64,000 nt of DNA, taken from Treponemataceae bacterium. GTDB taxonomy: Bacteria > Spirochaetota > Spirochaetia > Treponematales > Rectinemataceae. The notes under the pieces are model-generated. The model did not search any database. It saw nothing but the letters and a program-made list of their open reading frames with translations, and had not been told where the DNA came from. A program made the translations under genes and the position numbers. This document shows positions 1-64,000 of this stretch, piece after piece. The number at the start of each line of letters is the position of its first letter. The first letter of the stretch is position 1. The stretch spans positions 544,001 to 608,000 of the forward strand of contig CAXXVZ010000002.1 in assembly GCA_963678065.2 (NCBI GenBank), given 5' to 3'.

Positions 1-540
1 AACGAGTACGCGCGGGGAAAAGGCGTGGGGCTCGAACACTACATCATCTCATCCGGTCTGCGGGAGATGATCGAGGGCACGAAGATCGCGCGCGAGTTCA
101 GAAAGATCTACGCATCGGGCTTCATGTACGACGAGAACGGCGTGGCGGTGTGGCCCGCCCTGGCGATCAACTACACGACCAAGACCCAGTTCCTCTTCAG
201 AATCAACAAGGGAACTCTCGATGTCTCCGACAACTCCCTCATCAACACGTATGTTCCGAAGGAAGATCGTCCGCTGCCCTTCGAGAATATGGTCTACATC
301 GGGGACGGCGAGACCGACATTCCCTGTTTCCGCATGGTGAAGAAAGAGGGAGGTTATTCGATCGCGGTGTACCAGCCGAGGAAAGGCGGCTCGAAACAGC
401 GCATCGAGAAGCTTCTCGCCGAAGGCAGGGCCAATCTGATTGCGCCGGCAGACTATCAGGGCGGGTCGGTCATCGACTCGAGCGTCCGCGCCATCGTCGA
501 CAGGATCGAGGCTTCTTCCCGCATCGGAGGCGCGAAATGA
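1..540 (+). CDS. HAD-like hydrolase, 5' truncated by the window edge
   Basis: Open from base 1; HAD motifs YIISSG and MVYIGDGETD; stop at 538-540. Confidence 0.8.
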   Translation, partial: NEYARGKGVGLEHYIISSGLREMIEGTKIAREFRKIYASGFMYDENGVAVWPALAINYTTKTQFLFRINKGTLDVSDNSLINTYVPKEDRPLPFENMVYIGDGETDIPCFRMVKKEGGYSIAVYQPRKGGSKQRIEKLLAEGRANLIAPADYQGGSVIDSSVRAIVDRIEASSRIGGAK

Positions 541-568
541 CTCATATAGCCGCTCCGGAACCGCGGCT

Positions 569-1996
569 TCAGCCGCGAAGTACTCCTTCCTCCGCAAAGA
601 ACTCGGCGAGCCTGGACACGCCCCGGCCGATAGCGGCCTCGTCGAGGTGTCCGTAGCCCACCAGGAAGCTGTCCATCCAGCGCCCGGGGACGAGGGCGTG
701 GCCTTCTACCCCTGTCAGAGCGATCCTGCGTCCGCGCGCGCGGGCGTACAGGGATTCGTCCATGCGCAGGCCGGAAAGGCGGACCGCGACGTGGAGGCCG
801 GCGGAGTCGCCGAGGACCCGCGCGCGGTCTTTGAAGGCCGAACTCAGGGCGGAAAGGAGGGCCTCGCGGCGGCGCGCGTAGAGCCGCCTCATCCGGGCGA
901 CGTGCCGGTCCACGGTCCGGTCGGCAAGGAGGCGCGCCAGGGCAGCCTGCCCGAAAGGCGGATTCTGCACATCCGAATGGATGCGGGCGTCGAGCCAGGC
1001 GCACCGGAGAGCCCGGGGGACGAGGGCGTAGCCAATCCGGAGGGCAGGGAAAAGGGTCTTGCTGAAGGTCCCGACGTACACGGTCCGTTCCGGATCGAGA
1101 GACCACAACGGCGCGATCGGGGGGCCGGAATAGCGGAACTCCGCGTCGTAGTCGTCCTCGATACTATACGCGTCGCGCTCCCGCGCCCAACGGACAAGTT
1201 CGGTGCGCCGGGAAGCGGGCAGAACTCCCCCGAGGGGGAATTGATGGGAGGGAGTGATGTAGGCCGCGATCGCTTGGATCGAGGACAGGAACTCTGTGCG
1301 CATGCCCGACTCGTCGGCCTCGACGGGGACGACGCCCAGCCCGACGCCGCGGATCGTCCGGATCATGCCGCTGTGGCAGGGATCCTCCGCGGCGATCGCC
1401 CCGCCGCGGAGCGCCAGCGTCAGGGCGATCACGTGGAGCGCGTGCGTCGCCCCGGCCGTCACGAAGACTGCCTCGGGGGACACGCGCAGGCCCCGAGCGC
1501 GGAAAAGATAGGAGGCGATCTCAGTCCGAAGGGCGGGAAGACCCTCGCCCGGACCGTAGAGCCAGTCGCACGGCTGTGAGCCCTCCGCCGCCCGGAGAAG
1601 AGCCCGGCTCCAGGCCGCGCGCGGTATGGTCGCCGAGTCCGGCCTCCCCGTGCGGAAATCGACCTCGATCGGCTTCCCCTTCCCGACGCCGCGTGCATCG
1701 TCCCGCAGGGCTTCAGGCCCCGGAAACGCCGCGACATCCGCCGCCCTCAGAGCGACGCCCCGCGCGATCCGCGCCCGCGTCCCCACGGAGCACTCGATGT
1801 AACCCTCCGCGGCGAGGAGATCGTAAGCCTCACAGACAGTATTCCGGGACACGCCCATCTGCGCGGCCAGAACACGCGTCGCGGGGAGATGCTCTCCCGC
1901 GGGAAGCCTGCCGTCCAGCGCGGCGGCTCGAAACCATTCGAATATCTGTCGGGACAAGGCGAGATCCTGATTTCGCACAAGCGGTGGAAGTTCCAT
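569..1996 (-). CDS. MocR/GabR-family transcriptional regulator (GntR wHTH + PLP aminotransferase domain)
   Basis: LPATRVLAAQMGVSRNTV wHTH; YITPSHQFPLG, IEDDYDAEF and GTFSKTLFPALRIGY motifs; ATG at 1996 preceded by GGAGGG. Confidence 0.92.
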   Translation of the reverse strand: MELPPLVRNQDLALSRQIFEWFRAAALDGRLPAGEHLPATRVLAAQMGVSRNTVCEAYDLLAAEGYIECSVGTRARIARGVALRAADVAAFPGPEALRDDARGVGKGKPIEVDFRTGRPDSATIPRAAWSRALLRAAEGSQPCDWLYGPGEGLPALRTEIASYLFRARGLRVSPEAVFVTAGATHALHVIALTLALRGGAIAAEDPCHSGMIRTIRGVGLGVVPVEADESGMRTEFLSSIQAIAAYITPSHQFPLGGVLPASRRTELVRWARERDAYSIEDDYDAEFRYSGPPIAPLWSLDPERTVYVGTFSKTLFPALRIGYALVPRALRCAWLDARIHSDVQNPPFGQAALARLLADRTVDRHVARMRRLYARRREALLSALSSAFKDRARVLGDSAGLHVAVRLSGLRMDESLYARARGRRIALTGVEGHALVPGRWMDSFLVGYGHLDEAAIGRGVSRLAEFFAEEGVLRG

Positions 1997-2007
1997 GTAT
2001 CCCTCCA

Positions 2008-2057
2008 AAGCGGTACTCTCAACATAGCGCAGAAGTGGATCTTTTGCCATTCCACTT
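2008..2057. promoter_or_regulatory. Putative MocR-family operator boxes
   Basis: Inverted pair AAGTGGA (2033-2039) N11 TCCACTT (2051-2057) plus a degenerate direct copy AAGCGGT (2008-2014) in the divergent intergenic region. Confidence 0.45.
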
Positions 2058-2099
2058 TTCATCGTACCATCGCCTGGAACAGAAACCGGGGAGGACGAG

Positions 2100-3029
2100 A
2101 TGCGCAGCGAGAAGGCAGGTGGCTTGTATCTGGCGGCGGGCTTCATTCTGGCGGGCTCGGCGACGACGGCGGGAAAAGGACTCGTGGCCACGCTCGGCCC
2201 CTTCACCATAACGGCCGCGGGGCTCGCCTTCGCGCTGCCCGCCCTGGTTCCCTTCGCCCTGAAGGGACCCCGCCCGAGCCGCCGGGAACTCGGCCTCACC
2301 GCGCTACTCGGTTTCTTCGGGATCTTCGTGTACCGCATATGCCTGATCTCGGCTCTCTCCCTTGTGAACGCGGGAGAGGCCGGGTTGATGACCGGCGCCG
2401 CGCCAGCGTTCACAGCCATCGCCTCGTGGCTTTTCCTGCGCGAGCGACCTTCCCCGTTGCCGGTTCTCGGAGTCATCGCCGCGAGCGCGGGGATCTTCCT
2501 GGTCAGATTCGGCGCGCTCGGCGGCGCGGTCGATGCCGCTTCCGGCTTCACATCTTCGGGACGCTCTCTCGGTCTTCTCCTGGCCCTGGGCGCCGCCGCC
2601 TCGGAATCGGTTTTCGCCATCCTTTCGCGCCTGGCCTGGAGGAAGGATGCAGACGCGGACTCGCGGAGAAGGGCAGCCCTGACCGCGGCCTGGGCTTTCG
2701 CGTTCTCGCTCGGGCCCGCCGCGGCGGAACGGCCGCTCGGGGCGCTCGCCGCCTTGCCTCCCGTGGCCTGGATCGCGCTCGCATGGTACGGACTCTTCGT
2801 GACGGCGGCCTCCTACATATGCTGGTACGAAGGAATCAGACGCGTCGAGGCATCCCGGGCGGCGGCGTACACGGGCATCGTGCCGGTCGTCGCCCTCGCC
2901 CTGCCCGCACTGCTTCTGGGCGAGAGGCCCTCGGCGACGAGCGTCGCTGGCTGCTTCCTCGTCGCGCTCGGGATCGTCGCGACTGCGCTGCCGCGGAACC
3001 CGCAATCCGTGCAACCGCAGACACACTGA
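2100..3029 (+). CDS. DMT/EamA-family transporter
   Basis: About 10 hydrophobic segments in two repeats, each ending in an L(R/G)ERP motif; GGAGGA RBS; divergent from the MocR regulator. Confidence 0.88.
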   Translation: MRSEKAGGLYLAAGFILAGSATTAGKGLVATLGPFTITAAGLAFALPALVPFALKGPRPSRRELGLTALLGFFGIFVYRICLISALSLVNAGEAGLMTGAAPAFTAIASWLFLRERPSPLPVLGVIAASAGIFLVRFGALGGAVDAASGFTSSGRSLGLLLALGAAASESVFAILSRLAWRKDADADSRRRAALTAAWAFAFSLGPAAAERPLGALAALPPVAWIALAWYGLFVTAASYICWYEGIRRVEASRAAAYTGIVPVVALALPALLLGERPSATSVAGCFLVALGIVATALPRNPQSVQPQTH

Positions 3030-3128
3030 CCACACACAGTGACACCGCATGCCGAGACAGGCGCGGGTTGGGTGTCCGGTTTCATAACGCTCCCGGTAGA
3101 ACTATATTCAAAGGTGAACGGAGGAATC

Positions 3129-3596
3129 ATGGACATCAAAAAACGCATCGCGCTCGTCGCCCACGACAACGAAAAACGCGACCTCACGGAGTGGGTCCAG
3201 TACAACTGGGAAACCCTCATCGGGCACGAACTCGTATCTACGGGCACCACAGGGCGCCTCATCGAAGAAACGATTCTTGCCAAGGCCGGAGAGGATCGGG
3301 CATCGGAACTTCGCCTCACCCGCCTGAAATCGGGCCCCCTCGGCGGGGACCAACAGCTCGGCTCCCTCATCGCCGAGGGGAAAATCGACATCGTGATCTT
3401 CTTCTGGGACCCCATGTCGCCCCACCCTCATGACGTCGACGTCAAGGCCCTCCTCAGGATCGCAGTCCTTTACAATATTCCCATGGCCTGCAACCGCTCG
3501 AGCGCGGATTTCATCATCTCGAGTTCCCTCTTCCAGGAGAAATACGAACCCGAAGTCAGGGACTATGGGACCTACCTCGCCAGGGCGATCAAATGA
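3129..3596 (+). CDS. mgsA: Methylglyoxal synthase
   Basis: IALVAHD, STGTTG, SGPLGGDQQ, FFWDPMSPHPHDVDVKAL and PMACN motifs; GGAGG RBS. Confidence 0.97.
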   Translation: MDIKKRIALVAHDNEKRDLTEWVQYNWETLIGHELVSTGTTGRLIEETILAKAGEDRASELRLTRLKSGPLGGDQQLGSLIAEGKIDIVIFFWDPMSPHPHDVDVKALLRIAVLYNIPMACNRSSADFIISSSLFQEKYEPEVRDYGTYLARAIK

Positions 3597-3628
3597 GGAG
3601 AGCCGGCTAGGCCGCCCTTCGCGCGCGC

Positions 3629-4582
3629 CTAAAAAACGACGCCGACCAGGATCATGCAGAGTGGAATCGTCGCAAGGCTGAGCACTGTCGAGAGAGAGGT
3701 TGCGACCCCCGCGTATTCCGGGTCAGCCCCGTAGGTCGCAGCCAGGATGGGAGTCTGGGTCATGGCGGGCATCGAAGCCTGCACGAGGAAGACTTGTTTC
3801 ATGAGGAGGGGCAGGTCGAGGGGGCGCACGACGAGTACGAGGAGAAGCGGGGAGACGAGGAAGCGCCCCGCGAGGACGAGAAGGAGGTCGCGCTCGACCT
3901 TGAGCTTCTTCCACTCGACGCGCGAGATCACGATACCGATGAAGAGCATGGACAGCGGCGTCGTCATGGAGCCGAGGGTTTTGCAGAAATCCATGATCGA
4001 CTTCGGAAGGCGGATACCGAGCATGATCATGGCCACTGCCGCCATGAAGGCCACAAGGGGCGGAGAGAGTATGCGCCTGAGTCCTTCCGCGGAGACGAGA
4101 GAAGGACGGGGCCGTCCGCTCCGGACCGCGCCGTCCGCGGCGATACCGTAGACGCCGATCGTCCAGAAGAGCGTGGTGTTCGCGATGTAGTAGAGAAGAA
4201 CGGAGGAGAGGCTTTCGTCGCCGAAGAGGACGAGATTGACGGGGAGGCCGATGAAAATGGTGTTCGAGAGGGCGAACATGGAGGCGAAAGTGCCCCGCCG
4301 CCCCCGCGGCAGACCGATGAGGACGGCGATGCCGGCCGCGATCGCGAAGCAAGAGGCCATGACCGCGAAGGGGACGGGAAGACCCGGCAGCATGGAGAGG
4401 AGCTTGGCCCGGTCGTAGCCTCCCATGAGGTTGGAGATCATGTAGGCAGGAAGTGCGACCGAGACGACAAGTTTGGAGAGAAGTGCGCTCGAGTTCCCCT
4501 CGAACCACCGGCGCTTCGCGAGAACGAAGCCAAGAGCGATCATGAGTATGACGGACAGCACGCTTTCGAGGGCATTCAGCAT
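3629..4582 (-). CDS. AEC (auxin efflux carrier) family transporter
   Basis: About 10 TM segments; SNTIFIGLP, TTPLSMLFIG and QASMPAM motifs. Confidence 0.88.
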   Translation of the reverse strand: MLNALESVLSVILMIALGFVLAKRRWFEGNSSALLSKLVVSVALPAYMISNLMGGYDRAKLLSMLPGLPVPFAVMASCFAIAAGIAVLIGLPRGRRGTFASMFALSNTIFIGLPVNLVLFGDESLSSVLLYYIANTTLFWTIGVYGIAADGAVRSGRPRPSLVSAEGLRRILSPPLVAFMAAVAMIMLGIRLPKSIMDFCKTLGSMTTPLSMLFIGIVISRVEWKKLKVERDLLLVLAGRFLVSPLLLVLVVRPLDLPLLMKQVFLVQASMPAMTQTPILAATYGADPEYAGVATSLSTVLSLATIPLCMILVGVVF

Positions 4583-4706
4583 GGCTCAATCCTGGCCGGC
4601 GGAAAGGTCTCTGTATAGCCCCTCGCCCCACATGCCGGATACTCTCTCGCAATGTCCTTCGGCCACGCATTGACCCGAAACGCACTAATCCGTGACACTG
4701 CCCCGC

Positions 4707-5243
4707 ATGGCCCTCAAATCGACGATCTACAAGGTTGAACTCGACATTGCTGACCTCGACAGGAACTACTACGCGCCCCATACGCTTACCCTGGCCTGCC
4801 ACCCCTCGGAGTCCGAAACCCGCATGATGATCGGCCTCGTCGTCTTCGCCCTCAACGCCCACGAGAGGCTCGCCTTCAGCCGCGGCCTCTCCGAGACCGA
4901 GGAGCCCGATCTCTGGCAGCGCGATCTCGCAGGCGATCTGGAACTCTGGATCGAACTGGGCCACCCCGACGAGAAACGCCTGGCCAAGGCCTGCGGCCGC
5001 TCGCGGGCGGTGCTCGTCTACACCTATTCGGCTTCTCCCGAACTCTGGTGGGATCCCGCTTCTTCGAAACTGTCGCGGTTTAAAAACCTCTCGGCCCGCC
5101 GCTTCGATCCCGCCGAAACAGCTGCCCTTGCCGGTTTTGTACAGCGCAGCATGAGCCTGTCCTGCACCATCCAGGACGGTGAGGTCTGGCTTCGCGACGC
5201 GGATGACCGCGAGGCGCGGCTGTCGGTCGGGGTCATCAAGTAG
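4707..5243 (+). CDS. yaeQ: YaeQ-family protein
   Basis: MALKSTIYKVELDIADLDRNYY, HPSESETRMM, EPDLWQRDL and WIELGHPDEKRL are typical of YaeQ. Confidence 0.93.
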   Translation: MALKSTIYKVELDIADLDRNYYAPHTLTLACHPSESETRMMIGLVVFALNAHERLAFSRGLSETEEPDLWQRDLAGDLELWIELGHPDEKRLAKACGRSRAVLVYTYSASPELWWDPASSKLSRFKNLSARRFDPAETAALAGFVQRSMSLSCTIQDGEVWLRDADDREARLSVGVIK

Positions 5244-5347
5244 CGATTCCCCAAAAAGGAAAATCTGTAATACAGCCCTCCCGACCGGGGCTTCCAGCCA
5301 ACTCTGCTCCGGCGGAAGAGGAACGACTCATGGCGAACATTTTTTCC

Positions 5348-5393
5348 TTGACAGGTAAAAAATACCGTGCTACTCATGATTAATCGTTTAATC
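5348..5393 (+). promoter_or_regulatory. Sigma70-type promoter with a LacI-type operator
   Basis: TTGACA at 5348-5353; near-palindrome GATTAATCGTTTAATC at 5378-5393 with central CG; a LacI gene ends the operon. Confidence 0.65.
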
Positions 5394-5414
5394 TCACTTT
5401 TTTCTGGAGGCACT

Positions 5415-6668
5415 ATGAAGCTGAAAGCGGTATTTTTCCTCGTAGTCGCTATAACCATGCTCACAGCGGCGTCCGTGACGGCGCAGCAGGCGACAGAGCT
5501 TCGCTTCGTCACCTGGACGGGCAACCAGGCCCAGCTCGATCTTCTGGGAACCTTCGCCAGGGAATTCGCGCAGAAGAGCGGCAAGAACGTATCGGTCAAG
5601 TTCGAGACCATAGCCTTTGCCGAGTACAACACCAAACTCGCACTGCAGCTGCAGAGCAGCTCGCCCCCTGACGCTGGCTGGATCCTCGAAACCTCGGCGC
5701 CCGCCTTCGTGGAAGGCAACCTTCTCCTCGACCTGACCGCGGCCATGAAGCCCTACAATCCCGCCGACTTCTCGGAACCCGCGATGGAACTTTGGAAGAA
5801 GGGCGGAAAAATCTATGCCGTCCCCTTCTCGACCTCCCCCTTCGTGATCTTTTTCAACCGCGACCTGATCGCCAAGGCCGGCATGGCCTCCCCCGACGAG
5901 CTCATGGCCAAGGGCGACTGGACTCTCGCCAAGTTCCGCGAGATCTCGCTGAAAGTCAAAAAGGCGACGGGCGTCTACGGATTCCAGGGGGTCGACGGCC
6001 AGGCCTACGATTCGCGCATCTGGCACAACCTCGTTCCCTTCATCCGCGGATTCGGCGGCGACGCCTGGCTGGATGACGGCACGGTCATGATCAATTCCGA
6101 AAAATCCATCGCGGGCGTGAATTTCTTCAGGGACATGCTCCTCGTCGACGGTTCGGTAGTCCCCCCGGGCGACCAGAGCGACTTCTACAACGGCACCGCC
6201 GCGATGACGGTTGGCCAGCTCTCCCGCGTATCCAAGCTCTCGGGCGTATCCTGGAAGTGGGGCATGGCGACGCTCCCGACCGGTCCCGCGCTCAACTCCC
6301 AGGTCATCGGACAGGCCGGCATGGGCGTATTCGCCAAGGGAAAGAACGCCGCCCTCGCCGCCGATCTGGTCGCCTACATGACCGGCGAATCCTGCGTGGC
6401 CCGCATGGCCGGCATCTGGCCGCCCGCCCGGAAATCCGTCCTCGACTCCAGCGCCTTCCTCTCGTCGAACCCGGCCGTATCCCCCGCAGTGATGAAGTCG
6501 GTCATCGCCAACGCCATCAATGTCGGGAATGTCCTTCCGGCGCACAAGAATTTCACCCAGATCGACATGGAATCCAAGGCCGAATTCGACAAGCTCTGGA
6601 AAGAAAACGCAAATGTGAAGGGCATACTGGACGCCGTGGCCGCGATCATCAAGAGATACTCCAGGTAA
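5415..6668 (+). CDS. Sugar ABC transporter substrate-binding protein (CUT1)
   Basis: Signal peptide; IYAVPFSTSPFVIFFNRDL SBP_bac_1 motif; GGAGG RBS. Confidence 0.9.
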   Translation: MKLKAVFFLVVAITMLTAASVTAQQATELRFVTWTGNQAQLDLLGTFAREFAQKSGKNVSVKFETIAFAEYNTKLALQLQSSSPPDAGWILETSAPAFVEGNLLLDLTAAMKPYNPADFSEPAMELWKKGGKIYAVPFSTSPFVIFFNRDLIAKAGMASPDELMAKGDWTLAKFREISLKVKKATGVYGFQGVDGQAYDSRIWHNLVPFIRGFGGDAWLDDGTVMINSEKSIAGVNFFRDMLLVDGSVVPPGDQSDFYNGTAAMTVGQLSRVSKLSGVSWKWGMATLPTGPALNSQVIGQAGMGVFAKGKNAALAADLVAYMTGESCVARMAGIWPPARKSVLDSSAFLSSNPAVSPAVMKSVIANAINVGNVLPAHKNFTQIDMESKAEFDKLWKENANVKGILDAVAAIIKRYSR

Positions 6669-6677
6669 TGTGGAGCA

Positions 6678-6716
6678 GTGCCGGCCTCAGGGGAGTTCCC
6701 TTCCCCGGCCGGCACG
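6678..6716 (+). other. Intercistronic stem-loop after the SBP gene
   Basis: GTGCCGGCC...GGCCGGCAC inverted repeat with no U-tract; probably an mRNA-stabilising hairpin. Confidence 0.45.
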
Positions 6717-6817
6717 CGACCGGCGCGTCGCCGTGGAAAAGCTGCGACGACCCCACCGCCCGCCGGACAAGGGCGCAGCCACACCACGACCATGACCAAA
6801 AACCGAAGGACATCCCG

Positions 6818-7720
6818 ATGACGAATACCCTGCGCGCGGCCCGGCGACGCGAAAGCCTGGCAGGCTGGCTCTTCGTGCTTCCCCAGATCGCGGGCTTCCT
6901 GGCCCTGGTGCTGATTCCCACGGTTCTGGTGATGTACTACTCCCTCCAGGAGAGAAACCTCCTCTTCGGGACCAGGAGCTTCGTCGGCCTCAGGAACTAC
7001 GCCGACATCGCCGGGGATCCCCTTTTCTACAAGACCCTGGGCAACACCCTGGTCTTCTCCCTGGGAGCCGTGCCGCTCAACATCGGGCTCTCCCTCGTCG
7101 CGGCGATCTTCCTCGCGAAGAACTTCCGCGGGGCCGGCTTCATCCGCGCCTCCATCTTCGCGCCGGTGGTGACCTCGGCGGTCGCCTGGGCCATCGTCTG
7201 GAAGTTCCTGCTGCAGGGCGGCGACGCCGGCGTCATCAATAGGATCCTCGCGATCTTCGGCCTCGCGGGCCCCAACTGGCTGCGCGAGCCGGGCTGGGCC
7301 ATGGCCAGCGTGGTCGTCACCCGCGTGCTCAAGAACCTGGGCATGAACGTCCTCATCCTGACGGGCGCCATGCTCAACACGCCCGCCGAGGTGATCGAGG
7401 CGGCGACGATAGACGGGGCCAGGGGCTGGCGCATGTTCTCGTCGATCAAGATTCCCCTGCTCTCGCCGACCATCATCATGGTCACCATCATCACGGTCAT
7501 CGGTTCGCTCAAGGTCTTCGATTCGATCAAGCTCATGACCGCGGGAGGACCCGAGAATTCGACGATGGTTCTCGTCTACTACATCTACTACCAGGGCTTC
7601 CAGCTCTTCAAAACGGGCTACGCGAGCGCGGCCTCGGTCATCCTGTTCGCCATCATTCTCGGCCTGACGATGATCCAGTGGCGGCTGCGCGGAAGGCTGT
7701 CCTTTCAGGAAAAGGAGTAG
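6818..7720 (+). CDS. Sugar ABC transporter permease
   Basis: EAATIDGA EAA motif; multiple TM segments; start taken at MTNTLR. Confidence 0.9.
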   Translation: MTNTLRAARRRESLAGWLFVLPQIAGFLALVLIPTVLVMYYSLQERNLLFGTRSFVGLRNYADIAGDPLFYKTLGNTLVFSLGAVPLNIGLSLVAAIFLAKNFRGAGFIRASIFAPVVTSAVAWAIVWKFLLQGGDAGVINRILAIFGLAGPNWLREPGWAMASVVVTRVLKNLGMNVLILTGAMLNTPAEVIEAATIDGARGWRMFSSIKIPLLSPTIIMVTIITVIGSLKVFDSIKLMTAGGPENSTMVLVYYIYYQGFQLFKTGYASAASVILFAIILGLTMIQWRLRGRLSFQEKE

Positions 7721-7723
7721 GGC

Positions 7724-8566
7724 ATGCGCAGATCCAACTCCCGCACCGCGCAGGCATGGGCAAAGCTGGCCCTCGGCCTCCTCGTCACTCTGCCATTCCT
7801 GTATCCCTTCTGGTGGATGCTCGTGAATTCCCTGAACACCGCGCCGGAGATCTTCGGGGCGCCCTCGCTGTTGCCGAAGAGCTGGCGCTGGGCGAACTAC
7901 CGCGAAATCTTCACCTACCAGCCCTTCGCCCGGCACTACCTCAACAGCCTCGTCGTGGCCGGAATCGGCGTCGTCGGCAATGTGCTCTTCGCCGCCCTCG
8001 CCGGCTACGGCTTCGCCCGCCTGCGCTTCAGGGGACGCAATGCCATGTTCATGGTCATCCTGACGGCCCTGATGATGCCCGTCGAAGTCACCATCATCCC
8101 CCTTTTCGAGATGGTCAAAGGCGTCGGGCTCTACAACAGGCTCGCCCCCCTTGTGCTGCTCGCGATATTCGGCTCGCAGGGCGCATTTTCCACCTTCCTC
8201 ATGCGCCAGTATTTCATGTCGCTTCCTAAAGAGCTCGAGGAGGCGGCGCGTATCGACGGCCTGGGGCCCTTTGCGACCTTCGCCAGGATCGCCTTCCCCC
8301 TCGCGGCGCCGGCCGTGGGCTCTGCGGCGATCCTGGCCTTCCTCGCAAGCTGGAATTCCTTCCTGGAGCCCCTGGTCTTTCTGAGCGACCTCGCGAAGTT
8401 CACCCTGCCCCTCTCGCTGGCCAACTTCACCGACACCTACGGCCTCCCGCAGTGGCATCTCCAGCTCGCCGCGACCAGCCTCGCGGTGCTGCCCATCCTC
8501 GTGGTATACGTGGTGTTCCAGCGAAAGATCGCCGACGCCATGGTTTTCTCCGGACTGAAGGGTTGA
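7724..8566 (+). CDS. Sugar ABC transporter permease
   Basis: ELEEAARIDG motif; SWNSFLEPL; TM pattern. Confidence 0.92.
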   Translation: MRRSNSRTAQAWAKLALGLLVTLPFLYPFWWMLVNSLNTAPEIFGAPSLLPKSWRWANYREIFTYQPFARHYLNSLVVAGIGVVGNVLFAALAGYGFARLRFRGRNAMFMVILTALMMPVEVTIIPLFEMVKGVGLYNRLAPLVLLAIFGSQGAFSTFLMRQYFMSLPKELEEAARIDGLGPFATFARIAFPLAAPAVGSAAILAFLASWNSFLEPLVFLSDLAKFTLPLSLANFTDTYGLPQWHLQLAATSLAVLPILVVYVVFQRKIADAMVFSGLKG

Positions 8567-8633
8567 GAGCCGGGCATATGCCTGAACTCAAGCCTGCATT
8601 TTCTTTCCCTCACATACAACAAAGGTGAATGCA

Positions 8634-10007
8634 ATGAACGATTCCGATAGTTTTGCCTATGATCTCGTCGTCGCCGGTCTCGGCATCTCGGGCAGCATGG
8701 CGGCGGTAGCCGCCGGACGCCTCGGACTCAAGGTGCTCGCTTTCGACTACGGCGCCTTCCCCGGCGGCGTCCTGACCTCCTCGGGCACAGGGCCCATGAT
8801 GACCTTCCACGCCGGGGACCTCCAGGTCATCCGCGGACTGACCGGCGAACTCGTGGACCGCATGGTCTCCAAAGGCTGGTCTCCCGGCCATCAGCCGGAT
8901 TCGACGGGCTTCACCTACACGGTGACCCCCTTCGACCACGAGGGCATGAAGCGCGAACTCGAGCTGATGCTCGACGAGGCGGGGGTGCGGATCCTCTATC
9001 ACGCCATGCTGGACGATGTCGAGGTCGACGACGGGAAGATCTGCGGTGTTTCCGTGATGACCAAGTCGGGAAAGCTGCGTTTCGCCGCCCCGTATTTCAT
9101 CGACGCAACGGGCGACGCGGAGCTGGCGTACAGGGCGGGCGTGCCTTGCGAGTTCGGCCGGCCCGAGGATGGCTTCGCCCAGCCCATGACCATGAAACTC
9201 CGCCTCCATGACGTGGACATAGCGGAAGTGCGCCGCTACATGCGCGAGAATCCCGGCGAGTTTCCTCTCCTGAAAGGCAGGAACGAGATACTCGACGCAG
9301 CGCAACGGCTCTCCTGTCTCGGCTTCACCTCCATCCTCCGCGACGCGATGGAGGCGGGCGAGCTGAGTTTCGGGCGCGAGACCGTACTCTTCTTCGAGAC
9401 AAACACCCCCGGCGAGGTGATCGTGAACATGAGCCGCATCCTCGGCAAGCGCTCGGTCGACCCCTGGTCCCTCTCCGACGCGGAGACCGAGGGGCGGGTC
9501 CAGGCCTGGGAACTCTACGAGTTTTTCAAAAAGCGCGTGCCGGGCTTCTCCCGCGCAAAGATGGGCTTCTCCGGGCCCTGCGTCGGCGTGCGCAGCTCGC
9601 GGCAGATCGTCGGCATGCACAAAATCACCGTGGACGAGCTCTTCGCCCGGACGCGTTTTCCGGACCTGATTTCCCATTGTGGCTATCCCGTGGACATCCA
9701 CAATCCCGACGGCTCCGGCACCGAACACAGGCACTTCGCCCACGGCGCGTATTACAATGTCCCCCTGCGCTCGATGCTGGCCAGGGAAATTTCCAACCTC
9801 GCGACGACGGGCCGATGCATCTGCGCTGATTTCGCCGCCCAGGCCTCGCTCAGGCTCTCGCCCCACGCGGGGGCCCTCGGTCACGCGGCGGGCGTGGCCG
9901 CCGCCGTCGCCTCGCGCTCAGGGACATCCTTCGCTGACGCCGATTGCGCGGAAATCCGCCGCGCGCTGCGGGATCAGGGCGCCTTCCTGAACGAATCGAA
10001 CGGCTGA
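8634..10007 (+). CDS. FAD-dependent oxidoreductase (FAD_oxidored/PF12831-like)
   Basis: DLVVAGLGISG Rossmann motif; FIDATGDAELA; QPMTM; YNVPLRSML...GRCI. Confidence 0.85.
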   Translation: MNDSDSFAYDLVVAGLGISGSMAAVAAGRLGLKVLAFDYGAFPGGVLTSSGTGPMMTFHAGDLQVIRGLTGELVDRMVSKGWSPGHQPDSTGFTYTVTPFDHEGMKRELELMLDEAGVRILYHAMLDDVEVDDGKICGVSVMTKSGKLRFAAPYFIDATGDAELAYRAGVPCEFGRPEDGFAQPMTMKLRLHDVDIAEVRRYMRENPGEFPLLKGRNEILDAAQRLSCLGFTSILRDAMEAGELSFGRETVLFFETNTPGEVIVNMSRILGKRSVDPWSLSDAETEGRVQAWELYEFFKKRVPGFSRAKMGFSGPCVGVRSSRQIVGMHKITVDELFARTRFPDLISHCGYPVDIHNPDGSGTEHRHFAHGAYYNVPLRSMLAREISNLATTGRCICADFAAQASLRLSPHAGALGHAAGVAAAVASRSGTSFADADCAEIRRALRDQGAFLNESNG

Positions 10008-10024
10008 AGACGGAGCGTATCGGT

Positions 10025-11041
10025 ATGCGCAAGAGGACGACGATCAAGGATGTGGCAGCCGCGACGGGCGTCTCCGTGGCGGCTGTGTCTGCCGTGCTCT
10101 CGGGAAAGGGCGGCGCATCGATACGGGTCTCCGCCGAAACCCGCGACAAGATCATCGCGGCCGCCGAAGCCCTGAAATACGTGCCGGATCGCCGCTCGCG
10201 CTCGCTGCGTGAACGGCGCTCGGACATCATCACCGTGATAACCTACGAAAAAGTCTTCCCCGTGGACTGGCGCAACGAATTCTACGGCTTCTTCGTTGGC
10301 ATCGAGGAGGAGGCCGCCCGCCGGGGCTACGATATCCTCATCCTCAACAACAGGCCCGACCTCGCCCCCGAGACCTCCGGCCGCATCGACCAGCTCGGCA
10401 TAGCGGACGGCGCCGTCGTCATCGGCATCTCGAAGGACGAAGACTCCCTCGCCCGCTTCCTGCATTCGGGCTTCCCGATCTTCTTCGTCGGGAGGCGGGA
10501 GATAGCGGGCATCGAGCCGAACTTCGCCACCTTCGACTACGCGAGCCCCATCGTCGAACTGGTCGCCCGGACGCGCGCGGCGGGATTGACCGGCGTCGAC
10601 TTTCTCCCCTGCGGAGCCGGAGAACCCCTGCGCGACAAGCGGCGCTTCCTCGCGGAGGCTCTCGAGGCCAAAGGTCTCTCGTTCAGGGAACTGCAAACCG
10701 AGTTCAGCCCGGACTCGGTCAGACGCATGGCCGCCGACGCCGACGCAGAAGGCAGGGTCCTCGCCTTCAACGGCATGGCCCTCGCGGAGGAATTCCGTCG
10801 AGCGGCCACCCCGCTCGGCCTGGATGCCGGCGCAGATTTCGAGGCCGCTGTCCTGGAAGACCGCTGGCAGGACAAAGACGACTTCTGGACCCGGCTCGAC
10901 TCCGACCGCGTCCTCCTCGGAAAAACGGCGGTCTCCTGCCTCGTGGACATCATGTCCGAAGACATGGCCGAGCCCGTCCGACGACTTATCCCTGTGCACC
11001 TCGTTCCCGGAGCTTCGTCGCCGGGGCTCTATCGGGCCTGA
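10025..11041 (+). CDS. LacI-family transcriptional regulator
   Basis: TIKDVAAATGVSVAAVSAVL HTH followed by a PBP-like effector domain. Confidence 0.92.
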   Translation: MRKRTTIKDVAAATGVSVAAVSAVLSGKGGASIRVSAETRDKIIAAAEALKYVPDRRSRSLRERRSDIITVITYEKVFPVDWRNEFYGFFVGIEEEAARRGYDILILNNRPDLAPETSGRIDQLGIADGAVVIGISKDEDSLARFLHSGFPIFFVGRREIAGIEPNFATFDYASPIVELVARTRAAGLTGVDFLPCGAGEPLRDKRRFLAEALEAKGLSFRELQTEFSPDSVRRMAADADAEGRVLAFNGMALAEEFRRAATPLGLDAGADFEAAVLEDRWQDKDDFWTRLDSDRVLLGKTAVSCLVDIMSEDMAEPVRRLIPVHLVPGASSPGLYRA

Positions 11042-11488
11042 TCCGGATCCGGGCTCCAACCCTGACGGGCGTTTTGCGGCGTATTTTCACGCGCATTTCG
11101 GTAATCGGGATCGTCGGAAACCTTCGGGGCGATTTCGTCGCGGATTCGCCGCGCGATCTCGGCATCCTCGTCGGCGAGGGCCAACGCGGCAGCTGTCCAT
11201 GTCGATGGATTCGAGAATCCCCCGCGCCAGATCCTCCTCCACGGGAGCGGGCAGCTTCGGTACGAGGGCTTGCCGTAGTACAGCTCAAAATGGATGGACT
11301 CATCGTCGATTCCCTTGTGCAGTACGTCGATGACGGTCGAAATCCTTCGGACTTCCCGCGATGTAGCCCACCCTGTAGGCCGGGGACGCTTCGGCGGAAA
11401 CACCGGGAGCGACTGCCATGCCATCCAGGCCGGTCAGGGGGCGGACTTTGATTGTTTCGAGTCCCTTCTCGCTCGTGACGCTCGGCAT
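11029..11488 (-). pseudogene. hsdR: Multiply deleted type I restriction endonuclease R subunit relic
   Basis: RBS + MPSVTSEKGLE...GSPKDFDR, then in changing frames VIDVLHKGI...LYYGKPS, LVPKLPAPVEEDLARGILESIDMDSCRV, LADEDAEI and IAPKVSDDPDYRNARENTPQNAR. From memory these resemble N- and C-terminal blocks of ~1000-aa HsdR proteins. Confidence 0.7.
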
Positions 11489-11756
11489 CGCGCACTCCCT
11501 TGATAATCCACAGCGAATATCGTGAAATTTATCAACGAATAATTTCACATCATCGGTCTTTGTTTTTTCCCTTGATATTTCTTTGTTTGCGTTGATATTT
11601 ATCAGCCCCTTCAACAACAAACCACGCTGTCCAATAGAGAGGACCGTTCCATACAGGATCTGGACACGTTCTGGAACTCGATTCCAGAAAGGAGCGCAGG
11701 GGAATGGCGTGAATAGCGCGTTTACGGGATACGGGTAGCCCGTGTCGACTCTCCGT

Positions 11757-12956
11757 TTAGCCCACCGTCTCCAGCCTCTCCAGATACATCCGCCACGGCA
11801 GCACCTCGACGAAATCGAGCCTGAACGGTTCCGGCGCAGAGCAGACGAGAAAACAGGGGACCGCCGGATTGTCGTCGCGGAAAGACCTGAGCCCGCTCAG
11901 GTCGGCGCCCGACACCATCGCTCGACTCTTGAACTCTACGGCCATGACAAGCTTTCCCTTCGCCTCGATCAAGAGGTCCACTTCCGCTCCGTCTTTGGTC
12001 CTCCAGTAGTGGAGTGCCGAGTCTACCCGCCGGTAATCCAGACGTCTGAATGTCTCCTGTACGAAGAACTGTTCGAACAGGCGTCCCCGGACCGAAGCAT
12101 CGAGGGGACCCGAAAGGCGGTGGGTCAGTGCATTGCTGAGTCCATTGTCGAACAGATAGTACTTCGGATGACTGACAAGGCGTTTCAGAGGGCTCTTCGT
12201 CCACGCAGGAAGGCGCAGGGCGATGAGGGTATCCTCCAGCACCTCGAAGTATGATTGCACCGTCCGGATCGGCAGGGCAGTTTCCTTCGCGATCGAACTG
12301 TAATTGAGGATTTCGCCGCAGTATGCCGCCGCGTAGTCGATGAACCGGGTGAAACCTCCCAGATTCCGCACGAGTCCTTCCAGTTGTATCTCTTCCCGTA
12401 GATACAGTTCGACATAGGTTTTCAGGGTATCACGCGCATCTCCTTCGTCCAGTCCGAGAAGGGGTGGAAGGGTCCCCCACTGAAGTGCATGTTCCAGATC
12501 GAATCTTTTGCCCAATTCTTTTGCCGTGAATGGATGAAGGTATCTCAAGAGCGCCCGGCCGCCCAGAAGATCCGCGCCGCCGGACAAGGCACTGCCTGAC
12601 AAGCCGCTGCCGCGCTTGAGCTTCCGCGCGCTCGACCCGGAGAGTATGAAACGTACCGTGCTCGACTCCAGAAGGTCGTGAACTTCGCTCAAGAGCGCCG
12701 GAATGCGCTGGACCTCGTCCAGTATGATCCATTCGACGCCATCGCGTATCCTGGCCTCGGCTTCGCGGCGGAACTGCGCCGGATCGCGCAGATAGCGGTA
12801 AAAGGTATCATTGTGGAGCAGGTTGATTGTCCAGGATTTCCCGCGATCCCCGCTTTCCCCGCGTGCCAGGCTAGCGAGCCAGGTGCTCTTGCCGGTCTGG
12901 CGCGGACCGAAGAGAAAGAATGAGCGATCCGGAGGCATTATCTCTCTAGTAATCAT
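11757..12956 (-). CDS. AAA_14 ATPase with DUF4143 / C-terminal PD-(D/E)xK-like domain
   Basis: FGPRQTGKST Walker A; ILDEVQRIP Walker B; LSGSSA; PKYYLFDNG; GRLFEQF; EVDLLI...VEFKS. Confidence 0.9.
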   Translation of the reverse strand: MITREIMPPDRSFFLFGPRQTGKSTWLASLARGESGDRGKSWTINLLHNDTFYRYLRDPAQFRREAEARIRDGVEWIILDEVQRIPALLSEVHDLLESSTVRFILSGSSARKLKRGSGLSGSALSGGADLLGGRALLRYLHPFTAKELGKRFDLEHALQWGTLPPLLGLDEGDARDTLKTYVELYLREEIQLEGLVRNLGGFTRFIDYAAAYCGEILNYSSIAKETALPIRTVQSYFEVLEDTLIALRLPAWTKSPLKRLVSHPKYYLFDNGLSNALTHRLSGPLDASVRGRLFEQFFVQETFRRLDYRRVDSALHYWRTKDGAEVDLLIEAKGKLVMAVEFKSRAMVSGADLSGLRSFRDDNPAVPCFLVCSAPEPFRLDFVEVLPWRMYLERLETVG

Positions 12957-12958
12957 GA

Positions 12959-12993
12959 TGCCAAAGTGTACGACATTTTGGCAGGATATGCAA
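12959..12993 (-). promoter_or_regulatory. Promoter with overlapping palindrome for the AAA gene (near-leaderless)
   Basis: TTGCAT-N17-TACACT ends 8 nt before the ATG; TGCCAAA-N11-TTTGGCA inverted repeat at 12959-12983. Confidence 0.55.
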
Positions 12994-13033
12994 ACTATCC
13001 GGCTTGTTTTTACATCTCTGCTGGCGAACAGAA

Positions 13034-14293
13034 TCACGAAGTCACGAAAGCCCCCGCCATCTTCTCTTGCTCCGTCCTGGAAATACCCAGTTCCTCCGCC
13101 AGCTCCCGCCAGCGGGATACGGAGGCGACTACCGATTCACGGATATTTTCCGCCTCCCGTGCTTCCAGTCTGAAATAACGCGCCACCGAGAGAGCAAGAT
13201 CGAAATCGAGGGCGTTGTCGTTTTCGTCGATGCACAGCGACAATCCTCCGCCGAAGGGAGAGGGATTGAGGTCGTATGCGGGAGAGAGCCTCCATCCTCG
13301 CTGCCCCAGAAGGAATCCGTGGTTCCGCAGATGATCGTCGGTATTCGAAATGGCGATGCCGAAGACGATGCGTCGCCAGAGTTGCGCGAGATCCTCATCA
13401 GGAGAGGCTCCATTGCGGATGAGGAAGTCGGCGATTTCGAGGTAGCTGGCTCCCGCAGACGAATCGTCGCCGTCCTTCCTGCCGAGCATGGTCATCGCGG
13501 AGGCAAAATGAATCCGCTTCGCGGAGTCGACGCGGTCAAACCGCCGCGTCAGAAAGGTCGACCCCCGGGACGACAATGATTCCAGCCTGCATTCGCTCGT
13601 CACGATTCCCGCGTTGCGCGCAAGCGTCGCGACGAGCATCTCCCATACGCCGACATCCCGGTCATCGTCTTTCCCCGGAAACTTCGCGATCCACAGGCTC
13701 CCGTCGGAATCGACGACGCTGGCCTTGGGCCTCGCTCCGCCAAGCGACGAGCCCGGGGCGATGAGAAGGGCGAGCCATGGATCCAGTTCGTCGTCGCTGA
13801 CATCGCTCTCCACGATATGACTCGCATATTCGAGGTCGCGAAGTCTGGCCCACGGTGGGGCGGCCATGGCGGTATCGCTGCTCTGGAAGACCGGGCTGCC
13901 GATTTCCCGGAAGCGGAGCGCCCCCATCCGGTTTTCATCGTACACGCCAAGCAGGTAATCCGATTCCGCGAGTGCCCGCACTCCACGCCCCTCTTTGCGG
14001 GCAAGGATTCCTTCCCTCCGGCGCATGAGAACGCGCCCCCAGCGATCGGGCGACGAGTCGAGAAATATGCCGAAATTCAGCTTTTCCCTGGCCGGATACT
14101 GCGGGCCCTTGAAAAGCCTGAGTTCCGGATCGAGCGCACGTCCATCCGTGCGGAGAAGCCATTCTTTTTCATAGTCGAACGAGAATACTTCCTTTCCCCT
14201 GGCGGGGATCGCGGACAGCGTCCCCATTTTGACAGCTTTTCCCAAGCCAGCCCAATCGGCGTATACTTCTATGCGGCGGACTATCCCGCTCAT
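13034..14293 (-). CDS. hipA: HipA-family Ser/Thr kinase toxin
   Basis: DSSPDRWGR N-domain; GSSLGGARPKA P-loop; WIAKFP; TRRFDR; SNTDDHLRNHGF; LSPAYDLNP. Confidence 0.93.
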   Translation of the reverse strand: MSGIVRRIEVYADWAGLGKAVKMGTLSAIPARGKEVFSFDYEKEWLLRTDGRALDPELRLFKGPQYPAREKLNFGIFLDSSPDRWGRVLMRRREGILARKEGRGVRALAESDYLLGVYDENRMGALRFREIGSPVFQSSDTAMAAPPWARLRDLEYASHIVESDVSDDELDPWLALLIAPGSSLGGARPKASVVDSDGSLWIAKFPGKDDDRDVGVWEMLVATLARNAGIVTSECRLESLSSRGSTFLTRRFDRVDSAKRIHFASAMTMLGRKDGDDSSAGASYLEIADFLIRNGASPDEDLAQLWRRIVFGIAISNTDDHLRNHGFLLGQRGWRLSPAYDLNPSPFGGGLSLCIDENDNALDFDLALSVARYFRLEAREAENIRESVVASVSRWRELAEELGISRTEQEKMAGAFVTS

Positions 14294-14619
14294 GGAGTTT
14301 CCTCCCGCTTCGCTTTCCTTGCGCGCATGCGAATCGGCAAGCGTGCATCCTGAAGCGTTCGTCCGAACTCGTCATCGCGGGCGACGGCGAGCAGATCCTT
14401 TTCGAGACCGACGACAAAGAGAGTCTGAACCCATGCTCCCATCGACACCGAAGAGGATCCGGATTCGATCGCGTTGAGGGTCGATCTGCTGATGCCGGCC
14501 CGTTCGGCCAGCATCTGAGTCGATAGATTGCGCCGCAGTCTCGCAAACCGCAGGTTTTCTCCAAGTTCGACAAGGACTTTCCGGGCGGAGGGCAGAAGTG
14601 TTACGGATTTTTTCCCCAT
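14290..14619 (-). CDS. XRE/HipB-like HTH antitoxin
   Basis: LGENLRFARLRRNLSTQMLAERAGISRSTLNAIESG HTH; ATGA overlap with hipA. Confidence 0.88.
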   Translation of the reverse strand: MGKKSVTLLPSARKVLVELGENLRFARLRRNLSTQMLAERAGISRSTLNAIESGSSSVSMGAWVQTLFVVGLEKDLLAVARDDEFGRTLQDARLPIRMRARKAKREETP

Positions 14620-14927
14620 AATGCTTTATATTATACGCTATAACACCAATAATGACCATATAATAAGACATTTAAGATTGGACTGCCTGCAGTGGACAAG
14701 CAAGACCCGTCGGGCTTCGGCCAGACTGCAAGCCCCAAAGCCCCAAAAGAGACGGAAATGGCTGTACCGGAAGAGGGGTTCAAGATGACGTCCGGGCAAA
14801 CCGGCGATTGACGACGGGCCATCGCCCAGTATACTTGAGTCATTGTGAGGGAGTTTTCTGTGGTCGGCAGAGAGCACGGGCCATATGGAAAATCCCGGAA
14901 TATGTCTGGAACTTCCAGGATGGGAAC

Positions 14928-15347
14928 ATGGAAAAGTCGGACGCGAACCAGGGCCAGTCGGCATCGGAGCTCATCTCGAAAAAAATCGCCGAACTCGGGG
15001 ACTGGCGCGGGGAAACCCTAAAGCGAATGCGCAAGCTCATCAAGGAAGCAGACCCGGATGTCGTCGAGGAGTGGAAGTGGATGGGCACTCCGATTTGGTC
15101 GCACGACGGCATCATCTGCACTGGCGAATCCTACAAGAATGCCGTGAAGCTTACCTTCTCCAAGGGCGCGGCTCTGGAAGATCCGGCCCGACTCTTCAAT
15201 TCGAGTCTCGACGGAAACACACGCCGGGCGATCGACATCCACGAAGGAGAAGAAGTTGACTCATCCGCCTTCAAGGCGCTCGTTCTCCAGGCGATCGCCC
15301 TCAACAGTTCTGGCAAGTCGAAACCTTCGAAGAAAGCGAAATCCTGA
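14928..15347 (+). CDS. DUF1801 (YdhG-like) protein
   Basis: LGDWRGETL...[23 protein letters not shown]...VKLTF...[15 protein letters not shown]. Confidence 0.88.
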
Positions 15348-15467
15348 GGGATTCCGCCGCGGAATTTGACGTAATCTGCGCGTATAGATGTATACGACGC
15401 ATCATGATTCACTCCTGCCTTTTCGGTGGTTTTGCCCTGCCTCCCGTATCAGGTGCGAGGTTCGTAT

Positions 15468-15959
15468 CTATAAAAGTTTTTCATAAGCTATGAAGTCCGT
15501 ATCATACAAATGCACCATCCCCAGTTCTCGATATCCCATTCTCCTGTAAAGTCTATTTGCAGCTGTATTTACTTTTGCCGCAAGATGATGGGTTGCCTTG
15601 AATCCCCTGCTTTTCGCATAGGCGCTTATATTTCCCATCATCTTTTCCCCGATACCTTTGCCTTGATGCTCAGGCGATACGCATAAACGGACAAGAAAGC
15701 ATGCTTTGACGTTTACCCAATCCAATGATTGTATATCCGGGTCATCCTCTTCGAATATGGATATTGTAGCCAATATTTCATCGTGTCCGATCAATGCGAA
15801 TAGTCTTCCGTTTTCCAGATCTTCTCTCAATATGTCTTTATTGGGATAATCTTCATCCCAATCCGAAGTACCGTCTTCCCTGCCTTTCGCTTTCACTGCT
15901 TCATAGAGAGAGAAGATTACGTTTTCTTCTTCCAATAGTGCTTTTCTGAACTGTTGCAT
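15468..15959 (-). CDS. GNAT-family N-acetyltransferase
   Basis: RLCVSPEHQGKGIG acetyl-CoA motif; N..A..LYRRMGY; visibly AT-rich compared with the flanks. Confidence 0.88.
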   Translation of the reverse strand: MQQFRKALLEEENVIFSLYEAVKAKGREDGTSDWDEDYPNKDILREDLENGRLFALIGHDEILATISIFEEDDPDIQSLDWVNVKACFLVRLCVSPEHQGKGIGEKMMGNISAYAKSRGFKATHHLAAKVNTAANRLYRRMGYRELGMVHLYDTDFIAYEKLL

Positions 15960-16025
15960 GCGTTGAATCCTCTATCAATACGCGACTGATGTCCATTGCT
16001 CTTCATGTGATGGCTTCGTTATGGA

Positions 16026-16060
16026 AAAAGGCCGCCAGGCGCATTGCCGGACGGCCTTTC
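16026..16060 (-). terminator. Probable intrinsic terminator downstream of eno
   Basis: AAAGGCCG...CGGCCTTT stem with a T-run on the minus strand. Confidence 0.5.
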
Positions 16061-16260
16061 GCATGTTCGCAATTCGCTGGAAGCGAACCGTTCGTGCGTT
16101 ACCTGAATTTCAGATAACGCCCCCGAAACGCGGTCCATCTCGCGCCCGGACGTACTTGCTTCCTGATGCCGGAAAACGCCTTCATCCGCAGGAAGCCGGG
16201 CGGATGCCTCGTCACCCCGCGGATGACGCCGGCATCGCCCAGACATTTATTCAAGACCCC

Positions 16261-17625
<1,365 letters not shown>

Positions 17626-17659
17626 TCAAGACGGCCGCGCGCCGGGCCGGCCGCATGGC

Positions 17660-18466
17660 TCATTTGAGTCCGGCCCGCTCCCTCGCTTTTTTCGCGACCG
17701 AGTCGACCTGGCCCGCGAGCTCGCCTGAGGTGAAGGCCCTCATGGCGGCGGCGACACCGAGACCGGGATTGCGCATGCCCGAGGTCGAGAAAGTGCGCAT
17801 GTAGAGCATCTTCTTCCCGCCCACATCGATTTCCTTGAGATACCACGACGAGTCGGCGGCATAGAGTTTGCCGTCGAGGCTCTCGGTCATCCTGTAGCGG
17901 AAGCCGGCGGCGCCGTCGGGCAGGTTGTCCCGGTACGACTCGAGGCGGAGCTTGTAGCCTATCCTGATGCCGAGGAAGTTGATGCCGATCTCCTCGTAGA
18001 CTTTGATCGATCCCTCCGCGCGATCCTCCACTTTGGCTTCCTGGAGTCGGGGAGAGATGGTCTTGAGCACGGGGTAATCCCAGAGAAGCGTGGCGACAGC
18101 CTCGAGCGGGACCTCGTAGATGCCGTGAGCCTCGCCGGTGCCGAGCACGCGCCTTTCGCCGGGGACTTGCTCGGGGTTTATCACGTCGACGGCGAAGGAC
18201 TCCGACCTGCCCGCCAGTTTCGCGGCGCCGGCCTCGTCGAGGTTTCCTGCGCCTCCCGGCCCGGTCGCTCCGTAGCGCAGGTTGAAGCCCGCGAAGCTCG
18301 TGAGGGTGCCGCCGTTGACCGCGGCCGGGGGTGCCGCCGCAGAGCCCGCAGGCGAAGCACCCTGAGCGGCCGAGAGCGGGGCGAGGCCCGCGGCGCAGAG
18401 AAGTATTCCGGCGGCGAGGCTTCCCACGAGGCGCCGAGCCACCGTCATGCCCTGTTTCGGCTCCAT
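17660..18466 (-). CDS. Exported hypothetical protein (possible START/SRPBCC-like fold)
   Basis: Signal-peptide-like N-terminus; GGGAGGGA RBS; PLEAVATLLWDYP..L....PR pattern reminiscent of SRPBCC domains; 14 nt after the parB stop. Confidence 0.6.
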   Translation of the reverse strand: MEPKQGMTVARRLVGSLAAGILLCAAGLAPLSAAQGASPAGSAAAPPAAVNGGTLTSFAGFNLRYGATGPGGAGNLDEAGAAKLAGRSESFAVDVINPEQVPGERRVLGTGEAHGIYEVPLEAVATLLWDYPVLKTISPRLQEAKVEDRAEGSIKVYEEIGINFLGIRIGYKLRLESYRDNLPDGAAGFRYRMTESLDGKLYAADSSWYLKEIDVGGKKMLYMRTFSTSGMRNPGLGVAAAMRAFTSGELAGQVDSVAKKARERAGLK

Positions 18467-18480
18467 GAAAGTCCCTCCCC

Positions 18481-19536
18481 TCATCTGCCGAGAACCTCGA
18501 TGATGCGGTCGAGATCCTCGAGCGAATAGTATTCCACTTCGACGATTCCCTTCTTCGCGCTGCCCTTGATGCTGACCTTGGTGCCGAGGCTCTGGATGAG
18601 TTTCTGTTCCACGGCGACGAGGTCCGGATCGCGGTTGGCGGCTTCGGCGGCCTTTCTGGCGGCCTTGGCCTTGCGCGCGCTTCCCGGAGCCGCGGCGAGG
18701 ACTGCCTGGGCGGCATCCTCGGCCTGGCGCACCGAGAGGGATTCCTCCGAGATGCGGGCGAAAAGCTTGTCGCGCACCGGCGCGTCGGGCAGAGCCAGAA
18801 GCGCGCGCGCGTGGCCTGCCGTAATGACGCCCGAGCGGAGCGACTCGAGCATGCGGGGCGAAAGTTTGAGGAGGCGGACGGCGTTGGCGATGGCGGAGCG
18901 GCTCTTGCCCACGGCCTCGGCGATCTCGTCCTGGGTGGCCCCGGAGAGTTCCATGAGGCTCCGGTAGGCCTCGGCTTCCTCGACCGGGTTCAGGTTCTCG
19001 CGCTGGATGTTCTCGATGAGCGAGATCTCGAGGCGCTTCGCTGGCGTGAACCTGCGGACGATGGCCGGGATCTCCGCGAGGTCTGCGCGCAGAGCCGCGC
19101 GGTAGCGGCGTTCTCCCGCGATGATGCGGTAGAAGCTTCCTTCCTCAGACGGATCGCTCCCCGGCGCCCGGATTCCGCTTTCCGCGCGCGAGTCGATCTC
19201 GACGAGGATGGGCTGGATGAGGCCGTGTCTCTTTATGGAAGAGGCGAGTTCTTCTATGGATTCCTCGGGGAAATCCTTGCGGGGCTGGTCGGGGTTGGGT
19301 CTGATGCGGGCGAGAGGGATGATGAGAATCTCCTCGCCTTCCGGGAGGGTGCCCATGCCCGACGTCGCGCGGCCGTCGGAACTCGCGGCCACATCCGTCG
19401 ACCCGCCGACTGGCGCCGTCTCTCCGGGGCCGAAGCCCATCGCGACCTCGACTCTGTCTCCGGGCGCGCCGCGCACGGGAAGCCGTTCGGGGATGAGGGC
19501 CCCGAGTCCCTTTCCGAGACCGAATTTATTCGCCAC
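18481..19536 (-). CDS. parB: ParB/Spo0J partition protein
   Basis: GLGKGLGALI, PNPDQPRKDF, IIAGERRYRA, LIENIQRENLNPVEEA and an HTH. Confidence 0.96.
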   Translation of the reverse strand: MANKFGLGKGLGALIPERLPVRGAPGDRVEVAMGFGPGETAPVGGSTDVAASSDGRATSGMGTLPEGEEILIIPLARIRPNPDQPRKDFPEESIEELASSIKRHGLIQPILVEIDSRAESGIRAPGSDPSEEGSFYRIIAGERRYRAALRADLAEIPAIVRRFTPAKRLEISLIENIQRENLNPVEEAEAYRSLMELSGATQDEIAEAVGKSRSAIANAVRLLKLSPRMLESLRSGVITAGHARALLALPDAPVRDKLFARISEESLSVRQAEDAAQAVLAAAPGSARKAKAARKAAEAANRDPDLVAVEQKLIQSLGTKVSIKGSAKKGIVEVEYYSLEDLDRIIEVLGR

Positions 19537-20284
19537 GCTCGATTATCTCCTTTGCCAACGCCTCGTAGCTGCGCGCTCCGATGCAGGTCGGATCGTAGAG
19601 GCAGACGGGAAGCCCGTGCGAGGGCGCTTCGGACAGGCGCACATTGCGCGGCACGATTGTCCTGAACACGCGGTCCTTGAAGTACTCTGTGACCTGACGC
19701 ACGACTTCCTGGGCGAGCCGCGTGCGCGAGTCGTACATAGTGAGCATGATGCCTGAGACCTTGAGCCCGGGGTTCATGCTTTTCTGCACAAGCCCGACGG
19801 TCTGCAGGATGAGCGAGAGACCTTCCAGGGCGAAATACTCGCACTGGAGCGGTATGCAGACCTCCTGGGCGGCATTGAGCCCGTTGAGCGTCAGGATTCC
19901 GAGGGAGGGAGGGCAGTCTATGAGTATGAAATCGTACGTGTCGGATACGGTGGCGATCGCCCGCTTCAGGTAGTCGTTGCGGTCGGGCTTGTCGACGAGT
20001 TCGACCGTCGCGCCGGAGAGATCTATGGAAGACGGCACATAGGAGAGGCCGGGAACTTTGGACTCATGCACCACTTCGACGAGTTCCATCTGCCCCGTGA
20101 TGACCTGGTATATGCCTTTGTCGCGGGCGGAACCGCCCACGCCGCTCGTCATGTTCCCCTGCGGATCGAAATCGACGAGGAGGGTCCGCTTCCCCGCGAG
20201 GGCGAGATAGGCCCCTATGTTTATGGCGCTCGTGGTTTTGCCCACACCGCCTTTCTGGTTCACGAAAACGATGATTCGAGCCAT
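19526..20284 (-). CDS. parA: ParA/Soj ATPase
   Basis: NQKGGVGKTT, DFDPQGN, IDCPPSLG, PLQCEYFALEGL and RNVRLSEAPSHG. Confidence 0.97.
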   Translation of the reverse strand: MARIIVFVNQKGGVGKTTSAINIGAYLALAGKRTLLVDFDPQGNMTSGVGGSARDKGIYQVITGQMELVEVVHESKVPGLSYVPSSIDLSGATVELVDKPDRNDYLKRAIATVSDTYDFILIDCPPSLGILTLNGLNAAQEVCIPLQCEYFALEGLSLILQTVGLVQKSMNPGLKVSGIMLTMYDSRTRLAQEVVRQVTEYFKDRVFRTIVPRNVRLSEAPSHGLPVCLYDPTCIGARSYEALAKEIIERGE

Positions 20285-20480
20285 GCAGCCTCTCCGCTCC
20301 GGATTCGTTCCGAGTGTATCACACTCCGTCAAAAATTACCTAGTCCGGGACAGGGAAGCGGGGATACCGCGAAGCGCCGGACAGACTGCGACGCGAAGGC
20401 AGACGGGCCATGCAAGGGCAGGCCGGAAACTTGACCCTGCGGCGGATGGAAGGGTACATTCGAGGGACAAGGAGTTCCTT

Positions 20481-20705
20481 ATGATCGTCGAACAGGTCAA
20501 GAAAGCGATAGAAGAAGTGCGCCCCTCCCTCCAGGCTGATGGCGGCGACATCGAGCTCGTCTCCGTGGAAGAGGACGGCACTGTCAAAGTCCAGCTCACG
20601 GGCGCCTGCGGTTCCTGCCCCATGTCCACATTCACCCTCAAGCAGGGCGTCGAAGCCTATCTCAAGAAGACCATCCCCGAAGTGAAGGAAGTCGTCCAGG
20701 TCTGA
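20481..20705 (+). CDS. NifU-family (NifU C-terminal/NfuA-like) Fe-S carrier
   Basis: VRPSLQADGGDIELV...LTGACGSCPMS CxxC motif; AAGGAG RBS. Confidence 0.93.
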   Translation: MIVEQVKKAIEEVRPSLQADGGDIELVSVEEDGTVKVQLTGACGSCPMSTFTLKQGVEAYLKKTIPEVKEVVQV

Positions 20706-20805
20706 TCCCGCTACTTTCGGGACCCGCGAAGCCTGAGCGCGGTACGTCAGCCGCTCAGGCTCCGACACGGGAAACGGAGCCTGGTCTGCGAGTCGAAGTA
20801 CAGGC

Positions 20806-21618
20806 TTATTTCCCCATCTTCGACTCGAACCACCGGAACAGCGCTTCCGCCCGGTTCGAGAATGAAACTTCGAGCTTTCCCTTGAATATGCCGGGCGCCT
20901 CCGCCCCGCTCTCCGCGTAGAACACGATCGCGTCCTCCGCCCTGATGAGAAAGAGGCGGGTGGAGAGAGCCCCAGCCGCCATGACGGGCACCAGTCCGTA
21001 GTTCATCCTCGTCAGGTTAGTCTGAGTGACGAGGAAGTTGTCCTCCGAAAACGAATAGTCATACCGGTAGACATTGGAGCCGAAGCTGAGATCGCGCTGA
21101 AAGGCGAAGAAGGACTCGGCGGCCGGAATCTTGCCGGGCAGGGGTGCAGGCGGGTCGGGAATTTTTTTCCGGGACTCGGGGCTCTCTATCCTGTAGGATT
21201 CGGCGTAGAAGGTGCGCAGTTCGTTGCGGCTCGCCGACCAATACTCGATGCCCTGGAGCGATCCTACAGATCTCAGGTAGCCGTAGATTCCGGCCAGCTC
21301 TGCGGCCGCCGCCGCGGGGTCCTGCGGTCTGGGCCGTGCCAGGGAGAAGAGGGTCTCGACGAGAATGCTCGACTTGGATGACGCGATCGCCGCCTTCAGC
21401 ACCGCGGACGTGGGATGATCCGGCAGGAGAGACGGCTCTCCCTTGTAGGCGACGCGCACCACTCTTCCCGTCGTCGCGAGGGAGCCGACGACGGTCTTGC
21501 CGTACAGGCTCTCAAGGGTATACGGCCGGACAGACTGGGCGCCGATGTTCACGCTCCCGGACAGCAGCAAAAATGCGAGGCACATGAGGGTCGGGACGGG
21601 CCGGATGGGCATCTTCAT
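20806..21618 (-). CDS. Exported hypothetical protein of a spirochaete-type family (DUF6675-like)
   Basis: Signal peptide; SLQGIEYWSASR, QRDLSFG.NVY.Y.Y and SFSNRAEALFRWF recalled from treponemal proteins. Confidence 0.65.
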   Translation of the reverse strand: MKMPIRPVPTLMCLAFLLLSGSVNIGAQSVRPYTLESLYGKTVVGSLATTGRVVRVAYKGEPSLLPDHPTSAVLKAAIASSKSSILVETLFSLARPRPQDPAAAAAELAGIYGYLRSVGSLQGIEYWSASRNELRTFYAESYRIESPESRKKIPDPPAPLPGKIPAAESFFAFQRDLSFGSNVYRYDYSFSEDNFLVTQTNLTRMNYGLVPVMAAGALSTRLFLIRAEDAIVFYAESGAEAPGIFKGKLEVSFSNRAEALFRWFESKMGK

Positions 21619-21770
21619 ACGCCTACTATACCACGTTTGAGCCCCTCTATGCACAGGGCGTTCCGATCATATATACAGAGCATGCGAAATCCCCTCAAAC
21701 CCCACACGCATCCAGCCATAAAGGCCTCGCCCCCAAGGGCGCCTTTTGGGTTCCGAAGGAGACCACGGCA

Positions 21771-23432
21771 ATGACGATCCTCACACTAGTACTGGAATTG
21801 GTCGGAGGTCTGGCAATGTTCATGCACGGCATGGAATTGACCAGTGACGGCATCCAGCGCGCGGCGGGGAACAGGCTGCAGCGCACCGTCAATTTCATGA
21901 CGAAGAACAGGGTCATGGCTGTACTCACGGGAACGCTCGTCACCATCCTGATCCAGTCCTCATCGGCGACGAGCGTCATGGTCGTATCCTTCGTGAACGC
22001 CGGTCTACTCTCTCTCGTTCAGGCCATCGGCGTCATCATGGGCACCAACATAGGGACGACCCTCACGGGCTGGATCATCGCGGCGGTCGGCGTCGGAAAG
22101 TTCAGCGTCGCCGCCCTCGCCGTGCCCATTTTCGGACTCGGCTTCTTCATGTCGCTCATGAAAAAGCGATCTGACTCCTTCAGAAGTTACGGTACGGTGT
22201 TCATGGGATTCTCCATGATTTTCCTCGGCCTCGGTTTCATTTCGGAATCCATCCCAAAGCCCTCAGGCGACGTCCTGTACTTCCTCCAGAATTTCTCCAA
22301 CCTCGGATTCCTCTCCATAATCATCGCCGTCCTGGTCGGCACGGTCTTCACCATCCTCGTCAACGCCTCGAGCGCGACGCTCGCCATCGTCATAGCCCTC
22401 GCCACCGAAGGCGTGATCGATTTCCGCATGGCCGCGGCCCTCACGCTCGGCGCCAACATCGGCACGACCTTCGACGCCTTCCTGGCCTCATTCGCCACCA
22501 ATGTCGACGGCAAGAGAGCCGGTTACGCCCACATCCTCTTCAACGTCTTCGGGACCCTCTGGGTCATCGCGGTCTTCGACCCATTCCTCAAATTCGTGGA
22601 CTTCGTGACGCCAGGAGAGATCACTCCCGCCACTCTCGGCGTCCACATCGCCATGCTGCACACCCTGTTCAACACCTGCAACACGATCATCCTTCTGCCC
22701 TTCGTGAATCAGTACGCCGCATTTATGCGTAAAATTTTCCCGGACAAGCCCGGCACGAAAGGACAAGTCCTCGTCTACCACCCCCAGCCGATCCTGCCCA
22801 CGCCGGAACTCTCCATCATCCACGCACGGAAGGAAATATCCGACATGTCTATCCTTGCGCGCGAGATGTTCCTTCGCGCCCGCGACGGACTCGTCACCTT
22901 GCCCGAAAACATGGAGACCGAACTCGAGTGGTTCGGCAAGCGCGAGAGCTACGCCGACTCGATGCAGGAAGAGCTCACTCGCTACCTTCTCACCATCAAC
23001 CGCCAAGACGTCAACGCCCGAACCGAAGAAAACCTCGGCCAGCTCATGCACATGGTAGACGACCTCGAAAACATCACCGATTCCTGCCTGAGCCTCGCCT
23101 ACCTCCTCGAACGCCAGGGCAAAAAACAGCTCATCTTCGGGAAGAAGGAGTCCACGGGACTCTTGCCCTACACAGCCCTCGTCGACGAATTTCTCGCCTT
23201 CATTGTCGGGAACATCGGCGGCCAGCTCTCGCCGGAGCAGCTCGACCTCGCGGGGGAATACGAGAATCGGGTCGACGCGATGCGCAAGGAGCTTAAAAAG
23301 AAGGCACAGAAGCGTCTTAGGGAGGGCAGCGAAGTCAAAGCCGAATTGCTCTTCCTCGACATCATCCGGCAGATCGAGAAGATCGGCGATCACGCCTTCG
23401 GAGTGGCCGCAGCCCTCAAAGCTCTTACATGA
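21771..23432 (+). CDS. Na/Pi cotransporter family protein with PhoU-like C-terminus
   Basis: IQSSSATSV...GTNIGTT and a second repeat NASSAT...GANIGTT; helical C-terminal domain with DLENITD/IEKIGDH. Confidence 0.93.
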   Translation: MTILTLVLELVGGLAMFMHGMELTSDGIQRAAGNRLQRTVNFMTKNRVMAVLTGTLVTILIQSSSATSVMVVSFVNAGLLSLVQAIGVIMGTNIGTTLTGWIIAAVGVGKFSVAALAVPIFGLGFFMSLMKKRSDSFRSYGTVFMGFSMIFLGLGFISESIPKPSGDVLYFLQNFSNLGFLSIIIAVLVGTVFTILVNASSATLAIVIALATEGVIDFRMAAALTLGANIGTTFDAFLASFATNVDGKRAGYAHILFNVFGTLWVIAVFDPFLKFVDFVTPGEITPATLGVHIAMLHTLFNTCNTIILLPFVNQYAAFMRKIFPDKPGTKGQVLVYHPQPILPTPELSIIHARKEISDMSILAREMFLRARDGLVTLPENMETELEWFGKRESYADSMQEELTRYLLTINRQDVNARTEENLGQLMHMVDDLENITDSCLSLAYLLERQGKKQLIFGKKESTGLLPYTALVDEFLAFIVGNIGGQLSPEQLDLAGEYENRVDAMRKELKKKAQKRLREGSEVKAELLFLDIIRQIEKIGDHAFGVAAALKALT

Positions 23433-24066
23433 GGGTTTCAGGCAGACTGTAGACTTCCGAGACCTTCTCGATGAGGATGGCCCCCATGCCGAGCGCGAGA
23501 GCGGGAGCGAGGTCGACGTCGTAGCGGTCGCCGACAGAGACGAGATCGGCATACTGCGTTCCCAGCCGGGCGGCCGCGAGCATAAAGGGCGCGGGGTCGG
23601 GCTTGCTCTTCAGGGTATCGTCGAGCCCGACGACGACCGTGAAACAGTCCCGGATGCCGAGCGCGTCGAGACTCGCGGTCCCGACGGAGCATGGATTGTT
23701 CGTGACGAGGGCGAGGGGGAAGCGGGCGGCCAGGGAGGAAAGGGCGCGGGCGAGTTCGGGATCGGGCCGGAGCCACTCGGCGGGTCGGATGCCCTCCTCG
23801 CGCCAGCGCGCACTCGTGGCGATGTCGACGCCGAAGGCGGCCGAGAGATTGGCCATGCTGGTCGGCGGCAGCCCCACCGCGGCGCGTTCAGCCTTGAGAC
23901 GCGCGAGTTCGGCCCGGGCGCCGGCCAGATCGGTCCCGAGGAAGCCGGCGAGCCGCTCTTCCAGTATTCTGGCCTGAAAATCCGTGTAGGCCGCGTTCGT
24001 GTACAGCGTGTTGTCGAGATCGAAGATCAGGGCAGAAATCTGCCCTGGCAGGCGAAAAACCTTCAC
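23425..24066 (-). CDS. HAD-family hydrolase
   Basis: LIFDLDNTLY, LVTNN, KSKPDP and VGDRYDVD motifs; GTG start overlaps the prs stop (GTGA). Confidence 0.88.
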   Translation of the reverse strand: MKVFRLPGQISALIFDLDNTLYTNAAYTDFQARILEERLAGFLGTDLAGARAELARLKAERAAVGLPPTSMANLSAAFGVDIATSARWREEGIRPAEWLRPDPELARALSSLAARFPLALVTNNPCSVGTASLDALGIRDCFTVVVGLDDTLKSKPDPAPFMLAAARLGTQYADLVSVGDRYDVDLAPALALGMGAILIEKVSEVYSLPETLM

Positions 24067-25427
24067 AGATCGTCGGCGGGTTCGAAGGGAATGGGCTCGT
24101 CGAGCCCCTCCTGTCCGGCCGGAGGCTCCTGCTTCTGCGCCGCAAAGGCGTGCGCTTGCTGGGAAGTCGCCGGCTTCACGCCGGACTGCTTGTCCATCTG
24201 CTTCTTGATCAGCTTGGCGACCACGTCGCGGTTGTCCAGCATCGAGGAGAGCGAGCGGTCGTGGTGGATGAGGCTGATGATCTGGGCGAACAGCCCCGTG
24301 ACGTCTGCCTGGATGAACCACTCGCGGTCCGAGAGCTCGGTGTTGCGCACGGCGTTGGTCCCGATGATGCGGTAGAACAGTCCCTGCTTGTAGGCGGCGT
24401 CGAAGTCGTTGATGGCGTTTCCGGAAAAGAAAGGCAACGAGACCGCCGAGATGACTTTGGTGGCTCCCATTTCTTTCAGGTTCTTCATTCCCTTGATGAG
24501 GGTTCCGCCGGTCCCGATCATGTCGTCGGCCATGAAGACCGTCTTGCCGCGCACGTCGCCGAGGAGCTTCATCTCGCTGATGTTGGTCTCGGAGGCGCTC
24601 TTGGTGACCTTGGAATAGTCGCGCTCCTTGTAGAGGAGGGCGAGCGGGCGCTGGAAGGCATTGGCGTAGAACTTGTTGCGGTCGACGGCGCCGGTGTCGG
24701 GCGCAAGCACGACGAGGTCGTCTTTCTTTATGTCGATTATGCCGATGAGTTTTTCGATGATCTGGAAGGAGGCGTGCAGGTTCTCGACTCTCAGGTTCGT
24801 GAAGCTGTTTTCGATCTCCCGCGAGTGGATGTCGAGGGTGATGATGCGCGAGACGCCGAGATTTTCCAGCATCTGGCCGACGCGGGCGGCGGTGAGGCCC
24901 TCGCGTCCCTTTTTCTTGTGCTGGCGGGCGTAGGGATAGGAGGGCAGGACGAGATTGACCCGCCCGGCGCCGGCTTCCATGGCCGCATCTATCGTGACGA
25001 AGAGGGAGAATATGTGGTCGTTGACGGAAAATTGCTTGTGCGTCGTGCCCTCGTTGAAGGCGATGGGCTGATGGTTTTCGATATCCTGGAAAATGTAGAG
25101 ATCCTTGCCCCTGACCGATTCGAGGATCTCCGTCTTGACCTCTCCGTTGGCGAAGAAGGTGTGCCGTGTGTTGATCTTGAGGCGGGGAGGGCGATACTGG
25201 TTCACGTTGCCGGGGATATAGGAGAGGCTCGAATTGGTATCCTGCGCGAAGTTGATCTTGCGGGTGACCAGTTCCTGGGAAAGGTGGTAGCGGGACGCGA
25301 GAGCTGCGGTCTTTCGGTCGAAACGGCGCTTGTAAATCCCGGCGAGCCTGCGGATCACCTGATCCGCGAAAGCCTCGCCGCCGGGGCAAGCAAGAATTCC
25401 GAGCTTTGAAGGATCAGAGTAGCTCAT
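24063..25427 (-). CDS. prs: Ribose-phosphate pyrophosphokinase (long spirochaete type)
   Basis: FANGEVK, YPYARQHK, ITLDIHS, APDTGA and DDMIGTGGT PRPP loop. Confidence 0.95.
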   Translation of the reverse strand: MSYSDPSKLGILACPGGEAFADQVIRRLAGIYKRRFDRKTAALASRYHLSQELVTRKINFAQDTNSSLSYIPGNVNQYRPPRLKINTRHTFFANGEVKTEILESVRGKDLYIFQDIENHQPIAFNEGTTHKQFSVNDHIFSLFVTIDAAMEAGAGRVNLVLPSYPYARQHKKKGREGLTAARVGQMLENLGVSRIITLDIHSREIENSFTNLRVENLHASFQIIEKLIGIIDIKKDDLVVLAPDTGAVDRNKFYANAFQRPLALLYKERDYSKVTKSASETNISEMKLLGDVRGKTVFMADDMIGTGGTLIKGMKNLKEMGATKVISAVSLPFFSGNAINDFDAAYKQGLFYRIIGTNAVRNTELSDREWFIQADVTGLFAQIISLIHHDRSLSSMLDNRDVVAKLIKKQMDKQSGVKPATSQQAHAFAAQKQEPPAGQEGLDEPIPFEPADDL

Positions 25428-25460
25428 GGGTACTGCCTTTTTGGGTGGGACTTGGTCTTC

Positions 25461-25489
25461 AGCCTACCCGCGCGCTGTACCTTAGTCAA
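25461..25489 (-). promoter_or_regulatory. Putative prs promoter
   Basis: TTGACT-N17-TAGGCT on the minus strand, 33 nt before the ATG. Confidence 0.5.
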
Positions 25490-25490
25490 T

Positions 25491-25574
25491 GCCCCGCATT
25501 GCCTCATAATTTTTCGAGACGAAAGAGTGAGTCTGCCTCATAAGTAAATCACGACGAAGGGCCCCGCATTGCCT
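25491..25574. repeat. 14-bp direct repeat with an internal partial copy
   Basis: GCCCCGCATTGCCT at 25491-25504 and 25561-25574; TGCCTCATAA at 25500-25509 and 25534-25543. Confidence 0.75.
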
Positions 25575-25641
25575 GTCATCGGTTATTGTCCCATCACTTG
25601 TTATATCTTCATGATGTGCGAGGGGGACCGCGGATCGCCTG

Positions 25642-26631
25642 TCAGAGCAGCTTCCGGCTGCTCACCCTCACGTTGATGATGACAGCGAGGGCGATGACGA
25701 GGCCGACGAACGCGTCCTGGATGTACGCGTCGGTTCCGAGGAGGACCAGGCCCGTCCGCACCTCGGCCATGATGAAAGTCCCTATGAACGAGCCGATGAT
25801 GCTTCCGATGCCGCCCGACATCGAGGTGCCGCCGATCACCGCCGCCGCTATCGCCTCGAGCTCGAGACTGGTTCCCTGCGTTGGGGTGACCGTTTTCAGG
25901 TATCCGAGCGAAACAAGGGATGCGAGCCCGGCCGCCCCGGCGGTAAGAAGGAAGCAGATCCTCTTTATGTGGACGGTCTTGATGCCGGCGAGCTCCGCGG
26001 CGTCGCGGTTGTCTCCCGACGCATACACCCGGACTCCGAACGTCGTGCGGTGCAACACGACGTACATCGCGATCCCCCACGCGAGCACCCAGAAAACAGG
26101 GACAGGAATCAGTCCAAACAACTCCGAACGGCCCATGATGCCGTAGAAGGGGTTGTCGTCGAATGTGGATATCGGCTGCCCCTGCGAGAGGACCATCGCG
26201 ATGCCCCGAAAGACCATCATCGTCGAGAGTGTGGCGATGAAGGAATTGATTTTTGTGGTTGTGACGAGGAGTCCGTTCAGATAGCCGAGGATGAGAGCGC
26301 TCGCGAGACCAAGCACGGCCGAAAGCCAGATGTTCAGACCGAGATTCTTCGTCAGAAGTCCGGTGACAACTCCGGTGACGGCGAATATGGCGCCGACGGA
26401 CAGATCGAATTCTCCGGCGATGATGAGAATCGTCATCGACATCGCGATGATCCCGAGCCCCGCCGTCTGGCGGAGGAGGTTGAAGAAATTGTACGCCGTC
26501 AGGAAGACCGGCGACGTGAGCGAAAAAAATATCCCGATGAGTATGGCCGCGGCCACTACGCCGAAGTCCCGGAATCCGACAAAGCGCCTGATGACGGAGC
26601 CCTTGCCTGAAGATGATGTGCCGTTTGCCAT
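25642..26631 (-). CDS. Monosaccharide ABC transporter permease (RbsC-like, CUT2)
   Basis: GEFDLSVG, SFIATL, FGVRVYASGDN..AAELAGI and ELEAIAAAVIGGTSM.GG motifs. Confidence 0.93.
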   Translation of the reverse strand: MANGTSSSGKGSVIRRFVGFRDFGVVAAAILIGIFFSLTSPVFLTAYNFFNLLRQTAGLGIIAMSMTILIIAGEFDLSVGAIFAVTGVVTGLLTKNLGLNIWLSAVLGLASALILGYLNGLLVTTTKINSFIATLSTMMVFRGIAMVLSQGQPISTFDDNPFYGIMGRSELFGLIPVPVFWVLAWGIAMYVVLHRTTFGVRVYASGDNRDAAELAGIKTVHIKRICFLLTAGAAGLASLVSLGYLKTVTPTQGTSLELEAIAAAVIGGTSMSGGIGSIIGSFIGTFIMAEVRTGLVLLGTDAYIQDAFVGLVIALAVIINVRVSSRKLL

Positions 26632-26655
26632 GTTTCGCGCTCCTTGTGTTCCGCC

Positions 26656-28146
26656 TCAGGTGCTCGAAGCGAGGACGAGATCGTCCTTGGTCGCCTTGTC
26701 GCCGGGAAGAAGGATTTTCATCCGTCCCTTGCTCATCACCAGGATGTCGTCCGAGAGCCGGAGAAGCTCTTCGTGTTCCGACGAAGCGATGATGAACGAG
26801 TACCCCTGGTCCGCGAGGTCTTGGATCAATGCCAGAATTTCCTGTTTCGCGCCGACGTCGACGCCGCGGGTCGGCTCGCTCATCACTATGAGCCGCGGAC
26901 GCAGGGCGAGCCAGCGGGCGATCAGCACTTTCTGCTGATTGCCGCCCGACAGGGAACTCACGGGCGCGTCGGGGCCGCTCATCTTGATGTGGACATCCTG
27001 CGACGCGCGGGCCGTCGCCTGGCGAAGCTTCTTTTCGTTCACGAACGCGCCGCCGGAAAAACGGTCGATGCCCGGCATGCACAGATTCAGTTTGACGTCC
27101 AGGTGGTGAAAAAGCCCGAGCTTCTTCCGGTCTTCCGGAACCATGCCGATACCATGGCCGATGGCCTCGGCGGGAGAGGAAATGCGACATTCCTTTCCGT
27201 CGATCAGGATCGTTCCGGAATCAGCCGGGGGGGAGCCGAACAGCGCGCGCGCGATCGCCGACCTGCCCGACCCGGCGAGTCCCGCTATTCCGAGGATGCC
27301 GCCCCGCGCGACAGAAAAACTGACATCGTCGAACTCCCCCCCGAGCCCGAGATTCCTGACCTGCAACAGGGTTTCCCCGCGCGGTTTGACCGTCCTGCGC
27401 ACCACCGTCTCCAGCCGCCTTCCCGCTATCATGGACGAGATCGCGCGGGTGTCGAACTCTCCCTTTTCCAAGGAGCCGATGAACGAGCCGTCGCGAAATA
27501 CGACAATCGAATCGCAGAGCGAAACCAGCTCTTCGAGCATGTGGCTGACGAACAGGAAAGTGACTCCGCGATCGCGAAGCCGCCGTATGATGGTGAACAG
27601 ACGCTCGACTTCCGGCGGTGTGAGCGCGGTAGTCGGTTCGTCGAGAATGATGAAGGATGCGTTCCGCGACAGGACGCGCACGAGAAGTGCGAGCTGCGTC
27701 TCGGCCGTCGAGCAGTCCCTGACGAGCCGCGTAGGATCGATGTCCTCTCCGAGCAGATCGGCGTACAGTCGCCGGCATTCCTCGTTCATGCGCTTCCAGT
27801 CGGGGGAGAGCCCCTTGCCCGGCATCGCCGGTCCCAGGAAGACATTGGCCGCGACCGACAGGTGGGGGCAGACGGGGATTTCCTGGTGGAACACGCTGAT
27901 CCCGCGCTTCTCCGCCTCTTCCGGACCCTTGGGGCGGTAGGCTTCTCCCCGGAGCTCAAGCGTGCCGGAATCCGGCTTGTGGACTCCGCAGAGGATTTTG
28001 ATGAGAGTGGATTTGCCGGCTCCGTTTTCTCCCGCAAGCCCGACAATGCTCCCCTTCTCCACGGAAAAGGAGACGGAATCGAGGGCCTTCGTGGATCCGA
28101 AGCTCTTGCTGATCGAGTGAATGGCAAGTATCGGGCTGCTGCTCAT
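26656..28146 (-). CDS. Monosaccharide ABC transporter ATP-binding protein (RbsA/MglA-like, two NBDs)
   Basis: GENGAGKST; ILDEPTTAL; second NBD with VPEDRK, LSGGNQQK and EPTRGVDVGAK. Confidence 0.95.
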   Translation of the reverse strand: MSSSPILAIHSISKSFGSTKALDSVSFSVEKGSIVGLAGENGAGKSTLIKILCGVHKPDSGTLELRGEAYRPKGPEEAEKRGISVFHQEIPVCPHLSVAANVFLGPAMPGKGLSPDWKRMNEECRRLYADLLGEDIDPTRLVRDCSTAETQLALLVRVLSRNASFIILDEPTTALTPPEVERLFTIIRRLRDRGVTFLFVSHMLEELVSLCDSIVVFRDGSFIGSLEKGEFDTRAISSMIAGRRLETVVRRTVKPRGETLLQVRNLGLGGEFDDVSFSVARGGILGIAGLAGSGRSAIARALFGSPPADSGTILIDGKECRISSPAEAIGHGIGMVPEDRKKLGLFHHLDVKLNLCMPGIDRFSGGAFVNEKKLRQATARASQDVHIKMSGPDAPVSSLSGGNQQKVLIARWLALRPRLIVMSEPTRGVDVGAKQEILALIQDLADQGYSFIIASSEHEELLRLSDDILVMSKGRMKILLPGDKATKDDLVLASST

Positions 28147-28155
28147 GGCTTCCCC

Positions 28156-28292
28156 GGCGGAATGCCGGACCCGTCAGTGGATCCGGCATTCCGCCATGCA
28201 GGTTTCATTGTCCGCTCGCGAAAGCGGCCGATGTGCGTATATGGTACCCGTGTCGCCGCGATGGCATTGCGCCTCGCCGCCGTGGCGACACG
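28156..28292 (-). other. Two strong intercistronic hairpins between the SBP and ATPase genes
   Basis: Perfect 14-bp stem 28156-28169/28182-28195; second stem CGTGTCGCC...GGCGACACG at 28249-28292. Confidence 0.65.
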
Positions 28293-28297
28293 ATCCG

Positions 28298-29251
28298 TCA
28301 GCGGTATCCCTTCGCCGCCAGATCCATGACCGCCTTCACGTTCTCGGCCGTGACGGGAGCGATGCCGGTGTTGATATCGCAGGGCGTCAGGCTGTACTTC
28401 TTGAGCAGATACAGTTCGACGACACTCTGGTATCCCTGCAGATAGGGTTGCTGATCGATCGTGAACGACATGGTGCCCTTGGTGATGCCCGCGAGCACAT
28501 CGGCGACGAGGTCGAAGCCTCCACCGACGACCTTGCCCTTGAGCTTGTCGCGCTCGATGATCTGGGCGATCGCCGAACCGGTCACGTCCTCGACCCCGAA
28601 CATTCCCTTGATCGCGGGATTGGCCTGGTAGGCGCTACCGATGAGGGACACCGCCTTGACCATGTCGGTTCCGGTAGCCACGACCCGGTACTTGAACTTT
28701 CCACCCTGGGCGTCCAGAACGTCTTTAACGCCCTTGATGCGGGCCTCGAGGTTTTCCGCGCCGGCGGTGTGGATGCACAGAAGAACGTCGCCGCCTGCGG
28801 GCAGGAGCTTGACGACCTGCCGTCCCATGGACTGTCCGGCCTCATAGTTGCCCTGGCCCACGTAGGCGAGGCGGCCGGAGGCCGGAGCGTCGGCGTTCAG
28901 CGCGATCACCGGTATGCCCTTCGACATCGCTTCCTTTACGACATCGTTGAACGCGGATGTGTCGGGCATCGTGGTCGCGATGCCATCGACTTTCTGGGCG
29001 ATGGCGGACTTGATGTAATCGATCTGTTTCTGGATGTCGAATCCGGAAGGCCCGGTGTAGACGACATCGCAGCCCAGGTCCTGGCCCGCTTCCTCGGCGC
29101 CTTTCCGTACGGGCACGAAGAAGGGAACCGCTGTGGCGTGTGTGATCACCACGAATTTATACTTTTTCGCCTGGGCCGCTCCGCTCATGACCGGCAGGGT
29201 CGCCAGAACCGCCGCGAGCAACAGTACCGATCCGAGACCTTTTCTGACCAT
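28298..29251 (-). CDS. Monosaccharide ABC substrate-binding protein (periplasmic binding protein type 1)
   Basis: Signal peptide; PFFVPVRKGAEEAG, YVGQGNYEAG, GGFD and TIDQQPYLQGY; GGAGGA RBS. Confidence 0.92.
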   Translation of the reverse strand: MVRKGLGSVLLLAAVLATLPVMSGAAQAKKYKFVVITHATAVPFFVPVRKGAEEAGQDLGCDVVYTGPSGFDIQKQIDYIKSAIAQKVDGIATTMPDTSAFNDVVKEAMSKGIPVIALNADAPASGRLAYVGQGNYEAGQSMGRQVVKLLPAGGDVLLCIHTAGAENLEARIKGVKDVLDAQGGKFKYRVVATGTDMVKAVSLIGSAYQANPAIKGMFGVEDVTGSAIAQIIERDKLKGKVVGGGFDLVADVLAGITKGTMSFTIDQQPYLQGYQSVVELYLLKKYSLTPCDINTGIAPVTAENVKAVMDLAAKGYR

Positions 29252-29341
29252 GGAGTCCTCCTTGTTGTTCCCCTCCGCAGCCTGTTGAGGCGATCCGCGC
29301 GCCGGCCGGAGGGAGATCGAATGCAGGTGCACCGCCATGTC

Positions 29342-29358
29342 TGCACGTTTCATGCCAG
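29342..29358 (-). promoter_or_regulatory. Sigma54 -24/-12 promoter of the ABC operon
   Basis: Minus strand CTGGCATGAAACGTGCA (GG-N10-GC), 90 nt upstream of the SBP ATG and next to a GAFTGA activator gene. Confidence 0.8.
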
Positions 29359-29515
29359 AGAACATACAATGCCCGCATTTCCGGAAATATCCTGAAGATT
29401 CGCGCGAGATTACATCGTTTTCAAGTATCCGCGTTCTTTTGCGCACCAGAACACGTTATCTGGGCGGAGGCGGCGGTCTGGAAACGATTCCGGCTTGCGG
29501 GAACCGGGAAGCGGT

Positions 29516-29563
29516 TGTACAGTAAATGTACAGCCTGAACAGCGAGTGTACAAAATTTGAACA
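29516..29563. promoter_or_regulatory. Putative enhancer (UAS) array for the sigma54 activator
   Basis: TG(T/A)ACA at 29516, 29527, 29536, 29547 and 29558 (spacings 11, 9, 11, 11). Confidence 0.6.
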
Positions 29564-30894
29564 CGACCATCCTGATCGTCGACGACCGGATCATGCTCTG
29601 CGAAAGTCTCCAGGCGAGCCTGGAAGAACGGGGTTACCGCGTCCTCATCGCGACCTCGGGCGGCATGGCGGTCGACATGTTCCACAACGAGAACATCCAG
29701 GCTGTCCTGCTCGACATCCGGCTCGGCGAGGAGGACGGAATGACTATCCTCCCGCGCCTCGCGACGATCGATCCCCTGGTTCCGGTGATCGTGATAACCG
29801 GCTACGGGACGGTGGAAAGCGCCGTGACCGCGATCAAGGAAGGGGCATTCGATTATCTCGAGAAGCCCGTCAAGGTCGAAAAACTGCTCATCGTCCTGGA
29901 GAACGCGATCCGGATGTCCGCCCTGGCGCGGGAAAACCGCGAACTGAAACGGAAAGGCTGCCTCTTCGCCTTCACGACCCGTTCAAGGGACATGAAATCT
30001 ATGCTCGAACGCGTGACCCGACTCGCGATCTCCGATTTGCCCATACTCATCCGGGGGGAGAGCGGCACCGGAAAGGAGCTGGTGGCGGAATACATCCACC
30101 AGACTTCGCCGCGGGCCCAGGGAACGCTCGAAAAGATCAACTGCGCCGCCTTCCCGGAAAGCCTGCTCGACAATGAACTGTTCGGCCACGAGAAGGGAGC
30201 CTTCACCGGCGCGGATTCGGTTTTCCGCGGAGTGTTCGAGCGGGCCCATGGTGGTACGCTCTTCCTGGACGAAGTCGGCGACATGCCCCCCGCTATCCAG
30301 GCCAAGATCCTGCGGGCGATACAGAACAAGGAAATCAGGCGGATCGGCGGATCGACCACGATCAAGGTCGACATCCGCTTCCTGGCCGCCACGAACCAGG
30401 ACCTCGAGACCCTGGTCGCGGAGGGCGCTTTCCGCAGCGATCTTCTGTACAGGCTCAATGCCGCGACGGTGCGGGTGCCCCTGCTTTGCGAGCGACCGGA
30501 AGACATTGTGCCGCTCGCCGAAAAAATGCTCGCCGACCTGGCGTCCGCGGACCGCCAGTGGCGACTATCCCCGGAAGCCGCGGTCGCCCTGGAGCGCTAT
30601 TCCTGGCCGGGCAATGTGCGCGAACTGAAAAGTGCGGTCCACTATGCCTGCACTGTCGCCCTCGATCCCATGATCCGGGAGCGCGACCTGCCCGAGAGCC
30701 TCGCCCTTCCCGTATCAGAGGACAGGAGACTCGGAGTGAGGGAAGGCGCCGAACGCTCCCTCATCCTGCGCACTTTGTCGGAGACCGGACACAACAAGAA
30801 GAAATCTGCGCAGATCCTTCAGATGAGCAGGGTGACGCTGTACAATAAGATGAAGAAGTATGGAATCGGAAGCGACGCCCCTCGTCCGGCTTGA
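29557..30894 (+). CDS. Sigma54-dependent response regulator (REC-AAA+-Fis HTH, NtrC/AtoC family)
   Basis: ILIVDD, LLDIRL, ITGYG, KP receiver motifs; GESGTGKE; ELFGHEKGAFTGA; LFLDEVG; WPGNVREL; C-terminal HTH. TTG start. Confidence 0.95.
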   Translation: MNTTILIVDDRIMLCESLQASLEERGYRVLIATSGGMAVDMFHNENIQAVLLDIRLGEEDGMTILPRLATIDPLVPVIVITGYGTVESAVTAIKEGAFDYLEKPVKVEKLLIVLENAIRMSALARENRELKRKGCLFAFTTRSRDMKSMLERVTRLAISDLPILIRGESGTGKELVAEYIHQTSPRAQGTLEKINCAAFPESLLDNELFGHEKGAFTGADSVFRGVFERAHGGTLFLDEVGDMPPAIQAKILRAIQNKEIRRIGGSTTIKVDIRFLAATNQDLETLVAEGAFRSDLLYRLNAATVRVPLLCERPEDIVPLAEKMLADLASADRQWRLSPEAAVALERYSWPGNVRELKSAVHYACTVALDPMIRERDLPESLALPVSEDRRLGVREGAERSLILRTLSETGHNKKKSAQILQMSRVTLYNKMKKYGIGSDAPRPA

Positions 30895-32692
30895 GGGTAT
30901 ACAGGTCCGATACGGCAGTCTCACCGTGCTGGGGAACCTGCATTTTTCCCTTGTCCCCGGAGAAATCCACGCGATAGTCGGCGAACACGGCGCGGGCAAG
31001 TCCACGCTGGCCCGGGTGATCGCCGGAGCGATCAGACCGTCGGCCGGCCGGGTTTCCTGGGAGGGGCGGCAGAGGGCTTTCTTCAACCGCGACATAGCGC
31101 GGAACCTCGGCATCGAGTTCGTCGCGCAGGAGACGAGCATCTTCCGTCACCAGTCGGTGGCCTTCAATCTTCTCGTCAACAGGAAAAGTCTTTTCCCCGG
31201 CCCGCTCTTCAGCCCGCACCGGAATGTCGAAGAGGCGGAGCGCTACCTCGCGCGGATGGGCGTATCGATACCGGCGCGCGCCCTCATGGAGGGGCTCGCC
31301 CTCCCGGACAGGGTACTCATCGACATCCTGAGCTGCCTGTACGCGGGGCCGCGGCTCCTTATCCTGGACGAGGCCCTCGAAAAGCTGTCCGCCGAGGACC
31401 TCGCCAGGGTCCGCCCGCTCCTGCGGGGCATAGCCCGCTCAGGCGGCTGTGTCCTTGTGATCACCCACCGGATCGACGACATGTACAATCTCGCCGACAG
31501 CCTCACCATTCTCCGCGCGGGCAAAATCCTGATGACGGACAGGGTGCGCAACATCGACAAGGTGAGTGTCATCAAGCTCGCCTACACACAGATCATGAGC
31601 CGTCCGGAAGCCGAGGACATGAACGAGGAATTCCACCACTTCCTCAAGTACAACGAGGCGGTTCTCGAACATCTTCCGGTCAGCCTGGTGATCGTCGACC
31701 GGAACGGGAAGATCAAAATGTACAACCGCCGGGCGCAGGAATTTTTCGACCTGCCGCAGGTGCCGGCTGGAGAGCGGGGGATCGAACTCCTTTTCCGGCC
31801 GGAGGAAGAGGACGCTATCGCCGCGGTTTCCGCGGCGATAGAGAGGCGGGTTCTGGATTGCGCGTACGGCATGAGGCTCCGGAAAGGAAAGGGCGACCGG
31901 ACGGTCGATTTTACGTACAATCCCATTTTCGACGGGGATCACTTCATAGGGAGCATGCTGATCTTCAATGACATCACCGAGCAGGAAGAGCTGCGCGCGG
32001 GGATGATCCTGTCCGAAAAACTGGCCGCGGTCGGGCTCTTGTCGGCGGGAGTCGCCCACGAGATCAACAATCCGCTCGAGACGATCTGCAACTCCGTCGA
32101 CTTCCTCAAAATGAAGGTTACGGAGGAGAAACAGGCCAGGGCGCTGTCGCGGATCGAGGGGGAGGTAGCGGCGATCGGACACATCGTCGGGAACCTCATG
32201 GCGTTCTCCGGCCGGAACAGGAGCCCGGAGGAGCGCTTCGATCTGGGGGAATTGCTGTCGGAGACGGTTTCCCTCCTGCGGTACAACGCGCGGTTCTCCG
32301 GAACAAAGATCGTGTACCGCGGGCCGGATTCGCCCCTCGGGATCACAGCGGTGCGGACGGAAATCAGACAGGTTTTCCTCAACCTCATCAAGAACGGCCT
32401 TGAGGCCATGCCGGATGGCGGCAATCTCGAAGTGCTGCTCCGCCGGGAACATGAGGGCGACCAGAGCTGGGCGGTCGGCATCGTGGAGGACCGCGGCACG
32501 GGGCTCGGGACCGGGACCGGCACGACGATTTTCCTGCCCTTCTTCTCGACGAAAAGCGGAGCCGAGGGGCACATGGGACTTGGACTTTCGATTTCATACG
32601 GAATCATCAACAAACTTGGCGGATCCATCGCCGCGGAGAACATCGAACCGCGGGGATGTCGATTCACCGTCCGCATACCGGCCTGTGGCTGA
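30860..32692 (+). CDS. Hybrid protein: ABC ATPase domain - PAS - HisKA - HATPase_c histidine kinase
   Basis: One 610-aa ORF with GEHGAGKST, FVAQE, LLILDEA and VITHR, then PAS (VLEHLPVSLVIVDRNGKIKMYNRRAQEFF), H-box AGVAHEINNPL, N-box QVFLNLIKNG, EDRGTG, FLPFFSTK and GLGLSIS; no TM segment. Confidence 0.9.
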   Translation: MESEATPLVRLEGIQVRYGSLTVLGNLHFSLVPGEIHAIVGEHGAGKSTLARVIAGAIRPSAGRVSWEGRQRAFFNRDIARNLGIEFVAQETSIFRHQSVAFNLLVNRKSLFPGPLFSPHRNVEEAERYLARMGVSIPARALMEGLALPDRVLIDILSCLYAGPRLLILDEALEKLSAEDLARVRPLLRGIARSGGCVLVITHRIDDMYNLADSLTILRAGKILMTDRVRNIDKVSVIKLAYTQIMSRPEAEDMNEEFHHFLKYNEAVLEHLPVSLVIVDRNGKIKMYNRRAQEFFDLPQVPAGERGIELLFRPEEEDAIAAVSAAIERRVLDCAYGMRLRKGKGDRTVDFTYNPIFDGDHFIGSMLIFNDITEQEELRAGMILSEKLAAVGLLSAGVAHEINNPLETICNSVDFLKMKVTEEKQARALSRIEGEVAAIGHIVGNLMAFSGRNRSPEERFDLGELLSETVSLLRYNARFSGTKIVYRGPDSPLGITAVRTEIRQVFLNLIKNGLEAMPDGGNLEVLLRREHEGDQSWAVGIVEDRGTGLGTGTGTTIFLPFFSTKSGAEGHMGLGLSISYGIINKLGGSIAAENIEPRGCRFTVRIPACG

Positions 32693-32710
32693 AGCGGGAG
32701 AGGAGAGACA

Positions 32711-33910
32711 ATGGACCTTTGCGTCGGACAGGAAATCGACGAGATCGTCGAAAAGGGTATGGCTGACCGGGTATTCCCCGGCATCGTCTGCGGCGTATGG
32801 AAGGACGGGAGGGAAGTCTACAGCCTCGTCAAAGGTCACGCAGTGCCGCCCGACGACCCGGAACTCGCCGCGCGTCCGATGGCGCGCGACACCGTTTTCG
32901 ACTTGGCCTCCCTCACGAAGCCTTTGTCCACGGCGATACTCGTCATGAAGGCTGTCGAGGCGGGGGCCCTCAGGTTGGACGACACTGTTTCCCGCTTTTT
33001 GCGGGGCCCCGCCCCGGGATACGCTTCGCCGGCCGCCTCCGCCATCCCCGTCCGTGAGCTGTTGACTCACACGGGCGGGCTTCCCGCCATTCCGGCCCTC
33101 GAAAAATACTTCCCCGATCCTTTCCACATCGACCGGAACGAGGCTGTTGCGAGGCTTCTCGCCATCGCGCCCGAGCGCCCTTTCGGAGAGTCGGTCGTCT
33201 ACTCCTGCACGGGATTCATGCTCCTCGGTCTCATCCTTGAGAGCGTCTCCGGGCTGAGTCTGGGTGAACTTTTCCGTCGCGAACTCGCGCGGCCGCTGGG
33301 GCTCGCGGGCGCGGGATTCGCGCCGGAGCTCGGGCAGGACCCGCGGGATGCCGGGCCGGACACAGCCTCGCGTGGATCGGGTCCGGCCCTCTTCCCCGGC
33401 GCGGCGCCGACCGAGTTCTGCGCCTGGAGGAAGCGGCGGATCTGCGCTCAGGTCCACGACGAGAGCTCCTGGTGCCTCGGCGGACAGGCGGGGAATGCGG
33501 GGTTTTTCGCCACGCTCGACGATGTGGCGGCGATCGCCTCGATCTATCTGCAGGAGGGCCTGTCGTGGGGAGGGCGCGACGGGACACAGGGCGTACGGAT
33601 TCTCGAGCGGGACACTGTCCGTCTCATGACCACTCCTCAGACAGAGGCCGCCGGAGAGCGAAGATCCTTGGGCCTGCGCCTCCACGATCAGGATACGCTG
33701 GACGGGCCGGCCTGGCCCGACTCGAGCTTCGGTCACACGGGTTTCACCGGCACGAGCGTGTTCATGGATCCCGGAAGCCGCCTCATGGCTGTGTGCCTCA
33801 CGAACCGGGTCTACTATGGCCGCGAACAGACCGTGCTGAAAATGCCGGTGTTCAGGCGGGCCTTCCACACGGCGGTGTACAGGCGCTTTGCCGGAACACC
33901 CGCTCTCTAG
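32711..33910 (+). CDS. Serine hydrolase, beta-lactamase/AmpC-like family
   Basis: FDLASLTK SxxK, LLTHTGG, YSC, VHDE and FGHTGFTGT; no signal peptide. Confidence 0.9.
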   Translation: MDLCVGQEIDEIVEKGMADRVFPGIVCGVWKDGREVYSLVKGHAVPPDDPELAARPMARDTVFDLASLTKPLSTAILVMKAVEAGALRLDDTVSRFLRGPAPGYASPAASAIPVRELLTHTGGLPAIPALEKYFPDPFHIDRNEAVARLLAIAPERPFGESVVYSCTGFMLLGLILESVSGLSLGELFRRELARPLGLAGAGFAPELGQDPRDAGPDTASRGSGPALFPGAAPTEFCAWRKRRICAQVHDESSWCLGGQAGNAGFFATLDDVAAIASIYLQEGLSWGGRDGTQGVRILERDTVRLMTTPQTEAAGERRSLGLRLHDQDTLDGPAWPDSSFGHTGFTGTSVFMDPGSRLMAVCLTNRVYYGREQTVLKMPVFRRAFHTAVYRRFAGTPAL

Positions 33911-33916
33911 TGCGCG

Positions 33917-36900
33917 TCACAGCCCCGCCTGGTCTCCGGAGGCGGGGACCAACCTGACTGTCTTGATCTCGAAGGCGCGGAAATCGAGGGATATGGCGCC
34001 TCCACTGATGGACAGCACGCGCCCTCCTTGTTCCAGCATATCGGTCTCGACGGCGCTCTCCAGAGCGAAATCCGTCCGGAGAGCGCAGCGGGTCGCCGTA
34101 CCGTAGCACTCGTAGAGCCTCAGCATGATGTCCCCCGAACCGTCTTCGGGAGGTTTTGCCGTTTCGAGCACGACGCCGGGCTTGTCCAGGACAAAGATCG
34201 AGCGCGATCCGTCGCCGGGGTCCGGGACCGGGCGCGGAAGAACGGGAGAGTTGAGATTGTAGGCTTCCCGGACAAGGCCGCTCTCTCCGAGAGGCGAGTT
34301 CCAGAAATACAGAGCGTAGGTGAACTCCTGGATGCCGCGGTCGGCCTGCATGTCGGGCACCCACGCGGCTTTCAGGAGCGTGAGGGCGATGATTGAGTCG
34401 CGCACGCTCACCCCGTACTTGCAGTCGTTGAGCAGGGCGAAACCCCGCCCCGGTTCGGCGATGGCCGTCCACTTGTGCTGACTGACCTCGTAACGGTCGG
34501 CGTCGTGCCGCCGGGAAGAGTGGGCGGGGCGCCTTACGTGGCCGAACTGGATTTCGCTCAGGGCCTCGTCCGCGCGGAAGGCCACCGGGAAGGCGACTTT
34601 GAGGAGTCTGTGGTTTTCCCTCCAGTCGATGCGGGTGCGGAAATCCACCCGAACCGAACCGCGGCGCAGAACAATCTCCTGAGTGAGTCCGGAGTCCGCG
34701 ATGCTCCGCTCGATCCTGACGCGGGCGACGAGCGGCCCCTTGTCCAGAACGATCATCCGGGCTGGGCTGTCCAGGACAACCGGCACGCTCTCGTACATGC
34801 TGTCGATGTCCCAGGCGTCGTAATTCGTCGTGACGTCTTTGTAGAGCCTGAACTCGTTGCAGTTTCCGGCGGCGAGTTCCCGGCCTTGCGTGAGGTCGAA
34901 TATGCTCGAGATCGAGCCGAAGCGGTCCAGGACGATGCGCGTGAGGCCGTTGGACATGACGATGCCGGTGCCCGAGTCGGCAACCTCGACATCGCAGACG
35001 CCGGCGCAGAGGCCGGCGTTGGGGACTTCGACATCGCGTGCGCCCGCGCCCCGGGGCGCGCCGCCGACTGCCCGCGGCTCCGTGTCGGATACCGTTGCGC
35101 CCTCCCCGGCCGGCGCTTCACCGCTCCCGGATAAAAGTTCGCCGCCGCCGGGCACCATTCTCTCGCGATCAGGCAGGATCCTGATCGTCGACCAGCCGCA
35201 AGGCGGCAGGTCGACGAGAGCGAGGCTTCCGGCCTCCGTTTCCTGGACCGGCAGAACTTTCCTGCCGGTTTCTTCCCATGCTTTCCTGCCGGCATCTTCC
35301 CCCGGTTCTCCATCGGCGACGCGGAAGGCGCTCGCGCCCTTCGGGATCGGGACGAGCTCGGCGCGCTCCCACGAGAGCGAATTGTAGACGCGAAGGAATT
35401 CCGGGGAGCGGGAATCGCCGCCGTGCGGCTCATCCTCGGCGCACAGGACAGCCTCGAGAGAGGCGAGCGCCAGATCGCGCACAGAGCGGGCGTCGCGGGC
35501 CACCCCAGCGAGTTCGGCTTCGGCCTCCTCGTGCACGCGGCGGATCGAGGCTCCGGTGATCACATCGTGGAAATGGTTCATGAGAAGGCTTTGCCAGATG
35601 CGTTCCATGAGTTCGCGCGGATAGGCCATGACGGCTCCCGAGGCGGACCCGATGCCTGTCGCGACGGAAGCCCAGAACTCGGCCTCGCGCAGCGCGAACT
35701 CGGCCAGCCTGTTCGCCCGCTTGGTGCGGGCCTGCGAGGTGTAGGTGCCGCGGTGCTCGGAAAAATAAAGTTCCCCGACGTACACGTCCTTGGGGAGTCC
35801 ACGCCTCTCGATGTCCCGGAAGAAATCGGCGGGATGGCTCATCCGCGTCCGGGGTATCCCCTCGAGGTCGCCGAGTCTGCGCGTGAACTCGAGCATCGTC
35901 CGCGTCGGACCACCGCCGCCGTCGCCGTATCCGAAGGGAAAGAGGTAGGTCGAGATCCCGTCCTTCTGTATCCGGTCGGTGTCCCAGCGCCGCGAGAGAG
36001 TCGCCGGATCGATCTGCGAGTTGCACTTGCGGAAGACGTGGGACAATACCCGCGTGCCGTCCAGCCCCTGCCACATGAATATCGAGTAGGGGAAGGGCTC
36101 GCCGTCGCTGTAGGTGTCGGCGATTTTCTTCGTCGCAAACCAGGAGAGGCCGCAACCTTTCATGATCTGCGGCAGGGCGGCCGAAAAACCGAAGGTGTCG
36201 GGCAGCCACAGGACGCTCGTGTCGGAGCCGAGTTCCTCCCGGAAAAAGCGCTTCGCGAACAGAATCTGCCGTATCAGGGCCTCGCCCGAAGGCAGGTTGG
36301 TGTCAGGCTCGAGCCACATTCCGCCCTCGGCCATCGCGCGTCCCTCGAGGAGCCGCCTCCGGGTCCGCTCCCAGATCTCCGGATAGTGCTCCTTCAGCAT
36401 GAGAAAGAGCGGAACCTGGCAGAAGAGATAGCGGTATTCGGGGTACTCGTCCATGAGGGCGAGCTGAGTCGACATGGTGCGCGCCGACTTGCGCACTGTC
36501 TCCTGCCGCGGCCACTTCCAGGCGAGGTCGAGGTGGGACTGGCCGAAAATGAACATCGTCGGGGCCGTCGATCCGTTCACGCAGGCGAGCAGGGGGGCGA
36601 GCCTCGCGCGGGCGGCGACGAACGAGGCCTCGCGCGCTTCCGCAGATGTCTCGAAATCGACGATCCTGGTGAAGTCGCACAGGCCCTCGTCGATCTGCAA
36701 GACCCGCAGGGAGGACTCGCTCAGGCTGTCGCGGGTCTGTAAGAGTGTCTGTGCGTCGATCCAGAGGGCGAAAGCCTCATCGTTCCAGATGCCGAAACTG
36801 CTCTCGCCGACGGTCTGCTGGGCCGGCCCCGGCTCGGGCATGGGAATCCTGCCCGGGGGCACCGGCCCGACACTCTCCTCGGTGAGCCCGTGCCCCGCGT

Positions 36901-37297
36901 AGAACTCGGCGAGGATTCCGAACTTCCTGCCAGGCAGGGAATCAGGACCCGCACAGAGCGTGATTTCGCGGTGCTCGCGGTCCCGCGCGCCCGCGGCGAC
37001 GCCGTTCACGAAGACGAGCCCCTCCGCGCCCGGATTCGCCGCGAGAACGATCCTGCGACCACGGGCCTCCTCGGGAAGGGTTATGGCGGCGCGAAACCAG
37101 GCGTACTCCCACTTCGCGCCCCACTTCGTCCCGGCGGGCATCGGAGAAAAATCTCCGCGCACGGCCTCTTCGGGCCCGAGGCGCTCCGCTGTCACGAAAC
37201 CTTCGAAATCGACGACGCCGAGCGGCGCATAGAAATGCCGGGGCAATTCAGTCATCCAGTTCCTGACGCGGCCGGTCCACTCGCGTGTCAATGCCAT
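33917..37297 (-). CDS. Alpha-mannosidase, GH38
   Basis: GQSHLDLAWKW, GGMWLEPDTNLPSGEALIRQ, WLPDTFG, GYGDGGGGP, HRGTYTSQ and NHFHDVITG. Confidence 0.95.
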   Translation of the reverse strand: MALTREWTGRVRNWMTELPRHFYAPLGVVDFEGFVTAERLGPEEAVRGDFSPMPAGTKWGAKWEYAWFRAAITLPEEARGRRIVLAANPGAEGLVFVNGVAAGARDREHREITLCAGPDSLPGRKFGILAEFYAGHGLTEESVGPVPPGRIPMPEPGPAQQTVGESSFGIWNDEAFALWIDAQTLLQTRDSLSESSLRVLQIDEGLCDFTRIVDFETSAEAREASFVAARARLAPLLACVNGSTAPTMFIFGQSHLDLAWKWPRQETVRKSARTMSTQLALMDEYPEYRYLFCQVPLFLMLKEHYPEIWERTRRRLLEGRAMAEGGMWLEPDTNLPSGEALIRQILFAKRFFREELGSDTSVLWLPDTFGFSAALPQIMKGCGLSWFATKKIADTYSDGEPFPYSIFMWQGLDGTRVLSHVFRKCNSQIDPATLSRRWDTDRIQKDGISTYLFPFGYGDGGGGPTRTMLEFTRRLGDLEGIPRTRMSHPADFFRDIERRGLPKDVYVGELYFSEHRGTYTSQARTKRANRLAEFALREAEFWASVATGIGSASGAVMAYPRELMERIWQSLLMNHFHDVITGASIRRVHEEAEAELAGVARDARSVRDLALASLEAVLCAEDEPHGGDSRSPEFLRVYNSLSWERAELVPIPKGASAFRVADGEPGEDAGRKAWEETGRKVLPVQETEAGSLALVDLPPCGWSTIRILPDRERMVPGGGELLSGSGEAPAGEGATVSDTEPRAVGGAPRGAGARDVEVPNAGLCAGVCDVEVADSGTGIVMSNGLTRIVLDRFGSISSIFDLTQGRELAAGNCNEFRLYKDVTTNYDAWDIDSMYESVPVVLDSPARMIVLDKGPLVARVRIERSIADSGLTQEIVLRRGSVRVDFRTRIDWRENHRLLKVAFPVAFRADEALSEIQFGHVRRPAHSSRRHDADRYEVSQHKWTAIAEPGRGFALLNDCKYGVSVRDSIIALTLLKAAWVPDMQADRGIQEFTYALYFWNSPLGESGLVREAYNLNSPVLPRPVPDPGDGSRSIFVLDKPGVVLETAKPPEDGSGDIMLRLYECYGTATRCALRTDFALESAVETDMLEQGGRVLSISGGAISLDFRAFEIKTVRLVPASGDQAGL

Positions 37298-37300
37298 CGG

Positions 37301-38422
37301 CTATATCCTTCCTGTCGAGTCCCGGCCCCCGCCGGAGGCTCTCCGATCCGCGAGCGCGCGGGCGAGCCTTTGCGCTCCCTGAACGACATCCTCGCGCGAG
37401 TTCTTCTTTCCCAGCTCGAGCACCTTGATGGGCGCCGCCTCGATCAGGTCGAGGTAGCCGTCGAGTCCCTCGCGGGAGTAGGGCGCGAAATGATCGTCGA
37501 CCCCGTCCACGTCGTGGATGTGGACACCCTCCAGGCGCGCAAGGAGCGCGCGGGCTTCCTCCCTGTCGTCGAAAAAACCGAGATGCCGCATCATGGCGCC
37601 GTGCCCCGTGTCGAACCACATCCCGAGAGGAGCCCCGGCCAGGGCACCGAGAATCCGGCGCATCTGCGCGAAGTCGGGAATCTGCCAGCACATGGGACGG
37701 TTTTCGATGCCCAGCCTCACGTCCAGGTTCTCGCGTACGATGAAACCGGCGACTTCCTCGAGGCTTTCGATGATCCGACCGAGTTCCGGCTCCGCGCACA
37801 GGTCGCGGTATTCGATAAACTCGCGGAAGACGGCGTCGAATTCCGCGTCGCCACGCCTCAGGCCCCGGCTGTACAGGGCCTTCAGTTCGGTGTCGTAGGC
37901 CTCGACGGGACGACTTTCGGAATAACGACCCGCGCCGGAATCCGGCCATAGGCCCAGCCCCGGCCTCGAACGCAGACCAGAACCAGGGTCTTTGCCCGTC
38001 GTACCTGTACCGGCCGCGGAACGGGGCGGCAGCACGCCGGGATGCACGACGACGACCCGGGCGCCGAGCTCGGATGCCATCCTCACCGTCCCGACAGTGA
38101 GTTCGACCGCGCGTTTTCTCAGCTCCGGGTCGGCGTAGCCGAGGAGGCGGGAATCCGTGTCGAAACGAGAATCCGGGACCTTGGGGAAAACGTTGTGGAG
38201 GCTCGGGACTTCGATCTCACCCCGCTCCACCATCGGCCTGATCGTCGCGAGGGCCTCTTCGGAGATCTGGTAGTTCAACTCGACTTTCCGGAATCCCAGA
38301 TCGACGATCTCCTCAATTATCGTTCGTCCGACGGGGGAATTGCGCCAGTTCCACGAAGTGGAGAAGGAAAACCGGTCCAGCCCGGCGGCAAGCTCCTCAG
38401 AACCGGCGCGGGACGAGCTCAC
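37301..38422 (-). CDS. Sugar phosphate isomerase/epimerase (xylose isomerase-like TIM barrel)
   Basis: SLHN, VVVHPG, LGIENR, WFDTGH, VHIHD and DHFAP metal motifs; GTG start overlaps the upstream stop. Confidence 0.8.
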   Translation of the reverse strand: MSSSRAGSEELAAGLDRFSFSTSWNWRNSPVGRTIIEEIVDLGFRKVELNYQISEEALATIRPMVERGEIEVPSLHNVFPKVPDSRFDTDSRLLGYADPELRKRAVELTVGTVRMASELGARVVVVHPGVLPPRSAAGTGTTGKDPGSGLRSRPGLGLWPDSGAGRYSESRPVEAYDTELKALYSRGLRRGDAEFDAVFREFIEYRDLCAEPELGRIIESLEEVAGFIVRENLDVRLGIENRPMCWQIPDFAQMRRILGALAGAPLGMWFDTGHGAMMRHLGFFDDREEARALLARLEGVHIHDVDGVDDHFAPYSREGLDGYLDLIEAAPIKVLELGKKNSREDVVQGAQRLARALADRRASGGGRDSTGRI

Positions 38423-40308
38423 TGCACTCTCCCGCGCGGGATGCGCCTGATCGACACGACGCGGTCGAAGGGAGTGAAGGCGGTAAAGTACACCGAGAAG
38501 TGATCGCGGCTCCGGGATTCGCTTCCATACGTCCCGCCCGTATCCCTGTGCGCGGCGAAAGCGGGCCCGATCGCCAGCGCGTCCCCGCCGAGCGAGGCCC
38601 GGACCTCGCCTTCGCGGACGAGGATCGATTCTCCCGCGCGGCCTTCGAGCCGGAATGAATCCGACTCGACGAGGCATCCCGACGCCAAGCCGAACTCGAG
38701 GCGGAAGGGCACGCCCTCCCATCCCTCGACGGAGAGGCGGATGTCGACCCCATCGCCCTCGACGCGCCCGGACACGGCGACGGCAAAGTCGAGATCGGGA
38801 CCGGCGAGGCGGGGCCTCGACCTGTTGTCCATCGCCCACCAGTCGCTCGTTCCCGGCGCCTCGTCGAAAGGAAGATAGTACCAGCCGGCGGCCTTGTACC
38901 GCAGGATGTAGGCGCCGTCCTCCTTTTCAATGGAATCGGCCCTGAACTCGCGCTTGTCGAACCAGGCGACGCCGAGCTTGAGATACACGGAGAAGGCGCC
39001 CGACTGGAAATACAGAAAGCGGCCGGAACCGCGCAAAAGGGAGTAGCTGAAATCTTTCCGCCTCACCCGCACGATGCCGGAATCCCGGTAAAAGCGTTCG
39101 TAGTCGGCGGAGAATGTCGAGCCTCCGTCCGGACCGCACAGGGGGATGGCAGCGAAGGCCTGCCAGACGCCGTCTGTCCCGCCCGGACTGGCGTCGTCTG
39201 GCCCGCGTGGACTGTCGCCGGCGCTGCTCTCGCTCTCGGCCCGCGCATAGTCGATCCCGCCGAACTCGAGCATGATCCAGTCGAGGAAATCCGGAGCGAC
39301 GCGTCCGGCCGCGATGATGCCGTCCATGATCCTGCGGGCGACCGCGAGGAATCCGGGCAGTTTGAGTTTTCCCCCCAGGTACAGGTAATTGAAGTAGTAG
39401 TTGTCGAGCCAGGTTTTGACGCCGCGGTCCTGCCGGGTCGAGTTGTTCGTGAACACGCTGCCGTCGGGCTCGATGTAGGTGAGCATCATTTCGAGGTTGC
39501 GTCTCGCGAATCCGAGATAGACCGGATCGGCCCTCTCGGCAGCGAGGATGATCATCTGGTCGTTGTTGACCATGTTGTAGTTGCCGGCCGAGCGCTCCGC
39601 GTATTCGCCCTCCCGGGTGCCGTCTATGCCCTCGCGCAGATAGTCCTCCGCCCGCGAGCGGTGTTTTTCGTTCCCGCCGATCGTGTAGCACGACGAGAGC
39701 GCGGCCGCGATGGCCCAGCGGTGATTCGGCGTGTGAAAGCCGCCCGCTGCCATTCCGTCTCCCGCCTTCAGGATGAGGGCGCGAAGTCTGGCCGCAATTT
39801 CCCCGAGGCGCAGAACAAGGCCCGCGCCGCCATCGCGGCCGGCGCACCCGGCAGCCTCGTTCTTCGCAGTTCCCGCGACATCGACGCCAGCCGGGCCCGC
39901 GCCGGCCTTGTTTTTCTCATCGGCCAGAAGCCTCTCGATCAGGCGGAGCGTGACGACGATCCGGTTGACGATGAAGGCGGTGTCGGGCGCCGAGCGGAAA
40001 TTGCAAGGCCTGTAATCGAAAGTCCCGTCCGGGTTCTGGACACGCTCGGCGTAGCCGAGAGCTTGCGAGAAGGCCTCCGGTATGGCCGGATTCAGGTAAT
40101 GGCGCGAGTCGCGGTTGAGGAAGACCGACATGGCCGCGGCGGCGAGGTGCAGCGTCGGCTTCGGGTCGGCGTATCCCCAGGTCATTCCGCCCCAATCGGC
40201 CACAACCGCCCCGAAGTCGGACGAGCGTGGATCCTCGATCCGGGCCGAAAGAAAGAGATCGGCCCTCGTTTCGGTGTCGCGGAGCATCCGCATCCAGTGT
40301 TCCCTCAC
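38419..40308 (-). CDS. Conserved hypothetical protein (possible alpha/alpha-toroid carbohydrate-active enzyme)
   Basis: Long ORF with SAPDTAF, GGFHTPNHRW, GEYAERSAGNYN and NNSTRQD blocks; GGAGGG RBS before GTG 40308; inside the GH38 operon. Confidence 0.7.
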   Translation of the reverse strand: MREHWMRMLRDTETRADLFLSARIEDPRSSDFGAVVADWGGMTWGYADPKPTLHLAAAAMSVFLNRDSRHYLNPAIPEAFSQALGYAERVQNPDGTFDYRPCNFRSAPDTAFIVNRIVVTLRLIERLLADEKNKAGAGPAGVDVAGTAKNEAAGCAGRDGGAGLVLRLGEIAARLRALILKAGDGMAAGGFHTPNHRWAIAAALSSCYTIGGNEKHRSRAEDYLREGIDGTREGEYAERSAGNYNMVNNDQMIILAAERADPVYLGFARRNLEMMLTYIEPDGSVFTNNSTRQDRGVKTWLDNYYFNYLYLGGKLKLPGFLAVARRIMDGIIAAGRVAPDFLDWIMLEFGGIDYARAESESSAGDSPRGPDDASPGGTDGVWQAFAAIPLCGPDGGSTFSADYERFYRDSGIVRVRRKDFSYSLLRGSGRFLYFQSGAFSVYLKLGVAWFDKREFRADSIEKEDGAYILRYKAAGWYYLPFDEAPGTSDWWAMDNRSRPRLAGPDLDFAVAVSGRVEGDGVDIRLSVEGWEGVPFRLEFGLASGCLVESDSFRLEGRAGESILVREGEVRASLGGDALAIGPAFAAHRDTGGTYGSESRSRDHFSVYFTAFTPFDRVVSIRRIPRGRVQ

Positions 40309-40360
40309 GCATCCCTCCACTACATTCGTCTTTTCCGATCCGCGCCATACCGGGCCGGCC

Positions 40361-41920
40361 TCAGTTCATTTCGTCATAGTAATCGTTTACTTCCTTCTGC
40401 ACATCTGCTCCGCCTGCCGCCATGTAGGTCTTGAGGAAATCGTCGAAGGACGAGACAGGGCGCGATCCGGTGATGATACCGATAAAGGCTTCGTCGCGGA
40501 TCTTCCTGAGCTCGGTGTCGTACTTCATCATCTTGGGCAGGCCGACCTGGATGAGCGACTGGATGCCGTACTTGTCGAATCCGAGCTTGTAGGCCCACTG
40601 CTCGCGCGGCTGCTTGAGCGGGAGCGGAACGGTGATCCACAGTTCGCAGCCGATCCTGCTCCAGTAGCTCGTGTCCTTGTCGTAGGGCGGAATGAAGGCG
40701 AAAGTGTCGGTCTCTTCGTCGAGAAGCTTCCAGTACTTGTCCTTGAAGCCGTACTGGATCGTGTTGCGCTCGACAAAGCTGTCGCTCGCGCTCTCGTCCA
40801 GAACCTGAAGGATCTTCTCGATCTTGCCGGGCGTCTTTTCGGCCAGCTTGCCGATCGTGAAGAAGTTCATGAGCATGTTGTACTGCTTGATGCCCTTCTT
40901 GCCGGTCGGACCGGTGAGAGGCATGCCGAACACGATCTCGGCCTTCGGATTGGCGGCGGGGAGTTCGAGGCCGTTCGCGACGGCGGGGGTGGGCTGGCGC
41001 TTGCCGTTCTCGTCGATGAGGTCGAAGGCTCCGGCCGTAGTCCAGTGGTAGTAGTTGCCGCGCGTGGAGAAGCCGATCCGGCCCTTGATGAAGGCGTGGG
41101 AGAGCTTGTTGTAGCCGCCCTGGTTTTCGCCTGTGATGAACTCGGGATCGAGGATTCCGTCCTTGTACCACTTGGCGAGAAGGGCGAGGGCGGTTTTAGC
41201 CTGGGAGGAGACGGTGGCATTGATGACCTTGCCGTTCTCGAGCATCCAGTAGTTCGTCTTCTCGTCGAAAGGAACGATTCCGAAGGCGCCGAAAACGGCC
41301 ATGAGTCCGTCCTTGGAGAGGCCGTAGGTGTCTTTCTTGCCGTTGCCGTCCGGGTCCTCGTTGGCAAACTTGTACATGAGGGTCTCGAACTCGGCGAGGG
41401 TTTCGGGAGTCTTCGTCACGCCGACTTTCTTCATCCAGTCCTTGCGGTAGACTAGAGGGATGCGGAACACATTCGTGGGATTGACCGCGGGGATGCCGTA
41501 CAGGGCCCCGTTCACCTTGCCCATGTCGAGGTAGCCGGGAGCGTAGGCCTCCAAAGCCTTGTACAGCCGCGGCGCGTTGGCCTTGAGGAGGGCCGGATCG
41601 ATTTTCGCGAGGACGCCCTGCTTCACGTAGGTGGTGAGGGTGGATGCCTCGCGGAGGTACATCAGATCGGGCACTTCACCCGCCGCGAGCTTGATGTTCA
41701 GGAGCTCGTGGTATTTCTGGTGGTCGATGTTGATCACCTGGAAATCGGCGTTGAACTTGTCGCCGTAGTACTTGAGCATCTCTCCGTCGGCGTCGGTGGG
41801 GGCCATCTGGTAGTTGGCCACCGTGATCTTCATCCGCTTGCCTGCCTGGGCCCATGCCGATCCGCTTAAGACGAGGGCGATGGCGACGACCGCGAGGGCC
41901 TTCGTTTTGAACAGCTTCAT
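40361..41920 (-). CDS. Oligosaccharide ABC substrate-binding protein (LplA-like)
   Basis: Signal peptide; YRKDWMKKVG...PETL.E; DPDGNGKKDTYG; AGGAGG RBS. Confidence 0.92.
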   Translation of the reverse strand: MKLFKTKALAVVAIALVLSGSAWAQAGKRMKITVANYQMAPTDADGEMLKYYGDKFNADFQVINIDHQKYHELLNIKLAAGEVPDLMYLREASTLTTYVKQGVLAKIDPALLKANAPRLYKALEAYAPGYLDMGKVNGALYGIPAVNPTNVFRIPLVYRKDWMKKVGVTKTPETLAEFETLMYKFANEDPDGNGKKDTYGLSKDGLMAVFGAFGIVPFDEKTNYWMLENGKVINATVSSQAKTALALLAKWYKDGILDPEFITGENQGGYNKLSHAFIKGRIGFSTRGNYYHWTTAGAFDLIDENGKRQPTPAVANGLELPAANPKAEIVFGMPLTGPTGKKGIKQYNMLMNFFTIGKLAEKTPGKIEKILQVLDESASDSFVERNTIQYGFKDKYWKLLDEETDTFAFIPPYDKDTSYWSRIGCELWITVPLPLKQPREQWAYKLGFDKYGIQSLIQVGLPKMMKYDTELRKIRDEAFIGIITGSRPVSSFDDFLKTYMAAGGADVQKEVNDYYDEMN

Positions 41921-42067
41921 AAAACCTCCTTCTTTCCGCATGTCGAATCTCTATATCGAGGGAGAGGCTCACCGCGCCTTCCTCCCCGTTTCCCGCATCG
42001 AAGGCACGACGGCGGACTACCGCGCCGCGCCTGCACCGCACATCCCCATTCCCGTCGCAAACGCCTC

Positions 42068-43027
42068 TCAGCCCTTGAGCGAGCCCATCATGACGCCCTT
42101 GACGAAGTACTTCTGAATAGAAGGGTACACGCAGAGGATGGGCAGGGTGGTCACGATGATGGTGGCAGCCTTCAGCCCCTCGGGCGTCATGACCTCGGTG
42201 GCGCGCGCCAGCATCTGGGTCATCTCATCGGAGCCTTCGAGGACGATGCGCCGCATGACGAGCTGGATCACCTGGCCGCTGGCGCTGGATATGTAGATCA
42301 TGCTGTCAAACCACGCGTTCCAGTGCCAGACCGCCACCCAGAGGGCTATCGTCGCGATGATGGGCTTGCAGACGGGCAGGATGATCCTGAACAGGATGAC
42401 GATGTCGTTCGCGCCGTCGATCCGCGCCGATTCCTCGAGGCTGACAGGTATGGTCTGCATGTAGTTGCGCACGATGACGAAATTGTAGGCGCTCACGAGT
42501 TCGGGCAGGACGAGGGCCCAGACCGTGTCGCGCAGATGGAGCTTCGTGACGAGAAGGTATGTCGGGATGAGCCCTCCCGAGAAGAACATGGTGAACACGA
42601 TGAGACCGGTCCAGAAATTTTTGTTGGGGAAGGTTTTTTTGGACAAAGGATAGGCCAGAGCGAAGGTGACGAGGAGCGAAAGACCCGTTCCGAGCGCGGT
42701 CCTCACGATCGTGTTCCTGTATCCGATGCCGATGAGAGGATTCCCCAGGACCCTCCGGTAGTTCTCCCAGGTAAAGCCGCGTGGCATGAGCGAAAGGCCG
42801 TTGGCCGCCATGTCCAGCGAGGAAAATGAAGAGGCGAGGAGGAAGAGGAAAGGATAGAGCGTCGTGACGCAGAGCACGACCATGAAGGTGTAGTTGAAGG
42901 CCGTGAAGACCAGGTCATTCGCGCCGGTGATCTGCCTGACACGGACCGGTTTCATGCCAGGCGCCTTGGATTTCCCCGGTGAGTTTTCCGTGGCCTCGCC
43001 CGCTGTATTGCTCCGTATCTTTCTCAT
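42068..43027 (-). CDS. ABC permease (LplC-like)
   Basis: FTMFFSGGLIPTY, LEESARIDGA, WNAWFD and QKYFVKGVMMGSLKG. Confidence 0.93.
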   Translation of the reverse strand: MRKIRSNTAGEATENSPGKSKAPGMKPVRVRQITGANDLVFTAFNYTFMVVLCVTTLYPFLFLLASSFSSLDMAANGLSLMPRGFTWENYRRVLGNPLIGIGYRNTIVRTALGTGLSLLVTFALAYPLSKKTFPNKNFWTGLIVFTMFFSGGLIPTYLLVTKLHLRDTVWALVLPELVSAYNFVIVRNYMQTIPVSLEESARIDGANDIVILFRIILPVCKPIIATIALWVAVWHWNAWFDSMIYISSASGQVIQLVMRRIVLEGSDEMTQMLARATEVMTPEGLKAATIIVTTLPILCVYPSIQKYFVKGVMMGSLKG

Positions 43028-43039
43028 CGCGCCTGCCTC

Positions 43040-44044
43040 TCACCAGATCCCGTACTCGTTGATTCTCTTGGCAACCGCATTGGCGCCGAGAACGAGGGCG
43101 AAGGAGATGGTGTTTTTGAACAGCCCCACCGCGGTCGAAAGGCTGTATTCCATGTTCATGAGACCCGTCCTGTACATGTAGGTGCTCATCACGTCGCCCA
43201 CCTTGTACACTGCCGGGTTGTAGAGGTTGAAAACCTGGTCGAAATTGTCGTTCACCAGTTTCCCGATGGCCAGGATGAGCATGATGGTGATGACGGGCGA
43301 GAGCGAAGGCAGGGTGATGGACCGCATGCGAACCCAGCGGCCCGCGCCGTCGATTTCGGCGGCCTCGTAGAGTTCGGGATCGATCGAACTCAGGGCCGCG
43401 AGGTAGATGATGGAGCCCCAGCCTATGGACTTCCACACCTCGGTCACGACGAGGACGAAGCGAAACCAGGCCGGGTCGGCGAGGAAGTAAATGGGCTTCC
43501 CGCCGAGATTCTTTATCAGGATGTTTATAGGGCCTATGGAGGGCGAGAAAAACTGCATGAAGATGCCGCCCAGAATGACCCAGGACACGAAATGCGGCAG
43601 GTAGCTTATGGTCTGGAAGGTTTTCTTCGCGCGAAAATTGCGGACCTCGTTGAGAAGCAGGGCGAAGATTATCGGCGCCGGAAATCCGAAGACGAACTGC
43701 AGCACGCTGATGATGATCGTGTTGTTGAAGACCTCTCCGAAGCTTCTGAGCTTGAAAAGTTCCTTGAACACGGCGAGCCCGACCCAGGGGCTTTTCATGA
43801 TGCCGTCAAAAAAGTTGTAGTCCTTGAAGGCGATCACGAGGCCGTAGATGGGAACGTACTTGAATACGAGAAAGAACAGGATGCCCGGGGCGAACAGCGC
43901 GACGAGATAGCGATTCTTCCAGTATCGCGACGCCAGGCTTGGGACCTTCGGGCCTCCCGCTTGGGGGAGCGCCCCCTGGGCCGCCCTCGGGGCCGCCCGG
44001 AGGGCAGTCCTGAGGACGGAGGGACCCGAAACGCGTGAGCTCAT
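43040..44044 (-). CDS. ABC permease (LplB-like)
   Basis: FKYVPIYGLVIAFKDY, YLPHFVSWV and LYEAAEIDGA; start uncertain. Confidence 0.92.
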   Translation of the reverse strand: MSSRVSGPSVLRTALRAAPRAAQGALPQAGGPKVPSLASRYWKNRYLVALFAPGILFFLVFKYVPIYGLVIAFKDYNFFDGIMKSPWVGLAVFKELFKLRSFGEVFNNTIIISVLQFVFGFPAPIIFALLLNEVRNFRAKKTFQTISYLPHFVSWVILGGIFMQFFSPSIGPINILIKNLGGKPIYFLADPAWFRFVLVVTEVWKSIGWGSIIYLAALSSIDPELYEAAEIDGAGRWVRMRSITLPSLSPVITIMLILAIGKLVNDNFDQVFNLYNPAVYKVGDVMSTYMYRTGLMNMEYSLSTAVGLFKNTISFALVLGANAVAKRINEYGIW

Positions 44045-44222
44045 TGAAACCGTCCCGATCGTGGATTCATCGCCCCTAAAATCGTTTTCAGAAGGCGACA
44101 AATGTACAATCAGGTCGTTTTACGGATTGCGCAATGGAAGGTTTTTCCGAAAATATCAGTATTTCCGGGAAATGCCGGTTTTAACCGATTTCTGACGGAC
44201 TGGCGGAACAGCGTGCGAGACC

Positions 44223-46643
44223 TCAGGAACCGTCCCTGACCAGCCTTCTGTGCTCGTAGGGCGTTACGCCGAAGCGGGATTTGAACTGCCGTATGAAGTA
44301 GGTCGGGGTGTTGAAGCCAACCATCCTCGAGATCTCCTGGATGGACAGGTCGCTCGTCTCGACGAGGCGTCGGGCCTCCGAAAGCCTGGCCTGGGTGACA
44401 TAGGCCACGAAGTTTCCGCCGGTTTCTTCCTTGAAAAGAGTGCTCAGGTACTTGGGACTGATCCCCACGGCCTCGCCGACCACGTCGAGCGACAGCTCCC
44501 CCGCGAGGTGGGCGGAGATATATTCCATGACATTCCTGACAGCTACGCCGCTTCTGTTGTCCAGCCTCGACTCGACGAGGCCGAACAAGGTTTCCATCGT
44601 GCGGATAAAGGAGATGGAAAGGCTGTCTATGTCCGGGGATTCGGATCGGAGGGCGACGATCCTATCGGCGATCTCGTCCCCTTCCTCCTCCCCGAGCCTC
44701 GCCGAAAGGGCGTACTTGTGGGCCAGAGCCAGAAAGCTGTCGATCTCCCTGAAGCACCTGGCCGCGCTGGCGGTTCCGGATCGCGCATAGGCCGCGAGGC
44801 CCCGGATCGACGCGGCCACTCCCTCCCGGTCTCTCGCGATGAGGCGGGACTCGAACTCGTCGAGACTTTTCTGTGACAAAGCTCCCTCGAACTTCTCTTG
44901 CGCCAGAAGGTCATCCCGGTCGATGAAAACCGGCGTTTCGGGGAAGAAAAATCCATATTCCAGGAAGATCGCCGCTTCCCCGAACGAGGAGTGGAGCGCA
45001 TCCAGAGAGTCTACTCTCCGGCCGAAGGCGACGCGGGGGGACCATCCGAACTCCTCTCGTGCCCTCCCGATCCATCCGGCGGCCCTCGCCTCTTCGTCGG
45101 TTCCCGCGGCGACGATGAGGCCAATCCTGTTGCTCCCGAGCGATGTGGCGAGAACGCTGCGCCCGCCCGACTCCTCGATTTCCTCGGCAAAGCGGAACGC
45201 GATGGCGCGCCTGCCCGCCTCCGCCTCCTCTCTCGCCTCCGCGGCGGGAATGGAGACGAGAGCAGCGCGGCAGACGGAAGGAAAATCCTTTCTCTCGAGC
45301 AGGCGAAGCGCTTCGGCGATGTCCTGCGGCCGGTCTCCGGCTTCGAGCCCCGCGATCAGCTCGTGTTTGACTACCGGCCTGTTCCTCTCCAGCGTGGCAG
45401 ACAGCTCGTCCATCCGGGATGAAAGCCCTTCGATGGCGGTCCCGAGCACGCGGTATTCGTCCGGGTCGTCCGCGGGGAGCGCGACCTTGAGGCCGACCAT
45501 CGACTTCACCCGGCCAAGAAGGAGGCCCAGGGGATTGTAGATCCGGGATGCGAGGACGAGGGCGACCGCCACCCCCGAGATGATGGCCGCGGCGCATATG
45601 CACAGCACGATGTAGCTGATGCTGTCGCTCCTGCGGTAGAGCACGGCCAGGGGAATCACGTTCGCGAGGTACCAGCCGGTATTGGCGACCTGCATGATCG
45701 CGACGAGGTGCGGAGTCCCTCCTATCGCACGCACCGCCGTCCGCGTCCCCGACCCCGGTTTTTTGGCGACGGAGGCTATTGCCGCCCCCATCTGCGCGCT
45801 CCACGCGGGCGGAGTCGTCGAAGCGACAGGCTCGCCCGCCCCATCGACCACGAAGGAAACGCCTCTGTCCGTGAGCGGAAACTGTTCCAGAATCGAGGCG
45901 ATAACGTCCGTTTTCAGCTCGACCACGATTATCACCGAGGCCGAGGCGGGGTCGGCGAGTATCGGAAAGTGCCAGTAGGAGGCGTATCGCCGCAGGCCGT
46001 CCTTGATGACGAGGGGGCCCGCGGGGTCGGAAAAGGGGGCCCAGACTCCGGAAGTCCCCGCTCCGGCCTTCACGAGACGGTACCATGCCTCTCCCGGCGA
46101 TTCGCCCGAGGAACGGTCCCTGGAATGGAGCCCCGACGACGAAGAGATGACAATGCCCGCCTGGCGGAAATACAGGTGTATGGCTTCGATCCTGTCGAAA
46201 TAGCGGTTCGCGATCTCCTTCAGATACCGGTGTGTCATGTAAATCTTGACCGAGTTGCCGTCGGAGGGATCGTCGGGATCGAGGAACCCGGCCGTCGGCA
46301 GGGGCAACTGTCCCGCACATTCCATGAACAGCATCGTGGAGGGATTGACGACGTCGTACCGGAGTCTCTGCTCGATGTTCTCCATGAAGGATAGGTTGAT
46401 CCTCCGGAGTTCCTCGCTGTACCTGGCCCGGAAAAACATGTAGGAGGAAGCCGCCACGACCACCGCGACGATGAAAACCAAGAGGACGAAGGCGCCCAGG
46501 AGGCGATAGAACACGGAGCTGAAAGCAGACCTCGCCCGGAGAATCAGGCCTTCCTCAGTCCTGGCAAGGTTTTTCCTTCCCTTGCCCCGGGCCACTCCTC
46601 CCACACACGCCTCCGATCCCCGCGGAACGTCCGGAATCGGCAT
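44223..46643 (-). CDS. Membrane-anchored AraC-family regulator (YesS-like: TM - extracytoplasmic domain - TM - AraC HTH)
   Basis: Two hydrophobic segments flanking a Cache-like region; C-terminal YLSTLFKEETG...RL.EARRL...VGF...YFIRQFK; start uncertain. Confidence 0.85.
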   Translation of the reverse strand: MPIPDVPRGSEACVGGVARGKGRKNLARTEEGLILRARSAFSSVFYRLLGAFVLLVFIVAVVVAASSYMFFRARYSEELRRINLSFMENIEQRLRYDVVNPSTMLFMECAGQLPLPTAGFLDPDDPSDGNSVKIYMTHRYLKEIANRYFDRIEAIHLYFRQAGIVISSSSGLHSRDRSSGESPGEAWYRLVKAGAGTSGVWAPFSDPAGPLVIKDGLRRYASYWHFPILADPASASVIIVVELKTDVIASILEQFPLTDRGVSFVVDGAGEPVASTTPPAWSAQMGAAIASVAKKPGSGTRTAVRAIGGTPHLVAIMQVANTGWYLANVIPLAVLYRRSDSISYIVLCICAAAIISGVAVALVLASRIYNPLGLLLGRVKSMVGLKVALPADDPDEYRVLGTAIEGLSSRMDELSATLERNRPVVKHELIAGLEAGDRPQDIAEALRLLERKDFPSVCRAALVSIPAAEAREEAEAGRRAIAFRFAEEIEESGGRSVLATSLGSNRIGLIVAAGTDEEARAAGWIGRAREEFGWSPRVAFGRRVDSLDALHSSFGEAAIFLEYGFFFPETPVFIDRDDLLAQEKFEGALSQKSLDEFESRLIARDREGVAASIRGLAAYARSGTASAARCFREIDSFLALAHKYALSARLGEEEGDEIADRIVALRSESPDIDSLSISFIRTMETLFGLVESRLDNRSGVAVRNVMEYISAHLAGELSLDVVGEAVGISPKYLSTLFKEETGGNFVAYVTQARLSEARRLVETSDLSIQEISRMVGFNTPTYFIRQFKSRFGVTPYEHRRLVRDGS

Positions 46644-46724
46644 CCGGCGGCGGATCGATTCCCATTGTGACCCGCTTTCGCGGATTCTTCAATCGTACCC
46701 GCTGAGGCACGGCGGCCCGCGGCT

Positions 46725-47678
46725 TCAGTCCCACAGGCTATGCCAGTCTTTCCCGCGCCCGGCATCCTTTCTTTCGGTGATGGTCATGTCCTCCGTGATG
46801 TCGGCGCACAGAAGTGCCTGGTCCGGCGAATACCGCTTCTGGTTCTGCTCGATCTTCGTCTGACTCATGGACGCATAGCAGTAGACACAGCCGTAGGCGC
46901 AGGTGTCGTAGGCGCCGATGTCCACGCTGCGCACACAGCCGCAGCCCTGTCTCTGGTTCCGGTCTTTCAGATAACTTCCCGGCGACAAGCCCTTGGCCGC
47001 CCGAATTCTCTCGATCCGCGCTCCGTCGATGCAGGCTCCGCGGGCGATCCCGTACCGCGCAAGATCGACGGATTCGCAGCAGGTCTGAATGCGCATGCCC
47101 TGTCCTGCGGCGATTTCGCCCATCGCTCCGGCGAGCGCGACGATCTCCTCGTCGAGAAGTTCACGGAAGTGCCCTGAGTTGCTCTGTTTCCTGATGTGAC
47201 GGTACATGTCGAGGAAACTGATCACGCAGGTCTCCGTCCTGCCCGCGAGCCGGGCGGCGATGTGGCCGAAGCGCTCGATATGGAAGGCTATGTCGACATT
47301 CCTGCCGAGGAACACGGGATCGTAGCGCCAGACAGCGCGGTCCGGCCCGACCCGTTCCGACAGTTCAAGAAAAGTCCGGATCCGCGCGTCCATACCGGGC
47401 AAACCCGGTTCGAGGTCCTGTCCGTATGGATTGAGCGTGTGAAGGAAATAAAACGAGTAGCTCAGCTCCTCCAGCTCGGTGAGCCGGGAGAGGAAAGGTT
47501 GTGCGTTTTTCGTCCAGAAGACGATGCACTCGATCCCGGCAGGGTCCAGCGGGATTCTGGACGCGGAATGCGGATTGAAGGGATTCCGCGCGTAGGCGAA
47601 GCCCTCCCTGATTCTCCGGATGAACCACTCCCCGAAGAATGCGGGGATGTCGGTCCTTCTCGACGCGCTGATGATCAC
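46725..47678 (-). CDS. DUF1848-family protein
   Basis: IISASRRTDIPAF, VFWTKN, WRYDP, CGCVRSVDIGAYDTCAYGCVYCYA; GTG start overlaps the upstream stop. Confidence 0.9.
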   Translation of the reverse strand: MIISASRRTDIPAFFGEWFIRRIREGFAYARNPFNPHSASRIPLDPAGIECIVFWTKNAQPFLSRLTELEELSYSFYFLHTLNPYGQDLEPGLPGMDARIRTFLELSERVGPDRAVWRYDPVFLGRNVDIAFHIERFGHIAARLAGRTETCVISFLDMYRHIRKQSNSGHFRELLDEEIVALAGAMGEIAAGQGMRIQTCCESVDLARYGIARGACIDGARIERIRAAKGLSPGSYLKDRNQRQGCGCVRSVDIGAYDTCAYGCVYCYASMSQTKIEQNQKRYSPDQALLCADITEDMTITERKDAGRGKDWHSLWD

Positions 47679-48121
47679 TGCTTTCCCTTCGCTATGACGC
47701 GGCAGTCCGTGTAGACAGTTTTCCACTGCCCGTCCTCGCCCCGCTTTTCCGCAAAAGCCGTGTCGCCCTTTGTCCACCAGACAAGCTCCCTGTCGTCGCT
47801 GTACCGGGCTCCGGACGCGGATACCACATTGGGCAGGGTGTAGATTTTGCCATCGGGCATCGTCACTTTGACGAAAGAGAGGCTGTCGTCGGAAAGCGAG
47901 TAATACCGCGCCGTGATCCGCTCCGCGCTGCCGCCCGCAGCTCCGCCTGCGCCTGTGCTCCCGCCCGTACCGTCGACCCCGACTTCATACACGACAGCCT
48001 CGCCGCCCTTCACGGTCAAGTGCGTCGAGGCCTTCCCCGAGCAGCCCCCCGCGAGCAGGGCGACGAAAAAGACGAGCGCCGCCGCCGCCGAGCCGATTCT
48101 GCAGGTACGGATCGATTTCAT
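47675..48121 (-). CDS. MliC-family lysozyme inhibitor lipoprotein
   Basis: Lipobox-like LAGGC; LPNVVSASGARYS...WWTKG MliC/PliC motif. Confidence 0.82.
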   Translation of the reverse strand: MKSIRTCRIGSAAAALVFFVALLAGGCSGKASTHLTVKGGEAVVYEVGVDGTGGSTGAGGAAGGSAERITARYYSLSDDSLSFVKVTMPDGKIYTLPNVVSASGARYSDDRELVWWTKGDTAFAEKRGEDGQWKTVYTDCRVIAKGKQ

Positions 48122-48773
48122 GTTCTGCTTCCTTCCATAATAGACTGCTGGCGGGAGGCATCCCGCTGTGGCCGGTATCCGCAAGTCTGCGTTGACAGTT
48201 CTGGACTGCAGCGCCCATTATCGAGATGCTCCAAACTACCTATCGCGATCTCTGCCTCTTGAGTCATAGAGTATCGCAGGCTTGGGCCGGAAAGCGAGGC
48301 CGCAATGCCCTCATCCGTTTTCAGCGCCGACCCCTCTCGATCCTCCGCGCCTTCGCATCTCTCCGGGCAGGCACAGGCATTCTCCTTCGCCATGGATTGG
48401 CTCAAGCCGACGGAGGCCTCCTCGCTCCCCTCGCCCTGAGGCTTCTTTTCGCGGGTTTCGCATATCTGGCAGGGTTCGGCTTTGCCATTTGCATGTGGAT
48501 CTACTGCGACTCTATGTCGTCGAGATGTCTTTCGACGAAAAAACTTCTCTGGTTGCGATAAAAACCCTCGCCCCGGTAAGCCTGAAAACATTCGCGATCC
48601 AGACACTTCCGCAATCGTCGTAAGCCGGCCTCACGGGGGATTCATACGCACTTTCGGACAGATGGTAAACGCCCCCTGGATACAAGTCCGCGTCGCGGAA
48701 AAAACTTCCCTTTATCGTCGATCTACAGGGCATGATCCACGACGGAAAGCTCTTCGGGAAACTATTACGGATC
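48103..48773 (+). repeat. Diverged direct repeat, copy 1 (paired with 59899-60654)
   Basis: Shared anchors: AGGTACGGATCGATTTCATGTTCTG, ATAGAGTATCGCAG, CAAGCCGACGGAGGC, CTATGTCGTCGAGAT and ATAAAAACCCTCGC. Confidence 0.9.
48305..48773 (+). pseudogene. Frameshifted and deleted paralog of the 60151-60690 membrane protein
   Basis: Homologous peptide blocks (ILLRHGLAQADGGLLAPL; YVVEMSFDEKTSLVAIKTLAP; VNAPWIQV) are split across different frames. Confidence 0.85.
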
Positions 48774-49024
48774 AGAAGCCCGGTAGGATAACCCACATTG
48801 CGAGGGTACGATAGGAGACGGGCAACTTTTCAGGAGAGATCCGGGTCACAGGCCTACATGCTGCTGCGGTTTTCAGCGAAGAAATCTCATTCCCTTTACG
48901 TTTCTACAAATAGAATCTTGACGCCATCCGGACCCTCTGCCACTATTATGAGGATCGCATTCCCGAGTGGAAGCGCGATCGGGAGGACAGGTGCTTCCTC
49001 CGAGCATGCATGGAGGTGTTTCCT

Positions 49025-49831
49025 ATGGTACGTAGCAAAAAGATTTTCTTCGCTGTCCTCATCGCATTCGTGGTCGGGCTGGTATTCCCGCTGGCTGCCG
49101 AGAGCCCGGACCAGGCGGCGCCCGCGAGGCTCGCTCGCATTCTGGAGACCAAAGTCCTGCGCGTCGGCACGCCCGGCGACTATCGCCCCTTCTCGATGCT
49201 CGACAAAGCCACTGGCCAGTTCGAGGGGCACGACGTCGATCTCGCAAAGCTTCTCGCGTCGGATCTCGGCGTCAGCGTCGAATTCGTCCAGACCACCTGG
49301 TCGAAAATGATGGATGACCTCCTCGCCGACAAGTACGACATCGCCATGGGCGGCATCACCAGAAGTCTTGCACGCATTCTCAAGGTCGACTTCCTCGGAC
49401 CCTACGCTCCCAATGGCAAGGTCGCCCTGATTCGAGCCGCGGACAAAAACAAGTACACGACTCTGGCCGCGGTTGACACACCCGGAACCACCATCATGGT
49501 CAATCCGGGCGGAACCAACGAGAAGTTCGTCCTAGCCAACATCAAGAATGCCAAGGTTGTCACCTATCCGGCCAATGCCGAAATCCCCGGCAAAGTCGCC
49601 GAGGGACAAGCTGACGTCATGATCACAGAAGCCTACGAGGCAGTCGTCTACGCCAAGCTCGACAGCCGCCTCTATGGCGCCTTCATCGACAAGCCCCTGA
49701 CCAAGATAAGCTACATGGGCTTCATGCTCCGCGACGATGATCCCCAGTTCCTCAAGGTCATGAACTTTATCTGGAACGACGCGAAGTTGCGCGGAGACCT
49801 CGATGTGCTGTTCGAGAAGTGGCTGAAGTAG
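49025..49831 (+). CDS. Family-3 solute-binding protein, cyclohexadienyl dehydratase (PheC)-like
   Basis: LRVGTPGDYRPFS, DIAMGGIT, VNPGGTNEKF and ADVMITE; signal peptide; no permease adjacent. Confidence 0.8.
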   Translation: MVRSKKIFFAVLIAFVVGLVFPLAAESPDQAAPARLARILETKVLRVGTPGDYRPFSMLDKATGQFEGHDVDLAKLLASDLGVSVEFVQTTWSKMMDDLLADKYDIAMGGITRSLARILKVDFLGPYAPNGKVALIRAADKNKYTTLAAVDTPGTTIMVNPGGTNEKFVLANIKNAKVVTYPANAEIPGKVAEGQADVMITEAYEAVVYAKLDSRLYGAFIDKPLTKISYMGFMLRDDDPQFLKVMNFIWNDAKLRGDLDVLFEKWLK

Positions 49832-49845
49832 CGCTCTATCCGCTG

Positions 49846-49882
49846 AAAAAGGGCAGGGAACGGAAATCCATTCCCTGCCCTT
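49846..49882. terminator. Intrinsic terminator between convergent genes
   Basis: AAGGGCAGGGAA-N10-TTCCCTGCCCTT, with a T-run on the minus strand. Confidence 0.75.
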
Positions 49883-49886
49883 CCGA

Positions 49887-51041
49887 TCATTCTTGCCAGA
49901 AATATTTTTCCAGGGCCACGGCAAAACAAGTTCCGAATTTCTTCAGCTTTTCCGGAGTGTGGGCCATCCCTTCCATGCCAAAATATGGCATTTCGGTGCT
50001 CACGGCGATATCGACTCCCCTTTCCCTGAAGAACCGCGAAAAACTGTTCCCGATTCCCGTATTCCAGTCCATTCCGAATGGAACATCTTGGCTTCTATCG
50101 TAGAGAATATCGCCGGGACTCGCCAAGGCACGTACTGTCTCCGTCAGAATTTCCCCGAACGCATCCGCGTGGTGCTGGTATTTTTCCGGCTGTCCGACGA
50201 TGAAAAAATGATCGTCACGGCCGCCCCATTTCCAGGGCGAATGCAGGTCGAAGGCGCCGATGATGTCATTCCCCGCGGCAAGCCGTTTGACGGCCGCCAC
50301 CGAGGAATACAGGGGCGTCCCGCCATAATCCCGGTTGTGGTCATGCGGGATCCTCGATTTTCCTTGATCGCCGTCTTCGACGCCGTCCAGATCCATGAAG
50401 GGCACGACCAGAATCGAATATTCGGTTGTCAGCAATGAGTCGGCGGTTCCCAGAAAATGTTCCATGATTCCCTCGAGCTGGTACGAGGCCGGAGACTCGC
50501 AGGCATGATGGCGGGCTGTCAGGATGATCTTCTTGCCGGAAGCGGATTTCCCGATTTCGACAATCGGTATCGCCCGCCCTTTTTCCGACACTACGAGTGT
50601 CCCTGTCCTGAGCGGCGGAATTCCAGAATCTGATGCATTCTCCGCGCGGGTATCGACGAACCGGAAATGATCCGACAGCTGGTAGGGAAACGAGAACGCG
50701 AAATATACCCGGGAATCGTCCGGCCCGAATCTGTAGCGGAAGCTTTTCCTGTCCACCAGGGTTTCCGCGCCTGCCCATTCCCATTTCCCTGGCGCTCCGC
50801 CGACAGAATTTTCGCGCCTGACACACGGCCCCCATGGCCCCAGCACCTCGCCATTTCCGAACTGAAAAAGTATCTCTTTCCCTTGCGCGCCGTCGACGCA
50901 GAAATTCCAGTAAAACCACCATTCTCCGGTGTCGCGGATATCCTGCTCGACCGAAACTACGAGTACCGTTTCCCCATCGGAAATTGAATGGATGATTATA
51001 TTGGCGCCGGGATAATCCGACAGAATTTTGATTCCTGACAT
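49887..51041 (-). CDS. M14-family zinc carboxypeptidase/deacylase (cytosolic type)
   Basis: WFYWNF N-domain; ARHHACE (HxxE), DLDGV, DHNRDY, FDLHSP and a C-terminal STEMP. Confidence 0.82.
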   Translation of the reverse strand: MSGIKILSDYPGANIIIHSISDGETVLVVSVEQDIRDTGEWWFYWNFCVDGAQGKEILFQFGNGEVLGPWGPCVRRENSVGGAPGKWEWAGAETLVDRKSFRYRFGPDDSRVYFAFSFPYQLSDHFRFVDTRAENASDSGIPPLRTGTLVVSEKGRAIPIVEIGKSASGKKIILTARHHACESPASYQLEGIMEHFLGTADSLLTTEYSILVVPFMDLDGVEDGDQGKSRIPHDHNRDYGGTPLYSSVAAVKRLAAGNDIIGAFDLHSPWKWGGRDDHFFIVGQPEKYQHHADAFGEILTETVRALASPGDILYDRSQDVPFGMDWNTGIGNSFSRFFRERGVDIAVSTEMPYFGMEGMAHTPEKLKKFGTCFAVALEKYFWQE

Positions 51042-51094
51042 TTTTCCCCCCGATTTTCAGTATTTGCAGCCGTCGGGCCACCTGACCACCTTTT

Positions 51095-52627
51095 CTATTT
51101 CAGGTATCCTAGCTTTTTCAGATGCGCTTCCGCGCTCTTCCTGACTTCGTCCATGCCATAGGTCTTGCGTGCCGTCTCGACGAATTTGTCCCAGTTAGTC
51201 AGGGGCTCTGTCCCGACGGCGAATTTCATGTGCATCTCCTGGATGTACGCATCGAGATCCGGGGTGCGCTCATGTGCCGGAACAAGGCCATTCACATTGG
51301 CGATCCTGGGCTGCCTGATTGTGAAATTGAGTTTTCCCCACAGGTCGTTCGGTTCGGCGATATAGCCCGGATAGAAATAATCGAGGTCTCCAAGGCGGAA
51401 TACCACCCAGTACGATTTCCACGCATGCTCGGGAACAACAATTTTCTTCGATACTTTCCCTTCGTCATTACGCTTGTAATCGACTCCTACCTGACCGAAT
51501 GTCGCCAGAGCATACAATTCCGTCTTCGGGTTCATCATGTCATTCAGAAAGGCGAGGATGGCCTGAAGTTTTCCGGGCTCCGACTGAGCCTTCACGGTGA
51601 CGAAGAATCGGCAGTCGGTGCCGTTCTCGTTCCAGTTGGTGTACTTGCCGAAAGGTCCCTGAAGAGCCGGCAGTTGAACCCATTTCGCTTTTGGATTCGC
51701 GGCGAAAATCTCCTTGCCCATTGTCGTTGAACTGTTTGACTCCCTGATCAACTGGAACTCCGCCGTAACGATTCCCACCTTGCCGGAGATCACAGCCTCG
51801 CGCCAGTTGTCGAACTTGTTGGTCGACCAATTCGGATCGACGACACCTGCTTTGATCTGGGCATTCCACCAGGAAAGGGCATTTTTCGCTTCGGGGCTGA
51901 AGGCTTCCATGACCAGCTTGCCATCAGCTATGCGGAGATTGTCCCTGCCGGGATACGCGCCGAAGGGCGCCCACATGGAATGCAGCTGTCCGAAAAAATT
52001 GCCGGCGGTCGTCACAGAGGTGAAACCGTAGGTGTCATTCTTTCCATTGCCATCGGGATCATTGGTCGTGAAGACTTTCGCGACCTTTGCCAGCTCTTCC
52101 ATGGTGGTCGGAGCCTTCAGGCCGAGTCTGTCCAGCCAATCCTGCCTCACCCATGGTGTCATCCAGTTCTGTACCGGCCTCGGCTGCCCGAGCGCGACCC
52201 TTTTCCCGTCATATTTGACGAAAGGCAGCTCGTTTTCATCGAGCATGGTGTCGAGGAATTTGTAATCCGGCAGGTATTTGTCCAGACTGAGGATTATTCC
52301 CTGTTCGGAATACTCCTTGACGATATTGTCGCCCATTGTCCAGTTCGCCTGGATGATGTCGGGGATATCGCCTCCGGCGACCATCGCGTTGAGTTTCGCA
52401 TCGGCGCCGTCAGTCGGCGCCGGCTGGATCTTGATGTCGAGCCTGTATTTTTCCTTGATGAAACTCGCTACAAAATCCTCCCCCGGTTTTGCCTGCGCAG
52501 CCCGTGTCCAGGGTGCGTGTTCCCAGAACACGACCTGATAGGTTTTTCCTGAACTGCCCGCACCCTGAGTCCACGCCATGGATACCGCGCTGACCAGCGC
52601 CAGCACCGCCACGATGGTTCTTTTCAT
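51095..52627 (-). CDS. ABC substrate-binding protein (LplA-like)
   Basis: Signal peptide; VRQDWLDRLGLKAPTT and DPDGNGKNDTYG; GGAGG RBS. Confidence 0.9.
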   Translation of the reverse strand: MKRTIVAVLALVSAVSMAWTQGAGSSGKTYQVVFWEHAPWTRAAQAKPGEDFVASFIKEKYRLDIKIQPAPTDGADAKLNAMVAGGDIPDIIQANWTMGDNIVKEYSEQGIILSLDKYLPDYKFLDTMLDENELPFVKYDGKRVALGQPRPVQNWMTPWVRQDWLDRLGLKAPTTMEELAKVAKVFTTNDPDGNGKNDTYGFTSVTTAGNFFGQLHSMWAPFGAYPGRDNLRIADGKLVMEAFSPEAKNALSWWNAQIKAGVVDPNWSTNKFDNWREAVISGKVGIVTAEFQLIRESNSSTTMGKEIFAANPKAKWVQLPALQGPFGKYTNWNENGTDCRFFVTVKAQSEPGKLQAILAFLNDMMNPKTELYALATFGQVGVDYKRNDEGKVSKKIVVPEHAWKSYWVVFRLGDLDYFYPGYIAEPNDLWGKLNFTIRQPRIANVNGLVPAHERTPDLDAYIQEMHMKFAVGTEPLTNWDKFVETARKTYGMDEVRKSAEAHLKKLGYLK

Positions 52628-52680
52628 TCTCGCCTCCTGTATTGACATTCGGGCATCGGATGCCCGCCACGGAACCTGGA

Positions 52681-53565
52681 TCATCCTTTTACGGAACCTA
52701 TCAGTATGCCCTTGGTGAAATATTTCTGGACGAAGGGATATACGATCAACAGCGGAAAAACGGAGAAGACGACAGCCGCCATCTTCAGGGTCAATCCCGG
52801 CAGCAGCTCGAATTTATCGAGGACAGTCTGTGTTTCGGTTTTCAGGCTGTCCATGAGAACATCGCGAAGAATCACCTGGAGCGGTTTCCGCGCCTCGGTA
52901 TTGATGAACATGAGCGCGTTGAAAAATCCATTCCACAAGCCAACCGCGTAGAACAGGCCTATTGTCGCAATGACGGCGCTGGACAATGGAAGGACGATGC
53001 GGGAAAAAATGGTGAAGTGATGGGCGCCATCCATGTGGGCAGACTCCGCCAGCTCGGCGGGAAGTGCCTCGAAAAAGTTTTTCATGATGAGGAGGTTGTA
53101 GGTGGAGATAGCGCCCGGCATCACGACGGCCCACATGGAATCCATCATGCCCAGTGCTTTCACGAGCAGGAAAAGCGGGATGATTCCACCAGAAAACACC
53201 ATGGGTACGAGGACGAACACAAGCCAGAACCGGCGTCCCGGCAATTTTACCAGCGAGAGCGCATAGGCCAGGAGCGACGTGCCGAAGAGACTTATGATTG
53301 TCCCCGTGACCGTGATGACAATCGAGTTGAAGAATGCCTGCGGTATGAGTTGCTGGCCGATGATGAAACGGAACGCATCGAAGGAAATTCTCTTCGGAAT
53401 CAGTTGAAAACTTCCTGCCTTGGCAAGGACGTCCAGGGGAGTCAGGGATACGGAGAGAATGTACATGAACGGGAAAATGGTGACAGCGGCAAGAACCAGC
53501 AGAATCACCGCATTGACATATTCAAAGACAGTGTCTCCCGGAGTATTCCTGATTCCGGGCTTCAT
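52681..53565 (-). CDS. ABC permease (LplC-like)
   Basis: FSGGIIP, ELAESAHMDGA and QKYFTKGILIGSVKG. Confidence 0.92.
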   Translation of the reverse strand: MKPGIRNTPGDTVFEYVNAVILLVLAAVTIFPFMYILSVSLTPLDVLAKAGSFQLIPKRISFDAFRFIIGQQLIPQAFFNSIVITVTGTIISLFGTSLLAYALSLVKLPGRRFWLVFVLVPMVFSGGIIPLFLLVKALGMMDSMWAVVMPGAISTYNLLIMKNFFEALPAELAESAHMDGAHHFTIFSRIVLPLSSAVIATIGLFYAVGLWNGFFNALMFINTEARKPLQVILRDVLMDSLKTETQTVLDKFELLPGLTLKMAAVVFSVFPLLIVYPFVQKYFTKGILIGSVKG

Positions 53566-53596
53566 GCGTTTTTCCTTTTTTTCACCGTGGCGCTCC

Positions 53597-54544
53597 TCAC
53601 CAGATGCCCGAATCGGTCAGCTTCCGCGACAGCGCATTTCCGCCGAGGACAAGCGCCAGTCCGATTGTCGATTTAAAAAGGCCTGTCGCCGCGGAAATGG
53701 AAAACCGGAACTGCTCGATTCCGTTGCGGTAAACCCAGGTGTCGAGTATGTCCGCGACCGGATAGACCTGCGGGTTGTACAGGATATATATCTGCTCGAA
53801 ACCGGCGTCCAGGATGTATCCCAGTTTCAGGACGAACATAAGGACGATGACGCTGGAAATGCTCGGCAGCGAAATGTGCCTGATCTGCATGAGGCGCGAA
53901 GCTCCGTCCAGACGGGCCGCTTCGAAAAGCCCCGGATCGATGCCTGAGAGTGCGGCGAGGTATACAATGGCGCCCCATCCCAGTCCTTTCCACACTTCCG
54001 ATGCCACGAGAACGAATACGAACCACCTCTGGTCGGTCATGAACTGGACGCTCTGCCCTCCCGCGCTTTTGATGAGAGCGTTGACGATCCCGTCGCCCGG
54101 CGAGAGAAGGGCGAGCAGAAGCCCCGCGACGATGACCCAGGAGATGAAATGTGGAAGATAACTCACCGTCTGGATGAACTTCTTGAGTCTCCTGAACCGC
54201 ATCTCGTTCAGCATGAGGGCGAGGATGATAGGCGGGCCGAATCCTGCCGCCAGCTTCAGCACGCTTATGTTCAGGGTATTCCACATTATCCTCCCGAAGA
54301 CGGGACTCGCGAACATAGCCTCGAAATGCTTGAGGCCGACCCAAGGACTGTGGAACATGCCCTTGAGAACCTTGAAATCCTGAAAGGCGATCACGAGTCC
54401 GCCGATGGGTCCGTACCGGAATATGACGAAATAGACAATGCCCGGAAGCATCATGAGATAGACAATCCACCATTTCCGGAATCCATGTCCGGAAGTGATC
54501 CGATCGGCAGATCCCCGCTCCCGTTTTATTGCTCGATCATTCAC
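53597..54544 (-). CDS. ABC permease (LplB-like)
   Basis: YLPHFISWV, LFEAARLDGA and GFEQIY. Confidence 0.92.
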   Translation of the reverse strand: MNDRAIKRERGSADRITSGHGFRKWWIVYLMMLPGIVYFVIFRYGPIGGLVIAFQDFKVLKGMFHSPWVGLKHFEAMFASPVFGRIMWNTLNISVLKLAAGFGPPIILALMLNEMRFRRLKKFIQTVSYLPHFISWVIVAGLLLALLSPGDGIVNALIKSAGGQSVQFMTDQRWFVFVLVASEVWKGLGWGAIVYLAALSGIDPGLFEAARLDGASRLMQIRHISLPSISSVIVLMFVLKLGYILDAGFEQIYILYNPQVYPVADILDTWVYRNGIEQFRFSISAATGLFKSTIGLALVLGGNALSRKLTDSGIW

Positions 54545-54671
54545 GTATTTTCGCCCCCGGTTTTTCTTGTTCTCCCTCTGACTTCAATCGATTGTGCGGG
54601 CATTTCCCGGATCTGTACATGAAGCCGGTTATGAATGTAGATGTAAAATATTCACACTCGGGCTTTCCGCC

Positions 54672-54706
54672 TTGACCTGATTCGCCGATGCGCTAGAATG
54701 CGGCAA
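54672..54706 (+). promoter_or_regulatory. Promoter positioned for leaderless transcription of the kinase gene
   Basis: TTGACC-N16-TAGAAT-N6-ATG with no SD. Confidence 0.55.
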
Positions 54707-56475
54707 TGACAGGAATCCCACCCCGCAGAATCCGTTGGCTCCCCCTGTCGACAAGCAAGAGACTGATCGCCGCGACCTTCGGTCTTCTCGTCATCGCCGT
54801 CGCGTTCATGACCGTCATGGCCTTCAGGATTTCCAAAGAGGTCATCGACAGGGAAAGAAGCGATACCATGAGATCAATGCTCTCCCACGCCGATCAGCTT
54901 CTCGGGGCACATCAAAGTCAATTCAATACCCTGATACTCTCGGTAGCCGCGAACAGACAATTGTGGACATTGCCTGCGGAGGATGTGGAGCGTATTCTTA
55001 AAACCTACGCGGAGGCTTATACCATCGCTGAACGTCTCTATATCATCAGGGATGGCGATTCGATAATCGGATATCCGAAGGCACAGATCAGGGCACTCGG
55101 TCCGCTCGCCCTTGAACAGATCAGGGAAAGGCTGGGGGGGTCAATCCTCGGCGTTGTCTGCTCGGAACCGTATCTGTCAAACCTCAGCAACTGGACAATC
55201 ACGATCGGTGTCAGGGTCGCCACCATCGCCGGTGTGGGAAAGGGCATCATCGCAATGGATGTATCCCTGCTCGAGCTTCCCGTCCTGCTTCCCAAGCTCG
55301 ATTTCCAGAATCCTTCCACCATGATCGTGCTAACATCCAAAGGAAACACCGTGATTACGAAGGCCGGAAATCCGGTGCTCGATTATTCCATCAACGACAA
55401 CAGCCTTAGAATTCCGTCCGATCTCTACGATACGTTCAAGGCTGCCGGAAGTTCAGCCAGGAAGATAACCCACAAGGGGAAATCCTATACGGTAATGTCG
55501 ATCGAACCGACGAATCGTTACGGATGGAAACCGGTGTTCATTTCGAGCGACGCGGTGATCAGGAAGACTTTAGATGCGATGGTGCTTTCGGCGCTACAAA
55601 TGCTTCTGGGCGTCCTCGCGGCCAGTTTCATCATCAACTGGATACTCACCGGCTATTTCAGCAAGCCCCTAGAGCGACTGGCTGGGGAAGTCTCCCGGAT
55701 TCGCATAGATGCGTATGACGGACTTCCCTATACCGACAGAAAAGACGAAGTGGGTATCCTCTCCCTGGCCGTAGACGGGATGATCCTCAAAATACAGAAC
55801 CTCATCTCCGATCTGCGGGAATCGGAAAAACTGAAACGTGTAGCCGACATGAAGGCCATCGATGCACAGATCAATCCACATTTTCTCTTCAATACACTGA
55901 ATAGCATTGGACACTGCGCTTCCATGGGAAGGACGGACGATGTCCACACGATGGTCCAGGCGCTCGTCCATATGCTGTCCATGAGTCTGGACAAAATTTC
56001 AGAAAAGGTGATGCTCGCCAAAGAGCTGGAATTCCTCAACCACTATTTCAAACTGCTGAAACTGACGAGACCGGACGAGTTCTCGATCATCTATGCCATC
56101 GCGCCCCGGACCGGCTCCATTCCGGTTCCCAAACTGATCCTGCAACCTCTGGTGGAAAACTCCATCCTGCATGGCTTCAACGGTCTGGGCCATCCGGGAA
56201 TCCTGACGATTTCCGCGCAGATATCCGAAGAAAGCGAAAGGACATTCCTTGTGCTAGTGATAGAGGACAATGGTCACGGGATTCCCGAATCGGCGCTCGG
56301 AACCCTGGCATCCCCGGGAAATAGACCAGATGGGTCAGGTTCGGGAATAGGTCTGCGCAGCGTGGCAGAACGTATTTCTCATCATTACGGGAAAGCGGGT
56401 TCATTCAGCGTGACGCGGCTTCAGTGCGGCACTGCGGCAACCATCAGGATCCCCCTCCAGGAATACCCCTCATGA
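54706..56475 (+). CDS. Sensor histidine kinase, YesM/LytS type (TM-Cache-TM-HAMP-His_kinase-HATPase)
   Basis: AQINPHFLFNTLNSI, LQPLVENSILHG, IEDNGHG and GIGL. Confidence 0.93.
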   Translation: MTGIPPRRIRWLPLSTSKRLIAATFGLLVIAVAFMTVMAFRISKEVIDRERSDTMRSMLSHADQLLGAHQSQFNTLILSVAANRQLWTLPAEDVERILKTYAEAYTIAERLYIIRDGDSIIGYPKAQIRALGPLALEQIRERLGGSILGVVCSEPYLSNLSNWTITIGVRVATIAGVGKGIIAMDVSLLELPVLLPKLDFQNPSTMIVLTSKGNTVITKAGNPVLDYSINDNSLRIPSDLYDTFKAAGSSARKITHKGKSYTVMSIEPTNRYGWKPVFISSDAVIRKTLDAMVLSALQMLLGVLAASFIINWILTGYFSKPLERLAGEVSRIRIDAYDGLPYTDRKDEVGILSLAVDGMILKIQNLISDLRESEKLKRVADMKAIDAQINPHFLFNTLNSIGHCASMGRTDDVHTMVQALVHMLSMSLDKISEKVMLAKELEFLNHYFKLLKLTRPDEFSIIYAIAPRTGSIPVPKLILQPLVENSILHGFNGLGHPGILTISAQISEESERTFLVLVIEDNGHGIPESALGTLASPGNRPDGSGSGIGLRSVAERISHHYGKAGSFSVTRLQCGTAATIRIPLQEYPS

Positions 56476-58055
56476 ATACACTCGATGTATTTCTCGTGGA
56501 TGACGAGGCGATAGTCCTCGATTATTTCCAGAACGGATTCCTCTGGGAAGAAGCCGGATTCAGGCTTGCGGGGCTCGCCTCGAACGGGAAGGAAGCCGTC
56601 GAAGCCTGCGTGCGTCTGGAACCGGATCTCATCGTCCTCGATATTTCCATGCCGGGAATGACCGGAATGGAAGTGATGGAGCGCCTGATTCCAATGCTCC
56701 CTTATTCATCTTTCGCATTCATAACCAGCCACGAAGACTTCAAGCATGTCCACGAAGCGCTCCGCCTGGGCGCGATAGATTACATACTCAAAGCGTCCAT
56801 GATCCCCGCGGAGTTGCTGGAAAAATTCTCGTCGATCCGGGATCGGATACTGGAGCGGAGAAAAAAGGAAGGAGGATCGGCCGAAGAGAGACTACTGAGG
56901 AATCTGCCGGCTCTCGCCCTGTCAATCAAGGGGGAGGCACAGTCCGAACTCTCCGCTATACCGCCGGGTATCAGGGAGATGTTCACTGACAGCGCATTCG
57001 TCGTCGCACTGATTCGGCTCACTGCCTCTGGGCTTTCGGGCGAGGAGGAATCCTGCACGGGAATCACCCTGCGAAACGAGACAGAAAGAATTTCAGGGAT
57101 TCTCGATGCCAAAAAAAATACGCTGCCGATCCTGCACGCCGAAATGGATGACGGACAGCACGTCATGATCCTGTTTTCGGGCCTCGGGACCAAGGGATCC
57201 CTCTCGGAGGTAGCGCTGACACTCATAGAAAACCTGACCGGAGAAACCTATGGCGGGATATGCACTCATACGGGGATCAGCACGCCCCGCAACACCTTGG
57301 CCGAAGCGGGATTGGCATATGAAGAAGCGCGCGAAGCCCTGTTCGATTCATTCTACAATCCCGATAAGAAGATACATGTATACGAAAAACCATGGAAGCC
57401 ACTCGACAGGAACTTTGAAAATCGCCTGAATTCCCTGAAGGACGAGGATGTCAATGCGGATATTTCCGAACGGTATGGGAGTCAAGCGCGGAAAATAATC
57501 CGGCTCGCACAGGAAGAGCGGTTGCCACCGGACCACACTCGCATGATCGTCGCCGGATTACTGAGCCGTATCGCAAAATCGCTCGGCAGTAACGACTCGA
57601 CCTGGGAAACATCGCTGTGGCCGATGCAGGCGGCGCACTGTCCGTCTTCCCGCGAGCTGGAACTCTGGGTGGAGGAGAAAATGAGTTTTATCCTGCTCTC
57701 CTCGGGAATCACCCGGCTCAAGCCCCGGATTCAGCGGGTGGTGGACGAGATCGAAAAGTCTTTTTCCAGTCCCCTCGATCTCGCCTCCGCCGCGAGCCTC
57801 GCGGCCATGCACCCGAATTATTTCAGCGCAATTTTCAAGCAGGAAGTCGGCCATACTTTCAACGAGCACATGAATGCCGTCAGAATCCGGCACGCCATAG
57901 AATATATCGACGAAGGCGTCTGGCAGATGCAGCAGATAGCCGAGATGGTCGGCATCCCCAATTACCGGACCTTTTTCAACACTTTCATGCGCGTCATGCG
58001 CATGACGCCGACGGATTACCTCCAAAGGAAAAACGAAGAATCGGATCGCGCCTGA
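56472..58055 (+). CDS. Response regulator with AraC HTH (YesN-like)
   Basis: FLVDDE, VLDISMPGMTG and a C-terminal YFSAIFKQEVG AraC domain; ATGA overlap with the kinase. Confidence 0.93.
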   Translation: MNTLDVFLVDDEAIVLDYFQNGFLWEEAGFRLAGLASNGKEAVEACVRLEPDLIVLDISMPGMTGMEVMERLIPMLPYSSFAFITSHEDFKHVHEALRLGAIDYILKASMIPAELLEKFSSIRDRILERRKKEGGSAEERLLRNLPALALSIKGEAQSELSAIPPGIREMFTDSAFVVALIRLTASGLSGEEESCTGITLRNETERISGILDAKKNTLPILHAEMDDGQHVMILFSGLGTKGSLSEVALTLIENLTGETYGGICTHTGISTPRNTLAEAGLAYEEAREALFDSFYNPDKKIHVYEKPWKPLDRNFENRLNSLKDEDVNADISERYGSQARKIIRLAQEERLPPDHTRMIVAGLLSRIAKSLGSNDSTWETSLWPMQAAHCPSSRELELWVEEKMSFILLSSGITRLKPRIQRVVDEIEKSFSSPLDLASAASLAAMHPNYFSAIFKQEVGHTFNEHMNAVRIRHAIEYIDEGVWQMQQIAEMVGIPNYRTFFNTFMRVMRMTPTDYLQRKNEESDRA

Positions 58056-58093
58056 CTCCGGCCAGAGTTGCCTGCGGACAGGATTGACCCAGA

Positions 58094-59401
58094 TCAGGGT
58101 TGAACGCCCAGTCCCGAGAGAACTTCCTGGATGCACTCTGCTGGCAATTCCCGCGGCTGTATTCCATGCTCCACGCAGAGTGCCGCGGCAATCCCCGCAG
58201 CCTGTCCGATATTCGCGCAGATCGGCATGACCCTGAAATTTGAGTGCGCAAGATGGGTCCCGGAAATGTTGCGCCCCGCCAGCAACAATCCGTCCGTTCC
58301 CTCGGGCACCAGGCAGCCATATGGTATCGTATAACCATAACGCTGGGCGAAACGTTTCTGCACGCCCGTCTCGTCGAGTCCGGCTCCCGAGAGATTGTGC
58401 ACATCAAAATTGAAATGGGCCTTCGTCACTACCCAATCATCGAAAATGCGCGCATCGAGGATGTCGTGTTCCGTTATAGTCTTCAGCCCTTTGAAATGCC
58501 TCGTTTCGCGGACGCCGATCGCCGAGGCTGATTTTAGAAGAAAAGCATTTTCAAATCCGGGAACCTGATCCTTTAGAAATTTCAGGATGTACGGAATCTG
58601 GTTCCTGCATTCGCGGTCGGCCTTCGTCAGATCGTCGACATTCGTTCCATCGAAATCTATCGCGTTGGTCATGTTGAGCGTAACGACGCCAGGCAGGGGG
58701 GAAGGATATATGAGAGCATGCCCTGCAGGATGCGGAATGTTAAGGCGTGCAAGCGACTGGATGTCCCCCGAAGGTATATCGTAGCTGTCCTCGAATCCAT
58801 GGACATACCGTACTCGCCCCGTGTCGACGCCGCCTAGCTGGAGCATGATCGTCATCGGCTGCGTTTTTCCGTCGCCCTCGCGACCTTTGTGAAAGGGAAC
58901 TCCGGCCATCGCAGCAATGTCACCGTCTCCCGAGGCGTCCACCGTGATCTTCGCCATGATCGCTTCGCGTCCGGACTTGCTTTCAGTGATAATTCCGCGG
59001 ACACGGGAATCGTCCTGAATCACGCCGGCCGCGAAACTGTACAACTGAAGCTTCGCCCCGGATTCTTCGAGCATGTCGAGCATCACGAGCTTCAGGCGTT
59101 CATGATCGATAAGCTGTGAGGCGTTCCCGTGCCGCCCCATATCAGAGCCACCTCCCGGCACCGACGAGCGAGCCAGAATCTCTTCGTAAAATCCGCCTCG
59201 CGTCTCACCGGTCCAATGACTCATCAATCCCGATGTCGCCACTCCGCCGAGACAGCCCGACTGTTCGACTAGAAGCGTCGAAGCTCCTGACCTAGCCGCC
59301 GAGACGGCTGCGCTGAAGCCGGCAGGCCCGCCTCCGGCAACCAGAACATCGAACATCGCCTTGATAGGAATCCTCCGTGCGGGTTCCCCGTAGTGTTCCA
59401 T
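58094..59401 (-). CDS. FAD-dependent oxidoreductase (FAD_oxidored/PF12831-like)
   Basis: DVLVAGGGPAG, VDASGDGDIA, QPMT, GVRETR and YTIPYGCLVP...AGRNIS. Confidence 0.9.
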   Translation of the reverse strand: MEHYGEPARRIPIKAMFDVLVAGGGPAGFSAAVSAARSGASTLLVEQSGCLGGVATSGLMSHWTGETRGGFYEEILARSSVPGGGSDMGRHGNASQLIDHERLKLVMLDMLEESGAKLQLYSFAAGVIQDDSRVRGIITESKSGREAIMAKITVDASGDGDIAAMAGVPFHKGREGDGKTQPMTIMLQLGGVDTGRVRYVHGFEDSYDIPSGDIQSLARLNIPHPAGHALIYPSPLPGVVTLNMTNAIDFDGTNVDDLTKADRECRNQIPYILKFLKDQVPGFENAFLLKSASAIGVRETRHFKGLKTITEHDILDARIFDDWVVTKAHFNFDVHNLSGAGLDETGVQKRFAQRYGYTIPYGCLVPEGTDGLLLAGRNISGTHLAHSNFRVMPICANIGQAAGIAAALCVEHGIQPRELPAECIQEVLSGLGVQP

Positions 59402-59898
59402 TCCGCCCTCCATCGACAATCATTTACGCAATCGATCACTGCGTTGTCCATGTCGGGTATTACGATAGTCGATGCATTATTTTACGATCGACGATATTGC
59501 AGTGGGTATTCAGTCTGGAAAATCGCTCAACCGGTTGAATTGAGTGAGGATTGCCCAGCCCCCGTCGGCATCGAGGGATACCTTCACGCCAGCCGTCGAC
59601 GAAAGTGATGAAGGCGTCGGCGCCTGACTTTCGGTAATAGCGCTAGACCGGAAGGCTTGCGACAGCGTCGTAGATTGCCACCGCCACTTTGGGCGCTGCC
59701 GTCCGACTTGACGAAGGTCCTGTTGGATGATGGTATTCATTGGTAATGTACCTGATGGTACGGCGAGGAGAAAGGAGAAAGCATTTTTATGTCACATATT
59801 GATGCCATTGTTCGGATGGTCAGAAGGTTATTATTTATCCAAGAGTGGCAGCTGAGAACTGCCTGAAAGATAAGAAAGAAGGTTCTTGAGGAGCCTCT

Positions 59899-60654
59899 AG
59901 GTACGGATCGATTTCATGTTCTGTTTCCTTCTATATTAGAATGCTCGATACAGTGCCGCCAGCCAGAGGCCTCACCGCATCCTGATGGCCGGGCCGGTAT
60001 TCCGACATCATGTCGACCCCGACGGCAGACATGCGCAATCCCGGCGTCGGCATTGACAGGTCCGGAATGCCGCGCCCATTATTGGCAGCGCCAGCCTGCA
60101 CGCTCTCAGCGATAGAGTATCGCAGAGTCAGGCCGGAAAACGAGGCTGCGATGCCCATAGCCGTTTTCAGCGCAGGCGGCACCCGGATCCGCGCCGTCCG
60201 TTTCGTGCTGATCCTCTCGATCCTCTGTGCCGTGGCCTCGCTGTGGTGGGGTACGGACATTCTCCTTCGGTACGGAATGGCACAAGCCGACGGAGGCATT
60301 CTCGCGCCCCTTGCCGTCAGGATTCTTCTCGCCGGATTTGTATTCCTCGCGGGCTTCGGCTTCGCGTGCGGCATGTGGCTCTATTGCGGCATCTATGTCG
60401 TCGAGATTTCTATCGACGGAAAAACATCCCTGGTTACCATAAAAACCCTCGCGCCGGCAGGCCGGAAGACGTTTGGAATCGAGCAGGTGGCAATCACGAA
60501 AAGCCGGCCGCATGAAGGGTCCCTGCGCACTTCCCGCCAGACAGTCAACGCACCCTGGATCTCGATCCATGTCGACGAAAGGAAGCTTCCTCTTATCATC
60601 GATCTGCGGGGTCGAATCCTCGACGAAAAGATTTTCAGGAAAGTGCTGCGAATC
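59899..60654 (+). repeat. Diverged direct repeat, copy 2 (paired with 48103-48773)
   Basis: Same anchors as copy 1; carries only the first six mliC codons (MKSIRT, then TAG) on the minus strand. Confidence 0.9.
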
Positions 60655-60690
60655 CCGAGTGGGCAAAGCTTCTTCGCTGGCCCTCAATGA
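60151..60690 (+). CDS. Hypothetical membrane protein (two TM segments + soluble C-terminus)
   Basis: Intact 179-aa ORF; this ATG and its GAGG RBS are also conserved in the pseudogene copy at 48305. Confidence 0.75.
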   Translation: MPIAVFSAGGTRIRAVRFVLILSILCAVASLWWGTDILLRYGMAQADGGILAPLAVRILLAGFVFLAGFGFACGMWLYCGIYVVEISIDGKTSLVTIKTLAPAGRKTFGIEQVAITKSRPHEGSLRTSRQTVNAPWISIHVDERKLPLIIDLRGRILDEKIFRKVLRIPSGQSFFAGPQ

Positions 60691-60844
60691 ATATTTGTCA
60701 TGTTTCTACAAGAAGAAATATGATGTCGACAACTTCCGCTGCCGCCACCTTCGCCACCCGAACAACGCGGAATGGCCTCCGGGATTCGGCACCCCAAAGG
60801 CCATTCCACTCTCTCCCGGCCGGCCTGCGACCGGAACTCGTTTC

Positions 60845-61798
60845 TCAGCCCGCCGACTTCCTGAGCGGAACCCAGACCTCGGCGTAGCATTCCGGTGAGT
60901 CACCGTCGCCGCGGGGATCACCCGGCATGAAGGGAGGGTAAACCTCGAAATCCGGCGTGCCCGCGTGCTCGTATCCCGATGCCGGGAACCACTCGGAGAA
61001 GACGCGCTTCCAGACTTCCTGGATGGAGAGCGGCATCGGCCCCAGCGACTCGAAGACGCCGTAGGTCGAGGCGGGGATCCTCGCCCGCTTCCACTCTGCG
61101 GGAAGGCGCTCCGGCTTTGACCTCTCCTGGCCTGAATCAGGGACAGAGCCCGCCCCGGATTCAGTTCCGGGCACGGCTCCTGCCTCGACGCCGATCATGT
61201 AGTCGAACTCCCCGGTTCTCGCATCCGCGGCCGGAAGGCAAATACCCAGAATCCCCATCGGTCCGCAGGCGGCCACGAGCTTCCCGAAAGAACCGTTTTG
61301 CATGCATTCCTGCCAGTAGGCCGGGATCTCGCGGAGATTCCTGCCCCCGTCACTCCCTGTGCGCAGCGTCGGCCCGATCACATCGATGGCTTCCCGCTCT
61401 TCGATCCTGTACTTCATCTCCTGTGCTCCTTTGAGGACGAGTAAAACCTTCATGGGCGTGAAAAGCGCCAGAGCGGGCCCTCCCGGACCGAGTTCCGAGG
61501 GCTTTACGCCGAAGGTTCGCTTGAAGGCCTTGCTGAATGATTCGGGTGTCTCGTACCCGTAGCGGAGGGCGACATCGATCACCCTGAAGCCTCCCGCGGC
61601 GAGGTCGAGCGCGGCCTTCGAGAGGCGACGTCGCCTGAGATAATCCCCGGCGCTCATGCCGGCGACCACCTCGAAGACCCTGAAAAAATGGTAGAGGGAA
61701 CAATTCGCCGCCGCGGCGACCGTATCCCAGTCCAGATTCCCGTCGAGTCCCGCCTCGATCGCGCCGAGCGCCGCGTTCATCCTCTCCTGCCAGGTCAC
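60845..61798 (-). CDS. AraC-family regulator with GyrI-like effector domain
   Basis: YLRRRRLSKAA...VALRYGYETPESFSKAF and IQEVWKRVFSEWFPASGYE; GGAGG RBS before GTG. Confidence 0.92.
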   Translation of the reverse strand: MTWQERMNAALGAIEAGLDGNLDWDTVAAAANCSLYHFFRVFEVVAGMSAGDYLRRRRLSKAALDLAAGGFRVIDVALRYGYETPESFSKAFKRTFGVKPSELGPGGPALALFTPMKVLLVLKGAQEMKYRIEEREAIDVIGPTLRTGSDGGRNLREIPAYWQECMQNGSFGKLVAACGPMGILGICLPAADARTGEFDYMIGVEAGAVPGTESGAGSVPDSGQERSKPERLPAEWKRARIPASTYGVFESLGPMPLSIQEVWKRVFSEWFPASGYEHAGTPDFEVYPPFMPGDPRGDGDSPECYAEVWVPLRKSAG

Positions 61799-62078
61799 GA
61801 ACACCTCCATCCCGGGCAAACCCTTGCATCCCTCACCGGGCTTGTTGCCGAGTCAGCGCCAGGCCTGTCATCAATGCTGTCCCCACCATCAGGATACCCC
61901 GGGCATCACGAAAAGGCCGGTCATTTCTTGCCGGATCATGACCGGTCGACGAAGGCCGCCACGATGAAAGAAGATGTTCCCGCCGTGCGGATGTCCTTCG
62001 CGGCCCCGCGCAGATATTGCATCGGCGCGCAGAGTACGGCATAACAGCATGAGCCCGCTTATTGTACAGGAAACCAGA

Positions 62079-62423
62079 ATGGGAACGGAAGGAACTGACA
62101 TCGTGGATGTGGCGAAAGACCAGCTTCGCATCCTCTTGCAGAAAATGCGCAAGGACTGCGCCTGCCACGCGATCGGCTGGTGCACGTTGCTCGAACTCGA
62201 GGTCGCCAGCCACCGCGATCCGCGCATGCTGATCCAATTCAAGTGCATCGAAAAGTACAAATACATCCTCTCGCAGAACGCCGGTCATGAAATCCAGCTC
62301 AACGAGGCGACCGAGAGGTGGATCTCCGACGGCCATGCCAAAAAGTTCGGCGAGATATACAAGCCGACGACCTCGTTCAACGATTACGATATCGAACGCC
62401 TGTTCCTGTCCGTGCTGCGCTGA
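62079..62423 (+). CDS. Small hypothetical protein
   Basis: Coding-like GC3 bias; CACH...C cluster; IEKYKYILSQNAGHEI...A..RW motif; start uncertain (62049 or 62079). Confidence 0.65.
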   Translation: MGTEGTDIVDVAKDQLRILLQKMRKDCACHAIGWCTLLELEVASHRDPRMLIQFKCIEKYKYILSQNAGHEIQLNEATERWISDGHAKKFGEIYKPTTSFNDYDIERLFLSVLR

Positions 62424-62549
62424 ACCCCTCCGGCACCGTCCCCTGACCGCCGGGAGGTAGGGGATGAAGACCGTCTTGGCGACTTTTCACCGCCGGCGGC
62501 CTGTTCCAGCACCGTATTTCATTCCCATATTTGACAGTTCAGTATCGAT

Positions 62550-62578
62550 TTGACAGCGATCTGCCTCTTGTGTATCCT
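62550..62578 (+). promoter_or_regulatory. Sigma70-type promoter
   Basis: TTGACA-N17-TATCCT; a second TTGACA at 62531. Confidence 0.6.
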
Positions 62579-62606
62579 GCATCAAATTTCCCCTGGAGTA
62601 ACGGCG

Positions 62607-63764
62607 ATGCAGATGGCTCATCGATTGAAGGGACTTCGCGAATCGTTCATCCGCGAGATGACGCGCCTGGCTATCAGACATGAGGCAATCAACCTGTCCC
62701 AAGGCTTCCCCGACTTCGATCCTCCGCGTGAAGTGATCGACGCAGCGCACCGCGCACTCGATTCGGGAATGAATCAGTATGGCGTCACCTGGGGAAATCC
62801 GCCTCTGCGCCAGGCAATCGCCGCGAAGATGCAGAACAGGTACGGGCTCGTTTTCGACCCCGACAAGCACATCACCGTCACCTGCGGCGTGACCGAGGCC
62901 ATATCGGTGGCGCTGATGTCCCTCGTCAGTCCGGGCGACGAAGTCATCATCATCGAGCCCTTCCACGAAGGGTATCTGCCGGAAGTCATTTTTGCAGGCG
63001 GAACGCCGCGTTTCGTGGCGCTCGAGGGCCCCGACTTTGCGCTCGAGCCGGACAGGCTCCGCTCCGCGTTCAACGAGAAGACGCGCGCGATCATTCTCAA
63101 CACGCCGCACAATCCGACCGGACGCGTGTTCACGCGAACCGAACTCGAAGCGGTCGCCGAACTGTGCCGGCGATTCGATGTCATTGCGATCACCGATGAA
63201 ATCTACGAGGACATCATCTACGATGGCCGCCAGCACACTCCTCTCGCGACCCTGGATGGAATGGCGGAACGGACGATCACGATAAACGGTTTCGGCAAGA
63301 CCTTCGCCATGACCGGCTGGCGGCTCGGTTACGCTTGCGCTCCCGATCCGCTGTCCACCGCGTTCCGCACGATCCACGATTTCACGACGATCTGCGCGCC
63401 GGTTCCCCTCCAGGCTGCCTGCGTCACGGCCCTCGAATTGCCGGACTCGTATTACGTGCAACTCAGACGCGATTACACCCTGCGACGGGAAAAAATCATG
63501 ACTGTTCTCGAAGATCTGGACTTCACCGCCCACGTTCCGGAGGGCGCCTACTATGCCCTCGCGGATTTCAGTGCGTGGAAATTCGATGGCGACGACTACG
63601 CTTTCGCCCGCATGTTGCCGGAAAGATACGGCGTCGCCATCGTGCCGGGATCGAGTTTCTACGCGACACCGGGCCTGGGGAAAAACATGGTTCGCTTCGC
63701 CTTCGCCAAGAAAATCGAAACGCTCGAAGCCGCGGCGGCCAGACTCCGGGCAGGAAGGCGCTGA
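62607..63764 (+). CDS. PLP-dependent aminotransferase class I/II (YbdL/kynurenine aminotransferase-like)
   Basis: INLSQGFPDF, LNTPHNPTG, TDEIYE and GKTFAMTGWRLGY. Confidence 0.93.
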   Translation: MQMAHRLKGLRESFIREMTRLAIRHEAINLSQGFPDFDPPREVIDAAHRALDSGMNQYGVTWGNPPLRQAIAAKMQNRYGLVFDPDKHITVTCGVTEAISVALMSLVSPGDEVIIIEPFHEGYLPEVIFAGGTPRFVALEGPDFALEPDRLRSAFNEKTRAIILNTPHNPTGRVFTRTELEAVAELCRRFDVIAITDEIYEDIIYDGRQHTPLATLDGMAERTITINGFGKTFAMTGWRLGYACAPDPLSTAFRTIHDFTTICAPVPLQAACVTALELPDSYYVQLRRDYTLRREKIMTVLEDLDFTAHVPEGAYYALADFSAWKFDGDDYAFARMLPERYGVAIVPGSSFYATPGLGKNMVRFAFAKKIETLEAAAARLRAGRR

Positions 63765-63829
63765 AGCGGGAGCGTTCGGCGTCGGCCGGCATGCAGAATG
63801 GTATAAAAGGAAATGAGCGGAACCATCAC

Positions 63830-64000
63830 ATGACACATTCTTCCCCTATAAGTCTGCGAACGAGAATAGCGGCTGTGATGATGGCGACCGTCATGATTTC
63901 CGTCATTATCCAGATATCCGCAGTGAGAGCGTTCATCAAAGATTACATCATCGATAACGGCTCGAAAAAAGTCCTCAGCATCGCCAAGGAACTTGCGATG
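63830..64000 (+). CDS. N-terminus of a membrane protein, possibly a CitA/DcuS-like sensor kinase (truncated by the window edge)
   Basis: MTHSSPISLRTRIAAVMMATVMISVII... TM segment, then KVLSIAKELA; open to the window end. Confidence 0.45.
   Translation, partial: MTHSSPISLRTRIAAVMMATVMISVIIQISAVRAFIKDYIIDNGSKKVLSIAKELAM

Follow-up and report, generated by a model that had tools for sequence, protein, structure and literature searches.

Results

Organization of the Locus

In the window, i.e., the whole 64-kb stretch of DNA that was analysed, the genes and features of interest are the following, with the evidence for each in brackets.

25642..26631, minus strand: RbsC-type permease, BPD_transp_2 (Pfam)
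25981..26052, minus strand: coupling (EAA) segment of the permease, residues 194-217 (predicted contact of the kinase NBD)
26656..28146, minus strand: ordinary RbsA-type tandem ATPase (N-half Walker A and C-half LSGGNQ intact)
28298..29251, minus strand: CUT2 periplasmic sugar-binding protein, Peripla_BP_4, 317 aa, ATG at 29251 (Pfam)
29342..29358, minus strand: sigma54 -24/-12 promoter match before the importer operon (motif match)
29516..29532, no strand: candidate enhancer dyad 1, TGT-N11-ACA (motif match)
29547..29563, no strand: candidate enhancer dyad 2, TGT-N11-ACA (overlaps the start codon of the regulator)
29557..30894, plus strand: NtrC/AtoC-type sigma54 response regulator with REC D53, GAFTGA at 214 and Fis HTH (Pfam, motifs)
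30860..32692, plus strand: soluble histidine kinase NBD-PAS-HisKA-HATPase_c, 610 aa (one open frame, Pfam, structure model, bridging contigs)
30878..31591, plus strand: ABC NBD of RbsA N-half type, residues 7-244 (Walker A, Q-loop, Walker B and H-loop kept, signature absent)
31118..31216, plus strand: predicted permease-docking groove 3' of the Q-loop, residues 87-119 (complex-model interface, conservation)
31553..31678, plus strand: family-specific helix-linker-helix from NBD to PAS, residues 232-273 (conservation; helices in the monomer model)
31655..31987, plus strand: PAS domain, residues 266-376 (Pfam)
32036..32680, plus strand: kinase core with HisKA (H400) and HATPase_c with N, G1, F and G2 boxes (Pfam, motifs)

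The original prediction of an uninterrupted 610-residue ORF with an ABC NBD, a PAS domain and a kinase core is borne out: the frame 30860-32692 (+) is open throughout, and Pfam places ABC_tran at residues 25-173 (E 1e-19), PAS at 266-376, HisKA at 393-450 and HATPase_c at 499-607. All motifs were found where they had been located, both in the NBD (GEHGAGKST at 41-49, Q90, LALPD at 146-150, LLILDE at 166-171, EALEKL at 171-176 and H203) and in the kinase core (H400, N-box at 504-514, DRG-x-G at 544-548, F-box at 557-562 and GLGL at 573-576), where the H-box histidine together with the N, G1, F and G2 boxes suggests a class I (HisKA) histidine kinase. The predicted lack of a transmembrane helix agrees with a maximal 19-residue hydropathy of 1.54, where soluble ATPases have a median of 1.32 and permeases one of 2.63, and by this measure no transmembrane segment or extracytoplasmic sensor was seen in the kinase. 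The two helices that flank the NBD-PAS linker have conservation values of 0.67 and 0.59, as compared with 0.47 for the NBD and 0.36 for the PAS domain, and this helix-linker-helix would be a signal relay. The monomer model (pLDDT 79, pTM 0.47) gave separate kinase or NBD matches in Foldseek, and none to the whole architecture.

The Fusion and Its Family

Ungapped single contigs from three studies span the whole gene and the junction (30181-33200, 30423-33200 and 30598-33200, with 0, 29 and 33 differences, respectively, the first possibly from the same strain as the window), and because they bridge the junction, an assembly chimera is rejected. ABC_tran, HisKA and HATPase_c occur together in 119 of 120 proteins among the matches listed, which include the window's own kinase and one truncated protein. 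The family is present in 67 of 301 genomes of the host's class (Spirochaetia) and in 7 of 9 KSB3 genomes, with up to 6 paralogues per genome, and its NBDs cluster in a single branch (FastTree support 100). With these contigs and this large family, the fusion withstands the two objections that had been raised in advance, namely that it could be chimeric or absent from other genomes.

No family match was found in 201 genomes of the phylum of a Chloroflexia MAG, in 201 genomes of the class of Rhizobium (6 candidates scored per genome) or in PLSDB plasmids, and in 61 more genomes, searched under relaxed settings, no match covered both domains. The search for related loci gave mainly ordinary kinases, and 6 of 80 loci were taken into the analysis. 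P0208 (851 aa), considered as a new architecture, was rejected as an internal duplication. There is a separate actinobacterial NBD-GAF-kinase family, which may be a parallel invention. A literature search, with most subscription papers and supplementary files outside its reach, found no published description of an NBD-fused kinase or of the design of a soluble kinase fronted by an ABC NBD.

Motifs of the NBD

The top matches of the kinase NBD are N-halves of CUT2 ATPases (LsrA, YtfR, AraG, RbsA), all far under the curated cut-offs. Its identity to the RbsA-type ATPase of the window is 27% for the N-half and 21% for the C-half, and the mean likeness over the family is 0.276 and 0.207, respectively, in accordance with the proposed resemblance to the N-half of RbsA/MglA. 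From this resemblance it follows that the absent signature is inherited and not a decay of this protein. The SGG of the signature occurs in 0/328 family members and the D-loop Asp in 5/328; the corresponding numbers are 0/88 and 7/88 for RbsA-type N-halves, and both are present in 88/88 C-halves. The degenerate signature and D-loop of the original prediction are thus seen, but they are normal in RbsA-type N-halves and do not signify decay; that one degenerate site is normal in RbsA/MglA-type ATPases is also stated in an excerpt of PMC11466899.

Among the features of a self-sufficient ABC transport ATPase, the cis motifs (Walker A Lys, Q-loop, Walker B Asp-Glu and H-loop) are present in the window's NBD, and LSGGQ and the D-loop Asp are absent from it. 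In the family (n = 328), K47 is kept in 322 members, D170 in 323, E171 in 303, Q90 in 294 and H203 in 254. All five are kept in 235/328, the window's kinase included, and their equivalents in 88/88 ATPase N-halves. When placed on the tree, these losses correspond to at least 18 changes for E171, at least 27 for H203 and at least 12 for Q90.

Linkage to CUT2 Importers

Linkage was scored for 104 anchors, 73 of which have at least 8 kb of flank on both sides. All 73 of these full-flank loci have an adjoining sigma54 regulator, 68 have a CUT2 (RbsC-type) permease within 9 kb and 65 a tandem ATPase, while a CUT1 permease occurs in 6, all six with CUT2 too. The number for the binding protein, 69/73, is an upper bound, because the match at L107 is a LacI regulator. 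In KSB3 loci, the regulator is found in 23/23 and the permease in 21/23. The background in the window's own genome is 11% for CUT2, 27% for CUT1 and 1/26 for other kinase-like ORFs, so that the expected linkage of homologues to CUT2 transporters holds (68/73 loci versus 11%). The adjacent permeases fall into 19 clusters at 45% identity and the binding proteins into 22 clusters (65 modules), from which it follows that the linkage persists through re-pairing.

A tandem ATPase lies beside the permease in 88 of the 104 anchors, and none of the anchors was found to combine binding protein and permease without an ATPase; L219, L001 and others, which had appeared to be such loci, were rejected as ORF-overlap artefacts when HMMs detected the ATPase. 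Extra pairs of binding protein and permease at L161, L162, L188 and L213 may share one ATPase. One further locus, the 69th, has a BMP-type CUT2 importer, L250 is an orphan, and L179, L180 and L183 adjoin glycyl-radical enzyme genes. The top matches of the window's binding protein are generic sugar binders, under cut-off. Short contigs from an RNA run cover parts of all five genes, which is no proof of transcription.

Probable Sigma54 Output

The regulator gene overlaps the start of the kinase gene by 35 nt, and their adjacency in 73/73 full-flank loci suggests that the regulator is the cognate partner of the kinase. When scored by the sigma54 -24/-12 consensus, 29342..29358 is the sole site with at most 2 mismatches in the window. 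Such a site precedes the importer in 64/82 loci, compared with 0/82 in antisense and 0.43 in shuffles, and TGT-N11-ACA occurs in 43/87 promoter regions, where 5.85 are expected. Scans for sigma70 promoters and terminators gave results near chance. The genome has rpoN, and this, taken together with the adjoining REC-AAA+(GAFTGA)-HTH protein, the -24/-12 site and the dyads, points to a sigma54 two-component system. The promoter and enhancer matches before the importer thus add an output side that the earlier account had left out.

Predicted Docking on the Permease

A complex model of two cognate permeases and the NBD has a score of 0.62, to be compared with 0.09 for the best of 3 controls; the pass mark for this type of score, which is a rough guide only in the present case, is reached by 116/157 solved complexes and 2/215 mismatched pairs. 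At least 74% of the contacts are shared between runs, the partner pLDDT is at least 79, and the modelled interface joins residues 194-217 of the permease (the coupling helix) with residues 87-119 of the NBD. The pass may reflect a generic likeness of NBD and coupling helix to solved importers; phmmer gave no solved RbsC homologue.

Hydrophobic residues at seven positions of the groove are kept in 76-97% of the family. When the grooves are ranked by decay (n = 113), four of the five full-flank loci without permease have ranks 1, 2, 4 and 7, and these four fall in two separate lineages. There are also counter-examples: the orphan L250 has an intact groove (rank 97), and L106, L181 and L182 have decayed grooves with a CUT2 importer close by.

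In mirror-tree comparisons of distant pairs, kinase distances follow those of the regulator (r 0.66-0.74) and do not track the importer, from which it follows that the kinase is independent of substrate type. No partner-specific co-evolution was detected between kinase NBD and permease (r = 0.10, distant pairs), and r is 0.15 for kinase core and permease and 0.41-0.44 for ATPase and permease. Nor is there cognate mimicry, the groove residues being no closer to the cognate than to the non-cognate ATPase (p = 0.10). About 42 CUT2 permeases are encoded in the window's own genome, against a single NBD-kinase.

The original prediction had the NBD either dock on the RbsC-like permease or pair with the RbsA-like ATPase. 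CUT2 linkage, the kept groove and the modelled position on the coupling helix argue for docking, while the many losses of the catalytic Glu and His in the family make a hydrolysing pairing less likely.

Discussion

The best explanation, with a probability of about 0.55, is that the kinase carries a decoy motor, by which importer parts are turned into a sugar receptor that drives the importer operon. Its N-terminal domain copies the first half of an RbsA-type ATPase and, by prediction, takes the place of the motor at the coupling helix of the permease encoded nearby. A kinase dimer could then cover both coupling helices of the permease homodimer, with one NBD on each. As the NBD pair lacks LSGGQ and the D-loop Asp, it would bind nucleotide with little or no hydrolysis and act as a conformational switch, the state of which would reach the PAS domain and the DHp by way of the conserved DKxxLIKLAYT and FxxFLKYNEAxL helices. 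The kinase would likely be switched by sugar-loaded binding protein; it would then pass phosphate to the sigma54 activator encoded next to it, and the importer operon would be turned on.

This explanation takes the fusion, the motif pattern, the CUT2 linkage and the sigma54 promoter and enhancer matches as they are read in the sequences and adds an NBD-permease contact predicted by modelling. It is favoured because the CUT2 linkage survives re-pairing and the output is sigma54; because K47 and D170 are kept in about 98% of the family while E171 and H203 are lost and SGG is found in 0/328; and because the complex model passes, the groove is kept and neither a transmembrane nor an extracytoplasmic sensor was detected. 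Against it speak the negative mirror-tree and mimicry results and the counter-examples L250, L106, L181 and L182. Specificity is a further difficulty, with so many CUT2 permeases to one such kinase, and since 88/104 anchors have their own tandem ATPase, the kinase has a covalently doubled motor as competitor.

Consider instead that an imported sugar or metabolite is bound in the cytoplasm, probably by the PAS domain, and that the NBD is a tether or a nucleotide-stabilised scaffold. The PAS domain is the most variable part of the kinase (mean distance 2.33, near the 2.59 of the binding proteins), the PAS domain of CbrA has been suggested to bind histidine (PMC13022988), the decayed-groove lineages retain sigma54 targets, and NBD-permease co-evolution was not found. 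The distances of PAS domain and binding protein are, however, correlated with r of just 0.16 (distant pairs), and the NBD-PAS helices are among the best conserved parts. Such a sensor would be expected to work with CUT1 importers too; in the window's genome these are neighbours 2.5 times as often as CUT2 importers, but CUT1 alone occurs in 0/73 loci, and the explanation appears rather unlikely.

It is improbable that the kinase is a flux sensor, one NBD of which ousts the N-half of the ATPase, pairs with the C-half, borrows its LSGGNQ and hydrolyses, so that transport cycles would be reported. The losses of E171 and H203 oppose this, as do the lack of co-evolution with the C-half (r -0.02, distant pairs) and the covalent tether of the native N-half, which would outcompete the kinase NBD. 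The motifs themselves are complementary, in that the kinase NBD holds cis motifs absent from the C-half and the C-half holds the trans motifs (88/88); the 235 members with all five cis residues, the window's kinase among them, and the nearly constant co-encoding of the ATPase also fit a flux sensor.

The original prediction's alternative of a free cytoplasmic ATP/ADP (energy) sensor with no connection to the permease, for which the retention of the nucleotide-binding K47 and D170 and the few orphan loci (L250; L179, L180, L183) could be cited, loses weight because the linkage is class-specific and a genome may have several paralogues. Up to 6 paralogues, most of which have a neighbouring CUT2 importer under a sigma54 promoter of its own, are unfit for one global signal, and the kept docking groove and passing complex model also make this a poor candidate. 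Bridging contigs from three studies, presence of the family in Spirochaetia and KSB3 genomes and a single NBD branch leave practically no probability for a chimera or a recent functionless fusion.

If the decoy-motor explanation is true, a new coupling of transport to signalling has been found, in which an ATPase domain within a kinase reads the permease at the motor-binding site. It would become testable whether the conformational state of an importer can be read without ATP hydrolysis and how RbsC-type permeases couple to NBDs. The explanation predicts a sigma54 sugar-uptake regulon with enhancer TGT-N11-ACA in anaerobic spirochaetes and KSB3. It also points to a modular chassis for biosensors, the input of which would change with a swap of binding protein and permease. 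A more tentative extension is that the ABC importer as such is the receptor, consisting of binding protein, permease dimer and kinase dimer, with hydrolysis-poor NBDs in both sockets. This would be a plug-and-play cassette for which at least 19 subfamilies of CUT2 importers have served as partners in turn, and with it any binding protein could control a two-component system that has no transmembrane sensor.

Comparison with Known Systems

The kinase NBD matches the N-half of the RbsA/MglA tandem CUT2 ATPases, but it is a single N-half-like NBD without a C-half. Its Walker A has GEH in place of GEN, EPT[SA][SA]L has become E[AI]LEKL in the family (P172 in 1/328 versus 87/88), the catalytic residues are relaxed and there is a new conserved C-terminal helix.

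In the PstSCAB-PhoU-PhoR/PhoB system of E. coli, as described in part of PMC6978683, an ABC importer likewise signals from its NBD side to a kinase lacking a periplasmic sensor and controls a regulon. There, the working motor PstB acts via the adaptor PhoU on a membrane kinase, whereas here a signature-less NBD is fused within a soluble kinase, the module has no PhoU-like adaptor or Pst importer, and the output is sigma54. The sole PhoU-domain match among the window's scanned proteins is a Na/Pi cotransporter (21771-23432). For BceAB-BceS/BceR of Firmicutes, portions of PMC6978683 and PMC11466899 describe an ABC transporter that is a co-sensor of the kinase and the genes of which are induced. 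Bce modules have an intramembrane BceS, handle antimicrobial peptides and lack a binding protein; the present kinase has no transmembrane segment, its transporter is a CUT2 importer that has a binding protein and a permease of BPD_transp_2 and not BceB type, and the predicted contact lies at the motor socket on the cytoplasmic side.

CbrB is a sigma54 activator. The SLC5-STAC kinases (CbrA/CbrB, CrbS, RpuS) place a transporter-derived module N-terminal to PAS-DHp-CA, according to an excerpt of PMC13022988. CbrA fuses a membrane transporter (13 TM, secondary carrier), while here the fused part is limited to the soluble half of an ATPase, with the permease encoded by a gene of its own; SLC5 membrane and STAC domains are absent from the kinase.

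With AtoS/AtoC and NtrB/NtrC the module shares a PAS-HisKA-HATPase kinase, a REC-AAA+-HTH activator, a -24/-12 promoter and upstream dyads. The NCBIfam scores are far under the cut-offs (AtoS, the best match of the kinase, 191 versus 646; AtoC, for the regulator, 400 versus 714), and the kinase differs from AtoS in having an ABC NBD as input. In the MalK-MalT maltose system of E. coli, finally, where there is neither a kinase nor a decoy NBD, the state of the importer NBD governs transcription of the importer, and it is the working MalK that sequesters the activator directly.

An Intact Gene and Its Family

The reading frame at 30860-32692 (+) is free of stops and encodes 610 residues with the domains ABC_tran, PAS, HisKA and HATPase_c. 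Every motif listed in the original prediction is present, and the kinase indeed has no transmembrane segment. Single ungapped contigs from three studies, two of which represent diverged strains, span the whole gene, including the junction between the ABC ATPase domain (NBD) and the kinase, and the gene is therefore not an assembly chimera. The AlphaFold model (pLDDT 79, pTM 0.47) has the order NBD, flexible linker (244-254), helix, PAS, long helix and kinase core. A serine hydrolase with beta-lactamase fold (32711-33910, +) starts 18 nt past the kinase; it falls under every beta-lactamase cut-off, its best match is PBP4B-like, and it does not recur beside the cassette (kinase and sigma54 regulator) in the other loci compared.

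ABC_tran, HisKA and HATPase_c occur together in 119 of 120 homologues among the matches listed, and a profile search across representatives clustered at 50% identity gave 150 proteins among the matches listed, mostly full-length and of about 600 aa. When genomes were surveyed with a 118-sequence profile, the fusion appeared in 14 of 401 sampled from the same phylum, in 67 of 301 from the same class, probably Spirochaetia to judge by named relatives (up to 4 copies per genome), and in 7 of 9 from the KSB3 phylum (up to 6); there is a single copy in the window's own genome. Samples of two further groups, the phylum of a Chloroflexia MAG and the class of Rhizobium, yielded no match. Automatic annotations already string both domain names together. 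The family is real and widespread, and it is apparently unstudied: a description was not found in the literature, searched as main texts, and the available portions of PMC11109136, PMC1183210 and PMC4312070 contain no NBD-fused kinase. The kinase core is frameshifted or truncated in some members (L006, L108, L115, L185). The ESM Atlas holds two separate Actinomycetota clusters (score 0.83; 166 and 64 members, ~830-850 aa) with ABC_tran and HisKA, in which GAF is taken from the name or Pfam list; they are a lead only to a second NBD-kinase architecture.

Origin and State of the NBD

When 328 kinase NBDs are compared with 88 N-halves and 88 C-halves of the neighbouring tandem ATPases, they form one branch nearest to the N-halves. 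The signature and D-loop, originally described as degenerate, do lack the consensus, but this is inherited rather than a new loss, since the N-halves are likewise without SGG and mostly without the D-loop Asp; RbsA normally has one degenerate site, according to the part of PMC11466899 available. New in the kinase are GEH in Walker A, E[AI]LEKL in place of EPT[SA][SA]L, two helices (232-273) that are strongly conserved, and relaxed catalytic residues. K47 and D170 are kept at 98% in the family, while E171 has changed at least 18 times, H203 at least 27 and Q90 at least 12, with no losses in the ATPase N-halves. This pattern favours a domain that binds nucleotide over one that hydrolyses it; judged from its residues, a homodimer of NBDs would lack a complete catalytic site.

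Linkage to CUT2 Importers

The loci compared were all 18 non-own matches of the own-phylum survey (401 genomes), 80 regions, picked for flank length, that take in 81 of the 113 own-class matches, and 6 of 80 loci from a related-locus search. The total is 104 anchors, the window included and 3 duplicates removed, and 73 have at least 8 kb on either side. The sigma54 regulator lies directly upstream of the kinase in 73/73 of these full-flank anchors. The predicted linkage to CUT2 transporters was borne out: 68/73 have a CUT2 permease no more than 9 kb from the kinase, against 11% for random spots in the window's own genome. Although related loci are not independent, the linkage extends over 19 permease clusters at 45% identity. 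In one more locus the CUT2 importer is of the BMP type. A tandem ATPase is nearby in 65/73 and a CUT1 permease in 6/73, never without CUT2, the random background for CUT1 being 27%. In the same genome a CUT2 permease is near 1 of 26 other kinase-like ORFs. Among KSB3 anchors (23, from 27 matches) the regulator is present in 23/23 and the permease in 21/23. The importer is divergent to the cassette in 66/104 anchors, as in the window.

The kinase and its regulator evolve together and the importer separately from them, from which it follows that the cassette has changed importer partners without leaving the CUT2 class.

Single loci vary. At L061:4968-11812 and at L242:5114-13142, two cassettes lie near each other, each with its own CUT2 importer. 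At L167:9053-15994 the permease is 69% identical to the window's and the kinase only 41%, which we read as the same importer with a different cassette lineage or rate. In KSB3, a Liv-type importer with the same permease Pfam is 2.5 kb away from one cassette (L249:8950-19420), and a second cassette is an orphan flanked by tuf and hydrogenase-like genes (L250:8980-12181); sigma54 sites with two mismatches or fewer are absent from both loci. The window's genome carries a very large importer load (~42 CUT2 permeases, 40 tandem ATPases, ~150 CUT1 permease ORFs). The window has a separate carbohydrate locus at 33917-44101 (-): a CUT1-type importer with GH38 alpha-mannosidase, TIM-barrel isomerase-like and unknown 633-aa genes behind it.

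Promoter Matches and Probable Output

An importer gene starts beside the cassette in 82 anchors, and 64 of these have a sigma54 match when up to two mismatches to a consensus taken from general knowledge are allowed (antisense 0/82; shuffles 0.43). The top spaced dyad upstream of these sites is TGT-N11-ACA, found in 43/87 regions against 5.85 expected and often paired, ~31-33 bp apart. In the window these features are:

29358-29342 (-), sigma54 match, the only site with at most two mismatches in 64 kb
29516-29532, candidate enhancer dyad 1, TGT-N11-ACA
29547-29563, candidate enhancer dyad 2, TGT-N11-ACA, covering the regulator's TTG start codon

The spacer between sigma54 site and dyads (29363-29474) has diverged among related strains. 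Since the genome also encodes rpoN, these sites at the importer make it most likely that the cassette turns on its own importer. The position of dyad 2 suggests that the activator switches on the importer and at the same time represses its own operon.

Predicted Docking and Proposed Mechanism

A complex of two permeases and one kinase NBD was predicted with a score of 0.62, against 0.09 for the best control; 116/157 solved complexes and 2/215 mismatches reach the benchmark mark, counts that are only rough for this job. Runs share at least 74% of contacts, with partner pLDDT of at least 79. In the model, permease 194-217, known as the EAA coupling segment, contacts NBD 87-119, the usual motor socket. 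A phmmer search found no RbsC homologue in the PDB. Because the docking mode is generic, the modelled complex points to an intact socket-binding surface on the NBD and not to partner choice.

The hydrophobic residues of the docking groove are mostly kept in the family, and 4 of the 5 full-flank loci without a nearby permease, from two lineages, rank within the first seven of 113 for groove decay. The L250 orphan, with intact groove, and L106, L181 and L182, with decayed groove and importer, go against a strict rule. In L179, L180 and L183, a clade sister to L182 with decayed groove, what follows the sigma54 sites is not an importer but alcohol dehydrogenase/glycyl-radical enzyme genes and a DJ-1/PfpI gene; here the input may have been switched.

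Docking on the permease, as originally proposed, is thus favoured by the complex model, the CUT2 linkage and the kept groove, but not by co-evolution of kinase and permease, of which none was seen among the compared loci, nor by mimicry of the cognate ATPase, absent from the groove residues. The ~42 candidate permeases in the genome also count against it, as does the co-encoded motor, which would compete for the socket. We give a probability of roughly 0.55 to a mechanism in which the kinase NBD would sit in the motor socket or sockets of the permease, the sugar-loaded binding protein would move the permease and NBD pair, helices 232-273 would pass the signal on to PAS and DHp, and the phosphorylated activator, at the dyads, would fire the sigma54 promoter. 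That a cytoplasmic ligand is sensed via PAS seems rather unlikely, a hybrid site of kinase NBD and ATPase C-half more doubtful still, and a free energy sensor quite improbable.

Comparison with Known Systems

The kinase system would work like Pst-PhoU-PhoR and the Bce modules (PMC6978683, in the part available) and has the same build as CbrA, where a transporter part is fused to PAS-DHp-CA (PMC13022988, likewise in part), yet it falls short in the membership tests for each of these. Within two-component signalling coupled to transporters, the NBD-kinase family is a new form.
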